A stretch of DNA of 64,000 nucleotides from Nocardioides sp. (lineage in GTDB: Bacteria > Actinomycetota > Actinomycetes > Propionibacteriales > Nocardioidaceae). Position 1 is the first letter of the stretch. Every line of letters starts with the position of its first letter. This document shows positions 1 to 64,000 of this stretch, piece after piece. Under the pieces are notes generated by a model. The model was not told the DNA's origin. It did no database searches and saw only the letters and a program-made list of their open reading frames with translations. Location of the stretch: contig NZ_JACIXG010000012.1 of NCBI RefSeq assembly GCF_014360585.1, positions 3,196 to 67,195 of the forward strand. Reading direction: 5' to 3'. The translations under genes and the position numbers were made by a program.

Positions 1-276
1 GCCGTAGTGGCGCTCGTTGAGGCGCCAGTCGCGGCGCACCGGGATCCAGTGGCGGTCGGCGACGTCGAGGGCGATGTTGGCGGTGGTGATCGCGCGGCGC
101 AGCAGGCTGGTGTGGACCAGGTCAGGAAGGATCCCGGCCTCGGTGAGCAACCTGCCGCCGTTGACGGCCTCATCCCGGCCCTTGTCGGTGAGGTCGACGT
201 CGACCCAGCCGGTGGAGAGGTTGAGCGCGTTCCACTCGCTCTGGCCGTGGCGCAGGAGGACGAGCTTGTAGGTCAT
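1..276 (-). CDS. gpmA: 2,3-bisphosphoglycerate-dependent phosphoglycerate mutase, N-terminal 92 codons (gene continues beyond window start)
   Basis: Own translation of minus strand from ATG 276-274: [29 protein letters not shown]...RLNERHYG; LRHGxSEWN histidine-phosphatase signature. Not in ORF track because no stop lies in the window. Confidence 0.85.
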
Positions 277-1067
277 CAGTGGGCTTCCTCGGCGCCGGCG
301 AGGGCAGCCGGGGGGAACTCACAGGAGTAGGGGTCCTCGGAGATCGAGCCGTGCTCACCCTCGGCGGCGTGCTCGTCTTCGGTGCCGTGCTCGCCCTCGG
401 TCGAGGTGTCGGCCGGCAGGGTCGAGACCTCCTCGGATCCTTCGGTGCCAGCCTCGCCGGAAGCTTCCTCGCCGGCAGCACCCTCGGACTCCTGAGCCTG
501 CGCGTTCTTGCCCTTCTTCGCGGGCTTCTCGGTCTCGCCGGCGGCGGCGACGACCTCGGCGTACGGACCGCACTGGGTGACCACCGGGACCGCGACGGTC
601 TTCTCCTCGCCCTCGGAGAAGGTGAAGGTCATCGGGATGCTGTCGCCCGGCTTGAAGTCGCCGGTGACCGGGATGCCGCCGATGGTCGGGTCAGCCAGGT
701 TGATGATGCCGCGGGTGGGCAGCTCGATCGGCGTGAACGACTCGGGCGTGACCGTCTCGGTGGCCTTGGGCGCCGTCTCGATCGAGGTGACCGACGGCAG
801 CGGCTTGCCGGCGACCGCCGGGTTGATCGCCGGGTCCAGCGAGAAGGTGCCGATCAGGACGCCGGAGCCCTCCTGCGCGGTCACGATGCGGGCTGCGTTG
901 ATCCGGACGGCGCCATCGAGCGTCGTGCCGCCGTGGATGATCTCGTTGGGCCGGTCGGTCGCGTAGTCGAAGCTGCTGCAGGCGGTGAGCGCCGGAAGGG
1001 CGAGAGCCACGAGGGCGCCCGTCACTGCGAGCCGCTTCTGCATAACCTTGGTCGTCACGCGCGACAC
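276..1067 (-). CDS. secreted lipoprotein with acidic Glu/Gly/Thr-rich C-terminal tail
   Basis: Signal peptide plus lipobox ([12 protein letters not shown]). Stop overlaps gpmA start (TGATG). No family recognised. Confidence 0.6.
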
Positions 1068-1125
1068 TCTATCCGCCCGATCCGGCGATCTCAGAAAAGG
1101 GTCAGGGTCGCAGGTCAGACACCGC

Positions 1126-1989
1126 TCATGCGCGCAGTCCGACGACGCCCGCGACGTACAGCATCGCGCCTACCACGACGGCGAGGTAGACCAGCGTGAC
1201 GAGGAGGAGCTTCCCGGCTCCCAGCTTCAGGCCGGCCTTGAGGGGCAGGTACGTCCACCCGTCCGCGTTGTCGGCGACCAGGCCCCACAGGGCGGTCAGG
1301 AAATGTACGCCGAGACCCAGCGCCGCGGCGAGCGCGACCATCGCCCAGTGCGGCGGCCCGCCCGCGGCCTCGCCGGCCCAGCCCGCGTACGACAGGTATC
1401 CGGGGTAGCAGGCGAAGGCGGCGGCCCACGGGACCCAGGACAGCAGGCCCCTGCGCAGCAGTACGTTGGCGAGCATCCCGAACACCAGCGAACCCAGGTA
1501 GAACAGCCCCGCGACGGTGCCCGAGGTGACCGAGAGCGGAATCACGAGCAGTACGCCGCAGCACAACGCGAACCAGACGCCGCCAGGCTCGAGGCGGCCG
1601 TCGGAGATCGGTTTGCCCTCACGCTCGTGACGACGGTCGACGCCTTGGTCGACGAGGTCGTTGTGCCAGCCGAGGACGGCCTGGCCGACGAGGACGGTGA
1701 CCGCGATCAGCGCGACCTCGCGAGTCGCCAGCCCGGCGATGACGGCTGCCCCTGAGAGGCCGATGGCGGTCAGCACCGCCTGGCGCGGGTGGGCGGAACG
1801 GATGAGGAGGAGCGGGGCCCAGTTGCCGACCTTGGCCATGACGCCTTCTCTGCCCGCCGAGGCATCGGGAACGGCGGACGCGCTGGCCTGCGTCCGTTGC
1901 TGGTCCTGATCCTGGGCGTGCGGCGACACGGTGAAGATGGTCTTGGGGGCGCTCTGCGATGCATTCGCCATGGCGGCAGTATCGGGCAC
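1126..1989 (-). CDS. UbiA-family prenyltransferase-like polytopic membrane protein
   Basis: Multiple TM segments; NDxxDxxxD motif present (WHNDLVDQGVDRR). Alternative start at Met51 (coordinate 1839). Confidence 0.6.
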   Translation of the reverse strand: MPDTAAMANASQSAPKTIFTVSPHAQDQDQQRTQASASAVPDASAGREGVMAKVGNWAPLLLIRSAHPRQAVLTAIGLSGAAVIAGLATREVALIAVTVLVGQAVLGWHNDLVDQGVDRRHEREGKPISDGRLEPGGVWFALCCGVLLVIPLSVTSGTVAGLFYLGSLVFGMLANVLLRRGLLSWVPWAAAFACYPGYLSYAGWAGEAAGGPPHWAMVALAAALGLGVHFLTALWGLVADNADGWTYLPLKAGLKLGAGKLLLVTLVYLAVVVGAMLYVAGVVGLRA

Positions 1990-2206
1990 TGCGCCAAGCC
2001 GCGCAGGACAACAGGCTGGCTACGACGAGATTTCGGCCGGGTTTCGAAATCAGCCATGCTGCCACGCTTGACCGACCTGCGCGCGCGGAACCACACAACT
2101 TGTCGATCTGTCAACCCCTCAATAATGCCCTGACCTGCATAAACACGGAATCCGAATTCTAAGATCCGTGGTAGACTTGGTTCCCTAGGAAGGGGTACCT
2201 AAAAAT

Positions 2207-2692
2207 ATGACTTTCACCGTCGGCGAGACCGTCGTATACCCGAACCATGGCGCGGCCGTCATCGAAGACATCGAGATGCGCACCATCAAGGGCGAGGAGC
2301 GGCAGTATCTGGTCCTCCGCATCATCGCTCAGCAGGACCTCGTAGTGCGTGTTCCGGCCAACAACCTCGAGCTCGTCGGAGTTCGGGACGTCGTAGACAA
2401 GGACGGGCTTGATCGGGTCTTCGAGGTGCTTCGTGCGGAGCACGTCGAAGAGCCGACCAACTGGTCGCGCCGTTACAAGGCAAATCTGGAGAAGCTGCAC
2501 AGCGGCGATGTCATGAAGGTCGCCGAGGTCGTGCGTGACCTGTGGCGTCGTGAGCGTGACCGTGGCCTCTCCGCCGGGGAGAAGCGCATGCTCGCCAAGG
2601 CACGCCAGATCCTCGTATCGGAGCTCGCGCTGTGCGAGCACACCAACGAAGACAAGGCTGAAGTCCTCCTCGACGAGGTGCTGGCCAGCTGA
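2207..2692 (+). CDS. carD: CarD family RNA-polymerase-binding transcriptional regulator
   Basis: [23 protein letters not shown]...; typical CarD N-terminal Tudor-like and C-terminal helical region; conserved actinobacterial carD-ispD-ispF-cysS neighbourhood. Confidence 0.93.
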
Positions 2693-2712
2693 CGCTGGTC
2701 TCGGTCTGCGCG

Positions 2713-2750
2713 ACAGGCTCCGGGTCATCCCGGGGCCTGTTTCGCGTTTT
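2713..2750 (+). terminator. intrinsic terminator-like hairpin after carD
   Basis: ACAGGCTCCGGG-tcat-CCCGGGGCCTGT (11/12 bp) followed by TTCGCGTTTT. Confidence 0.55.
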
Positions 2751-2788
2751 AGTGGGCTCGTCGCCGGGTTGCCCGGCCAGCCGCTAGC

Positions 2789-3397
2789 GTGGCTGACATG
2801 GAGGATCCTTACGCCGACTACGACGAGATCGATGAGACAGCCGAGCTCCCGTCCGCGCTCGGGACGGTCGCCGAGGACGGCCGCGGATCGCTGCCGTTCG
2901 CGCTGATCCAGGGCGAGGCGCTGGTCGCCGCGGCGACCTGGTCCCTCGGGGAGTCCGGAGTGACCCCCGTCGACTTCACCGCATCCTGGGAAGGGATCGT
3001 GGCCGCCGAGGAGCCGTTGGTGCTCCACGACTCGCTGTGCCCGATGACCCCGCCGGCCTTCATCGTCCACTGCGTCTCGACCGCGCTCGAGCGTGAGGCG
3101 GTCGTGATCGGCGTACGCCCGGTCACCGACACGGTGAAGAAGCTCGCTGTCGAGGAGGGGATGCCGGTGCTCGGCGAGACCGTCGACCGCGACGCGATGG
3201 TCTCGGTCACCTCGCCGATCGTGCTGCCGCCGGCCGTCGTCGCCGCGCTGGACGACTGGCCGACCGGCGACTTCGCCGAGATCACGGCTGAGCTGGCCAG
3301 TCGGTTCCCGGTCGTCTCGATCGAGGCGCCGCCGATCGGTCGCCGAGTGGCCTCGGAGGAGGACATCCGCCTGCTCGAGGGGCTCGTGGTCAGCTGA
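2789..3397 (+). CDS. IspD-like (cytidylyltransferase fold) protein lacking the N-terminal glycine-rich CTP loop; possibly non-catalytic paralogue
   Basis: Retains LVLHDSLCPMTP (cf. VHDAARP), VRPVTDTVKK (cf. PVxDTxK) and a C-terminal IE...G.RV...EDI..LE segment. AAGxGxR/K is replaced by GRGSLPFALIQGEAL. Sits in the syntenic ispD slot after carD. Confidence 0.6.
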   Translation: MADMEDPYADYDEIDETAELPSALGTVAEDGRGSLPFALIQGEALVAAATWSLGESGVTPVDFTASWEGIVAAEEPLVLHDSLCPMTPPAFIVHCVSTALEREAVVIGVRPVTDTVKKLAVEEGMPVLGETVDRDAMVSVTSPIVLPPAVVAALDDWPTGDFAEITAELASRFPVVSIEAPPIGRRVASEEDIRLLEGLVVS

Positions 3398-4082
3398 GCA
3401 GTGCCCTGGCCGCGCGGAGATCGTCGGCGAACGTCACCTTGAGGTTCAGCTGAGTGCTGGGGACCGCGACGATGCGTACGCCGGGGGAGTAGCGCTCCAG
3501 GGTGGCGCCGGTGTCGGTTCCGTCGAAGCCGTCGGCCGACGCCTGCGCATAGGCGGCCAGGAGATCGGCCGCCCGGAAGGCCTGCGGCGTCTGTACGCCG
3601 ACGAGAGCACCGCGCACAGGCCGGAGGTCACGCGTCGAGAGGTGGGTGAGCGGGGCGGCGGGGATGGCGCCGCCGTGCTCGCGGGCGACGCCGATGACCG
3701 TTGTGTAGAGCTCGGGGGTGGCCAGCGGCCGGGCGGTGTCGTGGATCGCCACCACGTCGATCGCGCCGGCCTCGATGTCGGCCCGGAGCACCCCGAGCGC
3801 GACCTGCTCGGAGGCGTGGCGGGTCTCGCCGCCGGCGACCATCGCGACCTCGCGCTCACCGAGCAGAGGCTGAGCGACGGCCGCGACCGCCTCCTCGTCG
3901 CCGCTGCGTACGACCAGGACGACGCGGTGCACGTCGGGCACCTCGAGAGCCGTCCGGAGCGAGAGGCCGAGGGCCGAGGAGGCCGGATCGTCGGACCCGT
4001 CGAGCGGGAGCAGCACCTTGTTGGTGGCGGCTCCGACGCGGGTGCCGGAGCCGGCGGCCAGGAGTACGAGAGCGGCGGGCAC
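3390..4082 (-). CDS. ispD: 2-C-methyl-D-erythritol 4-phosphate cytidylyltransferase
   Basis: LLAAGSGTRVGAATNKVLLPL, AIHDTARPL, VQTPQAF motifs all present; opposite strand to the rest of the carD-cysS block. Confidence 0.88.
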   Translation of the reverse strand: MPAALVLLAAGSGTRVGAATNKVLLPLDGSDDPASSALGLSLRTALEVPDVHRVVLVVRSGDEEAVAAVAQPLLGEREVAMVAGGETRHASEQVALGVLRADIEAGAIDVVAIHDTARPLATPELYTTVIGVAREHGGAIPAAPLTHLSTRDLRPVRGALVGVQTPQAFRAADLLAAYAQASADGFDGTDTGATLERYSPGVRIVAVPSTQLNLKVTFADDLRAARALLS

Positions 4083-4218
4083 CCCAGGAGATTATCCGCT
4101 CGGCCGACAAGCTGGACCGATGGCCTGGGCGCTGGTGTTTACGCACCCGTTACAAACCGAAACAGGAGGCGACCACCACGCGCCCTACGGTCGGTTCCAC
4201 CGAAGGGAGGACCGACGT

Positions 4219-4254
4219 ATGTCGACGAAGCGGCTCGGGCCTGCGACGGCATGA
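4219..4254 (+). CDS. possible 11-codon leader ORF (MSTKRLGPATA) coupled to nirD-like gene
   Basis: Strong SD AAGGGAGG 8 nt upstream of ATG 4219; its TGA overlaps the nirD-like ATG (ATGA at 4251-4254). The nirD-like ATG has no SD of its own. Confidence 0.3.
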   Translation: MSTKRLGPATA

Positions 4255-4613
4255 GGGAGCGGATACCGCGGCATGAGGAGGGCGACTGGCAGCACGTCTG
4301 CCAGGTCGACGAGCTCGAGGTGAAGCGCGGCGCCACGGCGCTGGTCCACGGCCAGGCCGTCGCCATCTTCCGGATGCCCGACGACGTCGTCTACGCGCTG
4401 GGCAACCACGATCCGTTCGCCAAGGCGTCGGTGATCGCCAGGGGCATCGTCGGGGTCCGTGACGGGGTGCCGTTCGTGGCCTCGCCCGTCCACCGGCACG
4501 GGTTCGACCTGCGTACGGGACAGTGCCTGGACGACCCGCACGTGACCATCCCCGCCTACGAGGTCCGGGTCCTCGACGGCCTCGTCCAGGTCGGGCACCG
4601 GAAGACGACCTGA
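4251..4613 (+). CDS. nirD: NirD-like nitrite reductase small subunit / Rieske-fold protein
   Basis: WQHVCQVDELEVKRGATALVHGQAVAIFRMPDD.VYALGNHDPF..ASVIARGIVG......VASPVHRHGFDLRTGQCLDD; typical NirD. No nirB in the window. Confidence 0.75.
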   Translation: MRERIPRHEEGDWQHVCQVDELEVKRGATALVHGQAVAIFRMPDDVVYALGNHDPFAKASVIARGIVGVRDGVPFVASPVHRHGFDLRTGQCLDDPHVTIPAYEVRVLDGLVQVGHRKTT

Positions 4614-4652
4614 CTGCGTCCGATCGGCCGGGGATCTGGGAGACTGCGGAAC

Positions 4653-5132
4653 GTGCAGCTTCCTCTGGTCGGCATCGGGACCGACGTACACAGCCTTGCC
4701 GACGGTGTCCCGATGCACGTGGCCGGCCTGGCCTTTCCCGACGAGCTGCAGGGGCTGGCCGGACACTCCGACGGCGACGTCGCCGCCCACGCCTGCTGTG
4801 ACGCGCTCTTCTCCGCGGCCGGGCTCGGCGACCTGGGGTCGAACTTCGGCACCTCCGAGCCCGAGTGGGCCGGGGCAGCCGGGGTCGTCCTGCTGGCGGA
4901 GGCCGCGCGGCGGGTCCGCGAGGCCGGCTTCGAGATCGGCAACGTCGCGGTCCAGGTGATCGGCAACCGGCCCAAGATCGGTCCCCGGCGGGACGAGGCC
5001 AACCAAGCGCTCTCCACGGCGGCCGGCGCGTCAGTCACCGTGACGGCGACGACCACCGACGGGCTCGGGCTCACCGGACGCGGCGAGGGCGTCGCGGCGA
5101 TAGCAACCTCGCTCATCGTGCCACGCCGGTAG
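4653..5132 (+). CDS. ispF: 2-C-methyl-D-erythritol 2,4-cyclodiphosphate synthase
   Basis: GIGTDVHSL...[19 protein letters not shown]...GLGDLG..F; GTG start. Confidence 0.92.
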
Positions 5133-5205
5133 CGCAAGCGCGAGGGTACCGACATGGCCCGATGAAATCTCCACCGTTCGCTCGCTGGCGCTCGCTCACC
5201 GTGCG
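5108..5205 (-). repeat. copy A of an about 83-nt dispersed element (reverse orientation) with flanking direct repeats
   Basis: Aligns with 57247-57347 and, reverse-complemented, with 29581-29681. Flanks CTCGCTCATCGTGCC (5108-5122) and CTCGCTCACCGTGCG (5191-5205), 13/15 identical, 83-nt spacing. 28-codon frame open on the minus strand, 5199 to 5113. Confidence 0.75.
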
Positions 5206-5248
5206 TCGCGATGGCTAGGGAACACCCGTACTTCCCTAGACTTGGAGC

Positions 5249-6673
5249 ATGGCACTCAGGCTCTATGACTCGGCGACCCGTGAAGTGCGTGACTTCACGC
5301 CCTTGCAGCCCGGCAAGGCGTCGCTCTATGTCTGTGGCCTGACGGTCCAGAGCGAGCCGCATGTCGGACATGTGCGGAGCGGGGTCAACTTCGACGTGCT
5401 GCAGCGCTGGCTGCGGGCATCGGGCTACGAGACCACGTTCATCCGCAACGTCACCGACATCGACGACAAGATCCTGGCGAAGTCGGCCGACCAGGGCCGC
5501 CCCTGGTACAACCTCGGCTACGAGATGCACCGCGAGCTCGACGCCGCCTACGCCTCGCTCAACGTCGCCCGGCCGACCTACGAGCCGCTGGCGACCGGCC
5601 ACATCCCCGAGATCGTCACGCTGATCGAGGAGCTGATCGCGAAGGGGCACGCCTACGCCGCCGAAGACGGTTCGGCAGACGTCTACTTCGACGTGCGCTC
5701 CTGGCCGAACTACGGCGAGCTCTCCGGACAGAAGGTCGAAGACATGGAGGCCGCCGCCGACGCCGACCCGCGGGGCAAGCGCGACCCGCGTGACTTCGCG
5801 CTCTGGAAGGGCCGCAAGGTCTCCGAGCCGGAGACCGCATCCTGGCCCTCGCCCTGGGGTCTGGGCCGACCCGGCTGGCACATCGAGTGCTCGGCGATGG
5901 CCGGGAAATACCTCGGCCCCGCCTTCGACTTCCACGGTGGCGGCCTGGACCTGCGCTTCCCGCACCACGAGAACGAGCAGGCGCAGTCACGCGCCGCCGG
6001 CCGTCCGTTCGCGAGCTTCTGGCTGCACAACGCCTGGATCACCACCTCCGGCGAGAAGATGTCGAAGTCGCTGGGCAACTCGCTGGTCATCCCGGAAGTC
6101 CTGAAGCAGGTACGCGGCATCGAGCTGCGCTACTACCTGGTCGCGGCCCACTACCGCTCCCACGTCGAGTTCTCCTTCGAGGCCCTCCATGAGGCGGCCG
6201 CCGGGTTCCAGCGGATCGAAGGCTTCCTGGAGCGGGCGGCGTCCGTCATCGGGGCCGACTCGGCGGAGGCCGGCGGGGCCAACGGCGTCCCGTGCGCCGA
6301 CTTCGTCAATGCCATGGACGACGACCTCGGCACTCCCGCCGCCGTCGCCGCCCTGCACGAGACCGTCCGCGAGGGCAACAAGCTGCTCGCGGACGGCGAC
6401 AGCCCGGCGCTGCGCGGGGTCGCCGCGAGCGTCCGGGCGATGCTGGACATCCTCGGCCTCGACCCCGCCGACCCCGCGTGGGGGCCGGCGCGCGGCGAGG
6501 ACGAGAAGCTGACCGGTGCGCTGGACGTACTGGTCCGCGGGGTCCTGGACGAGCGCGCGCAGGCGCGCGCCGCCAAGGACTGGGCCCGCGCTGATGCAAT
6601 GCGAGACCGGCTCAAGGAAGCCGGGATCGAGATCGAGGACACCCCTGAGGGTCCGAAATGGAGCGTTAACTGA
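5249..6673 (+). CDS. cysS: cysteine--tRNA ligase
   Basis: HVGH (HIGH) and KMSKS motifs; full-length class I aaRS. Confidence 0.96.
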
Positions 6674-7626
6674 TGGCAGGCAACTCCCAACGTCGCGGCG
6701 CGATCGCGAAGGGCCGTAAGAAGGGTGCCCAGGCCGGCACCGGCGGCAACCGGCGTAAGGGCCTGGAAGGCAAGGGTCCGACGCCGAAGGCGAAGGACCG
6801 GCCCTACCACAAGGCCCACAAGGCGGCTCAGGCCTCCGAGCAGCGCAACAAGGGCCCGCGCAAGCGGGCCGCCGGCGACGCGGAGTGGATCATCGGGCGC
6901 AACTCCGTGGTGGAGGCGCTGCGCGAGGACGTACCGGTCAACGGTCTCTACGTCGCCGAGGGCGCCGAGCGCGACGGGCGGCTGCGCGAGGCGTTCCTGC
7001 TCGCCTCCGAGAAGGGCATCTCGCTGCTCGAGGTGACCAAGATCGAGCTCGACCGGATGACCGGGTTCAACGGCCACCAGGGGCTGGCCGCGCGGATCCC
7101 CGCCTACGAGTACGCCCATGCCGACGACCTGCTCGACCGCGCTGCCGAGATCGGGGAGAAGCCGCTGATCGTGGTGCTCGACCAGATCACCGACCCGCGC
7201 AACCTGGGTGCCATCGTGCGTTCGGCCGCGGGCTTCGGCGCCCACGGCGTCGTGATCCCGGAGCGGCGTGCCGCCGGGATCACCGCCGCCGCCTGGAAGA
7301 CGAGTGCCGGCGCCGCGTCCCGGATCCCGGTCGCCCAGACGGTCAACCTGACCCGTCAGCTCAAGGCCTACCAGGAGGCCGGCTGCATGGTCGTCGGGCT
7401 CGACATGGAGGGCGACATCACGCTGCCCGAGCTGGGCGCCCCCGACGGTCTCGCCGACGGGCCGCTGGTGATCGTCGTCGGTGCCGAGGGCGGCGGGCTC
7501 TCGCGCCTGGTCCAGGAGACCTGCGACCAGATAGTGTCGATCCCGATGGCCAACTCAGTCGAGTCCCTCAACGCCGGCGTCGCTGCGTCGGTCGTGCTGT
7601 ACGCCGTCGCGGAGGCGCGGCGCTGA
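6673..7626 (+). CDS. rlmB: 23S rRNA (guanosine-2'-O)-methyltransferase RlmB (SpoU/TrmH family) with basic N-terminal extension
   Basis: SpoU substrate-binding and methylase domains (LDQITDPRNLGAIVRSA, VVGAEGGGLS, IPMANSVESLNAGVAASVVLY). Start overlaps the cysS stop. Confidence 0.9.
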   Translation: MAGNSQRRGAIAKGRKKGAQAGTGGNRRKGLEGKGPTPKAKDRPYHKAHKAAQASEQRNKGPRKRAAGDAEWIIGRNSVVEALREDVPVNGLYVAEGAERDGRLREAFLLASEKGISLLEVTKIELDRMTGFNGHQGLAARIPAYEYAHADDLLDRAAEIGEKPLIVVLDQITDPRNLGAIVRSAAGFGAHGVVIPERRAAGITAAAWKTSAGAASRIPVAQTVNLTRQLKAYQEAGCMVVGLDMEGDITLPELGAPDGLADGPLVIVVGAEGGGLSRLVQETCDQIVSIPMANSVESLNAGVAASVVLYAVAEARR

Positions 7627-7679
7627 TCTCTCGCCGAACTCTGCTCCGTGGCCTCGCCGTCTGGGCGGGGCTAGGCGCG

Positions 7680-9203
7680 TTGTGGCTCGTGCTCGCCGCG
7701 TTGGTGAGCACGTGGCTCTTCCTGTCCAGCGAGCGCCAGGTGGTCCTGGCCGGTCACGACTCGGTCCTGCGCCCGACGCTGTCGGGCAAGGCGATCATCC
7801 ACACCGGACCGGTGCTCCCCGACGTACGTCTGGATGTCGACGGCCCGGTCGGTGTCGACGTCACCCTCGGGAAGACCGAGCTGAGATCGATGGACGAGCT
7901 CTTCGAGCGCTACGCGGTGCTCGGCTCTGCGCCCGACGGCCAGCGTGCCGTCGTGGTGGAGAAGGTCGAGTCGATGCTCGTGGCGGCGCTGCTCCGTGGC
8001 GCCGCGATCTCCTTGACGATCGTCGGCGGCGTGGTGCTGATCTGGTGGCTTCCCGGTCCATCGCGCCGCGCTGACCTGCGCGGACGGATGTCCGCAGCGA
8101 CCCGGACGAGACGCGGACTCACCGCTGCCGGCGTCGTCGTGGTGACGGTGTCGCTGCTCGCGGTCGCGGTCTGGCAGCCCTGGGGCGAGTCCATCGCGCC
8201 CGCGTCAGACAAGGAGGCCGGCCCGGTCTCCGGTGACTGGAGCCTGCTGGCCGACTTCCTCGGTCCGGAGATCCCGGTGCCCGACGAGCTGGCCGGGGTG
8301 GAGGTCCGTGGCGATGCCTACGCCAACCAGACCCGTCGGCTGGTGGCCAGCGCCGTCGACACCTACAACTCCAGCCGGACCTTCTACGAGAAGGTCGTCG
8401 AGAAGGTCCCGGACCTGGAGTTGCGGGAGCCGGCCGAGGACGAGACGGTGGTGGCCCTGGTCTCCGACCGGCACGACAACATCGGCATGGACTCGGTGGT
8501 GCGTGCGATCGCCGACGGGGGCGGGGCGACCGGCATCCTCGGCGGCGGCGACGACACCTCGACCGGGTCCGACTGGGAGACCTTCTCCCTCGACTCCCTG
8601 ACCGACGCGAGCGACGGCCTGGACAAGTGGGCGGTCACCGGCAACCACGATCACGGCCCGACGGTCGGCGACTACCTGGCCGACAAGGGCTGGACCATGC
8701 TCGAGGGCGAGGTCGTCGACGGTCCCGGCGGCTCGACGCTCCTCGGTGCCCCCGACCCTCGCACCAGCGGCCTCGGCAACTGGATCGACGAGAAGGGCGT
8801 CAGCCTCGAGGAGGCCGGCTCGAAGCTGGCCGACATCGCCTGTGCGTCGAAGGAGGAGGGCGAACCGGTCGCGACCCTCCTAGTCCACGACCCGGCGCTG
8901 GGGCGCGAGACCCTGAGCCGGGGCTGCGCGACCCTCGTCGTCGGCGGCCACCGCCACGTCCACCATGGCCCGACCGAGGTGACCGGCGAGAACGGTGAGA
9001 CCGGCTGGACCTACACCAACGGCACCACGGGCGGCGCTGCGTACGCCTTCGCGATGGGCAAGATCCGCCGCACCGCCGAGGTCACCCTGATCACCTACGC
9101 CGACGAGCTCCCCGTCGGCCTCCAGTCGGTCGAGCTGGAGACCAACGGGGCCCTCACCGCCCACGAGTACGTCCCGCTGGAACGCCCCGCAGAGAGCGAG
9201 TGA
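7680..9203 (+). CDS. membrane-anchored metallophosphoesterase
   Basis: N-terminal TM segments; SDRHDN, GGGDD, TGNHDH, GGHRHVHH calcineurin-like motifs. Start uncertain: TTG 7680 chosen. The ORF-track start 6885 lies inside rlmB in another frame. Confidence 0.7.
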   Translation: MWLVLAALVSTWLFLSSERQVVLAGHDSVLRPTLSGKAIIHTGPVLPDVRLDVDGPVGVDVTLGKTELRSMDELFERYAVLGSAPDGQRAVVVEKVESMLVAALLRGAAISLTIVGGVVLIWWLPGPSRRADLRGRMSAATRTRRGLTAAGVVVVTVSLLAVAVWQPWGESIAPASDKEAGPVSGDWSLLADFLGPEIPVPDELAGVEVRGDAYANQTRRLVASAVDTYNSSRTFYEKVVEKVPDLELREPAEDETVVALVSDRHDNIGMDSVVRAIADGGGATGILGGGDDTSTGSDWETFSLDSLTDASDGLDKWAVTGNHDHGPTVGDYLADKGWTMLEGEVVDGPGGSTLLGAPDPRTSGLGNWIDEKGVSLEEAGSKLADIACASKEEGEPVATLLVHDPALGRETLSRGCATLVVGGHRHVHHGPTEVTGENGETGWTYTNGTTGGAAYAFAMGKIRRTAEVTLITYADELPVGLQSVELETNGALTAHEYVPLERPAESE

Positions 9204-9205
9204 GG

Positions 9206-10756
9206 TCAGGCCTCGACCCGCTCGCCCTTCGGGTCGTAGGTCTCCCAGTACGTCGCCCCGGTGATGCCGAGCGCCAGCGGGTCGAAGACCGGGTCCAGAC
9301 CCTGCTTCTTCTGCCGCTCGAAGTCGCGGAGAGCAGCGAACGCGGGCTGCTGGAGGACGAGGATCCCGAGGATGTTGAGCCATGCCATCAGGCCGACGCC
9401 GATGTCACCGAGCGTCCAGGCGCCGCTGGCCGTCGACACGCAGCCGTACGCGGACGCGACCAGGATGACGGCCTGCAGGCCCAGCGTGGTCGCCCGCCCG
9501 ATGGTGACACCGCGCTGCCCGCCCAGCCGGACGGTTGCGAAGCGGCCGACGATGAAGCGCAGGTTCGTCTCGGCCATGTAGTAGTAGGCGACCATCGTCG
9601 TGAAGCAGAAGAACGCCAGCGAGACCGCGATGAAGGAGGCGCCGATCCCGGGGAACACGGTGTCGAAAGCCGACTGCGTGTAGGCCGGGCCGACCTCCGC
9701 GCCGGCGGCGAGGATGCCACCGTCGGCGAGCACGTCACCGCTCTCGCTGCCGTTGTCGAAGACGCGGTAGGCACCGGTGGACAGGATCAGGAAACCCGTC
9801 GCTGTGCAGACGAACAGGGTGTCGACGTACACGGCGAACGCCTGGACCAGGCCCTGCTTCGCCGGGTGGGAGACCTCGGCAGCGGCAGCCGCGTGCGGCC
9901 CCGTGCCCTGCCCCGCCTCGTTGGAGTAGACGCCGCGCTTGACGCCCCACATCACGGCCAGACCGAGCACCGCACCGAACGTGGAGTGGAGGCCGAAGGC
10001 GCTCGAGAAGACGTCGTTGAGGACCGCCGGGATCTTCTCGGCATTGACGAACACGACGATCATGGCGACGAGGACGTACGTCACCGCCATGAACGGCACC
10101 ACGAGCGTCGCGAACGACGCGATCCGCTTGACGCCGCCGATCACGACGAACGCGAGGACGATGACCGTTCCGACCGCAACGGCCCACGACGGCACGTCCC
10201 AGGCGTTGCCCATCGCGGCGGTCATCGAGTTCGCCTGGACGCCGGGAAGGAGTACGCCGCACGCGAGCACGGTCACGGCCGCGAAGATGAACCCGTAGAC
10301 GGTGAAGTAGCGGTGGGCGCGGGTGTGCGCGAAGGCGCGGCTGAAGTAGTAGGCCGGGCCGCCGCGGTACTCACCGGTCAGTGGGTCGCGGGTCTTGTAG
10401 ATCTGGCCCAGCGTGCTCTCCACGAACGAGGTCGAGGCGCCGAGGAACGCGACTGCCCACATCCAGAACATCGCGCCGGGGCCACCGAACGCGATCGCGG
10501 TGGCGACACCGGCGATGTTGCCCGTCCCCACGCGTCCGGCCAACGACATCGCGAGCGCCTGGAACGAGGAGACCCCAGAGGGCGACTTCTTCCCGCGCGC
10601 GAGGAGCCGGATCATCTCCGGGAAGTGCCTCACCTGGAGTAGCCGTGACCGCACGGAGAAGTACACCCCCGCGGCGAGACACAGATACACGAGCCAGTTG
10701 CTCCATATGACACCGTTGATGGCGCCCAAGATGTCCGTCATCCGTCTTCCCTTCAT
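9206..10756 (-). CDS. alanine/glycine:cation symporter (AGCS family)
   Basis: SSFQALAMSLAGRVGTGNIAGVATAIAFGGPGAMFWMW signature region; about 11 TM segments. Possible start at Met6 (10741). Confidence 0.88.
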   Translation of the reverse strand: MKGRRMTDILGAINGVIWSNWLVYLCLAAGVYFSVRSRLLQVRHFPEMIRLLARGKKSPSGVSSFQALAMSLAGRVGTGNIAGVATAIAFGGPGAMFWMWAVAFLGASTSFVESTLGQIYKTRDPLTGEYRGGPAYYFSRAFAHTRAHRYFTVYGFIFAAVTVLACGVLLPGVQANSMTAAMGNAWDVPSWAVAVGTVIVLAFVVIGGVKRIASFATLVVPFMAVTYVLVAMIVVFVNAEKIPAVLNDVFSSAFGLHSTFGAVLGLAVMWGVKRGVYSNEAGQGTGPHAAAAAEVSHPAKQGLVQAFAVYVDTLFVCTATGFLILSTGAYRVFDNGSESGDVLADGGILAAGAEVGPAYTQSAFDTVFPGIGASFIAVSLAFFCFTTMVAYYYMAETNLRFIVGRFATVRLGGQRGVTIGRATTLGLQAVILVASAYGCVSTASGAWTLGDIGVGLMAWLNILGILVLQQPAFAALRDFERQKKQGLDPVFDPLALGITGATYWETYDPKGERVEA

Positions 10757-10918
10757 CTACAAGTCGCTCGGATGAAGGGAAACACTCTCAGACGCCCGCC
10801 ACGCGAGTGTTCCCGAGGGGTTCCTTCTGCGTGAGCCGAGGGTCTGACGACACGCCGGATACGCACTCGGGGCTGTGACTGGCTACGATTGTCCCGCCGT
10901 CGCGGAGACGCACGGCAT

Positions 10919-10991
10919 GCCGGTGTAGCTCAGTTGGTAGAGCGCCTCACTTGTAATGAGGATGTCGCGGGTTCGACTCCTGTCACCGGCT
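10919..10991 (+). tRNA. tRNA-Thr (anticodon TGT); CCA encoded at 10992-10994
   Basis: Acceptor GCCGGTG/CACCGGC, D-arm TAGCTCAGTTGGTAGAGC, anticodon stem-loop CCTCA-CTTGTAA-TGAGG, T-arm GCGGGTTCGACTCCTGT. Confidence 0.95.
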
Positions 10992-11003
10992 CCAGTCCCT
11001 GAC

Positions 11004-11870
11004 TCAGCGGAGCTGAGTGACCTCGTACGTCGTCGGCGGGTCGGCGATGTCGTCCTGCGAGGCGATGAGCTCGAGCTCGCGGCGGCCGGACCTGAGGGTG
11101 CGGTCGAGGATGGCGAAGAGGGTGTTGGCAGTGCGGCCCAGTGCGGTGGGGGTCGAGCCAGTCGAGAGCAGGTGGGAGAGGTAGACCGCCGCGGTGACGT
11201 CGCCGCCACCGTTGGGGGAGATCGGGAGCAGGGGAGTGGTGACCGACCAAGCGCCCTCCTCGGAGACCGCGATCAGGTCGAGGTGGGTGGGGTCGTCCTG
11301 GGTGATCACCGAGGTCACGAGCACGTTGGAGGGGCCCGACGCGCGGACGACGTCGACGGCGGCGAGCACCTCCTCGACGGTGTTCGTGGACTCCACGCCG
11401 GCGAGGAAGTTGAGCTCGAAGTGGTTGGGCGTGATCACGTCGGCCGCCGGGACGACCTCGTCGCGCATGAACTCCGGGATGCCCTCCCGGACGAACATCC
11501 CGCGCCCGACGTCGCCCATCACCGGGTCGCAGCAGTAGAGGGCTCGCGGGTTGAGCGCCTTCACGCGGCGTACGGAGTCCAGGATCACCGCGCCGACGGC
11601 CGGGTCGCCCTGGTAGCCGGACAGCACCGCGGAGACGGTGGAGAGAGCGTCGCGCTCGGAGATCCCCTCGATGACCCCGGCGACCTGATCGGCGTCCACG
11701 ACCGGTCCGCGCCACGCGCCGTAGCCGGTGTGGTTGGAGAAGTTGACGGTGAGCACCGGCCAGACCTCGTGCCCGAGGCGCTGGATCGGGAAGACGGCCG
11801 CCGAGTTGCCGACGTAGCCGAAGGCCACGTGCGACTGGATGGAGAGGATCTGCATGGAACCAGTCTCCAT
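11004..11870 (-). CDS. pdxY: pyridoxal kinase PdxY
   Basis: ILSIQSHVAFGYVGNSAAVFPIQRLGHEVWPVLTVNFSNHTGYG; ribokinase-like fold. Start at METGSM (11870) or MQIL (11855). The longer ORF-track N-terminus is a GC-rich extension. Confidence 0.88.
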   Translation of the reverse strand: METGSMQILSIQSHVAFGYVGNSAAVFPIQRLGHEVWPVLTVNFSNHTGYGAWRGPVVDADQVAGVIEGISERDALSTVSAVLSGYQGDPAVGAVILDSVRRVKALNPRALYCCDPVMGDVGRGMFVREGIPEFMRDEVVPAADVITPNHFELNFLAGVESTNTVEEVLAAVDVVRASGPSNVLVTSVITQDDPTHLDLIAVSEEGAWSVTTPLLPISPNGGGDVTAAVYLSHLLSTGSTPTALGRTANTLFAILDRTLRSGRRELELIASQDDIADPPTTYEVTQLR

Positions 11871-11878
11871 CAGCTCGC

Positions 11879-12496
11879 TCAGGCGGTCTTCTTCTGGGCC
11901 TGCTTCTGGGTCTGCTTCTGGGACGGGTCGTGGAGCAGCCAGGCGGCCACAGCGCCGCCGATGGCGCCGAAGAGGTGGCCCTGCCAGGAGACACCGGTCT
12001 GTCCGGGGAGGACCCCGAGCAGCAGGCTGCCGTAGGCGAGGAAGATGAGCACGCCGATGACGATCTGGCTGACGCGGTGGCTGAACAGGCCGCGCATGAT
12101 CAGGTAGACCAGCCAGCCGAAGATCAGCATCGAGGTCCCGGCGGTGATGCTGCCCGGAGGCGACATCACCCAGACGCCGACGCCGCCGACGACCCAGATG
12201 ATCAGCGTCGCCACGATCCCTCGACCGACGCCGGAGGCGAGGACCAGGAAGCCGAGGACGAGCGCGGGCACGGTGTTGCCGTAGAGGTGGGCCCAGCCGA
12301 AGTGGAGCACCGGGGCGAAGACGATGCCGAGCAGGCCGGCGTCGGTGCGCGGCACGATGCCGAGCGTGTCGAGCTGGTGTCCGCTGACGTAGTCGGTGGC
12401 CTCGAGCACCCAGAGCAGGGCGACGAAGCCGAGCGACCAAATGCCGGCCCGAAGCCAGTTGGCGCGCTGGGGCCGTGTGGGGGAATCCTGGCTCAC
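11879..12496 (-). CDS. rhomboid family intramembrane serine protease
   Basis: HFGWAHLYGN (HxxxxHxxxN), GTSMLIFG (GxSxxxxG), WQGHLFGAIGG motifs; 6 TM segments. Confidence 0.78.
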   Translation of the reverse strand: MSQDSPTRPQRANWLRAGIWSLGFVALLWVLEATDYVSGHQLDTLGIVPRTDAGLLGIVFAPVLHFGWAHLYGNTVPALVLGFLVLASGVGRGIVATLIIWVVGGVGVWVMSPPGSITAGTSMLIFGWLVYLIMRGLFSHRVSQIVIGVLIFLAYGSLLLGVLPGQTGVSWQGHLFGAIGGAVAAWLLHDPSQKQTQKQAQKKTA

Positions 12497-12509
12497 GCCT
12501 GAATTCTAC

Positions 12510-13106
12510 CTACCGCTCCACAGCGGCGAGCCGTTGCTCGAGACTCTCGTAGAGATAGGGGACGGCGGCCGGGTGAGGCCCGGTCTCGTAGAGCTCGGTG
12601 GCGAGGGCCCGAGGTGACTCCCCGGCGTGGTCGGCTGCCCAGGTGTTGCCACCCCCGGCCAGGGCATCGGGATCCAGCCGTCCGCCGTCGATGGGGATCA
12701 CGGCATCGGCCGCCAGCGCGACCCAGCGCCCGTCGCTGCTGCCGTCCTCGAACCAGGCCACCGGCACGGCGTACGCCTCGTCCTCGGTCATCTCGGCATC
12801 GATCTCGATCTGGCGACCGATCGGGTGGGACCCCTGTCGGCTCCACAGGACGGTCGTGACGTCGAGCCGGTCCGTGTCTGCAGGGCCGGCGGTGCCCAGG
12901 ACGACGTGGTCGGCGAAAGTCGCCCAGTCGCGTACGTCGGCCGCGGGGAACTCCGGAGGAGCGGCCCGGTCCAGCAGGGTCCGGGCGCCGAGCGCGGCGG
13001 CCCAGACCGCCAGCAGGACGATGAAGATGGTGCCGGTGATCTTGAGCCGGCGTGGCACCGACAGCGTCGGTCCGGTCGCTTTCTCGTCCACGTGCCCCCC
13101 GTTCAC
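12510..13106 (-). CDS. hypothetical membrane-anchored protein
   Basis: Single N-terminal TM (ITGTIFIVLLAVWAAALGA); GC3-rich frame; no recognisable family. Confidence 0.5.
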   Translation of the reverse strand: MNGGHVDEKATGPTLSVPRRLKITGTIFIVLLAVWAAALGARTLLDRAAPPEFPAADVRDWATFADHVVLGTAGPADTDRLDVTTVLWSRQGSHPIGRQIEIDAEMTEDEAYAVPVAWFEDGSSDGRWVALAADAVIPIDGGRLDPDALAGGGNTWAADHAGESPRALATELYETGPHPAAVPYLYESLEQRLAAVER

Positions 13107-13122
13107 CGCCGATGGTCCGATC

Positions 13123-13812
13123 CTAGTCAGGCAGGGACCAGTCGATCGGCGAACTGCCCTGCTCGACCAGCAACGCGTTGGCGCGCGAGAACGGCCGGGA
13201 CCCGAAGAACCCCCGGCGCGCGGAGAGAGGCGAGGGGTGGACGGACTTGATCGCCGGCACCTTGTCGAGGCGCGGCTCGAGGTTCTGGGCGTGCCTGCCC
13301 CACAGGATCGCGACCAGCGGCCCGCCGCGGTTGCCGAGCACGTCGATCGCCCGCCCGGTGACCTCCTCCCAGCCTTTCTTGGAGTGCGAGGCGGGAGCGC
13401 CGGGGCGCACGGTCAGCGAGGTGTTGAGCAGCATCACCCCGCGGTCGGCCCAGGCCGACAGGTCGCCGTGCTCGGGCATCTTCAGGTCGAGGTCGGTGGC
13501 CAGCTCGGCGTAGATGTTGCGTAGCGACGCCGGCAGCGGTCGTACGTCCTTCTCGACCGCGAAGCTGAGGCCGATCGGGTGGCCGATGGTCGGGTAGGGG
13601 TCCTGACCGACGATCAGGACGCGTACGTCTCGCAGCGGCCGCCGGAAGGCGTTGAAGATCCGGTCCCCGTCGGGGAGGTAGGGCCGTCTCGCTGCCAGCT
13701 CGTCGCGCAGGAAGCGGCCCATCTGCTCGATCTGCGGCTCGGCCGGCGCCAGCGCCTCGGCCCAGTCGGCAGCCATCAGGCCCTTGTCCACGAGTCCGGC
13801 GAGTGCGCTCAT
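13123..13812 (-). CDS. ung: uracil-DNA glycosylase (family 1)
   Basis: [30 protein letters not shown] motifs. Confidence 0.93.
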
Positions 13813-13888
13813 AAATGGTGAGGGTATCGGCTGGCACCGACGGATAAGTTGTCCGTGGCAACTCAGGTGGACTCATCAAGGAGTAGAC

Positions 13889-14887
13889 ATGAAGTTCGGT
13901 TTCTTCGTCCCGCAGGGATGGCGCTTCGACCTCGTCGGGATCGACCCGGCGGACCAGTGGACGACGATGAAGGACCTGGCGACGTACGCAGACTCCGGCT
14001 CCTCCTGGGAGAGCATCTGGGTCTACGACCACTTCCACACCACACCGGAGCCCTCCGACCAGGCGACCCACGAGGCCTGGTCGCTGATGGCCGGTCTGGG
14101 CGCGGTGACGTCGCGGGTGCGGCTCGGTCAGATGTGCTCGTGCATGTCCTACCGCAACCCGGCCTACCTGGCGAAGGTCGCCGCGACCACCGACCACATC
14201 AGCGGTGGCCGGATCGAGATGGGGATCGGCGCGGGGTGGTACGAGCACGAGTGGCGCGCCTACGGCTACGGCTTCCCCGAGGCCCGCGACCGGCTCGGGA
14301 TGCTCCGCGAGGGCGTCCAGATCTTCCAGCAGGCCTGGACCACGGGCGTCTCGTCGCTGGACGGGAAGTACTACCAGGTCGACGGCGCCATCTGTCAGCC
14401 GCTGCCTCTTCAGCAGGGCCGTTCCGGCATCCCGCTGTGGATCGCCGGCGGCGGCGAGAAGGTGACCCTCAAGATCGCCGCGCAGTACGCCGACTACACC
14501 AACTTCATGGGTGACCCGGAGACGTTCAAGGCCAAGTCGGACATCCTCGCGGCACACTGCGAGAGCCTCGGGCGCGACTTCTCCGAGATCACCCGTTCCT
14601 CCAACTACAACGTGGTGCTGGGCGAGAACGAGGCCGAGGTCGCCGACAAGCTCGCCGCCTGGAAGGCGCGGCTGCTGCCGCACCTCGGTGAGGACAAGAC
14701 CGCCGAGATCATCGCGAACAGCAGCGGCCCCGGCGGGCTCGCCGGCACTCCCGAACAGGTCGTCGAGCGGCTCAAGGCTGTGGAGGAGCTCGGGATGACG
14801 TACGCCATCGGCTACTTCCCCGATGCCGCCTACGACCGCTCCTCGCTGGAGCTCTTCGAGTCGCAGGTCATCCCCGAGCTCACCTGA
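13889..14887 (+). CDS. LLM-class (luciferase-like) flavin/F420-dependent oxidoreductase
   Basis: MKFGFFVPQGW..., WVYDHF, GRIEMGIGAGW; SD AAGGAG at 13878-13883. Confidence 0.82.
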   Translation: MKFGFFVPQGWRFDLVGIDPADQWTTMKDLATYADSGSSWESIWVYDHFHTTPEPSDQATHEAWSLMAGLGAVTSRVRLGQMCSCMSYRNPAYLAKVAATTDHISGGRIEMGIGAGWYEHEWRAYGYGFPEARDRLGMLREGVQIFQQAWTTGVSSLDGKYYQVDGAICQPLPLQQGRSGIPLWIAGGGEKVTLKIAAQYADYTNFMGDPETFKAKSDILAAHCESLGRDFSEITRSSNYNVVLGENEAEVADKLAAWKARLLPHLGEDKTAEIIANSSGPGGLAGTPEQVVERLKAVEELGMTYAIGYFPDAAYDRSSLELFESQVIPELT

Positions 14888-14951
14888 GCCACAGCCGGCG
14901 ACAGCGTCGCGACGTTTTACAAGTGGGTGACCGCCCGGTAGGAAGACGTAC

Positions 14952-16502
14952 ATGAAGATGACGACTCTCCTCGGAGGAGCAGCGGTTGCTGCCGGTGTGG
15001 TCGCCGCGCGCGACCTGACTCAGCGCAAGCACGCGATCCGGCGGAACTTCCCGGTGATCGGGCATGCGCGCTACCTGATGGAGAAGATCGGTCCGGAGCT
15101 GCGGCAGTACATCGTGACCAGCAACGACGAGGAGCGGCCCTTCAGCCGTGACCAGCGGCGCTGGGTGTACGCCTCGTCCAAGGGTCAGAACAACTACTTC
15201 GGCTTCGGCACCGACAACGACATCGAGCACGTGCAGGGCCACATCCACATCAAGCACCGTACGTTCGCCGACAGCCTCCCCGACGACCACGACATGGCCG
15301 CGAAGCTGCCCTCGGCGAAGGTGCTCGGGGGCCCGCTGGGGCGCGCGAAGGCGTTCCGGCCGGAGTCGGTCGTCAACATCTCGGCGATGTCGTTCGGGTC
15401 GCTGTCGGGTCCGGCGATCAAGGCTCTCAGCCTGGGTGCACAGCGCGCCGGGGCGATGCACAACACCGGCGAGGGCGGCATCTCGTCCTACCACCTCGCG
15501 GGTGGCGCGGATCTGGTGTGGCAGATCGGCACCGCCTACTTCGGTTGCCGGAACCCGGACGGCACCTTCTCGATCGAGCGGTTGAAGGAGAAGGTCGCCG
15601 CGGCGCCGGTCAAGGCGATCGAGATCAAGCTGTCCCAGGGTGCGAAGCCGGGTCTCGGCGGGTTGCTGCCGGCGGCCAAGGTGACCCCGGAGATCGCCGA
15701 GATCCGCGGGATCGAGGTCGGCAAGGACTGCGCCTCACCGTCTCGGCACTCCGCCTTCTCCGACGTCGACTCGATGCTCGACTTCGTCGAGATGATCGCC
15801 GCCGAGACCGGGCTCCCGGTCGGCATCAAGTCGGCGGTCGGTGAGATGGAGTTCTGGCAGGAGCTCGCCGGCCAGATGCTGTCGGGAGAGCGGGGCGTCG
15901 ACTTCATCACCGTCGACGGCAGCGAGGGCGGCACCGGCGCCGCGCCGCTGATCTTCGCCGACGCCGTCGCGATGCCCTATCGGATCGGCTTCTCGCGGGT
16001 CTACGGCACCTTCGCCGAGCTCGGTCTCACCGACTCGATCACCTTCATCGGGTCGGCCAAGCTCGGCCTGCCCGAGAACGCTGCCGTCGCCTTCGCGCTC
16101 GGTGCCGACATGCTCAACGTCGGCCGCGAGGCGATGCTGTCGGTCGGCTGCATCCAGGCGCAGAAGTGCCACGACGACACCTGTCCGACCGGCGTCGCGA
16201 CCCAGAACAAGTGGCTCTCCGGCGGCCTCGACCCGCAGGACAAGGGCGATCGCTGCGCCAGCTATCTCAGGACCCTGCGCAGGGAGCTGACCAAGGTCTC
16301 CGCCGCCGTCGGTGTCCCCCACCCGGGCCTGATCACGCCGCACGACATCGAGGTCATGAACGGCGACTACGAGTCACGCACCCTCGCCGGCGTCTACGGC
16401 TACAAGAACCACTGGGGAGGCCTCGGGCCCGACGTGATCCGCGACCTCCTCGACGTCGTCCACCCGCACGGCTCCTTCAACGAGAAGCCGAACACCGCCT
16501 GA
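14952..16502 (+). CDS. FMN-binding glutamate synthase family protein (GltB FMN-domain-like)
   Basis: N-terminal TM; NFPVIGHARY, ISAMSFGSLS, NTGEGG, IKLSQGAKPGLGG, DGSEGGTGAAP motifs. Confidence 0.85.
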   Translation: MKMTTLLGGAAVAAGVVAARDLTQRKHAIRRNFPVIGHARYLMEKIGPELRQYIVTSNDEERPFSRDQRRWVYASSKGQNNYFGFGTDNDIEHVQGHIHIKHRTFADSLPDDHDMAAKLPSAKVLGGPLGRAKAFRPESVVNISAMSFGSLSGPAIKALSLGAQRAGAMHNTGEGGISSYHLAGGADLVWQIGTAYFGCRNPDGTFSIERLKEKVAAAPVKAIEIKLSQGAKPGLGGLLPAAKVTPEIAEIRGIEVGKDCASPSRHSAFSDVDSMLDFVEMIAAETGLPVGIKSAVGEMEFWQELAGQMLSGERGVDFITVDGSEGGTGAAPLIFADAVAMPYRIGFSRVYGTFAELGLTDSITFIGSAKLGLPENAAVAFALGADMLNVGREAMLSVGCIQAQKCHDDTCPTGVATQNKWLSGGLDPQDKGDRCASYLRTLRRELTKVSAAVGVPHPGLITPHDIEVMNGDYESRTLAGVYGYKNHWGGLGPDVIRDLLDVVHPHGSFNEKPNTA

Positions 16503-16505
16503 GAG

Positions 16506-16616
16506 CCGAGACGTCAGGTACGTCGCCCGAGACGTCGCTTGCGTCGGTCGAGATGTCACCAAGGTGCCAGCTCGACCGACGCGCGTGACGTCTCGGCCTG
16601 CGGGGGTGACGTCTCG
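16506..16616. repeat. array of diverged 21-bp CCGAGACGTC-type units: three direct, then two inverted
   Basis: CCGAGACGTC at 16506 and 16527, TCGAGATGTCAC at 16548; inverted GTGACGTCTCGG at 16585 and GTGACGTCTCG at 16606. Same unit family as the tandem array at 63061-63165. Confidence 0.75.
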
Positions 16617-17648
16617 TCAGGACTCGGTGGCGTAGCGGGCGCCGACGGACTCGCGGATCATGTCCATCTGGCGCATCAGGCTGAGTGTCTGGCTGTGCGG
16701 GACCAGCGGGGACTCCAGGAGCCCCTCGCGCAGGCAGCGCTGCACCTCGACGATCTCGTTGCCGTACGCAGCGCCGATGACGGGCTCGTCGCCGACGATC
16801 TCGACGGGCTCGTCTCCGTTGGCGGGCTTGAAGACCGCCGAGGACGGGTGGTGGAAGTCGGTCAGCTCGATGCGGCCCTGGTCGGTGGCGATGGCCGCCG
16901 AGCGGGAGGAGTGGGAGGTGACCGAGGCGACCATGGTGGAGAGCTCGTTGCCGGCGTACTTCCCGGTCATCACCAGGTCCAGGTCGAAGGTGCCGCCGGC
17001 GGCGCTGTCAGGACCGGTGCCGATGTTGGCCTGAGCGGTCAGCGCTCGGGCCTCGCCGAAGAGCAGGTGGGCGAAGGTGAGCGGGTAGATGCCCATGTCG
17101 AGCAGCGCGCTCGCGCCGAGGGCGGGGTCGAGCAGGCGCTGGTGCTTGTCGGGGTCGGCGACGAAGCCGAGCTCGGCGTGTACGTGGCGGGGGAACCCGA
17201 AGCGGCCAGACCGCACGTCGGCGACGACGCGCCGGACGATCGGGTTGGTCGCCATCCACATGGCCTCCATGAGGAACAGCTTCTTGGAGGTGGCCAGGTC
17301 GACCATCGTCTGCGAGTCGGCGCTGTTGAGCGTCAGCGCCTTTTCGCACAGCACGTGCTTGCCGGCCTCCAGCACGAGGGTGGCGTGCTCGAGGTGGTGG
17401 GAGTGGGGCGAGGCGACGTAGACGACGTCGACGTCCTCATCGGCGGCCAGCTCCTCGTAGGAGCCGTGCGCGCGAACCGGGCCGTGGGCGGCGTACACCT
17501 TCGCGAACGTCTCCGCGGACTCCTTGCTCCGCGATCCGACTGCCACGAGTTGGCCGTCGGGGACGAGCATCAGATCGGTGGCTAGGGAGTGGGCGATCCG
17601 GCCGGTGCCGAGGATTCCCCATCTGATCGGAGCAGAGTTGGTGGTCAC
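16617..17648 (-). CDS. Gfo/Idh/MocA family oxidoreductase
   Basis: IRWGILGTGRIA Rossmann N-terminus; VLCEKA motif. Confidence 0.85.
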   Translation of the reverse strand: MTTNSAPIRWGILGTGRIAHSLATDLMLVPDGQLVAVGSRSKESAETFAKVYAAHGPVRAHGSYEELAADEDVDVVYVASPHSHHLEHATLVLEAGKHVLCEKALTLNSADSQTMVDLATSKKLFLMEAMWMATNPIVRRVVADVRSGRFGFPRHVHAELGFVADPDKHQRLLDPALGASALLDMGIYPLTFAHLLFGEARALTAQANIGTGPDSAAGGTFDLDLVMTGKYAGNELSTMVASVTSHSSRSAAIATDQGRIELTDFHHPSSAVFKPANGDEPVEIVGDEPVIGAAYGNEIVEVQRCLREGLLESPLVPHSQTLSLMRQMDMIRESVGARYATES

Positions 17649-17676
17649 GGCCTCGACTCTAGTGGCCCGGCGGGTG

Positions 17677-19104
17677 CTAGTTGCCGTTGGGCGGAAGGAC
17701 GTTCTTGGTGTGGCTGCTCTGCACCGCGGCGAGCACCTCGAGGAACGTGTCGGCCCAGTGGCGGACGTCCTTGGAGGCGACCTGCTTGCGCATCGCCCTC
17801 ATCCGGCGGGTGAGCTCCTTCGGGTCGGCCGAGTACGCCTCCAGCAGCGCGGCCTTCATCCCGTTGATGTCGTAGGGGTTCACCAGCCAGGCCTGGCGCA
17901 GCTCCTCGGCCGCGCCGGCGAACTCGGAGAGGACGAGGGCGCCGTCGTTGTCGTAGCGGCAGGCGACGTACTCCTTCGCGACCAGGTTCATGCCGTCGCG
18001 ATAGGGGGTGACGACCATGATGTCGGCGGCGCGGTAGAGCGCGGCCATCTCGTGTCGTGGCAGCGAGGTGTGGAGGTAGGAGATCGCCGGGCGGCCGATG
18101 CGGCCGAGGTCGCCGTTGAGGTGGCCGACGAGACGGTCGATGTCGTCGCGCAGCTTGCGGTACTGCTCGACACGCTCGCGCGAGGGCACCGCGACCTGGA
18201 CGAAGATCGCGTCCTCGACGTCGAGCTCGGTGTCTCGCAGCATCTCGCCGTACGCGCGCAGACGGGCGTAGATGCCCTTGGTGTAGTCGAGCCGGTCGAC
18301 GCCGAGCAGGATCTTCTTCGGGTCGCCGAGCTGTTGGCGGATCTCCTTGGCGCGCTGGTTGACGGACTCGTCGTGGGCCATCTCGTCGAAGCCGATGAAG
18401 TCGATCGAGATCGGGAAGGCGGCGGCGTGCACCGTGCGCCCGTCGGGCAGGTAGACGAGGTCGCGATGGGTCTTGTGGCCGACCCGCTGGCGCACCAGCC
18501 GGACGAAGTTCTGCGCCGCCTGGGGAAGCTGGAAGCCGACCAGGTCGGCGCCCAGCAGGCCCTCGAGCAGCTGCCGGCGCCACGGCACCTGCTGGAAGAG
18601 CTCGGCAGGTGGGAACGGGATGTGGAGGTAGAAGCCGATGCGCAGGTCGGGGCGGAGCTCGCGCAGCATCTGCGGGACCAGCTGGAGCTGGTAGTCCTGC
18701 ACCCACACGGTCGCGCCCTTGGCAGCGACCTCGGCGCACTTCTCGGCGAACCTCTTGTTGACGCGCTGGTAGCCGTCCCACCACTCGCGGTGGAACTCGG
18801 GCTTGGCGACGACGTCGTGATAGAGCGGCCACAGGGTGCCGTTGGAGAAGCCTTCGTAGTGCTCCTCGATGTCCCGGGCGGTCATCGTCATCGGCAGCAG
18901 GTTGAGACCGTCGTCCTCGAAGGGCTCGAGGTCCTCGTCGGTGCCTCCCGGCCATCCGATCCAGACGCCCTCGTTGGCGCGCAGGACGGGTTCGAGGGCG
19001 CTGACCAGGCCCCCAGGGGAGCGCCGCCACGCCTTCGTGCCGTCCGGCATCTCCACTCGATCGACGGGGAGCCGATTGGCCACGATTACCAGGTCAGCCT
19101 GCAC
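17677..19104 (-). CDS. otsA: alpha,alpha-trehalose-phosphate synthase
   Basis: VIVANRLP, WVQDYQL, GFYLHIPFP, LGVDRLDYTKG, TPYRDGMNLVAKEY. GTG start at 19104 chosen; the ORF-track N-terminus is longer. Confidence 0.9.
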   Translation of the reverse strand: MQADLVIVANRLPVDRVEMPDGTKAWRRSPGGLVSALEPVLRANEGVWIGWPGGTDEDLEPFEDDGLNLLPMTMTARDIEEHYEGFSNGTLWPLYHDVVAKPEFHREWWDGYQRVNKRFAEKCAEVAAKGATVWVQDYQLQLVPQMLRELRPDLRIGFYLHIPFPPAELFQQVPWRRQLLEGLLGADLVGFQLPQAAQNFVRLVRQRVGHKTHRDLVYLPDGRTVHAAAFPISIDFIGFDEMAHDESVNQRAKEIRQQLGDPKKILLGVDRLDYTKGIYARLRAYGEMLRDTELDVEDAIFVQVAVPSRERVEQYRKLRDDIDRLVGHLNGDLGRIGRPAISYLHTSLPRHEMAALYRAADIMVVTPYRDGMNLVAKEYVACRYDNDGALVLSEFAGAAEELRQAWLVNPYDINGMKAALLEAYSADPKELTRRMRAMRKQVASKDVRHWADTFLEVLAAVQSSHTKNVLPPNGN

Positions 19105-19273
19105 GTCGCCGACTCTAGTAGACCGGACCCAGGTTCGGCGCGCTGTCGTTCCACTCACGACTTCCGGCCCCGTTCGGAATACCTGTCGAGTAACACGCCG
19201 CAGGGTGAACCACAGCCGTGTAGTTCGGCGGGTTACGCTGTCGTCAGATGCAGGCAACACGGGGGGACGAGGA

Positions 19274-19570
19274 ATGAGCGCTGTAAACGTGCAGGTCACA
19301 GGCCCAGGTGAGGACCCCGCGAGCCTCAGCGAGCGCGACAAGCAGATCCTTGACTTCGAGCGCCAGTGGTGGAAGTACGCAGGTGCCAAGGAAGCTGCCG
19401 TGCGTGAGGCGTTCAACATGTCGGCCACTCGCTACTACCAGGTGCTCAACGCCCTGATCGACAAGCCGGAGGCCCTCGAGGCCGACCCGCTGCTGGTACG
19501 CCGGTTGCGGCGGCTCCGCGCGGCGCGGCAGCGTCAGCGCTCGGCGAGACGGCTCGGTTTCGAGGTCTGA
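19274..19570 (+). CDS. DUF3263 domain-containing protein
   Basis: LSERDKQILDFERQWWKYAGAKE...MSATRYYQVLNALID; usual position in the otsA/otsB neighbourhood. Confidence 0.8.
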   Translation: MSAVNVQVTGPGEDPASLSERDKQILDFERQWWKYAGAKEAAVREAFNMSATRYYQVLNALIDKPEALEADPLLVRRLRRLRAARQRQRSARRLGFEV

Positions 19571-20080
19571 ATGAGGGTACGTCCTTCGAAAGGGGAGCGC
19601 GGCGTCGCGCTCCCTGCACCTGTCATCGCGCTGAGCGTGGTGGCCGTCGTCGTTGCCGTGGTCATCTTCTGGGTGACCGGGGGCGACGACGAGGGCAAGG
19701 AGATCGCCCAGGCCGGTGGCAGCCCCTCCACCTCGGCATCGGCTTCGCCGCAGGCGGCCAAGACCGAGACGAAGAAGCCGGCCAAGGCCGAGCCTTCGCC
19801 CGTCGACCGCGCCAAGATCAGCGTCGAGGTCTACAACAACAGCAACGTCGCCGGCCTGGCCGGTGAGGTCGCTGCGAAGGCGACGACGGTCGGCTGGAAC
19901 GTCGTCGGCGAGGACAACTGGATGGGCTCCATCCCGGAGAACACCGTGTACTTCCCGCCTGGGATGAAGCGCGAGGGCCAGCAGTTGGCCGACGATCTCG
20001 GCATCAAACGCACCCATCTGTCCGTGGAGGGCTCGATGAAGGGCGACCGGCTGACGGTCGTGCTGACCAGCGCTCTCTGA
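19571..20080 (+). CDS. LytR C-terminal domain-containing membrane-anchored protein
   Basis: TM anchor, low-complexity linker, ISVEVYNNSNVAGLAG....A....GW.V...DNW LytR_C pattern. Confidence 0.78.
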   Translation: MRVRPSKGERGVALPAPVIALSVVAVVVAVVIFWVTGGDDEGKEIAQAGGSPSTSASASPQAAKTETKKPAKAEPSPVDRAKISVEVYNNSNVAGLAGEVAAKATTVGWNVVGEDNWMGSIPENTVYFPPGMKREGQQLADDLGIKRTHLSVEGSMKGDRLTVVLTSAL

Positions 20081-20172
20081 GGGTTCCCGGTCGTTCTCGA
20101 CGGCGTGTGATCTGTCGCACGGCCACCCGCGCCCGGTCGGTCCAGGGGTCGTTGTCGTGTCACAGTTGATGC

Positions 20173-21033
20173 ATGGCCGAACTCCAGTCCGCGGGCACCG
20201 AAGGTGAGCAGAAGTACGCCGCGGTCGTGTCCGCTGCCGCCGAGACCCTCGTCGGGCTCGACTTCGACGGCACGCTCTCGCCGATCGTCGAAGACCCCTC
20301 TACCGCGCGGATCCATGAGGACGCCGCGTCGGTCCTGATCGATCTCGCCTCCCGGGTGAAGGCGCTGGCCATCGTGACGGGCCGCCCCGCCGGACAGGTC
20401 GTCGAGCTCGGCGGACTGGGCGCGATAGCCGACGCGCTCGCGGAGATGGGCAAGGAGATCTATGTCTTCGGGCAGTACGGCAACGAGCGCTGGAGCGGCT
20501 CGGAGCGGGGCGTCGTCGGCCCGCCCCCGCCCGAGGGGCTGGCTGCCTTCGAGGCGGCGCTTCCGGAGGTGCTCTCCGCCCATGGGGCGCAGGACGCCTA
20601 CATCGAGGAGAAAGGTCTTGCCGTCGGGGTGCACACTCGCCGGTTCCCCGACCCCGACGGACTCGCCGAGCGCCTGCTCCCGCCGCTGACCGAGCTGGCC
20701 GCCGAGCACGGGCTGATGATCGAGCCCGGCAAGCAGGTCATCGAGGTGCGCGCCCCCGGCATGCACAAGGGGCGCGCGATCGACACGCTGGTCTCGGAGG
20801 TCGCGCCCGGCGCGATCCTCTTCGGCGGCGACGATCTCGGTGACATCGAGGCGTTCGAGGCCGTCAGGGCCTGGGGCAAGACCACCGGATCGCCCACGCT
20901 TCTCGTGTACTCCCACGCGGGTTCTGACCGGGGCCCGCTCGCTGAGCTGGCCGACCTCGAGGTGGCCGGGCCGGATGGTGTGCTGGGGCTGTTGCGGGGG
21001 CTGAGCGCCGACGCAGCCGGCGCCGTCCGCTGA
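20173..21033 (+). CDS. otsB: trehalose-phosphatase
   Basis: HAD motif I LDFDGTLSPIV; TGRP; GGDDLGD. Confidence 0.88.
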   Translation: MAELQSAGTEGEQKYAAVVSAAAETLVGLDFDGTLSPIVEDPSTARIHEDAASVLIDLASRVKALAIVTGRPAGQVVELGGLGAIADALAEMGKEIYVFGQYGNERWSGSERGVVGPPPPEGLAAFEAALPEVLSAHGAQDAYIEEKGLAVGVHTRRFPDPDGLAERLLPPLTELAAEHGLMIEPGKQVIEVRAPGMHKGRAIDTLVSEVAPGAILFGGDDLGDIEAFEAVRAWGKTTGSPTLLVYSHAGSDRGPLAELADLEVAGPDGVLGLLRGLSADAAGAVR

Positions 21034-21117
21034 CAGCGAACAGGCTAACCGGAGGGAACATCCGGTTGCTCCCGGAAGTTGAGCGGGTATCACTCAACTT
21101 CTGTAGGAGGGTCCGTC

Positions 21118-23469
21118 ATGGACAAGCTTCCCGTGCTGTTCGTCTCCGACGCCGTGGTCCTGCCGGGCATGGTCGTGCCGATCGAGCTCGACGAGGCCGC
21201 GCAGGCTGCCGTCGACGCTGCCAGGGCCGGCTCGGAGAGCCGGCTGCTGGTCGCGCCGCGGCTGGGGGACCGGTACGCGACGTACGGTGCCGTCGCCACG
21301 ATCGAGCGCGTCGGCCGTTTCCGGGGCGGTGAGCCCGCAGCGGTGCTGAGGGCCGACGGCCGCGCGAAGATCGGCGCCGGAGTGACCGGGCCCGGTGCGG
21401 CCCTGTGGGTCGAGGTCGAGCCCGCGGTCGAGACCACCACGGAGCACGCGAAGGAGCTGGCCGAGGAGTACAAGCGGCTGGTCGTCGCGGTGCTCCAGCG
21501 TCGCGAGGCCTGGCCGGTCATCGACCAGATCAACCGCCTGACCGACCCGGCCGAGATCGCCGACACCGCCGGCTACGCGCCCTACCTCGACGACGAGGCC
21601 AAGCGCGAGCTGCTGGAGACGCCGGACGTCACCGAGCGCCTCGAGAAGGTGATCGAGTGGGCCAAGGAGTACAACGCCGAGTCCGAGGTCACCGACAAGA
21701 TCGCCGAGGACGTACGCGAGGGCATGGAGAAGACGCAGCGGGAGTTCCTGTTGCGCCAGCAGCTCGCCGCGATCCGCAAGGAGCTCGGCGAGGGCGAGCC
21801 CGAGGGGTCGGACGACTACCGGGCCCGCGTCGAGTCCGCCGATCTTCCCGAGGCCGTACGCGAGGCCGCACTGCGCGAGGTCGACAAGCTCGAGCGTGGT
21901 TCCGAGCAGAACCCCGAGACCGCCTGGATCCGCACCTGGCTGGACACCGTGCTGGAGCTGCCCTGGGGGGTGACCACGGAGGACTCCACCGACGTGGCCG
22001 CCGCCCGCGAGGTGCTCGACGCCGACCACCACGGCCTCGACGAGGTCAAGGACCGGATCGTCGAGTATCTGGCGGTGAGGGCCCGGCGCGCCGAGCGCGG
22101 CCTGCAGGTCATCGGCGGCCGGGGCTCCGGTGCCGTGGTGCTGCTCGCCGGCCCGCCAGGAGTCGGCAAGACCTCCCTCGGTGAGTCGGTGGCGCGGTCG
22201 CTGGGGCGGAAGTTCGTCCGCGTCGCGCTGGGCGGGGTCCGTGACGAGGCCGAGATCCGTGGTCACCGGCGCACCTACGTCGGCGCGCTCCCGGGCCGGA
22301 TCGCGCGGGCCATCAAGGAGGCCGGCTCGATGAACCCCGTCGTGCTCCTCGACGAGGTCGACAAGGTCGGCTCCGACTACCGGGGCGACCCGGCCGCCGC
22401 GCTGCTGGAGGTGCTCGACCCGGCGCAGAACCACACCTTCCGCGACCACTACCTCGAGCTCGATCTCGACCTCTCCGACGTCCTGTTCGTCGCCACGGCC
22501 AATGTCGTCGAGCAGATCCCGTCGGCGCTGCTGGACCGGATGGAGCTGGTCACGATCGACGGCTACACCGAGGACGACAAGGTCGCCATCGCCCGCGACT
22601 TCCTGCTGCCCCGGCAGCTCGAGCGTGCCGCGGTCACCGCCGAGGAGGCCACCGTCACCGACGAGGCGCTGCGTGAGCTGGCGGCGAACTACACCCGCGA
22701 GGCGGGCGTCCGCCAGCTCGAGCGGCTCATCGCCAAGGCGCTGCGCAAGGCGGCGACGAGGCTGGCCACCGGGGCGGAGCACGTCGAGATCGACCTGGAC
22801 GACCTCAAGGACCTGGTCGGGCGACCGCGGTTCACTCCGGAGTCGGCGGAGCGTACGTCTGTGCCGGGTGTCGCCACCGGACTGGCCGTCACGGGGCTCG
22901 GCGGGGACGTGCTCTTCATCGAGGCGTCGTCGGCCGACGGCTCTGCTGGATCTTCGGGGACCGGGCTCAACATCACCGGCCAGCTCGGCGAGGTGATGAA
23001 GGAGTCCGCGCAGATCGCGCTCTCCTTCGTACGCTCGCACGCTGCCGAGCTCGGCGTCGACCCGGCCGTGCTGGACCGCTCGCTCCACGTCCACGTACCC
23101 GCGGGGGCGGTCCCCAAGGACGGGCCGTCGGCCGGGATCACGATGGTCACCGCGCTCACCTCGCTGGCGACCGGTCGCCCGGTGCGCAGCGAGGTAGGCA
23201 TGACCGGCGAGGTCTCCCTCTCCGGTCGGGTGCTGCCCATCGGCGGACTCAAGCAGAAGCTGCTCGCCGCCCAGCGAGCCGGCCTGACCGAGGTGTTCGT
23301 GCCGCAGCGCAACGAGCCGGACCTCGACGACGTCCCCGACGAGGTGAAGCAGGCGCTGAAGATCAACCTGGTCAGCGACGTACGCGATGTCGTACGTGGT
23401 GCGCTCGCCGAGCCCGCCGGGGACAGCGCTGAGGTCGGGGCTGCGGTCGGGGCCGCGCACGCCGCCTGA
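21118..23469 (+). CDS. lon: ATP-dependent endopeptidase La (Lon protease)
   Basis: LON N-domain, Walker A GPPGVGKTSLG, protease PKDGPSAGITMVTAL; SD GGAGGG upstream of ATG 21118. Confidence 0.95.
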   Translation: MDKLPVLFVSDAVVLPGMVVPIELDEAAQAAVDAARAGSESRLLVAPRLGDRYATYGAVATIERVGRFRGGEPAAVLRADGRAKIGAGVTGPGAALWVEVEPAVETTTEHAKELAEEYKRLVVAVLQRREAWPVIDQINRLTDPAEIADTAGYAPYLDDEAKRELLETPDVTERLEKVIEWAKEYNAESEVTDKIAEDVREGMEKTQREFLLRQQLAAIRKELGEGEPEGSDDYRARVESADLPEAVREAALREVDKLERGSEQNPETAWIRTWLDTVLELPWGVTTEDSTDVAAAREVLDADHHGLDEVKDRIVEYLAVRARRAERGLQVIGGRGSGAVVLLAGPPGVGKTSLGESVARSLGRKFVRVALGGVRDEAEIRGHRRTYVGALPGRIARAIKEAGSMNPVVLLDEVDKVGSDYRGDPAAALLEVLDPAQNHTFRDHYLELDLDLSDVLFVATANVVEQIPSALLDRMELVTIDGYTEDDKVAIARDFLLPRQLERAAVTAEEATVTDEALRELAANYTREAGVRQLERLIAKALRKAATRLATGAEHVEIDLDDLKDLVGRPRFTPESAERTSVPGVATGLAVTGLGGDVLFIEASSADGSAGSSGTGLNITGQLGEVMKESAQIALSFVRSHAAELGVDPAVLDRSLHVHVPAGAVPKDGPSAGITMVTALTSLATGRPVRSEVGMTGEVSLSGRVLPIGGLKQKLLAAQRAGLTEVFVPQRNEPDLDDVPDEVKQALKINLVSDVRDVVRGALAEPAGDSAEVGAAVGAAHAA

Positions 23470-23489
23470 GGTGTAACACGTCGTTCGTA

Positions 23490-23523
23490 GGTCTATCCGG
23501 TCGTTACAACGACCGGATAGACC
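23490..23523. terminator. perfect 16-bp palindrome after lon, flanked by TGTAACA repeats
   Basis: GGTCTATCCGGTCGTT-ac-AACGACCGGATAGACC. TGTAACA at 23472 and 23525, inverted TGTTACA at 23535. No T-tract. Confidence 0.5.
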
Positions 23524-23637
23524 GTGTAACAGCGTGTTACAGCAGGCAGGGGAGCCCGCCCGGTCCGGATGGTGGACGCGCGGTCCGCGGAGTGGGACCC
23601 GCGTGTGCTGGCGGCGGGCTGCCTGCCGTACGATCGG

Positions 23638-23780
23638 TATTGCTCATCGAGAGGGACTGAGGGAACGGCCCTGAGAAGTCCCGGCAACCGCCACGAGCCT
23701 CCTCCCACCTGTGGGCGGGTCGTGGAAACGGTGCTAATTCCGGCCCGGCGCGAGAGACGTGATCGGGGAAGATGAGGAGG
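23638..23780 (+). promoter_or_regulatory. SAM-I (S-box) riboswitch
   Basis: P1 CTCATC (23643-23648) / GATGAG (23771-23776); AGAGGGACTGAGGGAACGGCCCTGAGAAGTCCCGGCAACC core; GGTGCTAATTCC. Matches the remembered T. tengcongensis SAM-I sequence almost block for block. Confidence 0.88.
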
Positions 23781-23789
23781 AGGTTTCTC

Positions 23790-25082
23790 ATGAGCGCTGT
23801 GACATCGGAGCCCAACGGCACGACCACGGAGAAGAAGGGTCTGCGCGAGGGTGCGTTCGGCAACGCCTCGGCACTGTCCTGCCGCGAGTGCGGCCACCAG
23901 ATCGATCTCGGACCGCAGTACGCGTGTCCGGAGTGTTTCGGGCCACTGGAGGTGGCCTATGACTTCCCGGCCGTGACCCGCGAGGAGATCGAGGCCGGCC
24001 CCCGCAACATCTGGCGCTACAAGGCGCTGCTGCCGGTGCCCGACGACATCGAGCAGAGCCCCAACACCGAGCCCGGCTTCACCCGGCTCCTGGATGCGAA
24101 GAACCTCGCCCGGGAGCTCGGCATCGAGAAGATCTGGGTGAAGGACGACTCGACCAACCCGACCAACTCCTTCAAGGACCGCGTCGTGGCTTGCGCGCTG
24201 AGCGCCGCCCGTGAGTTCGATGCCAAGGTCTTCGCCTGCCCCAGCACCGGCAACCTGGCCAACGCGGTCGCGGCCGCCGGGGCCCGGGCCGGGATCCCCA
24301 CCGTCGTCTTCATCCCGAGCAACCTCGAGCAGCCCAAGCAGGTCAACTCCGCGGTCTTCACCGACAACCTGATCGCCGTCGACGGCAACTACGACGACGT
24401 CAACAAGCTCGCTCAGGAGATCGCCTCGGAGGAGGACGGCTGGGCGTTCGTGAACGTCAACGTACGTCCCTTCTACGCCGAGGGCTCCAAGACGCTCGGC
24501 TTCGAGATCGCCGAGCAGCTCGGCTGGCGCCTGCCTGACCAGATCGTGATCCCGGTGGCCTCCGGCTCGCAGCTGACCAAGGTCGACAAGGCCTTCAAGG
24601 AGCTGATCAAGCTCGGTCTGGTCGAGGAGAAGCCCTACCGGATCTTCGGCGCCCAGGCGACCGGCTGCAACCCGGTCGCGACCGCCTTCAAGGCCGGCGT
24701 CGACGCCATCCGTCCGGTCAAGCCCGACACCATCGCCAAGTCGCTGGCCATCGGCAACCCCGCCGACGGCATCTACGTCCTCGACGCCACCCGCTCCTCC
24801 GGCGGCGCCGTCGAGGAGGTCACCGACGACGAGATCCGCTCGGCGATCGTGCTCCTGGCCCGCACCGAGGGCATCTTCACCGAGACCGCCGGCGGCACCA
24901 CGCTCGCGGTCACCAAGAAGCTCGTCGACAACGGTCTCCTCGACCCGAGCCTGGAGACGGTGATCATCAACACCGGCCACGGCCTCAAGACGCTCGACGC
25001 GATCAGCGGCATCGTCGGCCCTCGCGCCACCATCGCCCCCAACTACGACGCCTTCGAGGCGGCCGGGCTCTCGCAGGCGTAG
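23790..25082 (+). CDS. threonine synthase-family PLP enzyme with N-terminal zinc ribbon (ThrC-like; possibly homocysteine-forming)
   Basis: CRECGHQ...CPECFGPLEV; NPTNSFKDR PLP-lysine motif. Start moved to ATG 23790 (SD GGAGGAGG) because the ORF-track ATG 23772 lies in the riboswitch P1 strand. Confidence 0.85.
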   Translation: MSAVTSEPNGTTTEKKGLREGAFGNASALSCRECGHQIDLGPQYACPECFGPLEVAYDFPAVTREEIEAGPRNIWRYKALLPVPDDIEQSPNTEPGFTRLLDAKNLARELGIEKIWVKDDSTNPTNSFKDRVVACALSAAREFDAKVFACPSTGNLANAVAAAGARAGIPTVVFIPSNLEQPKQVNSAVFTDNLIAVDGNYDDVNKLAQEIASEEDGWAFVNVNVRPFYAEGSKTLGFEIAEQLGWRLPDQIVIPVASGSQLTKVDKAFKELIKLGLVEEKPYRIFGAQATGCNPVATAFKAGVDAIRPVKPDTIAKSLAIGNPADGIYVLDATRSSGGAVEEVTDDEIRSAIVLLARTEGIFTETAGGTTLAVTKKLVDNGLLDPSLETVIINTGHGLKTLDAISGIVGPRATIAPNYDAFEAAGLSQA

Positions 25083-25086
25083 GGCT

Positions 25087-25180
25087 GTTCCTTCGTCAAG
25101 GTATGCAGGTGAAGGCACGCTCCCCACGCGGAACTCCGCGCGGGAAGCGTGCTTTTCTCTGCATACCTTGACGAAGGAAC
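25087..25180. terminator. 94-nt extended hairpin with an inner terminator-like stem plus T-run
   Basis: Outer perfect 22-bp arms GTTCCTTCGTCAAGGTATGCAG (25087-25108) / CTGCATACCTTGACGAAGGAAC (25159-25180). Inner GGCACGCT...AGCGTGC followed by TTTTCT. Confidence 0.6.
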
Positions 25181-25214
25181 CGGACGTTCACATACGTCAG
25201 GTACACAAAGGAAT

Positions 25215-26123
25215 GTGAACACCGCGAAGACGAGTGAAGAGGCCAGGTGGCTCGGTATGGTCGCCGCCACTGCCGGGGTCGCCGGTGCGGTCGGTGTGGT
25301 CGGGGCGGCGGCCGGTGCCGGGTTCGTGACGTTGCTGAAGAGACAGGCCGCGCATGCGCGCGACGTGATCGGAAAACCCCTCGGCGAGGAGGCCATCGAC
25401 GCCGACAAGGTCTACAAGAAGACCTACGGTGGTACGCCGGTGGAGCTGCTCGTCCTCGGCGACTCGATCGCCGCCGGGCTGGGTGCGGAGACCAAGGGTG
25501 GCACCCTCGGTGCACGGCTGGCCAAGGGCATCGCCAAGGCCCTGCTGAGACCGGTGCGGCTGCGCACCGCTGCGGTCGTCGGGGCCGAGACCTCGATGGT
25601 CCCCGCGCAGGTCGAGTCGCTGCCCGACGACTATCGGCCGGACGTCGCCGTGGTCATCGTGGGCGGCAACGACGTCACCCACCGGGTGCCGCAGAAGGAC
25701 TCCGCCCGGGTGCTGGGCGAGGTCATCGACGCCTTGCGGGAGCGCGGCGCCGAGGTCGTTGTCGGGACCTGCCCTGATGTCGGCGCGGTCCGGCCGCTTC
25801 CGCAGCCGCTGCGCTCGCTCGGGCGCAGGATCGCCCGGCAGTTGGCCGAGGGACAGCGGGAGACCGCGCTCGCCCGGGGCGCCTACGTCGTCTCGCTCTC
25901 CGACGTCGTCGGCCCGTTCTTCATCACCAACCCCGACGAGATGTTCGCCATCGACCACTTCCACCCCAGCGCGATGGGATACAAGCGCACCGCCAAGGCG
26001 ATGCTGCCCTCGATTCTGGCCGCCCTCGGGCATGTGGAGCGGGTGCCCTTCGGCCACCATCTTCCCGAGCCCGCCGAGTCGGCGCATCCTGACGCAGACG
26101 CGGGCCGAGTCGGCTCGTCATGA
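25215..26123 (+). CDS. SGNH/GDSL hydrolase family protein, membrane-anchored
   Basis: LGDSIAAG (block I), VGGNDV (block III), DHFHPS (block V). GTG 25215 chosen, downstream of the hairpin, with AAAGGA SD. Confidence 0.78.
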   Translation: MNTAKTSEEARWLGMVAATAGVAGAVGVVGAAAGAGFVTLLKRQAAHARDVIGKPLGEEAIDADKVYKKTYGGTPVELLVLGDSIAAGLGAETKGGTLGARLAKGIAKALLRPVRLRTAAVVGAETSMVPAQVESLPDDYRPDVAVVIVGGNDVTHRVPQKDSARVLGEVIDALRERGAEVVVGTCPDVGAVRPLPQPLRSLGRRIARQLAEGQRETALARGAYVVSLSDVVGPFFITNPDEMFAIDHFHPSAMGYKRTAKAMLPSILAALGHVERVPFGHHLPEPAESAHPDADAGRVGSS

Positions 26124-26153
26124 CGCGCCGACTCGACCGGTTCAGCTAGGCGT

Positions 26154-27761
26154 CTACTCGCCGGCGTCGGTTCCGGCCTCGTCGGGGCGCTTGCCGCCGG
26201 TGCTGAGCAGGTCGGCGGTGAGGCCTGTGGCGGCTCGGTAGTCCACGGTCCCCGCAGGCGTACGCGGCACCGACTCGACCAGCAGGACGAGCTTGGGCTC
26301 GTACGACTCCCCGAGGACGTCGCGGGCGTGCTTGCGCAGGTCGGCGGCGGTGGTCTCGACCGACGGGGCCATCTGCACCAGGGCCGCGACCTGCTGGCCC
26401 CAGCGGGGGTGGGGCATGCCGAAGACGGCCGCGTCGACGACGTCGTCGTGCGCGAGGAGGACGCCCTCGATGGTCTCGGGGTGGATCTGGAGATCGCCGG
26501 TCCGTACGAGGGTGGCGGCTCGGCCGAGCAAGGTGATCGAGCCGTCCTCCTCGCGGCGGGCGAGGTCGCCGGGGAAGGTCCAGCGGCGGTTGTCGATCAG
26601 CTTGATCGCGGTGGCCGAGCGGGCGTTGTCGTTGTAGTAGCCGAGCGCCGCCGGACCGGAGCGCGCCAGCAGCCCCTCGACCCCGGGGGCTGCCGGGGTG
26701 AGGTCGGGGTTGAAGACCTGCACCTCCGGGCCGACCATGAACCGCGGCTCGCCGGGCGCGACGGCCGAGCCGTCGTCGGCACGGGACCCGGTGACGCCGG
26801 TCTCCAGGGTGCCGTAGGAGTCGACGATGACCCGGCGGGCGAACGCGTTGCGCAGGACCGAGAGCACCCCGTCGGAGAGCGGCGCCGCGGTGCTGGAGAC
26901 GCCCGCGAGCGAGCGCAGCGGCCAGCGCTTCTTGCCGGTCAGCCGCGCCGCGGCGACCGGCCGCGCCTGGGCGTCACCGAGGAGTGTGATCGCGGTCGCG
27001 CCGGTCTTCTCGGCGAGGTCGAGGAAGGCCTCCGCCGAGAACGTCGGAGAGGTGTCGAGCACCGCGGTGCCGCCGGCGACCAGCGCCCGCAGGAGCAGCA
27101 GCTGGCTTTGTCCGTGCAGCAGCGGCCCGCCGGCGAGCAGGACGACGCTCGAGGCACGGGCGGCCGCTTCGGCGGCGAGGCCCGCGACCGAGGGGATCGG
27201 CGCGTTGTGGCGGACCGTGTTCAGCGCGGCCCAGATCAGGTCCTCCTGGCGCCAGACCGCGCCCTTCGGGGTGCCTGTGGTGCCGGTGGTGAAGATGATG
27301 TGCCAGTCGCCGGGGGTGCGCCCGACCGTCGGCCGTTCCTTGGACGCCGCGGCGACCTTGGCGTCGTAGTCGGGGCCGAGGACGACCCGGTGGTCCAGCT
27401 TCAGGTCGAGCTCGTCGAGGTCGCCGGTGAACTCGGGCGAGACGATGGCCGCGACACAGTCGGTGGCGGCGTACGTCCGGGCGAGCTCGTCGCGCCGGTA
27501 GGCGTGGTTGATGTTGACCGGGATCGTGCGGGCCTTGAGACACCCGTAGAGGGCGTCGACCCACTCGATGCGGTTGGTCGCGTGGATGGCGACCTGGGCG
27601 CCCGGCTCGAGCCCGACGCTCAGCAGGTGGTTGGCCAGGCGCGTGGCACGCTCGTCGATCTCGGCGTACGTGTAGGCGCGCTCGGTGGTGATGACTGCCG
27701 GGCGGTCGGGGATGGCATCGGCCATCGCTTCCAGGATATCGGGCAGTGTGAGGGGGATCAC
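26154..27761 (-). CDS. acyl-CoA synthetase-like ANL-family protein (FadD17/FadD19-like paralogue with a variant C-terminal motif)
   Basis: GTG start (V)IPLTLPDILEAMADAIPDR parallels the paralogue N-terminus. TTGTTGTPKG present, but PRTPAGTVDY replaces PRTPVSKVDY (A10 Lys to Thr) and TGDLQIHP replaces TGGEKVFP. Confidence 0.8.
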   Translation of the reverse strand: MIPLTLPDILEAMADAIPDRPAVITTERAYTYAEIDERATRLANHLLSVGLEPGAQVAIHATNRIEWVDALYGCLKARTIPVNINHAYRRDELARTYAATDCVAAIVSPEFTGDLDELDLKLDHRVVLGPDYDAKVAAASKERPTVGRTPGDWHIIFTTGTTGTPKGAVWRQEDLIWAALNTVRHNAPIPSVAGLAAEAAARASSVVLLAGGPLLHGQSQLLLLRALVAGGTAVLDTSPTFSAEAFLDLAEKTGATAITLLGDAQARPVAAARLTGKKRWPLRSLAGVSSTAAPLSDGVLSVLRNAFARRVIVDSYGTLETGVTGSRADDGSAVAPGEPRFMVGPEVQVFNPDLTPAAPGVEGLLARSGPAALGYYNDNARSATAIKLIDNRRWTFPGDLARREEDGSITLLGRAATLVRTGDLQIHPETIEGVLLAHDDVVDAAVFGMPHPRWGQQVAALVQMAPSVETTAADLRKHARDVLGESYEPKLVLLVESVPRTPAGTVDYRAATGLTADLLSTGGKRPDEAGTDAGE

Positions 27762-27849
27762 GGCGGACACAGGGCTTCTGCGCCTTCCAATTGGTAGGGC
27801 CAGGGGTAGCGCCGTACGGCAGCGAGCCGTACGTCGGATCACCCGGTCG

Positions 27850-29418
27850 TCACGTACGCGCCTCGAGCAGCTCGGCGGCGACCGTAGCGCTGGCACGATA
27901 GTCCACCTTGCTCACCGGCGTGCGAGGGACTCGCTCCACGAGCAGGATGTCCTTGGGCACCTTGTAGGCGGAGATCAGGCTGCGACAGTGCTCTCGGAGC
28001 GCGTCTGTCGAGGTCGCGGCCCCTTCTCGGAGCTGTACGAGGGCGGTGACCTGCTGGCCCCAGCGCTCGTTCGGGGTGCCGACGACCGCGGTGTCGAAGG
28101 CGTCGGGGTGACGCAGCAGGACGGACTCGACCTCCTCGGGGAAGACCTTCTCGCCACCGGTGTTGATGCAGCCCGAGCCGCGCCCCAGGACGGTGATCGA
28201 GCCGTCCTCCTCCCGCCGTGCGAAGTCGCCCGGGATCGACCAGCGCTGCCCGTCGACCTCCTTGAAGGTCGCTGCGGTCTTGACCGGGTCGTTGTAGTAG
28301 CCGAGCGGGATCGAGCCGGTGCGCGCGAGCATCCCGGTCTCACCCGGTGCGCACGGCCTCAGCTCGGTGTCGAAGACCTGTACGTCGATCCCGACCTGGA
28401 ACCTCGGCGCGGCCTGCGTGCCCTCGTTGCCCTCGTCGACCTGCATGCCGGTCGCCCCGGACTCCGAGGCGCCGTAGGAGTCGAGGATGTAGCGGCCCGG
28501 CAGCGCCTCCCGGAGCTGGCTGCGAACGCCGGCGGAGAGCGGGGCGGCGCCGTTGGAGACCGCGAACAGGCTGCTCAGGTCCCAGCGCTCCGGCTCGCGC
28601 AGGATCGCCTCGGCGACCGGGCGCCCCATCGCGTCACCGAGGAAGGTGAGCGAGTTGACCCCGGCGGCCTGGACGAGGTCGAGGATCGTCTCGGCCGACC
28701 AGGCGGGCTCGGTGTAGAGCGAGACCGTGCAGCCGGCGACATGGCCGTTGCCCATGATCCACTGGCTGCCGCCGTGCATCATCGGACCGCAGGCCAGGAG
28801 CACCATCGGGGACTCCTGTGCGGCGGCCTCCTCGGCGAGCTGCTCGACGGTGTCGAAGGGTGCTCCGAAGCGGCTCGCGTTCATCGCGGCGCGGATGATG
28901 TCCTCCTGGCGCCACACGACGCCCTTCGGCATCCCGGTGGTGCCGCCGGTGTAGATGACGTAGCGGTCATCTGGGCTGCGCTCGATGTCGGGACGCTCCT
29001 TGGAGGCGGCGGCGACCGCGGCGTCGTACTCCTCGCCCATCACCAGGGTCGGGATCCCCAGGTCGAGCGCTGCGACGGCCTCGACGTGCTCCGGTCCGAT
29101 GATCGCCGCGACCGCGTCGGAGTTGCGGTAGAGGTGGTCGAGCTCGTCGTGGAGGTACTTGTGGTTGATGTTGATCGGCACCGCTCGGGCCTTCATGCAG
29201 CCGTAGAAGGCGTCGACCCACTCGATCCGGTTGCGGGAGTGCACGGCGACGTGGTCGCCCGGCTCGATGCCCTGGCCGATGAGGTGGTTCGCGAGCCGGC
29301 TGGCGCGCTCGTCGAGCTCGGCGAAGCTGTAGGCGTGCTCCAAGGTGAACACGGCGGTGCGGTCGGGGATGGCGTCGGCCATCGCCTCGAGGACGTCGGG
29401 GAGAGTGATCGGGGTCAC
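27850..29418 (-). CDS. acyl-CoA synthetase (AMP-forming), FadD17/FadD19-like
   Basis: YTGGTTGMPKG, DSYGASESG, IPGDFARREEDGSITVLGRGSGCINTGGEKVFPEEVE, YKVPK...PRTPVSKVDY; canonical ANL motifs. Confidence 0.88.
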   Translation of the reverse strand: MTPITLPDVLEAMADAIPDRTAVFTLEHAYSFAELDERASRLANHLIGQGIEPGDHVAVHSRNRIEWVDAFYGCMKARAVPININHKYLHDELDHLYRNSDAVAAIIGPEHVEAVAALDLGIPTLVMGEEYDAAVAAASKERPDIERSPDDRYVIYTGGTTGMPKGVVWRQEDIIRAAMNASRFGAPFDTVEQLAEEAAAQESPMVLLACGPMMHGGSQWIMGNGHVAGCTVSLYTEPAWSAETILDLVQAAGVNSLTFLGDAMGRPVAEAILREPERWDLSSLFAVSNGAAPLSAGVRSQLREALPGRYILDSYGASESGATGMQVDEGNEGTQAAPRFQVGIDVQVFDTELRPCAPGETGMLARTGSIPLGYYNDPVKTAATFKEVDGQRWSIPGDFARREEDGSITVLGRGSGCINTGGEKVFPEEVESVLLRHPDAFDTAVVGTPNERWGQQVTALVQLREGAATSTDALREHCRSLISAYKVPKDILLVERVPRTPVSKVDYRASATVAAELLEART

Positions 29419-29436
29419 ATGAACGAGTGTGGCAAC

Positions 29437-29450
29437 TAGAACGTGTTCTC
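29437..29450. promoter_or_regulatory. KstR-type (TetR family) operator-like palindrome
   Basis: TAGAACGTGTTCTC fits 13 of 14 positions of TnnAACnnGTTnnA (last A is C). Lies 19 nt upstream of the fadD-like start (29418), in the divergent region shared with the pls-like gene. Confidence 0.55.
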
Positions 29451-29580
29451 GTCTAGCGGTTGCGGTGCAAAACCTTCTGAGGCCCCAGGCCTCGGGCCGG
29501 CCCGGGGGGTGACGGGTGGGACGAGAACAAATCGACAGGCAGAAAGAAGGAAGATGTACGTCGTCCGTTCAATTGGCCCC

Positions 29581-29681
29581 GGAAGGCTCCGCGTGTGAGC
29601 GAGCGTCAGCGAGAGAACCATCCAAGCTTCACGCGACCGCGTCCGTATCCTGGCGCTTGCGCTGCGGAGGTGGCCGCGTGA
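29581..29681 (+). repeat. copy C of the about 83-nt dispersed element, forming the immediate 5' leader, SD and start of the pls-like gene
   Basis: TGAGCGAGCGTCAGCGAG...CCGCGTCCGTATCCTGGCGCTTGCGCTGCGGAGGTGGCCGCGTG. Flanking repeats GGAAGGCTCCGCGTG (29581-29595) / GGAGGTGGCCGCGTG (29666-29680). 28-codon frame from GTG 29595 to TGA 29681. Confidence 0.75.
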
Positions 29682-32600
29682 TCGACCCTTTGCTGCGAGC
29701 AGATCTCGCGCCTGAGCCCCGGACCCTCGTCGACATCTTCCGCGCCACTGCGGCCCAGGTGCCCGACGAGCCGGCCGTCGACGCGGGCAACGGCCTGCTG
29801 ACGTACGCCGAGCTCGAGGAGGCCGCCGACGGGTTGGCCGCGGAGCTCAACGCCGCCGGGATCGGGCCGGGGGACAAGGTCGGGCTGCGGATCGCAAGTG
29901 GCACCACCGATCTGTACGTCGCGATCCTCGGCATCCTCTGTGCGGGCGCCGCCTACGTACCGGTCGACGCCGACGACCCCGAGGAGCGGGCCAGGCTGGT
30001 ATTCGGCGAGGCGCAGGTCGCCGCGGTCGTGACCAACGACCTGCGGGTCACCCTGACTCCGGTGGTCGAGCCTGTCGAGACCCGTGAGCCGGAGGAGCCC
30101 TCGACAGACGACGACGCCTGGGTGATCTTCACCTCCGGGTCGACCGGCACGCCCAAGGGCGTCGCGGTCACCCACCGCAGCGCCGCCGCGTTCGTCGACG
30201 CCGAGTCGCGCCTCTTCCTCCAAGACGCCCCGATCGGGGTCGGCGACCGGGTGATGGCCGGTCTCTCGGTCGCCTTCGACGCGAGCTGTGAGGAGATCTG
30301 GCTGGCCTGGCGCTACGGCGCCTGCCTGGTTCCGGCACCCCGTGCGCTGGTGCGCTCCGGGGTCGACGTCGGCCCGTGGCTGGTCGCCAACCAGATCACG
30401 GTCGTCTCGACCGTGCCGACGCTGGTGGCGCTGTGGCCGCCGTCGTCGCTCGACAAGGTCCGGCTGCTGATCACGGGCGGCGAGGCGATCCCGCCCGAGC
30501 TCGCCGCCCGTCTGGTCACGCCCGAGCGGGAGGTGTGGAACACCTACGGGCCGACCGAGGCGACGGTGGTGGCCTGCGGTGCCCGGCTGAGCGCCGAGGG
30601 GCCCGTACGGATCGGCCTCCCGCTCGACGGCTGGGACCTGGCCGTCGTCGACCCGGCGACCGGCATCCCGGTCCCCGCGGGTGAGACCGGTGAGCTGATC
30701 ATCGGCGGGGTCGGTCTGGCCCGCTACCTGGACGCGGCCAAGGACGCCGAGAAGTACGCCCCGATGCCGACCCTCGGCTGGGATCGGGCCTACCGCTCCG
30801 GAGACCTGGTCGTCAACGACCCCGCTGGGCTTCTCTTCGGCGGGCGTGCCGACGACCAGATCAAGCTGGGTGGCCGGCGCATCGAGCTCGGTGAGATCGA
30901 CAGTGCCCTGCTGCAGCTCGACGGGGTCGTCGGCGCCGCGGCGGCCGTCCGCAAGAGCGCTGCCGGCAACAGCCTGCTGGTCGGCTACGTCACGGTGGAG
31001 GACGCCTTCGACCACGCCGCCTCCGTCGCCCGGCTGCGGGCCGACATGCCGGCAGCCCTGGTGCCGCGGCTGGCCGTGGTCGACAGCCTCCCGACGCGTA
31101 CGAGCGGGAAGGTCGACCGCGACGCACTGCCGTGGCCGCTCGTCTCGGCCGAGGGAGCGGGGGAGGAGCTCAGTGACACCGAGAACTGGCTGGCCGGACT
31201 GTGGAACGACATCCTCGGCGCTGAGGTCGCCGGACCGGCGGCGGACTTCTTCGACCTCGGCGGCGGCAGCCTGACCGCAGCCCAGATGGTGAGCCTGATC
31301 CGGGAACGGTTCCCCGATGTCGCGCTCGGTGACATCTACGACCGGCCGAAGCTCGGCGCGCTGGCGGCCTACATCGACGAGCTGGGCAGCTCGGCTGCGG
31401 TCTCCGAACGTGAGGTGCCTGCGGTCCGGCGCCGGACCCAGTTCGCGCAGGTGGTCGCGACGATCCTGCTGCGCTGCCTCGCCGCACCGCGCTGGTTGAC
31501 CTGGATCGCGCTCGGGACGACGCTCGCCCAGCCGTGGGCGCCCTGGCTGCCCTCGATCGGCTGGTGGGTCCTCGTGCCGGCGATCCTGCTCTTCCTGACC
31601 CCGCCCGGCCGGATGCTGGTCGCGGCCGGGGTCGCCAGGCTCGTGCTGCGGGGGATCGGGCCGGGGGAGTATCCGCGCGGCGGCACGGTCCATCTGCGGC
31701 TCTGGCTGGCGACGCACGCCGTCGACGAGCTCGGCGCGCACGGTCTCGCCGGGGCGTCCTGGATGCTCTGGTACGCCAGGCTGCTCGGCGTGCGGATGGG
31801 CAAGAACGTCGACCTGCACAGCCTCCCGCCCGTCACCGGCATGCTCACCCTCGGCAAGGGCTGCTCGATCGAGCAGGAGGTCGACCTCTCCGGACACTGG
31901 ATCGAGGGTGACGTGCTCCATCTCGGCGCGGTCGAGATCGGCGAACGGGCCCGGATCGGCGCGCGGTCCACGCTGCTGCCGGGGGCCCGGGTCGGTGACG
32001 ACGCCGAGGTCGGGCCCGGGTCGGCCGTCTTCGGCGAGGTGCCGGCGGGCGAGTTCTGGTCCGGATCCCCGGCCGTCCGAGCCGCGCGGGAGGCACGCGG
32101 CCCGTGGCAGCCGCCCCAGGCGCGAGCCCGGGTGTGGATGCTTCTCTACGGCATCGCCGCCGCCGTGCTCGCGCTGCTGCCCGCGGTCGCCATCGGCGTC
32201 GGCGGGCTCGTCGCGGTCGCGCTGGCCGGCGTGCCTGAGTCCTACACCGACATCGGGCTGCTGCTCGCCTGGAGCCCGGTCGCGGTGGCGGCCGGCTTCT
32301 GCGCCCTGGCCGCGCTGATCTGGGCGGTGGTGCGGCTGGCCGGGCTGGCGATCACCCCCGGCGTACATCCGGTACGCAGCCTGGCCGGTGTCGCGGTCTG
32401 GTCGACGATGCAGGTGCTCGACGAGGCGCGCACCTGGCTCTTCCCGCTCTACTCCTCGACGCTGACGCCGCTGTGGCTGCGGGCGCTCGGCGCGAGGATC
32501 GGCAAGCGCGTCGAGGCGTCGACGGTGCTGATGATCCCCCGGCTGACGCAGGTCAACGACCAGAGTTTCCTGGCCGACGACACGCTGATCGGCGGCTACG

Positions 32601-33535
32601 AGCTCGGCGGCGGCTGGCTCCGGGTCGAGCGGGTGAAGATCGGCAAGCGCGCCTTCGTGGGCAACTCGGGCATGGCTGCCCCGGGCCGCAAGGTGCCGAA
32701 GGCGTCCCTGGTCGCCGTTCTCAGCGCGGCTCCTCGCCGCAAGCGGGCCCAGAAGGGGGAGAGCTGGCTCGGCTCGCCGCCGGCGCCGCTGCGGAGAGCG
32801 GCCGGTGACGCCGACTCGGGGCGTACCTATGACCCACCCACCCGCCTCCGGATCGCCCGGGCGCTCGTCGAGCTGGCCCGGCTGGTGCCGCAGACGCTCG
32901 CAGCGCTGCTCTACGCCGGCGTCGGCTATGTGCTCGTGCGGATCTGGGCGGCCACCGACCTCCTGGTCGCGGTCCTGGTCGCCGGGCCGGTCCTGGCGCT
33001 TGCCGGAGCGGTCGCGGCCGGCCTCACGGTGCTCGCCAAGTGGCTGCTCGTCGGCCGGATCCGGGCCGGGTCGCACCCGCTGTGGAGCTGGTTCGTGTGG
33101 GCCAACGAGCTGGCCGACACCTTCGTCGAGGTGCTCGCGGCGCCGTGGTTCACCGGCGCGGTGTCGGGCACCCCGGTGCTCAACCTGTGGTTCCGCGCGC
33201 TGGGGGCGAAGATCGGCCGGGGCGTGTGGATCGAGACCCACTGGCTACCCGAGACCGACCTGGTCGAGCTCGGCGACGGCGCCACGGTCAACGCCGGGAC
33301 GGTCGTGCAAACCCATCTCTTCCACGACCGTGTGCTGGCCCTCGACACGGTCGTCCTCGAGACCGGCGCCACGCTGGGGCCGAACTCGGTGATCCTGCCC
33401 GCGGCCGCGATCGGCCGGCATGCGGTCGTCGGCCCGGTGTCGCTGGTGATGCGCGGGGAGAGCCTTCCGGACAAGACGCTCTGGATCGGCAACCCCATCG
33501 GTCCGTGGGACCGATCGGGCGAGGACACCCTCTAA
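29678..33535 (+). CDS. Pls/PosA-family single-module non-ribosomal peptide synthetase (homopoly(amino acid) synthetase): A domain, T domain, six TM helices interleaved with three hexapeptide/acyltransferase-like domains
   Basis: A motifs FTSGSTGTPKG, NTYGPTE, GELIIGG, YRSGD, GRADDQIKLGGRRIELGEI, PTRTSGKVDR. T motif FFDLGGGSLTAAQ. Then paired TM helices with three soluble LbH-like blocks. GTG 29678 preceded by GGAGGTGG. Confidence 0.9.
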   Translation: MIDPLLRADLAPEPRTLVDIFRATAAQVPDEPAVDAGNGLLTYAELEEAADGLAAELNAAGIGPGDKVGLRIASGTTDLYVAILGILCAGAAYVPVDADDPEERARLVFGEAQVAAVVTNDLRVTLTPVVEPVETREPEEPSTDDDAWVIFTSGSTGTPKGVAVTHRSAAAFVDAESRLFLQDAPIGVGDRVMAGLSVAFDASCEEIWLAWRYGACLVPAPRALVRSGVDVGPWLVANQITVVSTVPTLVALWPPSSLDKVRLLITGGEAIPPELAARLVTPEREVWNTYGPTEATVVACGARLSAEGPVRIGLPLDGWDLAVVDPATGIPVPAGETGELIIGGVGLARYLDAAKDAEKYAPMPTLGWDRAYRSGDLVVNDPAGLLFGGRADDQIKLGGRRIELGEIDSALLQLDGVVGAAAAVRKSAAGNSLLVGYVTVEDAFDHAASVARLRADMPAALVPRLAVVDSLPTRTSGKVDRDALPWPLVSAEGAGEELSDTENWLAGLWNDILGAEVAGPAADFFDLGGGSLTAAQMVSLIRERFPDVALGDIYDRPKLGALAAYIDELGSSAAVSEREVPAVRRRTQFAQVVATILLRCLAAPRWLTWIALGTTLAQPWAPWLPSIGWWVLVPAILLFLTPPGRMLVAAGVARLVLRGIGPGEYPRGGTVHLRLWLATHAVDELGAHGLAGASWMLWYARLLGVRMGKNVDLHSLPPVTGMLTLGKGCSIEQEVDLSGHWIEGDVLHLGAVEIGERARIGARSTLLPGARVGDDAEVGPGSAVFGEVPAGEFWSGSPAVRAAREARGPWQPPQARARVWMLLYGIAAAVLALLPAVAIGVGGLVAVALAGVPESYTDIGLLLAWSPVAVAAGFCALAALIWAVVRLAGLAITPGVHPVRSLAGVAVWSTMQVLDEARTWLFPLYSSTLTPLWLRALGARIGKRVEASTVLMIPRLTQVNDQSFLADDTLIGGYELGGGWLRVERVKIGKRAFVGNSGMAAPGRKVPKASLVAVLSAAPRRKRAQKGESWLGSPPAPLRRAAGDADSGRTYDPPTRLRIARALVELARLVPQTLAALLYAGVGYVLVRIWAATDLLVAVLVAGPVLALAGAVAAGLTVLAKWLLVGRIRAGSHPLWSWFVWANELADTFVEVLAAPWFTGAVSGTPVLNLWFRALGAKIGRGVWIETHWLPETDLVELGDGATVNAGTVVQTHLFHDRVLALDTVVLETGATLGPNSVILPAAAIGRHAVVGPVSLVMRGESLPDKTLWIGNPIGPWDRSGEDTL

Positions 33536-33536
33536 C

Positions 33537-34871
33537 ATGACCGCCGTGCCGAACCTCCCCACAGCCGATCCCTACCTTCCCGGTCACGGGGACCTGTCGT
33601 GGAGCGCGACCCACTACGACCTCGAGCTCACCTACGACCTGGTCGGCAACCGGCTCGCCGGCACGGCCACGATCCGCGCGGTCGCCGTCGAGGACATCAG
33701 CCGCGTCGTCCTCGATCTCGCCCACCTGCGTGTGCAGAAGGTCGCGGTCGACGGCCGTACGCCGGCCAAGTGGGCCCACAACGACCACCGGCTGGTGCTG
33801 AACCTCCGCTCGCGGATCGCGGCCGGCGAGGAGTTCGTGGTCACGGTCAGATACTCCGGCAAGCCCCGTCCGGTCGTGCTCTCCCATCACGGCGACGCCG
33901 GCTGGGAGGAGCTCGTCGACGGCGTCATCGTCGCAGGTCAGCCGCATGGTGCGCCGACCTGGTTCCCCTGCAACGACCGGCCCTCCGACAAGGCCCGCTA
34001 CGCGATCAGCGTGACCACCGCGCCCGGTTACGCGGTCGTCTCCAACGGCGAGCTGACCTCCCGCGTACGCCGCGGCAGCGGGGAGACGTGGCGCTACTGG
34101 CAGGCCGAGCCGATGGCGACCTATCTCGCCACGGTGCAGATCGGGCGCTACCGCGTCGTCGACATGGCGCCGGCGGAGGGGCCGGGCGGCCAGGTGCCGA
34201 TCCGGGCTGCGTACCCGGTCGACGCCACCGCCGAGTTCGACGCCTCCTTCGGGCGGCAGCGGGAGATGTTGGCGTACTTCGTCTCGATCTTCGGGCCCTA
34301 CCCGTTCGCCTCCTACTCCGTCGTGGTCACCGACGACGAGCTCGAGATCCCGCTCGAGTCGCAGTCGCTGTCGACCTTCGGGCGCAACCACCTCACCGGC
34401 GAGTGGGCGGAGGTACGCCTCGTGGCCCATGAGCTCGCCCACCAGTGGTTCGGCAACGCGGTGACCCTGCGCGAATGGCGCGACATCTGGCTGCACGAGG
34501 GCTTCGCCTGCTACAGCGAGTGGCTGTGGTCCGACGCGTCCGGAGGGCGCGCGTGCGGCGAGCACGCCCGGCATCACCACCGCCGGCTGGCCGGGCTACC
34601 GCAGGACCTGGTGCTCGCCGACCCCGGTCCGGAGGACATGTTCGACGACCGCGTCTACAAGCGTGGAGCCGTCACCCTGCACGCGCTGCGGCGTACGGTC
34701 GGCGACGAGCCGTTCTTCCGGCTCCTGCGTACCTGGGTGTCCCAGCACAGCGGCGGCTCGGTCACCACCGCCGACTTCGAGGCCCACGCGGCCGAGGTCT
34801 GCGGCCGCGACCTCACCCCGCTCTTCGACGCCTGGCTACGGCAGCCGGCCCTGCCGGACCTGCCCGCCTGA
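33537..34871 (+). CDS. M1-family zinc metallopeptidase (gluzincin)
   Basis: HELAHQWFGN-x18-E (WLHEGF). GXMEN position reads IPLESQS. ATG lies one nucleotide after the pls-like TAA stop. Confidence 0.88.
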   Translation: MTAVPNLPTADPYLPGHGDLSWSATHYDLELTYDLVGNRLAGTATIRAVAVEDISRVVLDLAHLRVQKVAVDGRTPAKWAHNDHRLVLNLRSRIAAGEEFVVTVRYSGKPRPVVLSHHGDAGWEELVDGVIVAGQPHGAPTWFPCNDRPSDKARYAISVTTAPGYAVVSNGELTSRVRRGSGETWRYWQAEPMATYLATVQIGRYRVVDMAPAEGPGGQVPIRAAYPVDATAEFDASFGRQREMLAYFVSIFGPYPFASYSVVVTDDELEIPLESQSLSTFGRNHLTGEWAEVRLVAHELAHQWFGNAVTLREWRDIWLHEGFACYSEWLWSDASGGRACGEHARHHHRRLAGLPQDLVLADPGPEDMFDDRVYKRGAVTLHALRRTVGDEPFFRLLRTWVSQHSGGSVTTADFEAHAAEVCGRDLTPLFDAWLRQPALPDLPA

Positions 34872-34960
34872 ACACGGTCACCCCGCTGGTCGACACGCTC
34901 GGCCGCAGGCGGCCTCGCGGCTCGACCAGCGGGCGGCTGGCTCCGGCTACCCTCGGCGAC

Positions 34961-35482
34961 GTGCTTGAACTGACCTTCCGTGACGCGAACCTCTCCGACG
35001 TGGACCCCCTGGTCGAGCTGATCGAGTCGGCATACCGCGGCGACGCCTCCCGGGCCGGGTGGACCACCGAGGCCGACCTGCTCGCCGGCCAGCGCACCGA
35101 TCCCGATGGCGTACGCGAGGTGATCACCGCGCCGGGATCCCGCCTCCTCGTCGCCGAGCGTCCGGGCGAGATCGTCGCCTGCTGCCAGCTGCAGAAGCGC
35201 GAGGCGTACGTCTACTTCGGCATGTTCTCCGTCGCGCCGCAGCTCCAGGGTGCCGGTGTCGGCAAGGCCGTCATCGCCGAGGCCGAGCAGATCGCGCGCG
35301 AATGGGGCGCGGAGGAGATCCGGATGACTGTGATCCGCCAGCGCGAGGACCTGATCGCGTTCTACGAGCGGCGGGGATTCCGGCGTACGGGGCGGTTCGA
35401 GCCGTTCCCCTACGGCGACGAGCGCTTCGGCCTCCCGCTGCGTGACGATCTGGAGTTCGCCGAGCTTGCGAAACGACTCTGA
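34961..35482 (+). CDS. GNAT family N-acetyltransferase
   Basis: FSVAPQLQGAGVGKAVI acetyl-CoA motif A; FYERRGFRRTG. GTG start 34961. Confidence 0.82.
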   Translation: MLELTFRDANLSDVDPLVELIESAYRGDASRAGWTTEADLLAGQRTDPDGVREVITAPGSRLLVAERPGEIVACCQLQKREAYVYFGMFSVAPQLQGAGVGKAVIAEAEQIAREWGAEEIRMTVIRQREDLIAFYERRGFRRTGRFEPFPYGDERFGLPLRDDLEFAELAKRL

Positions 35483-35497
35483 TCGGGGCCCATTTTC

Positions 35498-35523
35498 TTG
35501 CACTCTCTGGGGTCGAGTGCTAA
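35498..35523. promoter_or_regulatory. CIRCE (HrcA operator) element 1
   Basis: TTGCACTC-N9-GAGTGCTAA versus consensus TTAGCACTC-N9-GAGTGCTAA. Confidence 0.85.
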
Positions 35524-35532
35524 ACATGAGGC

Positions 35533-35558
35533 TGGCACTCTTACCATGAGAGTGACAA
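35533..35558. promoter_or_regulatory. CIRCE-like element 2 (more degenerate)
   Basis: TGGCACTC-N9-GAGTGACAA. Confidence 0.65.
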
Positions 35559-35673
35559 CAAACCGGACCGGTGACGTTGAGGCGTCGCGAGCGGCAGGGA
35601 AGGGTTCTGCCGGAAGTGGCGTCGTCCGTCGCGGGCAACCCATCGGACCGGATCCAACGAACTTCCCAAGTGA

Positions 35674-37323
<1,650 letters not shown>

Positions 37324-37376
37324 GGCGCAAGCCGAAGAAGCAATCAGCACAGCTGAGCCCGTCCCGCTAGCTCACA

Positions 37377-37413
37377 AAAGAGGGCCCCTCCTTCGGGAGG
37401 GGCCCTCTTTCTC
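37377..37413 (+). terminator. intrinsic terminator after groEL
   Basis: AAAGAGGGCCCCTCC-ttcg-GGAGGGGCCCTCTTT followed by CTC; A-run and T-run on both sides (bidirectional type). Confidence 0.85.
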
Positions 37414-37426
37414 GTCTATCTGTGGA

Positions 37427-37485
37427 TAGTCCGGGACGTTCCTGTCCGTTACTGGCTGGTAGAGGGACAAAAACGTCCCGGACTA
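37427..37485. repeat. nested palindromic (REP-like) element H1
   Basis: TAGTCCGGGACGTT (37427-37440) / AACGTCCCGGACTA (37472-37485), perfect 14 bp. Inner TGTCC/GGACA; loop core TTACTGGCTGGTA. Homologous to 42912-42978. Confidence 0.75.
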
Positions 37486-37535
37486 CCTGCTCGGTTGATC
37501 CTCCTTGTCGGTGGTGGGTGGCAGGATCCGCCGGC

Positions 37536-37928
37536 ATGACAGTCGAGGTGACGGTGCGGGATGAGACCACCGCAGGAGACGTACTGCAGGAACTGGCACT
37601 GCAGCTCGAGGCGGAGCAGGTGACGGTGCGCGAGCTGATCATCAGCCGGGTGGCATCGGAGGTTCGGGCGTACAACGCAGGACAGGTGCTCGGGGGTTTC
37701 CGCGGCTTGGTTCAGCCGCCCGAAGCAGAGCTGGCGCTCAACGGTCCGCGAGAGCCACGCATGGTCGACGCGGAGATCCAGGCGAAGGTCGCCGTCGAGG
37801 CGTTCGAACGAGGCCGATTCCTGCTGCTCGTCGACGACCGTCAGGTCACCGAGTTCGATGAACGGGTTGTTCTGCGCACTGGGTCGGCGGTGTCCTTCCT
37901 CAAGCTCACCCCGTTGGTGGGTGGCTGA
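37536..37928 (+). CDS. hypothetical 130-aa protein ending in a diglycine (…SFLKLTPLVGG-stop); possible beta-grasp/ubiquitin-like (ThiS/MoaD-like) C-terminal module
   Basis: C-terminal 35 residues (LLLVDDRQVTEFDERVVLRTGSAVSFLKLTPLVGG) resemble the ThiS/MoaD tail pattern. Stop overlaps the start of the next gene (TGATG). Fold assignment is inference only. Confidence 0.55.
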   Translation: MTVEVTVRDETTAGDVLQELALQLEAEQVTVRELIISRVASEVRAYNAGQVLGGFRGLVQPPEAELALNGPREPRMVDAEIQAKVAVEAFERGRFLLLVDDRQVTEFDERVVLRTGSAVSFLKLTPLVGG

Positions 37929-39181
37929 TGACACCGATCGCTCAGTCCGTCACCGAGGATGCCGCGGGCCAAGTGGTCGAGGCGCTCATCGCCGAGACGG
38001 CACAGCGGGCCAGTGGGCCGGCCATCCCGGCAGGGCTTCGCGCGTCGAGCGTCTGGGCAGACCTGCAGAAGTCGCCGGACAGCGTTCGTGCGGCCGTGGT
38101 GATCTGTGCTTTGCGCCGCATGGGTGAGCTGAACCAAACCGGGAGTTCCTGGTCACGGGGCAGCAACGTCGCATCGGGCATCGTGACGGGGATGCTGCGT
38201 CGGCAGATCGCGTTGAGTCCCGGTGACAGGGTCGATCTGATTGCTTCGCTGCTGGGCGGCAGCGAAGCCGAGCCGACCCATGGCGCGCCCTGGACCTACC
38301 ACGTCGAGCATCTCGTCAAGCCGGTCCTCAGGGCGCTGGAACGCGGCGGCGACGTCGATCGGATTCCTGAGGAGAAGAAGCTCCTCCGGGTGCTGCGCGA
38401 GGCGCTCCGCCAACCGTGGATGGATGCTGAGCGGAAGCGTTGGATCCATCAGATCGACCAGTTGCTCAGTGACTCCGATGAGCCGTTGATCCCCGCAGGG
38501 CCTTGGGCGGCCGCGATGCAGCAGGGGATCGCGTCCCAACCTCCGACGGTTGCGGCCGCGGGGTCGGCGGCGATCGGTGTCGCCGCGTCGTCCGCTGGGG
38601 CCAAGCCGACCGCGGTGTTCACCAAGAAGGTCGATGGCCTGATCGACGCCCACGACGCGGAAGATCTACGTACGGCCGTGGTGATGCTGCTCGAGGTGTC
38701 TGTGCTCCCGGTCTCGGCAGCCCGTGGACAGGTCGACGGCATCACAGGTGATGTGCTGCGCCGCCTGTGCTGGATCGCGGCGTCGCTGCCAGCCGACACC
38801 CGCTTGGCCACTGCGGTGGGAGGTTGGCTCATAGCCGGGTGGGCGAAGGTTCCGGGGTTCGGCCCGGTGAGCCAGCGGGTGGCAACCGGCGCCGCTTGGG
38901 CCTTGGCTCGCCTCGGAGATCTGGGTGCCGGGGAACTAGGACGGGCTCGGGCTGTGCTCAAGCAGCCGCAGGCCGTCAGGTCGGTCGATGCGGCGATCGA
39001 CGAGGCTGCGGAACGGCTCGGGATCCCTCGAGAGGAGTTCGAGGAGCGGGTGGTGCCGACGTACGGCTTGGACGTCGGAGCGCGGAGGGAGTTGGCTCTC
39101 GGAGAGCACACGGCGGTCCTGGCGTACACCGCCGGCAAGGTTGGCATCACGATCGTGGCGGCGGACGGGAAAACCCGGTAG
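37928..39181 (+). CDS. N-terminal part of a DUF4132 (MolR-like) protein, ended by an in-frame TAG
   Basis: Helical-repeat-like 417-aa ORF. TAG at 39179-39181 is followed in the same frame by ACA GTG... of the next ORF. Confidence 0.6.
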   Translation: MTPIAQSVTEDAAGQVVEALIAETAQRASGPAIPAGLRASSVWADLQKSPDSVRAAVVICALRRMGELNQTGSSWSRGSNVASGIVTGMLRRQIALSPGDRVDLIASLLGGSEAEPTHGAPWTYHVEHLVKPVLRALERGGDVDRIPEEKKLLRVLREALRQPWMDAERKRWIHQIDQLLSDSDEPLIPAGPWAAAMQQGIASQPPTVAAAGSAAIGVAASSAGAKPTAVFTKKVDGLIDAHDAEDLRTAVVMLLEVSVLPVSAARGQVDGITGDVLRRLCWIAASLPADTRLATAVGGWLIAGWAKVPGFGPVSQRVATGAAWALARLGDLGAGELGRARAVLKQPQAVRSVDAAIDEAAERLGIPREEFEERVVPTYGLDVGARRELALGEHTAVLAYTAGKVGITIVAADGKTR

Positions 39182-39184
39182 ACA

Positions 39185-40393
39185 GTGCCAGCCGCGGTGA
39201 AGCGCGACTTCGCCGAGGAGCTCAAGGCGCTCAAGGTACAGGCGAAGGATGTCGTGGCGATGGTGGCCGCGCAGCGGATGCGGCTCGAACGGCTACTGCT
39301 CGATGACCGGGAATGGGACGCCGCCGTCTGGCGGGAGCGCTACGTCGACCATCTGCTGGTCTCCGTTCTCGCGCGCAACCTGATCTGGCAGGTGGACAAC
39401 GGGGCGTCGCTCACGGCCGTCGTCGCGTTCGATGGCGAGCTGCGCGACATCGACGGTGAGCTTGTCGAGGTCGCCGCGACGGATCGCATCCGGCTGTGGC
39501 ACCCGGCGACCGTGCCGACCGAGGAGGTCGGCGCCTGGCGTCGACGGGTCGAAGATCTGGGCGTCGTGCAACCGTTCAAGCAGGCACATCGCGAGGTCTA
39601 CCTGCTGACGGCGGCCGAGGAACGTACGGACCTCTACTCCAACCGCTTCGCCGGACACATCATCAGGCAGCACCAGTTCGCGGCGCTTGCTCGCGGGCGT
39701 GGTTGGCGCTATCGCCTGCAAGGCGCGTTCGACGCACCGGACGAGCAAGCACATATCCAGCTGCCGCAATACGGGCTGCGCGCCAGCTTGTGGGTCGACC
39801 GGCCCTGGGGTGCGGACGACGACTGGAACGACACCGGCATCTTCAACCATGTGCTCACCGACCAGGTCAGATTCACCACTGATCGCGATGCGGTGCATCT
39901 GCGAGATGTGCCGGTGCGGGTCCTCAGCGAGGTGCTGAGGGACGTCGACCTCTTTGTCGGGGTCGCCTCGATCGGCAGCGACCCTGCGGGGCAGGACAAC
40001 GGTGGCGCGCGTCGCGACGCCTGGGGCGACTACTGGAGCTCGTACTCCTTCGGCGAGCTCGGTGCGGCTGCTGAGGTACGCAAGGATCTGCTCTCCCGCC
40101 TGCTGCCCAGGCTGGCGATCGCGGATGTGACGCGGATCGAGGACCGGTTCCTGGTGGTGGAGGGGCGGCTACGGCGCTATCGCATTCATCTGGGGTCGGG
40201 CAACATCCTGATGGCGCCCAACGACCAGTACCTGTGCATCGTGCCGGGCCGGGGTGAGAAGGGCGCCGATGGTGTGATGCTGCCGTTCGAAGGCGACCAG
40301 CTGCTCAGCGTCATCCTCTCCAAGGCGATGCTGCTGGCGAGCGACGACAAGATCACAGACACGACGATCACCTCCCAGATCGTCCGACCGTGA
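39185..40393 (+). CDS. DUF4132 domain protein (C-terminal part of the split MolR-like gene)
   Basis: RLWHPATV, QPFKQAHREVY, RYRIHLGSGNILM...YLCIVP blocks that I recognise as DUF4132. Same frame as 37928-39181. Confidence 0.7.
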   Translation: MPAAVKRDFAEELKALKVQAKDVVAMVAAQRMRLERLLLDDREWDAAVWRERYVDHLLVSVLARNLIWQVDNGASLTAVVAFDGELRDIDGELVEVAATDRIRLWHPATVPTEEVGAWRRRVEDLGVVQPFKQAHREVYLLTAAEERTDLYSNRFAGHIIRQHQFAALARGRGWRYRLQGAFDAPDEQAHIQLPQYGLRASLWVDRPWGADDDWNDTGIFNHVLTDQVRFTTDRDAVHLRDVPVRVLSEVLRDVDLFVGVASIGSDPAGQDNGGARRDAWGDYWSSYSFGELGAAAEVRKDLLSRLLPRLAIADVTRIEDRFLVVEGRLRRYRIHLGSGNILMAPNDQYLCIVPGRGEKGADGVMLPFEGDQLLSVILSKAMLLASDDKITDTTITSQIVRP

Positions 40394-40396
40394 CCA

Positions 40397-40443
40397 CAAG
40401 GTCGAAGATCGCAGCCACCTGATGACTGTGATCTTCGACCTTG
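40397..40443. terminator. 14-bp perfect hairpin after the DUF4132 gene
   Basis: CAAGGTCGAAGATC (40397-40410) / GATCTTCGACCTTG (40430-40443), 19-nt loop, no T-run. Confidence 0.45.
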
Positions 40444-40479
40444 GTGCTCCGCTCACGGGTGCGGGTTACTCTCGACGGC

Positions 40480-41511
40480 ATGAGTCCGAAGGCGATGTCG
40501 GCGCTGGCGATCTCAGCTGTGCTGCTCGCTGGATGCGGCGGTGAGCCGGCCACTGCGCCGTCGTCTCCCGGAACGACACCGTCGGCCTCGGCGAGCCCGG
40601 CCACACCCTCTCCGTCCCCGTCCGAGACGCTGCCGCCGGTGACCGACGAGGTCTCGCTCCCGCAGCTGATGCGCGAGGAGTTCCCGGGCGGTGAGGTGAA
40701 GGTGCTGCGGGAGTCGGGGAGCACGGACGCGTATCGGCGCTTCGAGGTCAGCCATCCGAGCGGCCCGCTCACGATCACCGGCGTGCTCTTTCGGCCGCGC
40801 GGGGCGGGGCCGTTCCCCGGCGTGGTCTTCGCGCACGGCCACATCGACACTGACATCTACGTCACCGGCCAGGGCCTTCGGCGCGAGCAGGACCGGCTGG
40901 CGCGGGAGGGCTACGTCGTCCTGCACACCGACTACCGCGGCCACGCCGGGTCATCCTCCATCCCGGAGGGCACCGAGGAGGACGAGAGCCGGCTCGGCTA
41001 CACCCGGGACACCATCAACGCGGTCCAGGCGATGAAGAGACTCCCGTACGTCGACCCCGACCGCACCGCCCTGCTCGGCCGCTCCATGGGCGGGGGAGTG
41101 GTGATGAACGCGCTCGTCGCCCAGCCGGACCTGGTGCGGGCCGGCGTGACGTACGCATCGGTCTCCTCCGACATCGTCGACAACATCAACCGGTGGGCGG
41201 TTCCGTCGCGGCCCGAGGAGGTTGCCCGGCTCTACCGGCAGCACGGCGATCCCGAGCAGCAGCCCGAGTTCTGGGAAGGGCTGTCGGCCCGGACGTACTT
41301 CGACCGCATCGAGGTCCCGGTGCAGATGCACCACGGGACCGATGACGAGTCCTGCCCGATCAGATGGGCCTACACGACCCGGGACCTGATGGAGGCCGCG
41401 GGAGTACGTCAGCGCCTCTGGGTCTACCAAGGTGAGCAGCACGCCTTCGGGCCGCAGTGGGACCTCTCGATCCGGCGCGTCATCGGGTTCCTCGATCGCC
41501 ATCTGGCATGA
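40480..41511 (+). CDS. alpha/beta hydrolase, S9 prolyl-oligopeptidase/dienelactone-hydrolase-like lipoprotein
   Basis: Lipobox LLAGC; GRSMGG nucleophile elbow; HGTDDE and EQHAF (Asp/His) blocks. Confidence 0.78.
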   Translation: MSPKAMSALAISAVLLAGCGGEPATAPSSPGTTPSASASPATPSPSPSETLPPVTDEVSLPQLMREEFPGGEVKVLRESGSTDAYRRFEVSHPSGPLTITGVLFRPRGAGPFPGVVFAHGHIDTDIYVTGQGLRREQDRLAREGYVVLHTDYRGHAGSSSIPEGTEEDESRLGYTRDTINAVQAMKRLPYVDPDRTALLGRSMGGGVVMNALVAQPDLVRAGVTYASVSSDIVDNINRWAVPSRPEEVARLYRQHGDPEQQPEFWEGLSARTYFDRIEVPVQMHHGTDDESCPIRWAYTTRDLMEAAGVRQRLWVYQGEQHAFGPQWDLSIRRVIGFLDRHLA

Positions 41512-41768
41512 CCTGACCAGGCGATGAGGAGGGGCCCAGCGGTCCCACTTTTTTGGGGACTTTCGACACTGTCTCGACAACAGCTCGGTAACGCAACATT
41601 GGTGCTCCACACACAGTGGCCGACTGCGGGGAAGCGTCTGGATCTGGGGGGCTTTGAAGCCCAAGGGAGTATCCGGGTGAAGTTCTGCAGCGGCGGGCGG
41701 GGTCAGGGTTCATCAAAGCCGGGGCCCCGCCTGCGTGTGTCAACCTGGTCCCTGAATGGCACCCAGGG

Positions 41769-42362
41769 ATGAGGCATGATGTGGTCATGAGCGACGATGT
41801 CGGGCCGAACACCGGGATGGAGCAGCCGCGGTCGCCGTGGCGCTGGGTGGCGGCGGTCGGAGCTGCCGCGGTCGTGCTCGTCGCCATCGTCGCCTCGTTC
41901 GGGCTCCTGGGCTCCGACGACACCGCCGACGATCCCGCTGCCGCGCCGCCGTCGCCGACCGCGACGGTCACCGAGACCGCGCCGGTCCCGTCGGCATCGG
42001 CTTCTTCCGGAGGTGCCGGGGCGACCGAGCTGACCGTCGTCGCGGACGCCGCCCGCTGCCTCCCGCCGACCTCGAAGTGGCTCTCGCAGAACGCCGCGCT
42101 GGCCTTCGAGGGCACCGTGAAGAGCATGAAGAAGGATGAAGCCGTCCTGCGGGTCAAGACGTGGATGTACGCCGATGGTGTCGGTGGCACCGACACCGTC
42201 CGGATCATCCTGCCGGCGCCGAGCACGATCCCGATGCCCGAGTTCGAGAAGGGCAAGGACTACCTGGTCGCGGCCAAGGGCGATGGCAAGGTCATCGGCT
42301 GCGGCTACAGCGACGCCAAGAGCGCTAATCTGCAGAAGCTGTACACCACCGCGTTCAAGTGA
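41769..42362 (+). CDS. hypothetical membrane-anchored protein
   Basis: Single TM (WVAAVGAAAVVLVAIVASFGLLG), Pro/Ala-rich linker, about 100-aa C-terminal domain. Start ambiguous (41769, 41787 or 41817). Confidence 0.5.
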   Translation: MRHDVVMSDDVGPNTGMEQPRSPWRWVAAVGAAAVVLVAIVASFGLLGSDDTADDPAAAPPSPTATVTETAPVPSASASSGGAGATELTVVADAARCLPPTSKWLSQNAALAFEGTVKSMKKDEAVLRVKTWMYADGVGGTDTVRIILPAPSTIPMPEFEKGKDYLVAAKGDGKVIGCGYSDAKSANLQKLYTTAFK

Positions 42363-42369
42363 CGGCCAG

Positions 42370-42900
42370 ATGATCGCGGGGCTGCTGCTCGCCGCCGGCG
42401 CCGGGCGGCGGATGGGTGGGCCCAAGGCACTCGTCGACGACTGGCTGGTCCGCTCGATCGAGGTGTTGCGCGACGGCGGCTGCGACGAGGTGCTCGTCGT
42501 GCTCGGGGCCGCCGCGGACGAGGCGCGAGCACGGCTCCCGGAGGGACAGCAGGTCGTCGTCGCCGCAAACTGGGACGAGGGGATGGGAGCATCGCTTCGG
42601 GTCGGTCTGGAGACGCTCGGGCCGGACGTGGAGGCTGCCGTGGTTCACCTGGTCGACCTGCCGGATGTCGGTGCCGATGTGGTCTCACGAGTGGTCTCGA
42701 CGGGCACTACCACCGGGTTGGCGCGCGCGGCGTACTCGGGCGTCCCTGGCCACCCGGTGCTGATCGGCCGCGACCATTGGTCCAGGGTCATCGAAGCCGC
42801 GGTCGGCGACGAAGGGGCCCGCCGCTACCTGAGGTCCCACGACGTACGCCTGGTGGAGTGCGGCGACCTGGCTGGCGGGCGGGACGTCGACAGTCGGTGA
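42370..42900 (+). CDS. MobA/MocA-like nucleotidyltransferase (molybdenum cofactor cytidylyltransferase-like)
   Basis: LLLAAGAGRRMGGPKAL N-terminal motif; LVDLPDV. Next to the Mo-hydroxylase maturation genes. Confidence 0.75.
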   Translation: MIAGLLLAAGAGRRMGGPKALVDDWLVRSIEVLRDGGCDEVLVVLGAAADEARARLPEGQQVVVAANWDEGMGASLRVGLETLGPDVEAAVVHLVDLPDVGADVVSRVVSTGTTTGLARAAYSGVPGHPVLIGRDHWSRVIEAAVGDEGARRYLRSHDVRLVECGDLAGGRDVDSR

Positions 42901-42911
42901 CGGGCGATGCC

Positions 42912-42978
42912 GGGGTAGTCCGGTAGCGACCTGCCTATTACTCGCCGGTAAATGGGCAGTTCGCTACCGGACTACCCC
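42912..42978. repeat. nested palindromic (REP-like) element H2
   Basis: GGGGTAGTCCGGTAGCGA (42912-42929) / TCGCTACCGGACTACCCC (42961-42978), perfect 18 bp. Inner CTGCC/GGCAG; loop core TTACTCGCCGGTAA. Homologous to H1. Confidence 0.75.
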
Positions 42979-43023
42979 GCCGCCCAACCACCAACCAACG
43001 ACACGCGCTCTACGCTGAGGACC

Positions 43024-43905
43024 ATGGAGTCGCTGACGCCCGAGATGATCGCCGACCGGCTGGCGGCGACGGGCTATCTGGCCGATCCGGAGCTGGCGAC
43101 GGTGACCTTCCTCGCGCTGCGGATGCAGCGGCCGCTGCTGCTCGAGGGCGAGCCCGGCACCGGCAAGACCGCGCTCGCCGAGGCGGTCGCCGAGGCGCTG
43201 GACCTGCCGCTGGTGCGGCTGCAGTGCTATGAGGGGATCGATGCCACCCAGGCGCTCTACGACTGGGACTTCGCCCGCCAGATCCTGCATCTGCGCGCGC
43301 TCGAGGCGACAGGTGGCACGGCCGAGGTCGAGGAGGCCGAGAAGTCCCTCTATGACGAGCGGTTCCTGCTCGCCCGGCCCGTGCTGGCCGCGCTGCGACA
43401 GGCGCCGTCGGTGCTGCTCGTCGACGAGATCGACCGGGCCGACGACGAGTTCGAGGCGTTCCTGCTGGAGGTGCTGTCGACCTATCGGGTGACGATCCCG
43501 GAGTTCGGGACGATCGCCGCTGTGGTCCCGCCGATCGTCGTGCTCACCTCCAACCGCACCCGCGAGCTCCACGACGCCCTCAAGCGCCGCTGCCTCTACC
43601 ACTGGATCGACCACCCGGGGCTGGAGCGCGAGATCGAGATCGTACGCAGCCGAGCCCCCGAGGTCGCCGACGAGCTCGCCCGCCAGGTGGTCACGGTGGT
43701 CCAGCAGCTGCGCAGCGCAGAGGGCGCGAGCGCGCTGCTCAAGCCTCCCGGAGTCGCCGAGACGCTCGACTGGGCGCGCGCCCTGCACCACCTCGGCTCG
43801 ACCGAGATGGACCTGGAGAGCGCCGCGGCCACGCTCGGAGCGCTCGTGAAGCACCGCGAGGATGCCGATCGCGTCCGGGTCGCCCTGGACCGGCTGCTGG
43901 CATGA
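43024..43905 (+). CDS. MoxR-family AAA+ ATPase (CoxD-like)
   Basis: Walker A GEPGTGKT, Walker B LLVDEIDR, LTSNRTRELHDALKRRCLY. Start ATG 43024; the ORF-track ATG 42952 lies in the H2 loop. Confidence 0.88.
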   Translation: MESLTPEMIADRLAATGYLADPELATVTFLALRMQRPLLLEGEPGTGKTALAEAVAEALDLPLVRLQCYEGIDATQALYDWDFARQILHLRALEATGGTAEVEEAEKSLYDERFLLARPVLAALRQAPSVLLVDEIDRADDEFEAFLLEVLSTYRVTIPEFGTIAAVVPPIVVLTSNRTRELHDALKRRCLYHWIDHPGLEREIEIVRSRAPEVADELARQVVTVVQQLRSAEGASALLKPPGVAETLDWARALHHLGSTEMDLESAAATLGALVKHREDADRVRVALDRLLA

Positions 43906-45083
43906 GCGACTTCTCAGGCAATAGCTGCACTTCTCAGGCATTCCAACGCCAGAGAAGTGCAGCGATACCCGGTGAACCGGGTATTCCGACCGCGATCCTG
44001 CTCGGCTTCACCCGAGCACTCCGAGCAGCAGGGGTCTCGGTGACCCAGGACCGCGCCCACGGGTTCCTGCAGGCGACGGCGATCGTCGGCGCCGGCGACC
44101 CGGTCGCGACCTACCGAGCGGGAAGGGCCACGTTGTGCGCCGGCCCGGACGACCTGCGCCGCTACGACCAGGTCTTCGAGGCCTGGTTCGGGTCGACGAC
44201 GACGCTGCCGAAGCCGCAGGGGCCGCCGCGTACGGTCTCGGTCTTCTCCACCCTTCCCGAGACCGAGCCGCAGGCGGGGGAGGAGGCTGCCGAGGGCCCC
44301 GACGAGGTCGTCCGGGCGCGCGCCAGCGATCTGGAGACCCTGCGTCACCGGGACGTCGCCGACCTCGACCCGGCCGAGCAGGAGCGGGTGGCCGCGCTGA
44401 TCGCGCGCCTCCGGCCGCGAGCCCCGCGACGACGGACCCCGAGGCAGGACCCCTGGCGGCGCGGGCGGGTCGACGCCCACCGCACCCTGCGGGCCAGCCT
44501 GCGACACCTCGGTGAGCCGGCCGGGATCCACTACCGCAGGCGCGGCGAGCGGCCGCGCCGCGTCGTGTGGCTGATCGACGTGTCCGGGTCGATGAGCGCC
44601 TATGCGGACGTCTTGCTGCGAGTCGCCCACCGGGTGGTCTCGACGAGCTCGACCACGAGGGGCGGCGCGGTGTTCACGATGGGGACCCGGCTCACCAACG
44701 TCACTCGCGCGCTGCGCCACCGCGATCCCGACCGAGCACTCGCCGCGGCAGGCGAGACGGTGCCCGACTGGTCGGGCGGGACCCGCCTCGGTGACAACCT
44801 GCAGGCGTTCCTGCAGCGACACCAGGGGCTGGCCAGAGGCGCCGTGGTGGTCATCGCGAGCGACGGCTGGGAGCGCGGCGACCCGACCCTCCTCGAGGAG
44901 CAGACGGCGAGGCTGCATCGTCTCGCTCATCGGGTGGTGTGGGCCAACCCACACCGTGGCAAGGTTGGATATGAACCGCTGCAGCGAGGCATCGTCGCGG
45001 TGCTGCCGCACGTGGATGACTTCGTCGCCGGGCATTCGCTGGCGACGTACGAGGAGTTGGTGGAGGTGATCGCCCGTGCGTGA
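43902..45083 (+). CDS. VWA domain-containing protein (CoxE-like)
   Basis: LLGFTRALRAAGVSVT...; MIDAS-like LIDVSGSM. ATGA overlap with the coxD-like stop. The first 28 or so codons cover an AT-richer repeat/hairpin segment. Confidence 0.82.
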   Translation: MSDFSGNSCTSQAFQRQRSAAIPGEPGIPTAILLGFTRALRAAGVSVTQDRAHGFLQATAIVGAGDPVATYRAGRATLCAGPDDLRRYDQVFEAWFGSTTTLPKPQGPPRTVSVFSTLPETEPQAGEEAAEGPDEVVRARASDLETLRHRDVADLDPAEQERVAALIARLRPRAPRRRTPRQDPWRRGRVDAHRTLRASLRHLGEPAGIHYRRRGERPRRVVWLIDVSGSMSAYADVLLRVAHRVVSTSSTTRGGAVFTMGTRLTNVTRALRHRDPDRALAAAGETVPDWSGGTRLGDNLQAFLQRHQGLARGAVVVIASDGWERGDPTLLEEQTARLHRLAHRVVWANPHRGKVGYEPLQRGIVAVLPHVDDFVAGHSLATYEELVEVIARA

Positions 45084-46197
45084 CGTGCTCGAAGATCTGA
45101 TGAAGTGGTGGGAGTCCGGCGAGACCGTGGCGGTCGCCACCGTGGTGGCGACGTTCCAGTCCGCACCCAGGCCGCCGGGAGCCTCGATGCTCGTCGGCCC
45201 CGACGAGACCGCGGTCGGCTCGGTCTCCGGCGGATGCGTCGAGGGCGCCGTCTACGAGGTCGCCCGCGAGGTCGCCGGGTCCGGGGTCCCGGAGCTCAAC
45301 CGCTACGGCGTCTCCGACGACGACGCCTTCTCCGTCGGTCTGACCTGCGGTGGCATCCTCGACGTCTTCGTCGAGAAGGTGTCGAGGGAGACGTTCCCCG
45401 AGCTCGGCGAGCTCGCCGAGGACGTACGCAGCGGCAGCCCGGTCGCGCTCGCGACCGTCATCGAGCATCCCGACCCCGAGATCCTCGGGCGCCGCGTCCT
45501 CATCCGCCCAGAGGGGGTCAAGGGGTCGCTCGGCAGCGCGCGGATGGACGACGCCGTCCACGACGACGCGCTCGGGCTCCTGGCTCAGGGCACCAATCAG
45601 ACCCTGTCCTACGGCATCGACGGCGAGCGCCGCGGCGAGGGCATGCGGGTCTTCGTCTGGTCCTTCGCGCCCAAGCCCCGGATGCTGGTCTTCGGCGCGA
45701 TCGACTTCGCCGCCGCCGTCGCCCGCGTCGGTGCGTTCCTCGGCTATCACGTCACCGTCTGCGACGCCCGCCCGGTCTTCGCGACCAACTCCCGCTTCCC
45801 CGAGGCCGACGAGGTCGTCGTCGACTGGCCCCACCGCTTCCTCAACCAGGAGGTCGAGGCCGGCCGCATCGACCAGCGCACCGTGATCGCCGTCCTCACC
45901 CACGACCCGAAGTTCGACGTACCTCTCCTCGAGGTCGCCCTCCGCCTCCCCGACATCGCCTACGTCGGTGCGATGGGCTCGCGTCGCACCCACGACGACC
46001 GCCTCGCCCGTCTGATCGACGCCGGCCTCACCGACGAGGAGATCGCCCGTCTGAGCAGCCCCATCGGTCTCGACCTCGGCGCCCGTACGCCGGAGGAGAC
46101 CGCCATCTCGATCGCCGCCGAGATCATCGCCGGCCGCTGGGGCGGCAGTGGCGAGCGTCTGGCCATCACCGCCGGACGGATCCACGAAGAGCGTTAG
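45076..46197 (+). CDS. XdhC/CoxI family molybdenum-cofactor insertion chaperone
   Basis: GSVSGGCVEGAV, LVFGAIDFA Rossmann-like, GAMGSRRT. GTG start overlaps the coxE-like stop. Confidence 0.88.
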   Translation: MRDVLEDLMKWWESGETVAVATVVATFQSAPRPPGASMLVGPDETAVGSVSGGCVEGAVYEVAREVAGSGVPELNRYGVSDDDAFSVGLTCGGILDVFVEKVSRETFPELGELAEDVRSGSPVALATVIEHPDPEILGRRVLIRPEGVKGSLGSARMDDAVHDDALGLLAQGTNQTLSYGIDGERRGEGMRVFVWSFAPKPRMLVFGAIDFAAAVARVGAFLGYHVTVCDARPVFATNSRFPEADEVVVDWPHRFLNQEVEAGRIDQRTVIAVLTHDPKFDVPLLEVALRLPDIAYVGAMGSRRTHDDRLARLIDAGLTDEEIARLSSPIGLDLGARTPEETAISIAAEIIAGRWGGSGERLAITAGRIHEER

Positions 46198-46396
46198 ACG
46201 GACACAGCAGACGTTCCTGATCTCCTGCGCCTGGGCGCTGGGCGCGATCGGCCTCCGCCAGATCCAGCTGTCGCAGAGCACCTCGGTGGCGGTCGTGGCA
46301 CTGGTCTGCGCCGGCATCCTGGTCCTCGCCATGCTCTTCCACGGGATCGCTCGGGGACTGTCGTACGACGAACCGCAGCGAGGCGTTCCGGTCTGA
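46148..46396 (+). CDS. possible small two-TM membrane protein (start unclear)
   Basis: GC3-rich frame with two hydrophobic stretches (FLISCAWALGAIGL, VAVVALVCAGILVLAMLF). No canonical start after the xdhC stop; GTG 46148 overlaps xdhC by 50 nt. Confidence 0.3.
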   Translation: MASVWPSPPDGSTKSVRRTQQTFLISCAWALGAIGLRQIQLSQSTSVAVVALVCAGILVLAMLFHGIARGLSYDEPQRGVPV

Positions 46397-46425
46397 CCGT
46401 CAGCACCCCAGGCTGAGAAGGAGCT

Positions 46426-46884
46426 CTACAGCTCCTTCTCGTAGTAGAGCGCCCGCGGCCCGGAGCCGCGGCCCTCGTGGTTGTCGAAGCCGAACTTCTC
46501 GTACAGCGCGCGGGCCGAGGTGTCGTCCTCGCTGGTCCCCAGGTCCATGTACGTCACACCGCGGGCCTTCGCCTCGTCGATGATCGCCTGCAGCAGGATG
46601 GTGCCGAGTCCCTGCCCGCGGCGGTCGGGCACGACGTAGAGCTCGGCGAGGTAGGCCTCGAGCTCATCGGCCGTGGACCGCAGTCGGAAGCGGGTGATGC
46701 CGTGGCCCACCGCCGGGTCGCCGATCAGCATCACGGTCGTGTCCCCGTTCTCGACCAGCCGGCTCAGGTGCCGGGCGAGCTCCTCGGTGGGCGGGGCGGG
46801 GTCGCCGTACTCGGTGTTGAAGTCGACCTGCAGCCTGGCCGCGGTCTCGAAGTCGGCCTTGGTCGTGGCCGTGCGCGTCTCCAT
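46426..46884 (-). CDS. GNAT family N-acetyltransferase
   Basis: LYVVPDRRGQGLGTILL motif A; YEKFGF. Start METRT at 46884. Confidence 0.8.
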   Translation of the reverse strand: METRTATTKADFETAARLQVDFNTEYGDPAPPTEELARHLSRLVENGDTTVMLIGDPAVGHGITRFRLRSTADELEAYLAELYVVPDRRGQGLGTILLQAIIDEAKARGVTYMDLGTSEDDTSARALYEKFGFDNHEGRGSGPRALYYEKEL

Positions 46885-46996
46885 GCACTCACTGTGCCAT
46901 CGCCGAGCTGGTACCACCGAGGGGATCGTGAGGCACGTCACAGGGTGCTACCTTGGCAGGACCCAGTCTCGAGGGCCGAGCTCCGAAGGGGGAGTG

Positions 46997-48223
46997 ATGG
47001 TTCGTAGCGATCTGCAGGAGCGCCGCATCAGCGCGGCGCGGGCGTGGACCGCCTTCGTGGAGAGCGGCGATGCCGCCGAGGACTTCGTCAGGCCGGAGAT
47101 CCTGTCGAGCTGGACGCGCTCGGCGACGGCCATCAGACCCGACGTGCGCGAGGCGCCGCTGGCCGACGAGGACGAGACCCGGGAGATGTGGCGCGACTCC
47201 CCGCTCCAGGTGGCCGTCGAGCGTGTCGAGCAGGAGCTGCGGTGCACCGCCGACGACGGTGATCTCGTCATCGCGATCACCGACCCGGACACCCGGGTCC
47301 TGTGGACGTACGGCGGCCGGGTGATGCGCCACAAGGCCGAGTCGGTGAACTTCGTGCCCGGAGGGCGATGGGACGACCGGTCGGCCGGCACCAACGCGCT
47401 CGACCTCGCCAACCGCACCGAAGCCCCGGCGATGGTCTTCGGCCCCGAGCACTACGCCGAGGCCGTGCACAACTGGGTCTGCTGGGCGGCGCCGCTGCAC
47501 GACCCGGTCACCGGCAAGCACCTCGGCGTCCTCGACCTCTCCACCACCTGGGACCGCACCCACCCGATCGGCCTGGCCACCGCGCGGGTGATGGCGCGCC
47601 TGATCGAGGGAGCGCTGCCGAAGCTGCCGACCCAGCGAGGTGGCGACGAGGCGATCGAGCAGCCCGGCCTGGTGCTCACGCTGCTCGGCACCGCGGAGAC
47701 CTGGCTCGACGGGAAGCGGCTGCTGCTCAACCGCCGCCAGACCGAGATCCTCGCGCTGCTCGCGCTCCACCCCGAGGGCCTCTCGCTCGAGCGGCTGCAC
47801 GCGATGGTCTACGGCGACCAGGCGGTCACCTTCTCGACGCTCAAGGCCGAGGTCTCCCACCTGCGCCACGCGCTGGGTGGCCAGGTCGCCTCCCGCCCCT
47901 ACCGCCTGCTGATGCCGGTCGTGACCGACGTCGAGCAGGTCCTTGCCCTGGTCCGGCACGGCCGGGTGGCCGCTGCCGTCGAGGCGTACGGCGGTGATCT
48001 CCTGCCCGGCACCAACAGCCCGGCGCTGGCCGAGATGGCCGACTACGTCGCGGTCGCGCTGCGCGAGGCGCTGATCGCCGACCCGCAGCCCGACGCGGTG
48101 CTGAGCTACAGCGAGCTGGCTCCGTACGACACCGAGGTCGTCGACGTCTGTCTGCGCCGCGTGGGTGGGAGCGCCCACCCGGCGTTGCCGCTGCTCAGGG
48201 CGCGGTTGGCGGCCAGTCGATAG
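46997..48223 (+). CDS. GAF-domain plus winged-helix (OmpR/SARP-type) transcriptional regulator
   Basis: GAF-like sensor block (GTNALDLA..., WVCWAAPLHDPVTGKHLGVLDLS), then LTLLGTAETWLDGKRLLLNRRQTEILALLALHPEGLS DNA-binding block. SD GAAGGGGGA before ATG 46997. Confidence 0.72.
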   Translation: MVRSDLQERRISAARAWTAFVESGDAAEDFVRPEILSSWTRSATAIRPDVREAPLADEDETREMWRDSPLQVAVERVEQELRCTADDGDLVIAITDPDTRVLWTYGGRVMRHKAESVNFVPGGRWDDRSAGTNALDLANRTEAPAMVFGPEHYAEAVHNWVCWAAPLHDPVTGKHLGVLDLSTTWDRTHPIGLATARVMARLIEGALPKLPTQRGGDEAIEQPGLVLTLLGTAETWLDGKRLLLNRRQTEILALLALHPEGLSLERLHAMVYGDQAVTFSTLKAEVSHLRHALGGQVASRPYRLLMPVVTDVEQVLALVRHGRVAAAVEAYGGDLLPGTNSPALAEMADYVAVALREALIADPQPDAVLSYSELAPYDTEVVDVCLRRVGGSAHPALPLLRARLAASR

Positions 48224-48277
48224 CCAGCCAACCGGAGCCCAACCCTGCGCGTCCTACTGTGATCTGGCCCACACGGT

Positions 48278-48301
48278 TTCGACTGGAACTTCGACTAGAA
48301 C
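48278..48301 (+). promoter_or_regulatory. tandem 12-nt direct repeat upstream of the coxS-like gene (candidate operator)
   Basis: TTCGACTGGAAC TTCGACTAGAAC (11/12 identical), ending 25 nt before ATG 48326. Confidence 0.4.
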
Positions 48302-48325
48302 AGTGACGTCTGGCAGGGAGACAAC

Positions 48326-48801
<476 letters not shown>

Positions 48802-48805
<4 letters not shown>

Positions 48806-51279
48806 CCGCCGTAGACGCTCGTCCGGAGCAGACCAACGAGATCGGTCGCGACCGGCGCCGCAAGGAGGACGCGCGCCTGATCACCGGTCGGACCCGCTGG
48901 ACCGACAACATCAACCTGCCGGGGATGCTGCACCTGGCGATGGTGCGCAGTCCCTTCGCCCACGCCCGGATCACCGGCATCGACACCAGCGCCGCGGAGG
49001 AGTCCGTGGGTGTGGTGACCGTGCTGGCCGCCAAGGACTTCGACGAGAGCCTCGGCGTCTGCATCAACGCCTGGCCGATCACGCCCGACCAGAAGACGCC
49101 GGCCCACCCGCCGATCGCCTCCGACCGGGTCACCTTCGCCGGTGAGATCGTCGCTGTCGTGGCCGCCCGGTCCGCGGCCGCCGCGCGGGACGCCGCCGAG
49201 ATGGTCGAGGTCGACTACGAGGAGCTTCCCGCGGTCGTCTCCCTCGAGGAGGCGGTCAAGGACGAGGTGCTCGCGCACCCCGACCTCGGCACCAACAAGT
49301 CCGCGCTGTGGGTCTTCGACAGCGCCCAGGCCGGCACAGGTGGCAACGTCGAGGAGGCGATCGCCTCCGCGAAGAGCGACGGCATCGTCATCGAGCGCAC
49401 CTACCGCCAGCAGCGCCTGATCCCGGCGTTCATGGAGCCCCGCAGCGTGGTGTGCGACCCGACCGGGGAGCAGATCACGGTGTGGAGCGCGACCCAGATC
49501 CCGCACATCCTGCGGTTCGCGTTCGCCGCGACGACCGGGGTGCCCGAGTCGAAGATCCGGGTGATCGCGCCCGACGTCGGCGGCGGCTTCGGCGGCAAGC
49601 TCCAGCAGACGCCGGAGGAGATGATCGTCTTCGCGATCGCCCGTCGGCTCGGCAAGCCGGTGAAGTACACCGAGACCCGCTCGGAGTCTCTCCTCGCCGC
49701 TCACCATGGCCGCGACCAGATCCAGAAGCTGACCCTCTCGGCCACCAAGGACGGTCAGGTCACCGGCCTCAAGGTCGAGCTCGACGCCAACCTGGGGGCC
49801 TACGTCGCCATCGTCGGCGGCGGTGTCCCGGTGCTCGGCGCCTTCATGTTCAACGCGATCTACAAGTTCCCGGCCTATCAGTTCAACTGCCAGACGGTGT
49901 TCACCAACACCACGTGGACCGACGCCTACCGCGGCGCGGGACGGCCGGAGGCGACGTACGCCATCGAGCGGCTGATGGACGAGCTGGCCGCCGAGGTCGG
50001 GGTCGACCCGCTCGAGATCCGGGAGAAGAACTGGATCAAGCACGAGGAGTTCCCGTTCACCACCATCGCGGGCCTGACCTACGACTCCGGGAACTACGAG
50101 GCGGCGACCGCCAAGGCGAAGGAGATGTTCGGCTACGACGAGCTCCGTCGTGAGCAGGCCGAGCGCCGTGCCAACAACGACCCGGTCCAGCTCGGCATCG
50201 GCATCTCGACCTTCACCGAGATGTGTGGTCTGGCGCCGTCCAGGGTCCTCGGCAGCCTCGACTACGGCGCCGGCGGCTGGGAGCACGCCCAGGTGCGCCT
50301 GACGCCTACCGGCAAGGTCGAGGTCATCACCGGCGCCAGTGCTCACGGTCAGGGGCACGAGACCGCGTTCAGCCAGATCGTGGCAGACCGCCTCGGCGTG
50401 GCTTTCGAGGACGTCGAGGTGCTCCACGGGGACACCCAGATCGCGGCCAAGGGCTATGACACCTACGGGTCCAGGTCGCTGGTCGTGGGTGGCGAGGCGC
50501 TGGTGCGGGCGGCCGACAAGGTGCTCGAGAAGGCCAAGCCGATCGCGGCCCACCTGCTCGAGGCCAGCGTCGACGACATGGAGTTCACCGGCGGCAGGTG
50601 GACGGTGCGCGGCACCGACCAGGGCATGTCCATCGGCGAGCTGTCCACGGCGGTCTTCGCCGCGCACAACCTGCCCGACGGGGTCGAGGCCAACCTCGAC
50701 TCCGAGGCCACCTTCGACCCGGAGAACTTCAACTTCCCGCACGGCACCCACCTGTGCGCGATGGAGGTCGATACCGAGACCGGGCAGGTGAAGATGCGGA
50801 AGTACGTCTGCTGCGACGACATCGGCAACATCATCAACCCGCTCATCGTCGCAGGTCAGGTGCACGGTGGACTGGTCCAGGGCATCGCCCAGGCGCTGTG
50901 GGAGGAGGCGGTCTACGACGACGCCGGCACGCTGGTGTCGGGCTCGTTCGTGGACTACCTGCTGCCGACCGCGGCCGACACGATCAGCTTCGAGATCGAC
51001 CACACCACCTCACCTGCGACGACCAACACGCTCGGCACCAAGGGCGTCGGCGAGGCCGGCACGATCGCCTCCACCCCGGCGGTGGTCAACGCGGTCGTCG
51101 ACGCGCTGCGTCCGCTGGGCGTGCACGACGTGACCATGCCCTGCACGCCGGAGCGGGTGTGGCGGGCGATCAACGAGGGCTCGGCCGGTGGCGAGACCAC
51201 CGGTGCCGCCGCCGCACACTTCGATTCGTCGACGGGCATGTCCGGGAACGTCGACCGCACAGAAGGAGACGTCCAGTGA
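48802..51279 (+). CDS. molybdopterin-binding large subunit, xanthine dehydrogenase/CO dehydrogenase family (form II CoxL-like)
   Basis: Active-site loop [13 protein letters not shown] (AYRGAGR, not AYxCSFR); S-L-M gene order. Confidence 0.92.
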
Positions 51280-52130
51280 TTCCCGCATCGTTCGACTACG
51301 TCGCCCCGACCACCGTCGAGGAGGCGCTGGCCGCGCTCGCGCAGTACGGCGACGAGGCCAAGGTGATCGCCGGTGGGCAGAGCCTGCTGCCCGTGCTGAG
51401 GATGCGCCTCAACGCCCCGGAGTGGGTCATCGACCTCGGTCGCATCGACTCGCTTCGCGGCGTACGAGACGAGGGTGACTCGATCCTCGTCGGCGCCATG
51501 ACCCGCCACTGCGACGTCGCGACCGATCCTCTGGTCGCCGAGCATGCGGCCCTGGTCGCGCGTGCCACCGCGACGGTCGCCGACGAGCAGGTACGCCACC
51601 GCGGCACGTTCGGCGGCGCGCTCGCCCACGCCGACCCGGCGGGCGACCTCGGAGCTCCGGCGCTCGCCCTGGGCGCCGAGTTCGTCATCGCCGGGCCGGC
51701 AGGGGAGCGGGTGGTCCCGGGCACGGAGTTCTTCCAGGGCCTCTTCGAGACCGCCGTCTCCGAGGACGAGCTGCTCACCGGCGTACGCATCCCGAAGCAC
51801 ACCGGATGGACGGCCCACTACGAGAAGTTCGTCCGGGTGGCCCACCAGTGGCCGATCTGCGCGGTCGGCGCGACCCTCAAGGTCTCCGGCGGCGTGATCG
51901 AGGGGGCGGCGGTCGGGCTCACCAACATGGGGTCGACCCCGTTGCGTGCCACCGGCGTCGAGCAGGCGCTGGTCGGCCAGCAGGCGACCGAGGAGGTCGT
52001 ACGCAGCGCCGCGGCCCTGGCCGCGGAGGGTGCTGACCCGCCCTCCGACCTCAACGGCGACGCCGACTACCGGCGTCATCTGGTCACGGTGCTCACCCGT
52101 CGGGCCATCATCCAGGCGCTCGGGGGCTGA
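51276..52130 (+). CDS. FAD-binding medium subunit (CoxM-like, xanthine dehydrogenase family subunit M)
   Basis: KVIAGGQSLLPVLRMRL, RHRGTFGGALAHADPAGD. GTGA overlap with the large-subunit stop; SD GAAGGAG. Confidence 0.9.
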   Translation: MIPASFDYVAPTTVEEALAALAQYGDEAKVIAGGQSLLPVLRMRLNAPEWVIDLGRIDSLRGVRDEGDSILVGAMTRHCDVATDPLVAEHAALVARATATVADEQVRHRGTFGGALAHADPAGDLGAPALALGAEFVIAGPAGERVVPGTEFFQGLFETAVSEDELLTGVRIPKHTGWTAHYEKFVRVAHQWPICAVGATLKVSGGVIEGAAVGLTNMGSTPLRATGVEQALVGQQATEEVVRSAAALAAEGADPPSDLNGDADYRRHLVTVLTRRAIIQALGG

Positions 52131-52133
52131 GGC

Positions 52134-52856
52134 GTGGATCTGACGCACCAGTTCACGGTTCCGATCTCGGTCGAGGAGACCTGGGACAGCTTCTTGGACA
52201 TCGGCTCGATGGCCGAGTGCTTCCCGGGAGCCCAGGTCACCTCGGTCGAGGGGGACACCTTCACCGGCACGGTGAAGGTGAAGCTCGGCCCGATCGCCAT
52301 GGTCTACGCCGGCTCCGGCACCTTCGTCGAGAAGGACGAGGTCGCCCGGCGTCTGGTCGTCGAGGCGAAGGGGCGGGACAAGCGCGGCAACGGCACCGCC
52401 GGCGCCAACGCGACCCTGACGATGGCGGCGGAGGGCACCGGCACCAAGGTCGAGATCGTCACCGACCTGGCCGTCACCGGCAAGCCGGCCCAGTTCGGGC
52501 GCGGGGTCATGCAGGACGTCTCCGACAAGCTCCTCGGCCAGTTCGTCGCGTGCTTGGAGCAGAAGTCCGCCCCGGAGGTCGAGCCGCTGGTCGGGGCCAC
52601 TCCGTTCAGACCCGCGAGCGAAGCGAGCGGTGTCGAGACCAACACAGTCCCATCGAGCGCGGGAGGGGGCCGTGTTGGTCTCGACACGGATTCGTTCGTA
52701 CCTCACGAATCCGGCTCGACCAGCAGGGCGCCCGAGGCGCTCGACCTGGGAGCGACGGTCATGCCGGTGCTGGTCAAGAACTACGGCAAGAAGATCGCCG
52801 TCGGAGCCGTCGTGGTGGCCGCGGCGGTCATCGCCTACAAGCTGCTGCGCGGCTGA
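52134..52856 (+). CDS. SRPBCC/CoxG-like protein with extended linker and C-terminal TM anchor
   Basis: FTVPISVEETWDSFLDIGSMAECFPGA...GKPAQFGRGVMQDVSDKLLGQF; C-terminal KKIAVGAVVVAAAVIAYKLL. Confidence 0.85.
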   Translation: MDLTHQFTVPISVEETWDSFLDIGSMAECFPGAQVTSVEGDTFTGTVKVKLGPIAMVYAGSGTFVEKDEVARRLVVEAKGRDKRGNGTAGANATLTMAAEGTGTKVEIVTDLAVTGKPAQFGRGVMQDVSDKLLGQFVACLEQKSAPEVEPLVGATPFRPASEASGVETNTVPSSAGGGRVGLDTDSFVPHESGSTSRAPEALDLGATVMPVLVKNYGKKIAVGAVVVAAAVIAYKLLRG

Positions 52857-52979
52857 GACCGGCCGGGTGACGAACCCGTCGCGCAAACCGGATATCGGCC
52901 GCGCGACGCGGATAGCGGGCGCCCGGCGACCTCTCTAGCGTTTCCACTACGCAGCCCCACTGCGAGAGGAAACCCAAAA

Positions 52980-54476
52980 GTGAAGATCGCGGTCATCGGC
53001 GCCGGGTTCGCAGGCATCGCCTCGGCGAAGGTGCTCACTGAGCTCGGTCATGACGTCACCGTCTACGAGAAGGCGCCGGACATCGGCGGCGTCTGGAGCC
53101 GGACCCGTCGTTACCCAGGCCTGACGACGCAGAACAACAAGGACTCCTACACGCTCTCGGATCTGAGGATGCCGAAGGTGTTCCCCGAGTGGCTCAGTGG
53201 CGAGCAGGTCCAGTGCTACCTCGAGATGTATGTCGAGAAGTTCGAGCTCGCCTCGATGATCAGGCTCGACACCGAGGTGCGTAAGGCCCAGCCGGCTGGA
53301 GGGGGCGGCTGGGCCATTACCTCCGCACCCAGCTCCGCGGTGGGGACCGACGGCGAGACGACCGAGCACTACGACCACCTGATCGTGGCCAGCGGCGTCT
53401 TCTCGGAGCCGTTCGCCCCTGCGTACGACGGGGTCGACGAGCTCGAGGCCACCGGCGGCAGGATCCTCGCGGCGAGCGAGCTGCACGACCTGGAGACCGT
53501 CAGGGGCAAGGACGTCGTGATCGTCGGCTATGGGAAGTCAGCCTGTGACGTCGCCGTCGAGATCGCCAAGGAGGCGGCCTCGACCACCGTGGTCGCGCGC
53601 CAGCTGCTGTGGAAGATGCCCCGCAAGATCAAGGGCGTCCTCAACTACAAGATGCTGTTGCTGACCCGTCTGGGCGAGGGGCTGTTCCCCTACCAGAGCG
53701 TGCGCGGGCCGGAGAAGGTCCTGCACGCGGGCGGCTCGAAGATGGCGGGCTCGATGATCGGCAGCGTCGAGTCGGTCACCAGCGGCCAGCTCAAGCTGAA
53801 GAAGCTCGGGCTGCTCCCGAAGGGCCAGTTCACCGACATCGCCCGATCGACGGTCTCGCTGGCCACCGAGGGCTTCTTCGAGGGCGTCGAGGCCGGTGAC
53901 ATCACCGTCGAGCGCGACACCGAGATCGCCACGTTCGTGAGCAAGGACGGCAAGGCGTACGCCGAGCTGGCCAACGGCCGGGCACTGCCCGCCGACGTCG
54001 TGGTGACCGCGACCGGCTTCAAGCAGGAGCTGCCGTTCTTCCCTGCGGAGATCCAGGACCAGCTCACCGACGACAACGGCGACTACCAGCTCTACCGGCA
54101 GATCCTCCCGCTGACGGTGAAGGACCTGACCTTCGCGGGCTACAACTCATCGTTCTTCTCGCCGCTGTCGGCCGAGATGAGCGCCGTCTGGATCGGCTCC
54201 TACCTGGGCGGTGGCCACGAGGTCCCGCCGGCGGAGGAGATGGAGGCGCACGTGGCCTCGCGGGTCGCGTGGTTGCGGGAGCGCACCGACGGCCACCACG
54301 CTCGCGGCACCAACATCATCCCGTTCTCGATGCACAACATCGACGAGGTCCTCGACGACGTCGGTCTCGATGTCAGCAAGCGGACCAAGGCGGCGCAGTG
54401 GCTGCTGCCGATCGACCCGAAGGCGTACGCCTCCGTCACTCCCAGGCTCGTGGAGAAGCTGGCAGCGAGGAGCTAG
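52980..54476 (+). CDS. flavin-containing monooxygenase-like NAD(P)/FAD-dependent oxidoreductase
   Basis: IAVIGAGFAG and VVIVGYGKSACD dinucleotide motifs; GTG start. Confidence 0.8.
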   Translation: MKIAVIGAGFAGIASAKVLTELGHDVTVYEKAPDIGGVWSRTRRYPGLTTQNNKDSYTLSDLRMPKVFPEWLSGEQVQCYLEMYVEKFELASMIRLDTEVRKAQPAGGGGWAITSAPSSAVGTDGETTEHYDHLIVASGVFSEPFAPAYDGVDELEATGGRILAASELHDLETVRGKDVVIVGYGKSACDVAVEIAKEAASTTVVARQLLWKMPRKIKGVLNYKMLLLTRLGEGLFPYQSVRGPEKVLHAGGSKMAGSMIGSVESVTSGQLKLKKLGLLPKGQFTDIARSTVSLATEGFFEGVEAGDITVERDTEIATFVSKDGKAYAELANGRALPADVVVTATGFKQELPFFPAEIQDQLTDDNGDYQLYRQILPLTVKDLTFAGYNSSFFSPLSAEMSAVWIGSYLGGGHEVPPAEEMEAHVASRVAWLRERTDGHHARGTNIIPFSMHNIDEVLDDVGLDVSKRTKAAQWLLPIDPKAYASVTPRLVEKLAARS

Positions 54477-54481
54477 TACGG

Positions 54482-54519
54482 CGAGATGCCGGTGTTCATG
54501 GGTGGGGACCGGCATCTCG
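54482..54519 (+). terminator. hairpin after the monooxygenase gene
   Basis: CGAGATGCCGG (54482-54492) / CCGGCATCTCG (54509-54519), followed by TTAG. Confidence 0.45.
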
Positions 54520-54640
54520 TTAGCCCCTGGGCCAGGACCGGGGCCGGGACCTTAGACGGTGATTGCGCTGTGTCCGCGTGGACGCGGCGTCGGCTCCGCT
54601 ACGCTCTTCGGTCAATCGAGCCACGCGCCAGGAGCCCCCA

Positions 54641-55609
54641 TTGCCCCGTCCCCTGCTGGGCCGCCACACCGTCGTCGCCACCACCGACGTGGACCAGGCC
54701 AGAGAAGCCGTAGCCGAACGATTCTGCGCCCACTACCTGGCGCTGACCAAGGCCGGGTCCCACCTCGACATGGTGCACAACGCCGCGCCGCTGGGCGAGG
54801 ACGTGATGCTGAACTACATGCGCTACGGCGACGAGGTACGCATCACCCCCGGCACCTTCGAGGACTTCTACCTGATCCAGCTCCCGCTGGCCGGCACCGC
54901 CAAGGTCAAGGTCGGTGAGCAGGTCGTCCTCGCCGACCGCACCCGCGCCTCGATCGGCTCCCCGACCGAGCCCGTCGACATGCTCTGGTCCGACGGCTGC
55001 GAGAAGCTGCAGGTCTACATCCGGCGCAGCGCCGTCGAGGAGGCGGCCGCGGGCATCGGCGGGTCCGGGCCGGTGGTCTTCGACCCCACGCTCGACCTGG
55101 GCCGTCCCGAGGTGCGCGACTGGATGAAGATGGTGCGGCTCGCCTACGACAACGTCGAGGCCGGTGGCACGCTGATGAGCTCACCGCTGGTCGCCGCCCC
55201 CTACGAGCAGGCGCTCATCGGCGGGCTGCTCACCGTGCAGCCCAACACGTCTCTGGAGGTCGCTTCCGCGACCGCCTCACCCAGCGTCTCCCGGGCCGTA
55301 CGCATGGCCGTGGACCTTCTCGAGGCCCACCCGGAGCGCCCCTGGAAGGTGGCCGACCTCGCGCAGCGGGTCGGCGTCTCCACCCGCACGCTGCAGGAGG
55401 CGTTCCAGCGCGACCTCGGCACCACCCCGCTGGAGTACTGGCGGCGTACGCGGCTGGATCGGGCCCACTCCGACCTGCTCGCTGCGGACGCGCGAGCGAC
55501 CTCGGTCACCGAGGTCGCCGCCCAGTGGGGTTTCTTCCACCTCGGCCGGTTCTCCCAGGCGTACCGGGCGCAGTTCCAGGAGCTTCCGTCGCAGACGCTC
55601 ATGCGTTAG
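54641..55609 (+). CDS. AraC family transcriptional regulator
   Basis: C-terminal double HTH (WKVADLAQRVGVSTRTLQEAF...VTEVAAQWGFFHLGRFSQAYRAQF). TTG 54641 chosen (AGGAG SD). Confidence 0.8.
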   Translation: MPRPLLGRHTVVATTDVDQAREAVAERFCAHYLALTKAGSHLDMVHNAAPLGEDVMLNYMRYGDEVRITPGTFEDFYLIQLPLAGTAKVKVGEQVVLADRTRASIGSPTEPVDMLWSDGCEKLQVYIRRSAVEEAAAGIGGSGPVVFDPTLDLGRPEVRDWMKMVRLAYDNVEAGGTLMSSPLVAAPYEQALIGGLLTVQPNTSLEVASATASPSVSRAVRMAVDLLEAHPERPWKVADLAQRVGVSTRTLQEAFQRDLGTTPLEYWRRTRLDRAHSDLLAADARATSVTEVAAQWGFFHLGRFSQAYRAQFQELPSQTLMR

Positions 55610-55622
55610 CGGCGGTCCAGCC

Positions 55623-56354
55623 TCACCACTGGGGCTCGTCGCTGAACCCGCCGTAGTCGTCGAGATCTTCGTCGTCGCGCCGGTACTCCTCGCCGGCGCC
55701 GTTGCGCTGGTCGAGCTTGTCCTCCTTCTCGTCCTCCTTCTGCGGCTGCTCGGGCTGCTCGTCCTGTTCGTTGGGCCTGATCGGGATCTTCGGGACCAGC
55801 TTCTCCTTCAGGCGCTCCTCCACGGACACGCCCTGCTGGGACTGCTCGGGACCCTGGCCTGCGTCGGTCGGGCAGTCGCCCTCCCGCAGCGTCGTCAGCG
55901 CCGCCTCGTAGGCGGCCTTCGCCCCGGGCTGGTCGCCGGTGTCCCGGGCGCGGTCGCCGATCGCCTCCTGGGTCAGCGACATGTTGATACGGACGGTGCA
56001 CTCGTGGTCCTCGGGCACCCGCTCCAGCGCGTCGCCGTAGTAGGCGATCGCGCGGGCGTTCTCGCCGAGCAGGAAGGCCGCGTTGCCGGCGTCGAAGTGG
56101 GCGATCCACGGCTGCAGGAAGTTGAGGTCGCGGTTGGCCGAGTAGTGCTCCATCGCGGTCGCGGCGTCACGCGCGTCCCAGGCGTCGCGACCGCCTCGGT
56201 CGTGGTGGCCCATCAGCATCACCTTCGCCAGGAAGGCGAGCCCGAGCACCACGGGCAGGATCCCGGCCAGGAGAAGCGCGCGCCGCACCTGCTCGCGAGG
56301 GGTGCGCAGCGGTGGCCGCGCGGCCGAGTCGACCGGTGTCTCAGTGAGGGTCAC
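55623..56354 (-). CDS. TPR-like membrane protein with acidic tail (BatC/BatD position of a Bat-like operon)
   Basis: One TM, TPR-like AIAYYGDALERVP..., Asp/Glu/Gln-rich C-terminus. GTGA overlap with the upstream VWA stop. Confidence 0.55.
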   Translation of the reverse strand: MTLTETPVDSAARPPLRTPREQVRRALLLAGILPVVLGLAFLAKVMLMGHHDRGGRDAWDARDAATAMEHYSANRDLNFLQPWIAHFDAGNAAFLLGENARAIAYYGDALERVPEDHECTVRINMSLTQEAIGDRARDTGDQPGAKAAYEAALTTLREGDCPTDAGQGPEQSQQGVSVEERLKEKLVPKIPIRPNEQDEQPEQPQKEDEKEDKLDQRNGAGEEYRRDDEDLDDYGGFSDEPQW

Positions 56355-57253
56355 GAAAGCACCTCCTCGGCCTCGTGTCCGCGACGACGGTGGCCCCACA
56401 GCTCCCACAGCAACAGTGCCAGCAGGGGGAAGCCGAAGATCCAGGCCCGCGAGACCTCGCCGCCGGCGGAGGTCTTCTCGGTGAGCATCTCGGAGTCCCA
56501 GGTGGAGGCCTCGGTGGCGATCTCCGCGGTCTCCTTCGTCGTCCGGTGAAGCGTCTGAAGACCCATCTGACCTGCGATCTCGCGCAGGTTCGCCAGGTCG
56601 ATCCGGGAGCGGGCGTCCTGGCCCTCGCCGTCCTTGAGATAGCCGTCCTGGGGGCGCTCGTCGTCCCAGGGCATCCGGCCGCCCTCCTCGGTGCCGTAGC
56701 CGAGCACCATGCCGCCGGCGGAGAGGTCATCGACCTCGCTGAACGACTGCTGTTCCACGCCCGTGCGGGTGTTCTCGCCGTCGGAGGCGAACACCACGAT
56801 CCGGCGCCGCTCGGGGAAGCGCTCCTGGTCGCGCTCCAGCGTCTCGACGAGCTCGTCGAGCGGAGCATCCACCATCGACCCGGACCCGTCGAAGGCCCGC
56901 TCGGCGTAGAGCCCGTCGACCCAGGCGTCGAAGGCGGTGGTGTCGTAGGTGAAGGGCATCTCGGTGCGCACGACCTCGCCCCCGAAGGTGATCGCTCCGA
57001 AGCGCACCGAGGGCAGCGCCGCCGAGAGCGCTTTGAGGTCCTTCTTGAGCTGCGTCATCCGGGTCTCCCCGCCGGGGCCGTCCTCGGCGACCATCGACCG
57101 CGTCCGGTCGACCACGACGATGACGTCGAGATCGGCCGTACGCATCTCCGCCGGTGCTGCGCCCCAGCTCGGTCGCACCAGGACGACGATGGTGAACAGG
57201 ACGATCAGCAAGCGGCGTACGAGGGTGAGGATCTGCAAGCTCCGCGCGCTCAT
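56351..57253 (-). CDS. VWA domain-containing membrane protein (BatB-like)
   Basis: MIDAS VVDRTRSM; N- and C-terminal TM segments. ATG 57253 with SD GGAGGTG. Confidence 0.82.
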   Translation of the reverse strand: MSARSLQILTLVRRLLIVLFTIVVLVRPSWGAAPAEMRTADLDVIVVVDRTRSMVAEDGPGGETRMTQLKKDLKALSAALPSVRFGAITFGGEVVRTEMPFTYDTTAFDAWVDGLYAERAFDGSGSMVDAPLDELVETLERDQERFPERRRIVVFASDGENTRTGVEQQSFSEVDDLSAGGMVLGYGTEEGGRMPWDDERPQDGYLKDGEGQDARSRIDLANLREIAGQMGLQTLHRTTKETAEIATEASTWDSEMLTEKTSAGGEVSRAWIFGFPLLALLLWELWGHRRRGHEAEEVLS

Positions 57254-57347
57254 CGGCCCACCTCCGTAGCGCAAGCGCCAGAATACGGACGCGGCCCGAT
57301 GAAAGCTTCGTTGATCGCTCGCTGACGCTCGCTCATCGGCCCACCTC
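57247..57347 (-). repeat. copy B of the about 83-nt dispersed element, inserted between the two VWA genes with a perfect 18-nt flanking duplication
   Basis: CGCTCATCGGCCCACCTC at 57247-57264 and 57330-57347. Core aligns with copies A and C. 28-codon frame from 57336 to 57250 on the minus strand, bounded by ATGA overlaps at both ends. Confidence 0.8.
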
Positions 57348-58397
57348 GCTCGGTGGCCGAGGCTGCGGGCCCGGCTGAGGCATTGGCCGGGGTCCCGGGG
57401 ACAGCCGCCCGGAACGGACCAGGGCGTAGACCCACCCGGCAGCCAGCATGAGAACGCCCACGACGATCAGGACGATCGGCCAGCCGGGAGCGTCGCGGAT
57501 CTGATACTTCGGCGGCTCGACGACCTCGTCGGCGGAGAGCCGGTCGATGCCGGCCAGGATCGAGTCGATGGAGTTGCTGTCGCCGAGCAGCGAGAAGGTG
57601 CCACCGGTGTCGGTCATCGCCTTGTCGAAGGTGGCCCGCTTGTCCTCCTGGAAGCTGAGGTCGGCGGAGCCGATGCCGTAGAGCTGGACGTCGCGTTCCC
57701 TGGCGAACTCGGTGGCCTCGGGCAGCGTGTAGACCGGCGGGCCGCCCTGCGGGTCGTTGTCCGAGGCGACGATGACCGCCCGGCCGCGCTCGGAGTTGGA
57801 CAGGTCGAAGCGCTTGACGCAGGAGACGATCCCGTCGCTGATCAGGCTCGCCCGTTCTTTGCCGAGGTAGGTGCCGGCGACGTACTCCTGGTCGCCGAGG
57901 GCGAAGGCCCGGCCGGCCCGGGCCAGCTCGTCCTGGACCCAGCCGTAGTCGTCGGTGAGCGGGAAGACCGTGACCGCGGCGTCGCTCCACAGGACCAGGC
58001 TGACCCGCTCGCCGTTGAGGCTGGAGACGAGTTCGGAGTAGGCCTGGGTGACCTGGGTGTCCTCGTCGAACATCGAGGTCGAGGCGTCCAGACAGAGCAC
58101 GATGTCGCGGGTGGAGTAGCGGTTCTGGGTGATGTCGGTGGTCTGCGGACGGGCGATCAGCCAGATGCACCCGACGACCGCGAGCACGATCCCGGCGGTC
58201 TGCCACCAGGACAGCCAGCGCTGCTGGGTCGCGAGCTCGCGGAACCGGGGGAGACGCTTGAGCCGCGCGGTGTGGGCGACGAACACCGCGTCGATCGGGC
58301 GGCGGTGCACCCGGGCGGCGAGGACGACGATCGCCGCGGCCGCGACGACCGTGATGACCAGCACGATCGCGCCGAGGACGGGCCACTTCAGGTCCAT
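57333..58397 (-). CDS. VWA domain-containing membrane protein (BatA-like)
   Basis: MIDAS LCLDASTSM; two N-terminal TM segments and one C-terminal TM segment. Confidence 0.85.
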   Translation of the reverse strand: MDLKWPVLGAIVLVITVVAAAAIVVLAARVHRRPIDAVFVAHTARLKRLPRFRELATQQRWLSWWQTAGIVLAVVGCIWLIARPQTTDITQNRYSTRDIVLCLDASTSMFDEDTQVTQAYSELVSSLNGERVSLVLWSDAAVTVFPLTDDYGWVQDELARAGRAFALGDQEYVAGTYLGKERASLISDGIVSCVKRFDLSNSERGRAVIVASDNDPQGGPPVYTLPEATEFARERDVQLYGIGSADLSFQEDKRATFDKAMTDTGGTFSLLGDSNSIDSILAGIDRLSADEVVEPPKYQIRDAPGWPIVLIVVGVLMLAAGWVYALVRSGRLSPGPRPMPQPGPQPRPPSEVGR

Positions 58398-58891
58398 GTC
58401 GTCACCACCTGACGGGCCCGGTCCAGCGCCTCGGGGAGACGCTCGGCAGCCTGGCCCTCCTCCTCGGAGGCGAATGCGGGCGGGTACATCACCTCGACCG
58501 CCATCGCCAGGGGGCGGGTGCGGGGGTCGCTGCGTACGGTCGCCTTCAGGTCGGCGAGGACCATCTTGTCCGCCGGGATCTGGCTGACCTCGGCGACGTA
58601 GTCGCGCACCGTGCGGCTCAGGTGCTGGTGGCCGACCCGAGCCGGTACGTCGCCGCGGTGCACGGCCCGCTCGATCCGGTCGATCTCGGCCAGGTGCTCG
58701 GCGCGGAGATCACGAGGCTCGGGGACCCAGGGCGTCTCGACCTCGACCACCGGCGGACGCTCGCGGGTCAGCAGGACGACCGCGAGGTAGTAGAGGGCCA
58801 CCGCGGCGAGCAGCGCGAGCGCGAGCACCAGCCACCACCCCGAGTGGGCGATGGGCTGCTGGAACTCCTCCGGGACGCTACCGGCGCGCAT
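58388..58891 (-). CDS. small membrane protein of the MoxR/DUF58/VWA operon (DUF4381-like position)
   Basis: Single TM (WWLVLALALLAAVALYYLAVVLL). Overlaps both neighbours. The ORF-track N-terminus is a GC-rich extension. Confidence 0.6.
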   Translation of the reverse strand: MRAGSVPEEFQQPIAHSGWWLVLALALLAAVALYYLAVVLLTRERPPVVEVETPWVPEPRDLRAEHLAEIDRIERAVHRGDVPARVGHQHLSRTVRDYVAEVSQIPADKMVLADLKATVRSDPRTRPLAMAVEVMYPPAFASEEEGQAAERLPEALDRARQVVTTWT

Positions 58892-59765
58892 GCCGGTGCC
58901 TCTCCAGGAGGTGGAAGACCGCGCCGATGGCGGTGGCGTCGTCCTGCACCCGCTGGTAGGCGATGCCCAGGCGGTCCAGGGTGCTGCGCAGGCCGTGCTC
59001 CTCGGCGGCGGCCAGCTCGGCGTACTGCGCCTGGAGCGCCGCGTCACCGCTGAGCCAGCCCGGCAGGGCGGAGGTGGTGTCGATGTCGACCGTCGGCGCG
59101 CCACCCGCCACGGCGGTGGTGGGGTCGAGGTCGTCGATGCCGGCGACCAGGACCTCGTGCTGGACCGTGAGTCGGCGCAGGATCGCGGCCATCTCGTCGC
59201 TGACCGAGTGCTCGTCGGTGACCACGAGCAGGATCGCGCGGCGGCGTACGTTGGTGGCGATGTGGCGCAGGACCGCGACGATGTCCGCCTCGGCGGCATC
59301 AGGACTGATCGCATCGTGGGCCTGCCCCAGGGCCCGCTCGAGCGCGACCTCGGTGTCGGCGGGCTTGGTGAGCTTCTGGGTCGCCGAGTCGCCATAGGCG
59401 ACCGCGACCTTGTCGCCGTGGCGTACGCCCAGCCAGCCGACCAGGCCGGCGGTGAAGACGGCGATGTCGCGCTTGGTCGTGGTGCCGGTCGCCTGTGCCG
59501 CCATGCTCCGGCCCGTCGAGATCGCCAGCAGCACCAGATGCTGGCGCTCGGCGGTGAACCGCTTGACCAGCAGGCTCCGCGAACGGGCCGTCGCCTTCCA
59601 GTCGATGTCCTTCACGTCGTCACCGGGGACGTACTCGCGAAGGTCGTGGAAGTCCATGCTGCGCCCGGTCTGGATGCTGGCGTACTCCCCGTCCAGCAGG
59701 CCCACCACCTTGCGGTGGGCGTGGATCATCAGCCGCGTGCGGATCCGGGGAAGGTACGTCGCCAT
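58878..59765 (-). CDS. DUF58 domain-containing protein
   Basis: GEYASIQTGRSMDFHDLREYVPGDDVKDIDWKATAR signature. Confidence 0.85.
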   Translation of the reverse strand: MATYLPRIRTRLMIHAHRKVVGLLDGEYASIQTGRSMDFHDLREYVPGDDVKDIDWKATARSRSLLVKRFTAERQHLVLLAISTGRSMAAQATGTTTKRDIAVFTAGLVGWLGVRHGDKVAVAYGDSATQKLTKPADTEVALERALGQAHDAISPDAAEADIVAVLRHIATNVRRRAILLVVTDEHSVSDEMAAILRRLTVQHEVLVAGIDDLDPTTAVAGGAPTVDIDTTSALPGWLSGDAALQAQYAELAAAEEHGLRSTLDRLGIAYQRVQDDATAIGAVFHLLERHRHARR

Positions 59766-59776
59766 GGCTGTGCCAC

Positions 59777-60823
59777 TCAGGGGCTCGGGACAGCGCGGAC
59801 CAGCGCGTCGACCAGCATCTCGGGCTGGACCTTCTCGGCCAGCGCCTCGAAGCTGAGGTGGAGCCGGTGACGCAGGATGCTGTGGCGTAGCTCGCGCACG
59901 TCCTCGGGCGTGACGTAGGAGCGGCCGAGCAGCAGCGCCGCCGCGCGCGACGCCTGCAGGAACGCGATCGACGCACGCGGGGACGCCCCGATCTCGACGT
60001 AGGAACCGGTCTCCGGCCCGAGAAGCTGGGAGGCATTGCGGGTGGCCTGGACGAGGGCGACGATGTAGCGCTTGATCGCGGGGTCGACGTAGACGCGCTT
60101 GGCCAGCTCCTGGAGCCAGATCACGTCGTCGGGGTCGGCGACCGGACGGGTCACCTCGTGGTCGGGCCCGAGCGTGCCGGCCTCGATGCGCTCCAGGACG
60201 ACGAGCTCCTCGCCGTCGCTGGGGTAGTTGACGATCTCCTTGAGCAGGAACCGGTCCATCTGCGCGTGGGGGAGGACGTAGGTGCCCTCCTCCTCGATCG
60301 GGTTCTGCGTGGCGAGCACCATGAACGGGCGCGGCAGCGGGTGGATGTGGCCCGCGATGCTCGTCTGGCGCTCCTGCATCGCCTCGAGCATGGCGCTCTG
60401 GGTCTTGGCGGAGGAGCGGTTGATCTCGTCGAGCAGCACGAAGTTGGCGTGCACCGGGCCGAGCTGGGTCTCGAACTCGTGGTTGCGCTGGTCGTAGACC
60501 TGGGTGCCGATGATGTCGCTCGGCAGCAGGTCGGGAGTGCACTGGATCCTGGAGAACTTCGCCTCGACCGTCTGCGACAGCGTCGCCGCGGCCAGCGTCT
60601 TGGCCAGCCCGGGGACGCTCTCGAGCAGGACGTGACCCTCGGAGAGGAGCGCGATCAAGAGCGCTGTCCTGAGCCGCTCCTGGCCGACCACACGACTGCT
60701 GAAGGCGGTGCTGATCCGCCCGACGATCTCCTTCGCCCTGGCGATCTCCTCCGCGGACGGCGGGGCGAGGGGCGGTGCGGTGGTGGTCAAGGCGGCTCCA
60801 GAGGCGTCGGCTGTCAGTCCCAT
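59777..60823 (-). CDS. MoxR-family AAA+ ATPase
   Basis: LLESVPGLAKT (Walker A variant typical of MoxR), VLLDEINR, LATQNPIEEEGTYVLPHAQMDRF. Confidence 0.9.
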   Translation of the reverse strand: MGLTADASGAALTTTAPPLAPPSAEEIARAKEIVGRISTAFSSRVVGQERLRTALLIALLSEGHVLLESVPGLAKTLAAATLSQTVEAKFSRIQCTPDLLPSDIIGTQVYDQRNHEFETQLGPVHANFVLLDEINRSSAKTQSAMLEAMQERQTSIAGHIHPLPRPFMVLATQNPIEEEGTYVLPHAQMDRFLLKEIVNYPSDGEELVVLERIEAGTLGPDHEVTRPVADPDDVIWLQELAKRVYVDPAIKRYIVALVQATRNASQLLGPETGSYVEIGASPRASIAFLQASRAAALLLGRSYVTPEDVRELRHSILRHRLHLSFEALAEKVQPEMLVDALVRAVPSP

Positions 60824-60882
60824 CCTTTCCTACCAGCGTACGGACCGCATCTGGGACCCCGCCTCAGAGGACCCGCAACCTC

Positions 60883-61494
60883 TCAGAAGACGTTGCGGGG
60901 ACGGAACTGGACCGAGATCCGGGGGCCTGCGGAGGAGACCTTGGGGATGGCGTGCTCCCAGGTGCGCTGGCAGGAGCCGCCCATGACGACGAGGTCGCCG
61001 TGGCCCATCTGGATGCTCATGCCCTTGCCGCCGCCGGTGGGTCGCAGGGCGAGGCGGCGGGGGTCGCCGACGGAGACGATCGCGACCATCGTGTCGTTGG
61101 TGCGGCCCCGGCCGATCTTGTCGCCGTGCCAGGCGACCGAGTCGTGGCCGTCGCGGTAGTAGCAGCAGCCCGCGCTCACGAACGGCTCGCCGAGCTCGGG
61201 CAGGTAGTGGGCGGTGAGGCGGCCGCGCGCCTCCGCCAGACGTGGGTGAGGGAGAGGGTCGCCCTGCAGGTAGGTGTGCAGGAGCCGGGGCACGTCGACG
61301 ACGCGGTCGTACATCTGGCGGCGCTCCTCGCGCCACGGGACGTCGTTGACCAGAGCCGAGAAGACGTCGTCGGGATCGGGCAGCCAGCCGCGGGCGATGT
61401 CCACCCAGGCTCCGCGGCCCAGCTGGATCCGCTCGTAACTCGTCTCGGCGGTCTCGTCGTCTGTGGGGGCGAAGAGGGTTCCCTGGAAGTCCAC
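60883..61494 (-). CDS. alkB: alpha-ketoglutarate-dependent dioxygenase AlkB-like
   Basis: VAWHGDK (HxD), WEHAIP (distal His), RISVQFR (2OG-binding Arg). Confidence 0.8.
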   Translation of the reverse strand: MDFQGTLFAPTDDETAETSYERIQLGRGAWVDIARGWLPDPDDVFSALVNDVPWREERRQMYDRVVDVPRLLHTYLQGDPLPHPRLAEARGRLTAHYLPELGEPFVSAGCCYYRDGHDSVAWHGDKIGRGRTNDTMVAIVSVGDPRRLALRPTGGGKGMSIQMGHGDLVVMGGSCQRTWEHAIPKVSSAGPRISVQFRPRNVF

Positions 61495-61584
61495 CCTCGC
61501 AGCATACCTCGTGATCGAACATGTGTTCTAGTGAAGAACGGACATCCATGTTTCGTTGCAGTTGACCTGCCTCATCTCGATGCA

Positions 61585-62355
61585 ATGTCACAACTTGACA
61601 AAGTTCGGGACGTACGCGAGGCGTACACCTACGCTCGCCTCATGGTCCGGTCGGTCGAGGGTGAGCGTTCCCTCAAGCACGTCCAGATCCGGGAGTACGT
61701 CCGGGAGCTGGTCGTCGGCGAGAGCCCGGGGGCGGCGGCTCCCTCCGAGCGTGAGCTGGTCCAGAAGTTCAGCGTCGCCCGGGCCACCGTGCGACAGGCG
61801 CTCGAAGCGCTCGTCGCCGATGGTCTGCTGGTCCGGATCCCGGGTCGGGGGACCTTCGTGGCGCGTCCGCCGAGGGCGGCCAGCTCGGTGCTCGGGTTCA
61901 GCGAGGAGATGGCTCGCCGAGGGATGCAGGCATCCTCCGAGACGCTCCTGCTCGGTCGGGAGAAGGCCGGACCCACGATCGCTCGCGCGCTGGCTCTCGA
62001 GGAAGGTGCGGCGGTCGTCCACTGGCGCCGGCTGCGTCGCGGCGACGGGGTGCCGATCTGTATCGAGGACGTCTACCTCGACGAGTCGATCCTGCCCCAT
62101 CTGCTCGAACGCGCCACCCCGCCCAGTCTCTACGCCGAGCTCGCCAGCCGCCAGCTGCGGCCGTCCTGGGCCGACGACACGTTCCGCGCCGACGTGGCCA
62201 ACATCGAGGAGGCCACGCTGCTCGGCCTCTCGGTCGGCGTGCCCGTGCTGCGCAGGCGGCGGAAGTCGGTCTCGGGGGACCGCTACGTCGAGGTCTGCCG
62301 CTCGGTCTACCGGGCAGACCGCTACGCGCTGCACCTGCAGCTCGGTCCGTCCTGA
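61585..62355 (+). CDS. GntR family (HutC/UTRA subfamily) transcriptional regulator
   Basis: PSERELVQKFSVARATVRQALEALVADGLLVRIPGRGTFV wHTH, then a UTRA-like effector domain. A later Met (MVRS) is an alternative start. Confidence 0.82.
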   Translation: MSQLDKVRDVREAYTYARLMVRSVEGERSLKHVQIREYVRELVVGESPGAAAPSERELVQKFSVARATVRQALEALVADGLLVRIPGRGTFVARPPRAASSVLGFSEEMARRGMQASSETLLLGREKAGPTIARALALEEGAAVVHWRRLRRGDGVPICIEDVYLDESILPHLLERATPPSLYAELASRQLRPSWADDTFRADVANIEEATLLGLSVGVPVLRRRRKSVSGDRYVEVCRSVYRADRYALHLQLGPS

Positions 62356-62370
62356 CGCTGAGGGCTGGGC

Positions 62371-62721
62371 TCAGAGGTCGCCGAGCGGGGCGACGACGTC
62401 GCCGCTCTCCTCGCAGATCCAGATCGGGTCCGGGCCACCCAGGTCGGGTGTGATGTGCAGCGAGTGCACCGGCGACTCGGGCGGACAGATGGTGCACACC
62501 GGCCAGCGCTCGGAGACCTCGCCGTCGAAGAGCAGGTCCTGCACGTCCTGGGCGACCAGGCCGGCGACGTACGCCTTGCCCTCCGGCCACTGCTCCACCC
62601 ACCAGCCGCGCTCGGTCATCGCGTCCTCGAGGGCGGAGACGGCGGCTGCGCCGGCGAGCCCGCGGGCATCGAGGTCGTGGAGCACCCTCGCCCGAGCCTC
62701 GAACAGCACTGTCGTGTTCAT
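62371..62721 (-). CDS. hypothetical protein (116 aa)
   Basis: GC3-rich frame; contains CTIC and C-terminal WICEE motifs. No family recognised. Confidence 0.5.
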   Translation of the reverse strand: MNTTVLFEARARVLHDLDARGLAGAAAVSALEDAMTERGWWVEQWPEGKAYVAGLVAQDVQDLLFDGEVSERWPVCTICPPESPVHSLHITPDLGGPDPIWICEESGDVVAPLGDL

Positions 62722-62757
62722 CACGGACCATTCTTGCCCACCGGTCAAGGAGCCGCC

Positions 62758-63060
62758 ATGCGCGATCGTTGGCGATCGCGGACAATCCTCCCTGTGATCC
62801 TCATCGACCCGCCGAACGTCCCCAGTCGCGGCCGGATGTGGTCGCACCTGGCCAGCGACACCTCCTACGAGGAGCTGCACGCCTTCGCGAGCCGCCTGGG
62901 CATCCCCGCCCGTGGGTTCGACCGGGACCACTACGACGTCCCGGCCGAGGCGTACGACGACCTGGTCGCCGCCGGCGCCGTCGAGGTCACCTCTCGGGAC
63001 CTGGTCTCCGCGCTCCTCGCCGCCGGCCTGCGCCGCCGCAAGCCGCGCAGACTGCGCTAG
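62758..63060 (+). CDS. DUF4031 domain-containing protein
   Basis: WSHLASDTSYEELHAFASRLGIPARGFDRDHYDVP pattern; SD AAGGAG at 62747-62752. Confidence 0.75.
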   Translation: MRDRWRSRTILPVILIDPPNVPSRGRMWSHLASDTSYEELHAFASRLGIPARGFDRDHYDVPAEAYDDLVAAGAVEVTSRDLVSALLAAGLRRRKPRRLR

Positions 63061-63165
63061 CCGAGACGTCACTCCCGTCGGTCGAGACGTCGCTCCGGTC
63101 GGTCGAGACGTCGCTCCGGTCGGTCGAGACGTCGCTCCGGTCGGTCGAGACGTCACTCCGGTCGG
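63061..63165 (+). repeat. five tandem copies of a 21-bp unit (T/C)CGAGACGTC(G/A)CTCC(G/C)GTCGG
   Basis: Units at 63061, 63082, 63103, 63124 and 63145. The three middle units are identical. Located between convergent gene ends. Confidence 0.9.
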
Positions 63166-63185
63166 TTGAGGCGGCGTCGCTGTGA

Positions 63186-64000
63186 CTACTCGGCCGGCGC
63201 GGGTGCCTTCTCGCCCGGCGGGAGCGACGCCTCGGTGGGGTCGGACATCCGGCGGGTGGTGAGCCAGATGGCGGCCGCGATCAGCAGGCCGAGGCCGCCG
63301 CCGAGGATGAAGCCGCCCGGCCAGCCGATCAGGTCGATGGCGAACCCGGCCGCGGGGGCGCCGACGGCACTGCCGAGAGTGATGGCCGAGCCGTGCCAGC
63401 CCATGACCTCGCCGCGTACGGACGAGGGGACGTGGCGGGTGATCGCCTCGAGCGCCGCGGTCAGGGTCGGTGCGCAGAAGAAGCCGCTGAGCAGGAGCAG
63501 AACGGTGAAGGAGATCGGGTCCCAGGCGAACGCGGTGAGCACCGTCGTCGCGCCCAGCAGGACGAGCATCACCGATGTCGGCGGGTGGCTGTTGAGGGCG
63601 CCGTAGATGAGCGCGCCGAGCAGCGAGCCGAGTGCCCAGATGGCCATCACCAGACCGAGCAGGGGAGTCCGGTCGAAGTCGCGCATCGCGGCCACGGTGC
63701 CGAGGTCCTCGGCGATGAGGATGAGCGAGGCGGTGAAGGTGCCGGCGAGGAGCAGGGCGACGCCCGGGCTCAGCCACGACGGCGGCCTGAAGCGGCGAGC
63801 CCGTGCGCCGGTGTCGCTCGGGACCGCGTCGCTCGGGACGGTCGGATCACCGTCGGTGATCCTCGGATTGAGCAGCCACAGCAGCACGGCGGCCACGATG
63901 CCGAGCCACTGGATCATCAGCAACGCCCATGCCGTGCCGAAGTAGCTCGCGCCGAGGACGCCGAGGACCGGACCGACCATGAAGCCGAGCTCGGTCATGA
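63186..64000 (-). CDS. MFS transporter, C-terminal part (gene continues beyond window end)
   Basis: Consecutive TM helices. The frame stays open to the window edge. Confidence 0.75.
   Translation of the reverse strand, partial: MTELGFMVGPVLGVLGASYFGTAWALLMIQWLGIVAAVLLWLLNPRITDGDPTVPSDAVPSDTGARARRFRPPSWLSPGVALLLAGTFTASLILIAEDLGTVAAMRDFDRTPLLGLVMAIWALGSLLGALIYGALNSHPPTSVMLVLLGATTVLTAFAWDPISFTVLLLLSGFFCAPTLTAALEAITRHVPSSVRGEVMGWHGSAITLGSAVGAPAAGFAIDLIGWPGGFILGGGLGLLIAAAIWLTTRRMSDPTEASLPPGEKAPAPAE

What the first reader, a model, noticed from the sequence alone, without database searches (positions are those of the whole stretch)
23638..25082. SAM-I riboswitch controls a threonine-synthase-family gene, arguing for a role in methionine rather than threonine synthesis
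**The riboswitch.** A textbook SAM-I aptamer (P1 CTCATC/GATGAG, K-turn GAGGGA...TGA, GCAACC, GGTGCTAATTCC) ends 10 nt before the SD.

**The expression platform.** The SD GGAGGAGG (23776-23783) directly abuts the 3' strand of P1. A perfectly complementary CCTCCTCC (23698-23705) sits in the P3 distal region. This gives an obvious SD-sequestering alternative, so control is probably translational.

**Why it matters.** SAM sensing makes no sense for threonine synthesis. To my recollection, a ThrC homologue (MetM) has been reported in Streptomyces. It converts O-phosphohomoserine to homocysteine with a thiocarboxylated carrier protein (MetO), and the genes sit behind a SAM riboswitch. I cannot verify the reference here.

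No carrier gene follows this one. A 94-nt hairpin does instead, so any partner would be encoded elsewhere.
Basis: partly seen in the sequence, partly recalled or inferred. Interest (0 to 1): 0.65.

Follow-up and report, generated by a model that had tools for sequence, protein, structure and literature searches.

The report
SAM-I riboswitch before orphan metM gene
A genuine SAM-sensing RNA switch in a Nocardioides genome controls a gene that databases call threonine synthase but that is almost certainly MetM, the recently described enzyme that makes homocysteine for methionine; this copy has lost its usual partner gene for the sulfur carrier.

Summary
Rfam finds a full SAM-I aptamer at 23641-23778 (71.1 bits, threshold 44.4). 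GGAGGAGG abuts P1, CCUCCUCC lies in P3, and a 430-aa ThrC-family gene runs from 23790 to 25082.

The gene is best read as metM. In 71 of 80 Nocardioidaceae orthologous loci, a 91-aa ThiS/MoaD carrier ending in GG (metO) lies 0-164 nt downstream. Nonomuraea shows the same SAM-I/metM/metO order and also has a separate thrC-thrB operon. MetM/MetO behind a SAM riboswitch was published for Streptomyces albulus in 2024, so the main idea is correct but already known.

New here:
- metO was deleted from this locus in the N. luteus clade, yet metM stays under purifying selection (dN/dS 0.10-0.22).
- The 94-nt hairpin is a strain-level 86-nt insertion.
- The anti-SD is a conserved pyrimidine bulge on P3 whose flanks covary with the SD spacer.
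- More distant metM leaders pair their ribosome-binding site with distal P3 in a different way.

I favour a translational OFF switch that uses a tail-to-P3 pseudoknot like PK-2 of SAM-IV. The direction of switching is inferred, not shown. The source of sulfur in this clade is open.

The parts
23629..23634 (+). Candidate -10 promoter hexamer TACGAT. It would start the transcript about 5 nt before P1.
   Evidence: Inference from the sequence. A TAnnnT hexamer sits at the same distance (12-13 nt) from CTCATC in relatives. The sigma-70 consensus scan found nothing. No transcript data.
23641..23778 (+). SAM-I riboswitch aptamer (RF00162), a four-way junction of P1-P4 with a kink-turn in P2
   Evidence: 71.1 bits against a gathering score of 44.4, E 1.2e-14. 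89.3% of helix cells are paired across 79 leaders, against 38-44% with slid partners.
23643..23648 (+). P1 5' strand CUCAUC
   Evidence: Pairs with 23771-23776. Five of the six pairs are invariant in 79 leaders.
23683..23735 (+). P3: a 13-bp basal stem (23683-96 with 23720-35), then the anti-SD and a variable distal hairpin
   Evidence: The upper basal helix has compensatory changes (column 59:127 is A-U in 36 leaders and G-C in 33).
23698..23705 (+). Anti-SD CCUCCUCC on the 5' side of P3, directly above the basal stem
   Evidence: CUCC occurs in the P3 region of 61 of 79 leaders, at a fixed offset. Dinucleotide shuffles give 27 +/- 4. In about half of the leaders it is a pure 5-nt bulge. Its flanks covary with the SD spacer.
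23771..23776 (+). P1 3' strand GAUGAG
23776..23783 (+). Shine-Dalgarno GGAGGAGG (core GGAGG 23779-23783), 6 nt before the start codon
   Evidence: GAUGAG(A/G)AGGAGG followed by 5-9 nt and then the start codon is found in nearly all of the 80 relatives.
23790..25082 (+). metM-type gene: a ThrC-family PLP enzyme of 430 aa, annotated 'threonine synthase' in databases
   Evidence: PALP 232 bits. TIGR00260 scores 254 bits, above its cut-off of 167. GC3 is 0.95. Orthologues are followed by metO in 71 of 80 loci. dN/dS is 0.10-0.22.
23880..23936 (+). N-terminal four-cysteine (zinc-ribbon-like) motif, Cys31/34/46/49. It is absent from the solved ThrC structures and from Nonomuraea ThrC.
   Evidence: Invariant in 81 of 81 orthologues. 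CxxC...CxxC is present in 78 of 81 wider homologues. PDB ThrC chains align only from residue about 71 onward.
24174..24176 (+). Codon of Lys129 in the SFKDR motif, the presumed PLP-binding lysine
   Evidence: Invariant in 81 of 81. Aligns with SFKDR of solved ThrC structures. The assignment as PLP lysine rests on family knowledge.
25087..25180 (+). 94-nt near-perfect hairpin. It is an 86-nt insertion found in some strains only.
   Evidence: Arms of 46 nt, 87% complementary. Absent from L001, which is 97% identical at protein level. A contig of run X3 skips 25086->25173. No other copy in the window or in the 80 genome loci then held.
25137..25159 (+). Terminator-like core of the hairpin: a G+C-rich stem followed by UUUUCUCU
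   Evidence: Consensus scan. Function not shown.

Best explanation
The window is from a Nocardioides of the N. luteus group.

**What it is.** A transcript starting about 5 nt before P1 folds into a SAM-I aptamer that controls one gene. That gene encodes a MetM-type enzyme: a threonine-synthase paralogue that turns O-phosphohomoserine into homocysteine using sulfur from a thiocarboxylated ThiS/MoaD-type carrier (MetO). The enzyme chemistry is taken from the literature on S. albulus and was not tested here.

**How control most likely works.** Control is at translation initiation.
1. The SD follows the 3' strand of P1 without a gap.
2. The SD is complementary to a pyrimidine bulge (CCUCC) displayed on the 5' side of P3, 13 bp above the junction.
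3. When SAM locks P1 against P3, the SD is held next to this bulge and pairs with it.
4. The result is a tail-to-P3 pseudoknot comparable to PK-2 of SAM-IV. It hides the ribosome-binding site, so SAM turns the gene OFF.

**What is unusual in this lineage.** The carrier gene metO, which ancestrally followed metM, has been deleted from the locus. The enzyme is still under selection. It must therefore draw sulfur from a carrier encoded elsewhere, or from another donor.

**Shown:** the aptamer, the SD/anti-SD complementarity with its conservation and covariation, the ancestral metM-metO operon, the loss of metO, and purifying selection.

**Inferred:** SAM binding, the pseudoknot, the OFF direction, the enzyme reaction and the sulfur source.
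For: **Aptamer.**
- RF00162 at 71.1 bits, with helices supported on 79 leaders.

**MetM identity.**
- 71 of 80 orthologous loci have a 91-aa carrier gene (50-59% identical to M. tuberculosis CysO, ending AVAGG-stop) 0-164 nt downstream.
- Pfam assigns the carrier to ThiS.
- The gene order otsA/otsB-(lon)-[SAM-I-metM-metO]-GDSL-groEL is conserved.
- Nonomuraea gerenzanensis has SAM-I (68.7 bits), a 65%-identical homologue and metO (66%). It also has a canonical 352-aa thrC followed by thrB elsewhere. The window protein is only 34% identical to that ThrC.
- 20 of 20 environmental homologues tested have SAM-I upstream, and 53 of 65 have metO downstream.
- Literature.

**Platform.**
- CUCC lies at a fixed P3 position in 61 of 79 leaders, against 27 +/- 4 in shuffles.
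- Native anti-SD/SD duplexes average -11.7 kcal/mol. Cross-paired ones average -10.9 +/- 0.19, and 0 of 5000 permutations reach the native value.
- In about half of the leaders the motif is a pure bulge in an otherwise intact P3. That fits a partner displayed by the folded aptamer.
- In 25 of 34 more distant metM leaders, the SD/spacer instead pairs over 7-10 bp with the 3' strand of distal P3 (GCGAGGCC with GGCCUCGC). Compensatory variants occur (UGAGGCC with GGCCUCA, CGGCGAGG with CCUCGCCG). The SAM-binding core is again left intact.
- PK-2 of SAM-IV joins the P3 loop to the 3' end in both the apo and the SAM-bound cryo-EM structures. SAM-I, SAM-I/IV and SAM-IV share two parallel coaxial stacks (PMC6890682).

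**metO loss and selection.**
- (an isolate-type run joins metM directly to the GDSL gene and has no metO-like contig at 80% or more nucleotide identity).
- dN/dS is 0.10-0.22 inside the metO-less clade.
Against: - No experiment and no RNA data bear on this leader.
- Nested folding predicts the opposite direction for this leader. The minimum-free-energy structure (-74.3 kcal/mol) has SD:anti-SD pairing and no P1. The P1-forced fold is 8.2 kcal/mol worse and leaves the SD more open (unpaired probability 0.35 against 0.01, row L001, whose leader is identical to the window's). Taken literally, SAM would open the ribosome-binding site.
- The pseudoknot geometry (a 2-nt linker between P1 and the SD helix, and a bulge 13 bp up P3) was not modelled in three dimensions.
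- In the Nocardioidaceae the longest contiguous tail-to-P3 helix is hardly longer than in shuffles (5.6 against 5.2 bp).
- Some leaders (L007, L063, L065, and Aeromicrobium L043, L066, L076) have no anti-SD in P3.
- Identity to S. albulus MetM itself could not be computed, because neither the sequence nor the paper is held.
- A housekeeping thrC in this particular genome was not demonstrated.
- Without metO in cis, the enzyme's sulfur donor here is unknown.
Confidence: 0.55

Rival explanations
1. The SD:anti-SD helix is the ligand-free alternative to the aptamer and excludes P1 and upper P3. SAM binding would then free the ribosome-binding site, making this a SAM-ON switch. Alternatively, the helix dampens translation all the time and has little dependence on SAM.
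For: - The minimum-free-energy fold of the window leader pairs CCUCCUCC with the SD and breaks P1. The P1-forced fold is 8.2 kcal/mol less stable and has a more open SD.
- The covarying flanks reach 2-3 nt into the upper basal P3 strand.
- RNAalifold prefers pairing of the P1 5' strand with AUGAGC at the start codon, which would also close the start codon when P1 is open.
- The adenine (add) ON switch also has its SD partner inside the aptamer (my own knowledge).
Against: - SAM-induced synthesis of a methionine-pathway enzyme would be positive feedback.
- From my own knowledge, all characterised SAM riboswitches that I know of are OFF switches.
- A conserved single-stranded bulge in an intact P3 is not needed for a purely competitive partner.
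- Only about 18 of 79 leaders show SD:P3 pairing in the nested ensemble, and the median cost of forcing P1 is 0.8 kcal/mol.
- In distant leaders the partner lies in distal P3 and does not touch the core.
Confidence: 0.17
2. The gene is a real threonine synthase. SAM control would redirect O-phosphohomoserine toward threonine when SAM is plentiful, as in plants, where SAM activates threonine synthase.
For: - TIGR00260 (thrC equivalog) scores 254 bits, above its cut-off.
- Every source names the protein and its relatives threonine synthase.
- No metO lies next to it in this genome.
- The nested fold suggests an ON switch.
- A cyanobacterial homologue with a metO-like neighbour was reported to behave as a threonine synthase/deaminase in vitro (PMC12172450).
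Against: - Orthologues at 79-93% identity are followed by metO in 71 of 80 loci.
- The protein is only 34% identical to the canonical ThrC of an actinomycete that has both genes.
- It carries an invariant N-terminal four-cysteine domain that the solved ThrC structures lack.
- No hom or thrB gene lies nearby.
- GapMind curators state that MetM is often misannotated as threonine synthase.
Confidence: 0.06
3. After losing metO, the enzyme in the N. luteus clade changed its substrate or role. It might use free sulfide or another thiol directly, or make a different gamma-substituted amino acid. It would then no longer be a MetO-dependent homocysteine synthase.
For: - metO is absent within 10 kb in the window, L001-L003, L009, L021, L031, L038 and L056. 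These form at least three separate groups.
- 12 of 65 environmental loci also lack an adjacent metO.
- No metO-like contig at 80% or more nucleotide identity exists in the isolate-type run X2.
- The gene remains under purifying selection.
Against: - The SAM riboswitch is retained unchanged, so the product still belongs to SAM/methionine economy.
- Protein identity to metO-linked orthologues is 88-93%.
- A more divergent carrier elsewhere in the genome was not excluded. From my own knowledge, MoeZ-type systems serve several carriers in actinobacteria.
Confidence: 0.15
4. Control acts mainly on the transcript, by premature termination, Rho or RNA decay, rather than on initiation of translation.
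For: From my own knowledge, most studied SAM-I riboswitches end transcription. Blocked translation often exposes a transcript to Rho.
Against: - No terminator-like hairpin with a U tract lies between the aptamer and the start codon. Only 11 nt separate them, and the scan found none there.
- The SD abuts P1 in nearly all of the 80 relatives.
Confidence: 0.07

Closest known systems
metM-metO of Streptomyces albulus (Hasebe et al. 2024, Appl Environ Microbiol 90:e01247-24). MetM is a MetO-thiocarboxylate-dependent homocysteine synthase acting on O-phospho-L-homoserine.
   Same: - A ThrC-homologous PLP enzyme behind a SAM riboswitch.
- In most relatives of the window gene a ThiS/MoaD carrier gene follows directly.
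- The locus lies between otsA/otsB and groEL here and in Nonomuraea.
   Different: - This copy has no metO in cis or anywhere in the 64 kb.
- Identity to the S. albulus protein could not be measured.
- Activity is not tested.
- The organism is a Nocardioides (Propionibacteriales), not a Streptomyces.
CysM-CysO-Mec cysteine pathway of Mycobacterium tuberculosis
   Same: A thiocarboxylated ThiS/MoaD carrier ending in GG donates sulfur to a PLP enzyme that acts on an O-phospho amino acid. The carriers found next to the orthologues are 50-59% identical to CysO as I recalled its sequence.
   Different: - The enzyme here has a ThrC fold, not a CysM/CysK fold.
- The product would be homocysteine, not cysteine.
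- The CysO sequence was recalled from memory and served only as a probe.
PK-2 pseudoknot of SAM-IV and SAM-I/IV riboswitches
   Same: The sequence 3' of P1 pairs with peripheral P3 while the SAM-binding core stays folded. The parallel P1 and P3 stacks are shared with SAM-I (PMC6890682).
   Different: - These leaders are true SAM-I, with P4 and a kink-turn, at 66-84 bits.
- The partner is a 5' bulge of P3 in Nocardioides, or the 3' strand of distal P3 in other lineages, not the terminal loop.
- The 3' strand is the ribosome-binding site itself.
- The pairing is inferred from conservation and covariation only.
SAM-I(Xcc) translational riboswitch of the Xanthomonas campestris met operon (PMC7270179)
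   Same: A SAM-I aptamer that represses translation by hiding the SD and the AUG.
   Different: In Xanthomonas the anti-SD and anti-AUG lie in a separate expression platform downstream of the aptamer, and that platform also binds tRNA-fMet. Here there is no room for a platform: the SD abuts P1 and the anti-SD is inside P3.
Canonical threonine synthase ThrC (TIGR00260; PDB 1UIM, 6CGQ, 2D1F)
   Same: PALP fold, the SFKDR lysine motif and the same substrate, O-phosphohomoserine. The HMM score is above the curated cut-off.
   Different: - 34% identity to the canonical ThrC of an actinomycete that has both genes.
- An extra N-terminal four-cysteine domain of about 70 aa.
- No hom or thrB neighbours.
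- SAM riboswitch control and an ancestral link to metO.

Membership tests
SAM-I riboswitch (Rfam RF00162) | Covariance-model score at or above the curated gathering score, over the full model | tested here: met
   71.1 bits against 44.4, model positions 1-108, not truncated.
SAM-I riboswitch (Rfam RF00162) | Four-way junction P1-P4 with the conserved junction sequences and a kink-turn in P2, and helices kept in relatives | tested here: met
   Of the 43 pairs counted (35 aptamer pairs plus the 8-pair SD helix), 89.3% of cells are paired on 79 leaders, against 38-44% when slid. Compensatory changes occur in P2a, P3 and P4. GCAACC, GGUGCUAAUUCC and GAGGGA are present.
SAM-I riboswitch (Rfam RF00162) | Binds S-adenosylmethionine and changes expression of the downstream gene | not testable with these tools
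   Needs in-line probing or ITC and reporter assays.
MetM (MetO-thiocarboxylate-dependent homocysteine synthase) | ThrC-homologous PLP enzyme with the lysine motif intact | tested here: met
   PALP 232 bits, TIGR00260 254 bits. Lys129 in SFKDR is invariant in 81 of 81.
MetM (MetO-thiocarboxylate-dependent homocysteine synthase) | SAM riboswitch upstream, as reported for S. albulus metM | tested here: met
   It is also found in Nonomuraea and in 20 of 20 environmental homologues tested. The report on S. albulus is known only through PMC12172450.
MetM (MetO-thiocarboxylate-dependent homocysteine synthase) | Gene for the sulfur carrier MetO (ThiS/MoaD, C-terminal GG) adjacent | tested here: not met
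   None lies downstream or anywhere in the window. The feature is met in 71 of 80 orthologous loci and in Nonomuraea, so the absence is a secondary loss.
MetM (MetO-thiocarboxylate-dependent homocysteine synthase) | Close sequence relationship to the characterised S. albulus MetM | not tested
   Neither the sequence nor the paper (PMC11497804) is held. Orthology is argued from synteny only.
MetM (MetO-thiocarboxylate-dependent homocysteine synthase) | Is a second paralogue beside a housekeeping thrC in the same genome | tested here: inconclusive
   This is shown for Nonomuraea gerenzanensis, which has thrC-thrB at 2.50 Mb and SAM-I-metM-metO at 11.81 Mb. The rest of the Nocardioides genome could not be searched.
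MetM (MetO-thiocarboxylate-dependent homocysteine synthase) | Converts O-phospho-L-homoserine plus MetO-thiocarboxylate to homocysteine and rescues methionine auxotrophy | not testable with these tools
   Needs enzyme assays and complementation.
Threonine synthase ThrC (TIGR00260 equivalog) | HMM score above the curated cut-off | tested here: met
   254.2 bits against 167.1. NCBIfam release 20 returned no MetM-named model, so the pipeline name is 'threonine synthase'. Nonomuraea's true ThrC scores 309.7 bits and its MetM homologue 270.2.
Threonine synthase ThrC (TIGR00260 equivalog) | Housekeeping context (hom/thrB neighbours) and orthology to canonical actinobacterial ThrC | tested here: not met
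   Its neighbours are lon and a GDSL hydrolase gene. It is 34% identical to the Nonomuraea ThrC that sits next to thrB.

The most novel reading that the evidence does not exclude
Actinobacterial metM leaders would be a distinct architectural variant of SAM-I. The ribosome-binding site itself forms a PK-2-like pseudoknot with peripheral P3. In Nocardioidaceae the partner is a 5' pyrimidine bulge. In other lineages it is the 3' strand of the distal hairpin (GCGAGGCC with GGCCUCGC). The aptamer and the expression platform would thus be one compact fold. In addition, in several lineages, including this one, MetM would work without a dedicated MetO, which points to a shared carrier or a different sulfur donor.
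Probability: 0.35. Interest if true: 0.6.

Novelty: new member of a known kind. Interest (0 to 1): 0.42.

Why it matters
**Annotation.** This gene and every close relative listed by the protein search (120 shown of at least 8000 hits) are named threonine synthase wherever a source names them. NCBIfam release 20 returned no MetM-named model, and the thrC equivalog passes its cut-off. Pathway reconstructions for Nocardioides and many other actinobacteria will therefore miss a methionine route and count two threonine synthases. The triad of SAM-I, a four-cysteine ThrC paralogue and a GG-ending carrier is a simple rule for correcting this.

**Biochemistry.** Lineages that kept a riboswitch-controlled, selected metM but lost metO are natural test cases. 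They can show whether MetM can share another carrier or use another sulfur donor.

**RNA biology.** If the pairing between the ribosome-binding site and P3 is real, it shows how a SAM-I aptamer can regulate translation with no separate expression platform. It would also link SAM-I structurally to SAM-IV and SAM-I/IV.

Tried and rejected
**Literature.**
- The Hasebe 2024 paper (PMC11497804) and Rodionov 2004 (PMC443535) are not held. MetM facts come second-hand from PMC12172450, the GapMind 2026 preprint and one bioRxiv paper.

**Looking for a carrier gene.**
- A scan for GG-ending small ORFs in the window found nothing credible.
- A search with the MetO of N. cheoyonin returned no N. luteus-group protein among the best 120. 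This is uninformative, because only 120 of at least 8000 hits are listed.
- One hit suspected of being a second carrier (P0235) was only another assembly of the N. zeae metM-metO locus.

**Looking for a second thrC in this genome.**
- No tool reaches the rest of the genome.
- Nonomuraea served as a stand-in.

**RNA folding.**
- Nested thermodynamic folding of 79 leaders gave no consistent family-wide switch. I do not rely on it for the direction of switching.
- I rejected P1 extension by the 5' leader as the way the SD is hidden. The leader is too short and is not complementary, except possibly in L043 (read by eye).

**Other.**
- The sigma-70 scan found no promoter.
- I rejected the hairpin as a remnant of metO or as a repeated mobile element. 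There is no tblastn signal and no other copy in the window or in the 80 genome loci then held.
- Pfam annotation of about 40 window genes found no Mec, MoeZ, CysM or methionine genes.
Full report
**1. The observation**

Rfam's SAM-I model (RF00162) matches 23641-23778 on the + strand. The score is 71.1 bits against a gathering score of 44.4, with E 1.2e-14 and all 108 model positions matched. It is the only riboswitch in the window.

The helices read from the sequence are:
- P1: CUCAUC 23643-48 with GAUGAG 23771-76
- P2a: 23653-57 with 23678-82
- P2b: 23661-63 with 23669-71
- P3, a 13-bp basal stem: 23683-96 with 23720-35, with a bulged A and an AAA bulge
- P4: 23744-52 with 23758-67

The start codon is ATG 23790. 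The longer ORF from ATG 23772 begins inside P1 and is an artefact of ORF listing.

The gene (23790-25082) encodes a 430-aa PALP-fold protein. TIGR00260 (thrC) scores 254 bits against a cut-off of 167. PRK08197 scores 291 bits, below its cut-off of 303.

**2. The organism and the relatives**

The closest proteins (97-98% identical) are from Nocardioides sp. and N. luteus. All that carry a name are called threonine synthase. A scan of one genome per species returned 80 Nocardioidaceae loci at 79-97% identity.

Nearly all have the same leader. After the aptamer comes GAUGAG(A/G)AGGAGG, then 5-9 nt, then the start codon, usually AUGAGC. The few exceptions, such as Aeromicrobium L043, L066 and L076, have variant SD regions.

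On 79 distinct leaders, 89.3% of the cells in the helices I defined form standard pairs. Only 38-44% do when the partners are slid by 1-3 columns. Upper P3 shows many compensatory swaps; column 59:127 is A-U in 36 leaders and G-C in 33.

**3. What the gene is**

A tblastn search used M. tuberculosis CysO, recalled from memory and used only as a probe. In 71 of the 80 loci it found a 91-aa ThiS/MoaD protein ending AVAGG-stop, 0-164 nt behind the ThrC-like gene. Pfam assigns it to ThiS.

This is the arrangement reported for S. albulus metM-metO. MetM is a threonine-synthase homologue that makes homocysteine from O-phospho-L-homoserine with MetO-thiocarboxylate. It is preceded by a SAM riboswitch and is 'often misannotated' as threonine synthase (GapMind 2026 preprint; PMC12172450; a 2026 bioRxiv paper).

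Two further lines of evidence agree:
- **Nonomuraea gerenzanensis.** The 11.85-Mb replicon filed in PLSDB has SAM-I (68.7 bits), a 65%-identical homologue and metO (66%) between otsA/otsB and groEL. It also has, 9 Mb away, a canonical 352-aa thrC (TIGR00260 at 309.7 bits) directly followed by thrB. The window protein is 34% identical to that ThrC.
- **Environmental homologues.** Among 80 metagenome loci (55-83% identical to the Nonomuraea protein), 20 of 20 tested have a full SAM-I upstream (66-84 bits). Of the 65 with enough downstream DNA, 53 have metO next door.

The protein carries an N-terminal four-cysteine motif (Cys31/34/46/49). It is invariant in 81 of 81 orthologues and present in 78 of 81 wider homologues. 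Solved ThrC structures align only from residue about 71.

I could not compute identity to the S. albulus protein. I also could not search the rest of this genome for a housekeeping thrC.

**4. The missing carrier and the hairpin**

The gene order otsA/LytR_C/otsB-(lon)-[SAM-I-metM-metO]-GDSL-...-groEL is conserved. N. cheoyonin (L013, 88% identical) has lon-metM-metO-GDSL. The window, L001, L002 and L003 have lon-metM-GDSL. metO was therefore deleted in the N. luteus group.

Other losses are seen in L009, L021 and the group L031/L038/L056. An isolate-type sequencing run that holds the window sequence joins metM directly to the GDSL gene. It has no metO-like contig at 80% or more nucleotide identity.

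The gene is still under purifying selection within the metO-less clade, with dN/dS 0.10-0.22, and the riboswitch is unchanged. No ThiS-like, Mec, MoeZ or CysM gene lies in the 64 kb.

The 94-nt hairpin has arms 25087-25132 and 25135-25180, 87% complementary. Its core looks like a terminator, followed by UUUUCUCU. It is not a substitute for metO:
- The 97%-identical strain L001 lacks it.
- A soil-metagenome contig skips exactly 25086->25173.

It is a recent 86-nt insertion, with no other copy in the window or in the 80 genome loci then held.

**5. The expression platform**

The anti-SD is conserved.
- CUCC occurs in the P3 region of 61 of 79 leaders, at a fixed offset of 8-11 nt after GCAACC. 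Dinucleotide-preserving shuffles give 27 +/- 4, with a maximum of 39 in 500.
- Native anti-SD/SD+spacer duplexes average -11.7 kcal/mol. Cross-paired ones average -10.9 +/- 0.19, and 0 of 5000 permutations reach the native mean. Examples of flank covariation are GAACCUCC with GGAGGUUC in L073 and GCGU..CC with GGACGC in L069.
- In fixed alignment columns, the five core pairs hold in 45-75 of 79 leaders.

Folding P3 alone shows that in about half of the leaders the motif is a pure 5-nt bulge (GCCUC, ACUCC or GUCCC). It sits between an intact basal stem and a variable distal stem.

The difficulty is the direction of switching. In a nested secondary structure, SD:anti-SD pairing crosses P1 and basal P3. 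For the window leader (row L001, identical sequence), the minimum-free-energy fold (-74.3 kcal/mol) has this pairing and no P1. The P1-forced fold is 8.2 kcal/mol worse. Read literally, SAM would open the ribosome-binding site, which is absurd for a methionine-pathway gene.

Across the family, nested folding is inconsistent. The median cost of forcing P1 is 0.8 kcal/mol, and SD:P3 pairing appears in the ensemble of only about 18 of 79 leaders.

I therefore favour pairing that coexists with the folded aptamer, that is, a pseudoknot. Three observations support this:
1. The partner is displayed as a bulge on a folded P3.
2. In 25 of 34 more distant metM leaders, the SD/spacer pairs over 7-10 bp with a different peripheral element, the 3' strand of the distal P3 hairpin (GCGAGGCC with GGCCUCGC).
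   - Compensatory variants occur: UGAGGCC with GGCCUCA in L118 and L131, CGCGAGG with CCUCGCG in L120 and L122, CGGCGAGG with CCUCGCCG in L138, and GCGAGGCUC with GGGCCUCGC in L088-L095.
   - The core is again untouched. The longest helix averages 7.6 bp against 5.9 bp in shuffles.
3. In SAM-IV, PK-2 joins the P3 loop to the 3' end in both the apo and the SAM-bound cryo-EM structures. SAM-I, SAM-I/IV and SAM-IV share two parallel coaxial stacks (PMC6890682).

By my arithmetic, a 13-bp basal P3 equals 8 bp of P1 plus a 5-bp SD helix. This fits an SD helix that continues P1 beside P3. It is geometry on paper and was not modelled.

**6. Comparison with what is known, and verdict**

The riboswitch is an ordinary member of SAM-I. 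The gene is best filed as a MetM-type homocysteine synthase, with one defining feature (an adjacent metO) tested and not met because of secondary loss. The central idea of the finding is correct but has been in the literature since 2024.

What may be new:
- the recurrent loss of metO beside a still-selected metM;
- the pairing between the ribosome-binding site and P3 in metM leaders.

My confidences are:

| Claim | Confidence |
|---|---|
| SAM-I aptamer | about 0.97 |
| MetM-type rather than housekeeping ThrC | about 0.85 |
| Control at translation involving the P3 anti-SD | about 0.7 |
| OFF switch by a pseudoknot | about 0.5 |

Noticed in passing
window 23472-23541: A 70-nt palindrome (34-nt arms, 82% complementary; TGTAACACG...CGTGTTACA) lies between the lon stop codon and the metM promoter. 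It is present only in the window and in L001 among close relatives. In two runs that hold this sequence, word depth rises from 52 to 954 and from 9 to 229, and contigs break there with several different flanks. It is therefore probably a dispersed repeat of roughly 20 copies per genome (MITE- or REP-like). There is only one copy in the 64 kb.
   Followed up: partly
window 25087-25180: The hairpin after the stop codon is an indel polymorphism. It is identical in runs X1 and X2. It is absent from L001 and from an X3 contig that skips 86 nt. Its left arm TTCCTTCG is the inverted copy of the flank CGAAGGAA that was already there. This suggests a template-switch or fold-back origin rather than a transposed element.
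   Followed up: partly
window 23789-23795 and 23642-23648; alignment A1 columns 4-9 with 204-209: AUGAG occurs twice: in the 3' strand of P1, and as the start codon plus the first two bases of the Ser codon AGC. Most of the 79 leaders start with AUGAGC, GUGAGC or UUGAGC, although the rest of the N-terminus varies. RNAalifold prefers pairing the P1 5' strand GCUCAU with AUGAGC. Where the spacer is CUC, the sequence CUCAUGAG is a palindrome that can pair with either P1 strand. The meaning is unclear.
   Followed up: partly
L082 5834-6000; L084-L148 leaders: In Nonomuraea and many environmental metM leaders, the spacer GGCCUCGC between SD and start codon is complementary to GCGAGGCC in the 3' strand of the distal P3 hairpin. 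The 5' strand of that hairpin (CUCGC) looks like the spacer, which would make it an internal competitor.
   Followed up: partly
L032, L036, L040, L054, L058, L060, L067, L071, L080 leaders (Marmoricola-like): These leaders have the palindrome AAGGAGGCCUCCUU, which spans the SD and a UUG start codon. It could form a small local hairpin that hides the SD, in addition to the CCUCC motif in P3.
   Followed up: no
about 45-75 nt upstream of P1 in L011, L014, L016, L018, L020, L023, L027, L029, L042, L044, L053, L057; window 23565-23600: Upstream of the presumed -10 hexamer lies a conserved block. It has two copies of CAUCGUG(G/A)GAC-like sequence around a palindrome ATGTGC(A/G)CAT. The window has GGTGGAC...AGTGGGAC with GGACGCGCGGTCC. 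This may be a binding site for a protein regulator acting on top of the riboswitch.
   Followed up: no
window 26154-33535: Two AMP-binding (acyl-CoA-ligase-like) genes on the - strand and a 1339-aa NRPS-like gene (AMP-binding, PP-binding, hexapeptide repeats) lie between the GDSL gene and groEL. L003 and L013 have a much shorter interval there, so this block looks like an insertion in the N. luteus group.
   Followed up: no
window 42136-52856: A cluster of the CO-dehydrogenase/xanthine-dehydrogenase type: MobA-like transferase, AAA ATPase, CoxE-like VWA protein, XdhC, 2Fe-2S small subunit, molybdopterin large subunit and CoxG. It is unrelated to the finding.
   Followed up: no
PLSDB record NZ_LT559118.1 (L082, L083): The record titled 'Nonomuraea gerenzanensis plasmid I' is 11.85 Mb long and carries housekeeping thrC-thrB and groEL. 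It is a chromosome-sized replicon filed among plasmids, with only 10 annotated features.
   Followed up: no
window 10919-10991: One tRNA gene (71.2 bits) lies between an alanine:sodium symporter gene and a rhomboid protease gene.
   Followed up: no

Follow-up and report, generated by a model that had tools for sequence, protein, structure and literature searches.

A Gly-Gly-terminated beta-grasp protein and its DUF4132 partner: a widespread two-gene module with a putative DNA-damage promoter

The gene pair and its surroundings

A small-protein gene on the forward strand (37536–37928) of a 64-kb window of Nocardioides sp. DNA, the whole stretch analyzed here, encodes 130 amino acids, of which the last, KLTPLVGG, are followed directly by TGA; a fold model places the product among the MoaD/ThiS-like beta-grasp proteins. 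The stop codon (37926–37928) and the ATG of the next gene, at 37928, have one base in common—an arrangement that, like the ORF and its ending, an earlier note on this DNA had described correctly. A 168-residue version starting from GTG at 37422 was rejected, as homologues are about 130 residues long and the promoter motif discussed below would fall within the longer ORF.

The partner gene is divided by an in-frame TAG (39179–39181, forward strand). Its N-terminal part of 417 codons (37928–39181) is poorly conserved and homologous to the partner N-termini in related loci, while the highly conserved C-terminal part of 402 codons (39185–40393) contains the Pfam domains DUF4132 (PF13569, about 39185–39706; 171 bits, E = 2.6e-50) and DUF7737 (PF24879, about 40070–40381; 135 bits, E = 1e-39), each scored against a cut-off of 27. 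The earlier note's recognition of DUF4132 in the C-terminal half was therefore right, but what it took for a protein of the 820-residue class is no single ORF in this window, being split into 417 and 402 residues. In the closest relative, locus L081, the TAG is replaced by AAG (Lys) and an intact gene of 821 residues carries both domains; no other indels separate the two genes, and synonymous changes outnumber nonsynonymous ones in both halves. A similar, independent split of the DUF4132 partner gene occurs in Hymenobacter fodinae. The TAG may have arisen recently as a nonsense mutation, may reflect a sequencing error, or may mark a split that is tolerated, and the module in the window may be inactive or may have its large subunit expressed as two pieces.

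Upstream, a terminator-like hairpin of groEL (37377–37410, forward strand), with perfect 15-nt arms, a 4-nt loop and a T-rich tail, forms the 5' boundary of the module. Between this terminator and the promoter motif lies an inverted repeat (37427–37485) with 21-nt arms of 90% complementarity and an RNA fold of -41.5 kcal/mol (z = -6.5), which is identical in sequence in L081 and matches no Rfam family. Downstream, an S9/alpha-beta hydrolase gene identified by Pfam (40441–41511, forward strand) may be co-transcribed with the pair here; the gene is not conserved with the module, being syntenic only in L081 and not recurrent in 80 related loci.

A terminator-like hairpin (41531–41546) and a gene for a 197-aa hypothetical protein follow, and beyond them stand genes whose identities, as proposed earlier (mocA, MoxR, VWA, xdhC), are borne out by Pfam: a MobA-like NTP transferase, a MoxR-type AAA protein, VWA_CoxE and XdhC, the MoxR and VWA genes being of the CoxD/CoxE type, adjoining XdhC and starting 2.5 kb downstream. 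The earlier note had placed the pair at the head of this cluster of molybdenum-cofactor (Moco) maturation genes, and one could accordingly cast the small protein as a sulfur carrier, or the DUF4132 protein as a regulator, for MocA, CoxD, CoxE and XdhC. The shared strand and a distance of about 2–6 kb, the same synteny in the close relative L081, the MoaD-like fold of the small protein and the historical name of MolR, "molybdate metabolism regulator", all lend themselves to this idea. However, the pair is set apart from the cluster by two unrelated genes and a terminator-like site, the Moco-type neighbors recur in 0 of the 80 related loci, and the promoter motif belongs to the DNA-damage class; moreover, moeA and moeB of Deinococcus radiodurans are unresponsive to DdrO depletion, unlike the drA0165–drA0166 operon that encodes the homologous pair (PMC8533742). 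The neighborhood survey largely refutes a role in Moco maturation, which we regard as very improbable: the link is local synteny only, and the pair is unrelated to those genes.

A conserved Gly-Gly family and its DUF4132 partner

The small protein belongs to a family of 2486 matches (1261 representatives at 50% identity), patchily distributed across phyla with variable flanking genes. It has no counterpart among Pfam, NCBIfam or PADLOC families, and two of its UniRef clusters already carry the name "MoaD/ThiS family protein". Of roughly 430 homologues, which come from at least 10 phyla, about 99% end exactly in Gly-Gly: 120/120 and 143/146 in two homologue sets, 98/99 in the Deinococcus branch, and every complete copy from 63 metagenome loci. 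The two glycines are spelled by 16 different codon pairs, GGCGGC being the most frequent, so conservation acts at the protein level; it is far beyond chance.

Might the glycines nonetheless be an artefact, either of nucleotide-level selection, with GGNGGN serving as a Shine-Dalgarno sequence, or of a chance ORF in high-G+C DNA? GGAGGN does stand directly before the partner start in 21 of 80 loci, and spurious ORFs abound in such DNA. Yet besides the synonymous diversity, Gly-Gly is retained in loci that have DUF4132 upstream or lack it, as well as in Bacteroidota loci; the family is broad and its fold confidently modeled; and peptides of the D. radiodurans member DR_A0165 have been detected by MS (PMC9650054). 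Codon diversity and proteomic detection refute the artefact as a whole, to which we assign a negligible likelihood.

The AlphaFold2 model of the small protein (pLDDT 85) is a beta-grasp fold, in agreement with the prediction of the earlier note. Its best Foldseek matches in the PDB are MoaD (6jbz_B and 6jc0) and human MOCS2A (5mpo), with 6jbz_B reaching E = 1.6e-3, probability 1.0 and a TM-score of 0.62 by target; Ubl domains, SUMO and ubiquitin rank below, and all other top matches are likewise beta-grasp proteins. No Pfam family matches at E ≤ 0.01 and the curated threshold of ThiS (PF02597) is not reached, ThiS being the commonest weak match at E ≤ 10 (11 of 62 members, best E 0.0055), while PDB searches with single sequences and profiles returned no relatives. 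Aligned to E. coli MoaD by hhalign, the family gives a nonsignificant E of 0.07, although the C-terminal 45 residues match GG-to-GG. The small protein differs from MoaD in a helical insert of about 45 residues and a tail two residues longer, and its conserved GLVQP loop is modeled with low confidence.

A survey of gene neighborhoods shows how close the association with DUF4132 is. Seen from the small-protein side, DUF4132 adjoins in 75 of 80 genome loci; seen from the DUF4132 side, the small-protein gene adjoins in 56 of 57 metagenome loci. In most loci the start of the partner falls between about -11 and +60 nt relative to the small-gene stop. When neighboring genes of the 80 loci were clustered, DUF4132 emerged as the only recurrent neighbor, with no recurrent E1, E2, JAB, RING, rhodanese, MoxR or VWA gene, and tblastn with MoeB and ThiF found no match in the 64-kb window or in the 80 loci. 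The recurrent adjacency that the earlier note proposed as a check is thus present in both directions, the Gly-Gly end is conserved in orthologues, and its observation that E1, E2 and JAB genes are missing from the locus stands. A single small gene can sit beside two tandem DUF4132 paralogues. An apparent DUF4132–Ubl fusion of 969 residues (P0265) was set aside as a frameshifted gene call, its middle being rich in Arg, Pro and Gly and seemingly out of frame, so that it is no Rosetta-stone fusion. The beta-grasp Gly-Gly protein and the DUF4132 protein very probably form a dedicated module, one that is self-contained, widespread and uncharacterized.

The partner's conserved core, DUF4132 together with DUF7737, looks like an enzyme, because some 60 residues are invariant across 51 homologues, among them clusters of His, Cys, Asp/Glu and Lys/Arg; they include one cysteine (Cys351, in YLCIVP) and a Gly-rich HLGSGN loop. 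The C-terminal part is modeled well (pLDDT 85), and Foldseek of the DUF4132+DUF7737 model against the PDB and BFVD gave only noise (TM-score <0.2 by query, low probabilities). No credible sequence relative was found in the PDB, no family in Pfam, NCBIfam or PADLOC covers the N-terminal half, hhalign found no relation to MoeB or MoaE (MoaE probability <2%), and no fold or motif of the nucleotide-binding or E1/E2-like kind came to light. Given neither similarity to MoaE or MoeB nor a known fold, no catalytic chemistry can be assigned to the partner.

The arrangement recalls the MoaD–MoaE, ThiS and CysO pairs, in which a small beta-grasp protein with a free C-terminal Gly-Gly is likewise encoded right beside a dedicated larger partner and translationally coupled to it. 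The differences from MoaD–MoaE are nevertheless clear: the partner here is DUF4132+DUF7737 rather than MoaE, genes of the cofactor pathway are not conserved near the small-protein loci, and the module is predicted to answer to DNA damage rather than to cofactor demand.

Signs of DNA-damage control

Ahead of the pair stands a PafBC-type (RecA-NDp) promoter motif, TGTCGG-N10-CAGGAT (37506–37527, forward strand), which matches every upper-case position of the published consensus tGTCgg(N10)tA(N3)T (PMC8635444). It is the sole match to the relaxed motif in 64 kb, where 0.05 would be expected. Its GTC lies 29 nt ahead of the small-gene ATG, the motif thus predicting an mRNA with no leader or almost none, and strict motifs occur at -29/-28 in five of five Micromonospora and Streptomyces loci. 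The finding of this candidate promoter element 29 nt before the start codon, both in the window and in the loci from Micromonospora and Streptomyces, is new. On balance we lean toward the pair being DNA-damage-induced in this lineage. Upstream of the nonactinobacterial loci there was no consistent LexA, Cheo, cyanobacterial or RDRM pattern, nor did a crude de novo dyad search find a common operator.

D. radiodurans offers an experimental counterpart. By its profile match (E = 4e-11) DR_A0165, whose tail is LTALAGG, is a member of the small-protein family, and DR_A0166 carries DUF4132 and DUF7737, albeit as a giant of 1626 residues with an N-terminal DUF5724, unlike the partner of about 820 residues here. 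The operon that encodes this pair has been shown by experiment to be under DNA-damage control: it has an RDRM site and is DdrO/IrrE-dependent, and the DRA0166 protein rises with mitomycin C (PMC8533742). DR_A0165 itself has been studied as SEP068184, a stress "small peptide" for which its authors already noted a predicted MoaD/SAMP1-like structure; the protein increases after gamma irradiation and H2O2, pulls down with thioredoxin, and is described as a negative regulator with protein interactors, co-immunoprecipitation having yielded interactors rather than conjugates, while its deletion has only a mild phenotype with increased H2O2 resistance (PMC9650054). The authors treated it as a Deinococcus-specific peptide acting via thioredoxin and drew no tie to the Gly-Gly terminus or to DUF4132. 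Nor did the literature on DUF4132, DUF7737, WGR+MoxR+SWIM and yehI/L/P/Q yield a paper joining the small-protein family, or any Ubl, to DUF4132. The earlier note's view that a Ubl or sulfur-carrier partner for DUF4132 had not been described therefore holds for the link, but not for the small protein, since DR_A0165 was already in the literature.

E. coli provides a more distant comparison. MolR/YehI has the DUF4132 domain in common with the partner, YehI being without DUF7737, and yehI does lie beside yehL (MoxR) and yehP (VWA), as the earlier note stated. The yehLMPQ cluster (MoxR, VWA, SWIM) has no Gly-Gly beta-grasp partner, however, and its WGR, MoxR and VWA neighbors are not conserved with the module across the 80 loci. 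YehK was considered as a Gly-Gly partner and rejected, as it ends in NQEIE and does not match the profile; a small ORF upstream of a DUF4132 gene on an Acetobacter plasmid proved equally unrelated to that profile. A LexA-like box precedes yehF, and molR is a listed SOS gene (PMC6590174). Together these cases suggest that family members have come under DNA-damage control through three different regulators: PafBC, DdrO/IrrE and SOS. The two genes would be translationally coupled and, in Actinobacteria, driven by a PafBC-type promoter, which would place the module in the DNA-damage/stress response rather than in molybdenum-cofactor maturation.

A stress-linked pair of this kind could also be a mobile conflict module, whether toxin–antitoxin or antiphage defense. 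The patchy distribution and variable flanks, the copies on large plasmids or chromids, and the better survival under H2O2 when the small gene is deleted would all suit such a role. Yet there is no PADLOC family match, a phage collection held no copies, the four plasmid records with the small gene are all typed non-mobilizable, the neighborhoods of the 80 loci share no recurrent integrase or transposase gene, and the regulators are those of the chromosomal DNA-damage response; we consider this highly improbable.

How the pair might work

The mechanism that we favor builds on the gene pair, the fold class, the conserved Gly-Gly, the linkage and the promoter motif, all documented above. The small subunit would be a beta-grasp protein of the MoaD/ThiS kind that needs its free C-terminal Gly-Gly in order to function, and the large subunit a dedicated partner of about 820 residues with the conserved DUF4132+DUF7737 core. 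The two proteins would associate in a complex, with the flexible PLVGG tail of the small one entering a conserved pocket of that core in the way that MoaD enters MoaE. A housekeeping E1 of the MoeB/ThiF/MoeZ type, encoded at another site, would activate the terminal carboxylate in trans, first to an acyl-adenylate and then to a thiocarboxylate, and the DUF4132 enzyme would spend the activated small protein on some substrate. An E1 serving several carriers in trans has precedent in Thermus TtuC and Haloferax UbaA, in the TtuB and SAMP systems respectively. With no E1, rhodanese or JAB gene in the window or the 80 loci, the activation step is one that we infer; this particular chemistry is a tentative proposal that may well prove wrong, whereas the explanation in its entirety comes somewhat closer to an even call, if still on the doubtful side.

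One alternative dispenses with carboxylate chemistry altogether: the beta-grasp protein would regulate, stabilize or adapt the DUF4132 protein noncovalently, and Gly-Gly would be kept because small residues thread a narrow pocket. A neighborhood without activation machinery would be expected here, as would the low-confidence GLVQP loop if that segment orders upon binding, and the Deinococcus description of a negative regulator with protein interactors is in keeping with it. In the distant DUF5724–DUF4132 branch, moreover, two Bacteroidota small proteins end not in Gly-Gly but in G-R-L-W and G-S-I-W, tails that would have to be processed before any adenylation and that fit tail docking better than obligatory carboxylate chemistry. 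On the other hand, a stop right after Gly-Gly in about 99% of homologues across phyla is a hallmark of a used carboxylate, and docking alone would allow extensions far more often than the two seen. Noncovalent binding is accordingly possible, but we think it rather doubtful.

Alternatively, DUF4132/DUF7737 may itself be a new activating or ligating enzyme for the Gly-Gly carboxylate, forming conjugates during DNA damage in an E1-independent Ubl pathway; adenylation or thioesterification could be envisaged, with the invariant Cys351 in YLCIVP and the HLGSGN loop as candidates. Near-obligate linkage with no further conserved neighbor, the lack of an E1 near any locus, a Gly-Gly that is exactly terminal as in mature ubiquitin-like modifiers, the enzyme-like invariant residues of the partner with their single Cys and Gly-rich loop, and the tandem DUF4132 paralogues that can accompany one small gene are what such a pathway would lead one to expect. 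Several observations weigh against it: neither a nucleotide-binding nor an E1/E2-like fold or motif could be detected in the partner, the loci contain no linked gene for a deconjugating peptidase, the Deinococcus co-immunoprecipitation gave interactors rather than conjugates, and the best structural matches are sulfur carriers, not modifiers. SAMP/UbaA, TtuB/TtuC and the E1/E2/JAB operons likewise have a beta-grasp protein ending in Gly-Gly, but Ubl operons bring with them E1, E2, RING or JAB genes that are absent from the window and the 80 loci, and, in contrast to Ubl conjugation systems, there is no sign of conjugates for the small protein. Such self-sufficient activation is unlikely in our estimation, and its broader form—a new class of Gly-Gly-activating enzyme driving an E1-independent Ubl or sulfur-transfer pathway that bacteria of different phyla would turn on through LexA, DdrO or PafBC when their DNA is damaged—slightly more so. 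If this were true, the old molR phenotype would reflect cross-talk between a DUF4132 protein and carriers of the MoaD type.

DUF4132 is a large and widespread family, including E. coli MolR and YehI, that has gone without an assigned function for decades. The near-constant pairing of its DUF7737-bearing branch with a MoaD-like Gly-Gly protein, taken with the response of members to DNA damage, yields a concrete, testable hypothesis, and Deinococcus and Streptomyces are model organisms that carry the pair. SEP068184, published as a D. radiodurans "species-specific peptide", is in fact a member of a family spanning many phyla, with an obvious partner in DR_A0166. Should the carboxylate be chemically used, the module would add a new pathway, of the sulfur-carrier or Ubl type, to the DNA-damage response of bacteria.

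Layout of the locus and an interrupted partner gene

The small gene (37536-37928, forward strand) encodes 130 residues ending in ...SFLKLTPLVGG, and its TGA has one base in common with the ATG of the partner ORF, just as the earlier note described. The 820-aa DUF4132 partner claimed there is upheld in its domain, which Pfam recognizes, but not in its integrity: an in-frame TAG at 39179-39181 splits the gene into a first piece of 417 aa (37928-39181, forward) and a second of 402 aa, in frame with the first, which begins at GTG 39185 and ends at 40393 (forward). DUF4132 lies at the extreme start of the second piece (Pfam, E 2.6e-50, profile positions 7-179) and DUF7737 at its end (Pfam, E 1e-39); neither the small protein nor the 417-aa piece has any Pfam match.

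The closest relative, L081, reads AAG in place of the TAG and has an intact partner gene of 821 aa beside a small protein 92% identical to that of the window; its gene order is the same, with the acetyltransferase and groEL genes at one end of the shared stretch and the NTP transferase gene at the other. Because the two partner sequences are colinear without indels, and synonymous exceed non-synonymous differences in both halves (37:23 and 48:22), the TAG is taken as either a single recent change or a sequencing error; it may be a recent nonsense mutation or a tolerated split. Hymenobacter fodinae (L088 4890-5060) carries an independent in-frame TGA, 8 codons upstream of the TAG position and in place of a conserved Trp, where RefSeq annotates two genes of 430 aa and 405 aa. 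A break at this boundary between domains may be tolerable, though two cases are no proof of it.

Upstream of the module lies groEL (35689-37323), which ends with a terminator-like hairpin. A strong hairpin or inverted repeat at 37427-37485 (21-nt arms, -41.5 kcal/mol, z = -6.5), just 5' of a promoter motif discussed below, has the same sequence in L081 and matched no Rfam family; its possible roles are operator, insulator or second terminator.

A conserved pair, untied to cofactor genes

Across one representative genome per species, a relative of the small protein is encoded in 523 stretches, of which we kept 80 loci, which span Planctomycetota, Bacteroidota, Actinomycetota, Cyanobacteria, Pseudomonadota, Deinococcota, Nitrospirota, Verrucomicrobiota, Gemmatimonadota, Chloroflexota and Armatimonadota. 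The DUF4132/DUF7737 part is present in 75 of the 80 (tblastn); the partner starts -11 to +60 nt from the stop of the small gene in most loci, and immediately precedes the small gene in the same orientation in six. In the reverse approach, starting from DUF4132, we scanned metagenomes with the alignment of the partner; this yielded 80 loci, 57 with enough upstream DNA, and 56 of these 57 have the small gene in the orientation of the partner. The adjacency first noted at a single locus therefore recurs from both directions. Three loci hold two DUF4132 paralogues, in tandem downstream of the small gene (L018, L036) or flanking it (L066), so that several partners may share a single small subunit. 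An upstream homologue of the small protein also accompanies the DUF5724-DUF4132-DUF7737 giants of D. radiodurans, Bacteroides finegoldii and Chondrinema. No small GG partner was found at E. coli YehI, which has DUF4132 and lacks DUF7737, at a 30%-identical Acetobacter plasmid copy or at a second Chondrinema paralogue. Two Planctomycetota loci with full flanks (L010, L047) carry "solo" small GG genes with no adjacent DUF4132 gene; a partner gene may lie at another site in the genome.

The earlier note placed the pair at the head of a Moco-maturation cluster. Such genes do lie downstream: MobA-like NTP transferase, MoxR-type AAA (CoxD-like), VWA_CoxE and XdhC genes form a compact array at 42382-46197, with adjacent ORFs overlapping at 43902-43905 and 45076-45083. 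A Moco-linked role for the pair would draw on this local synteny and on the MoaD-like fold described below, but two genes intervene, first one for an S9/alpha-beta hydrolase and then one for a hypothetical protein of 197 aa, with a terminator-like site between them (41531-41546), and the neighbors are not conserved: clustering of all neighboring ORFs across the 80 loci found none recurrent other than DUF4132. The genes at 42382-46197 are a separate cofactor-maturation unit without link to the pair, and the small protein and its DUF4132 partner behave as one unit untied to molybdenum-cofactor genes. A patchy distribution might suggest instead a defense or toxin-antitoxin module, against which stand the lack of any PADLOC match and of phage copies.

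Terminus, fold and a possible mechanism

A word-indexed search recovered 2486 relatives of the small protein, and an exhaustive HMMER search 1261 cluster representatives at 50% identity, nearly all of ~130 aa. The GG end, on whose conservation the earlier note had staked its claim, is found in 120/120 of the closest homologues, 143/146 remoter representatives (the other 3 seem to be truncated or frameshifted), 98/99 members of the Deinococcus branch and all complete copies reached from the DUF4132 side. Other invariant positions include D9, G14, R38, E42, a GLVxP loop, Q82, Q103 and F121. That the GG is a by-product of a Shine-Dalgarno sequence would have in its favor the Shine-Dalgarno-like GGAGGN of only 21 of the 80 loci; yet 16 different synonymous codon pairs are used, GGCGGC most frequently, and selection therefore acts on the protein. 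Beside DUF5724-DUF4132 giants of two Bacteroidota, the homologues at L090 2392-2811 and L092 229-654 end in ...LSGRLW and ...LAGSIW rather than GG. An apparent DUF4132-Ubl fusion of 969 aa (P0265) was rejected: its middle reads like out-of-frame translation, and a frameshift in the gene call has probably merged an upstream DUF4132 gene with the small gene.

AlphaFold2, given a 62-sequence alignment, models the small protein (pLDDT 85, pTM 0.75) as two N-terminal strands, a long helix, a low-confidence conserved loop, a helix, three short strands, a final strand and a free tail. The top Foldseek matches in the PDB are all beta-grasp, the fold that the earlier note anticipated, led by mycobacterial MoaD (6jbz_B; E 1.6e-3, probability 1.0, TM 0.62 by target) and including human MOCS2A (5mpo), PI3K Ras-binding domains, the TBCE Ubl domain, SUMO and ubiquitin. 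The likeness to ThiS and MoaD, noted there for the tail, is weaker in sequence: ThiS (PF02597) is the most frequent Pfam match, but a sub-threshold one (11/62 members, best E 0.0055), and hhalign aligns the last 45 residues to E. coli MoaD, GG on GG, also below threshold (E = 0.07). With beta-grasp structural matches and a sub-threshold sequence relation, the modeled protein resembles MoaD and ThiS in its shape and its ending, carries a helical insert of ~45 residues and lies outside the curated family.

The C-terminal 400 residues of the partner are strongly conserved (~60 invariant positions, n=51 sequences; H335, S338, C351, D253/D255 and K380 are among the invariant residues), with motifs that include LWHP, QPFKQAHRExY, YSNRFAxH, SExxRDxDLFVG, HLGSGN, YLCIVP and LPFEGD. 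Its model is confident (pLDDT 85), and searches of PDB structures, viral predicted structures and PDB sequences gave no credible relatives, nor did comparison with MoeB and MoaE. What is established here is that the two genes are paired, the fold of the small protein, its GG end and the motif in the promoter. Beyond this, the model that we infer and prefer is one in which the two proteins would form a MoaD-MoaE-like heteromer, the GG tail docking in the DUF4132/DUF7737 core and its carboxylate being activated by an E1 encoded elsewhere. E. coli MoeB, ThiF, ThiS and MoaD queries had no tblastn match in the window or the loci. That a linked E1 is found nowhere could mean that the DUF4132 partner is itself the activating enzyme, although no nucleotide-binding fold was detected in it. 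Alternatively the tail may only dock, with no carboxylate chemistry, as the two G-x-x-W tails would allow; the near-universal stop codon straight after GG speaks against this.

Pairs of a beta-grasp GG protein and its dedicated partner are already known. What is new is the DUF4132 partner, the lack of linked E1, E2 or JAB genes, and DNA-damage control. One family member has been studied earlier, with the family, the GG end and the DUF4132 link unrecognized, and our literature search found no paper connecting the GG small-protein family with DUF4132.

Probable control by DNA damage

A PafBC/RecA-NDp-type motif, TGTCGG-N10-CAGGAT (37506-37527), lies 9 nt before the ATG of the small gene. The PafBC consensus, tGTCgg(N10)tA(N3)T, combines a -26 element with a normal -10 element (PMC8635444). 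The motif is the single match to a relaxed form of the pattern in 64 kb, against 0.05 expected. All four Micromonospora loci and the only Streptomyces locus have the strict motif, always with GTC 29 or 28 nt 5' of the start codon, a distance shared by the window and L081; elsewhere in 175 loci a looser strict pattern occurs at only five other, scattered places. The motif implies a transcript induced by DNA damage, and its spacing predicts that this mRNA is leaderless, starting at or next to ATG 37536; the spacing also disfavors the GTG at 37422 as an alternative start that would lengthen the ORF.

In D. radiodurans, an RDRM site is visible in the sequence of the orthologous operon, drA0165-drA0166. 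DdrO depletion strongly derepresses this operon, and mitomycin C raises the level of DRA0166 protein only if IrrE is present (PMC8533742). DR_A0165 protein increases after gamma irradiation and H2O2, its deletion raises H2O2 survival, and it pulls down with a neighboring thioredoxin (PMC9650054). The pair there sits directly 3' of a YeeE/YedE-family gene and trxC (L085 1-1040), both sulfur- or redox-related, the thioredoxin being the reported pull-down partner.

In E. coli K-12, a near-consensus LexA box (CTGG-N8-ACAG, L083 6450-6465) stands 9 nt before the start codon of yehF, the WGR fragment of molR. The box fits the listing of molR among SOS genes (PMC6590174). Three unrelated damage regulators converge on DUF4132 genes, and this convergence is the strongest functional clue available.
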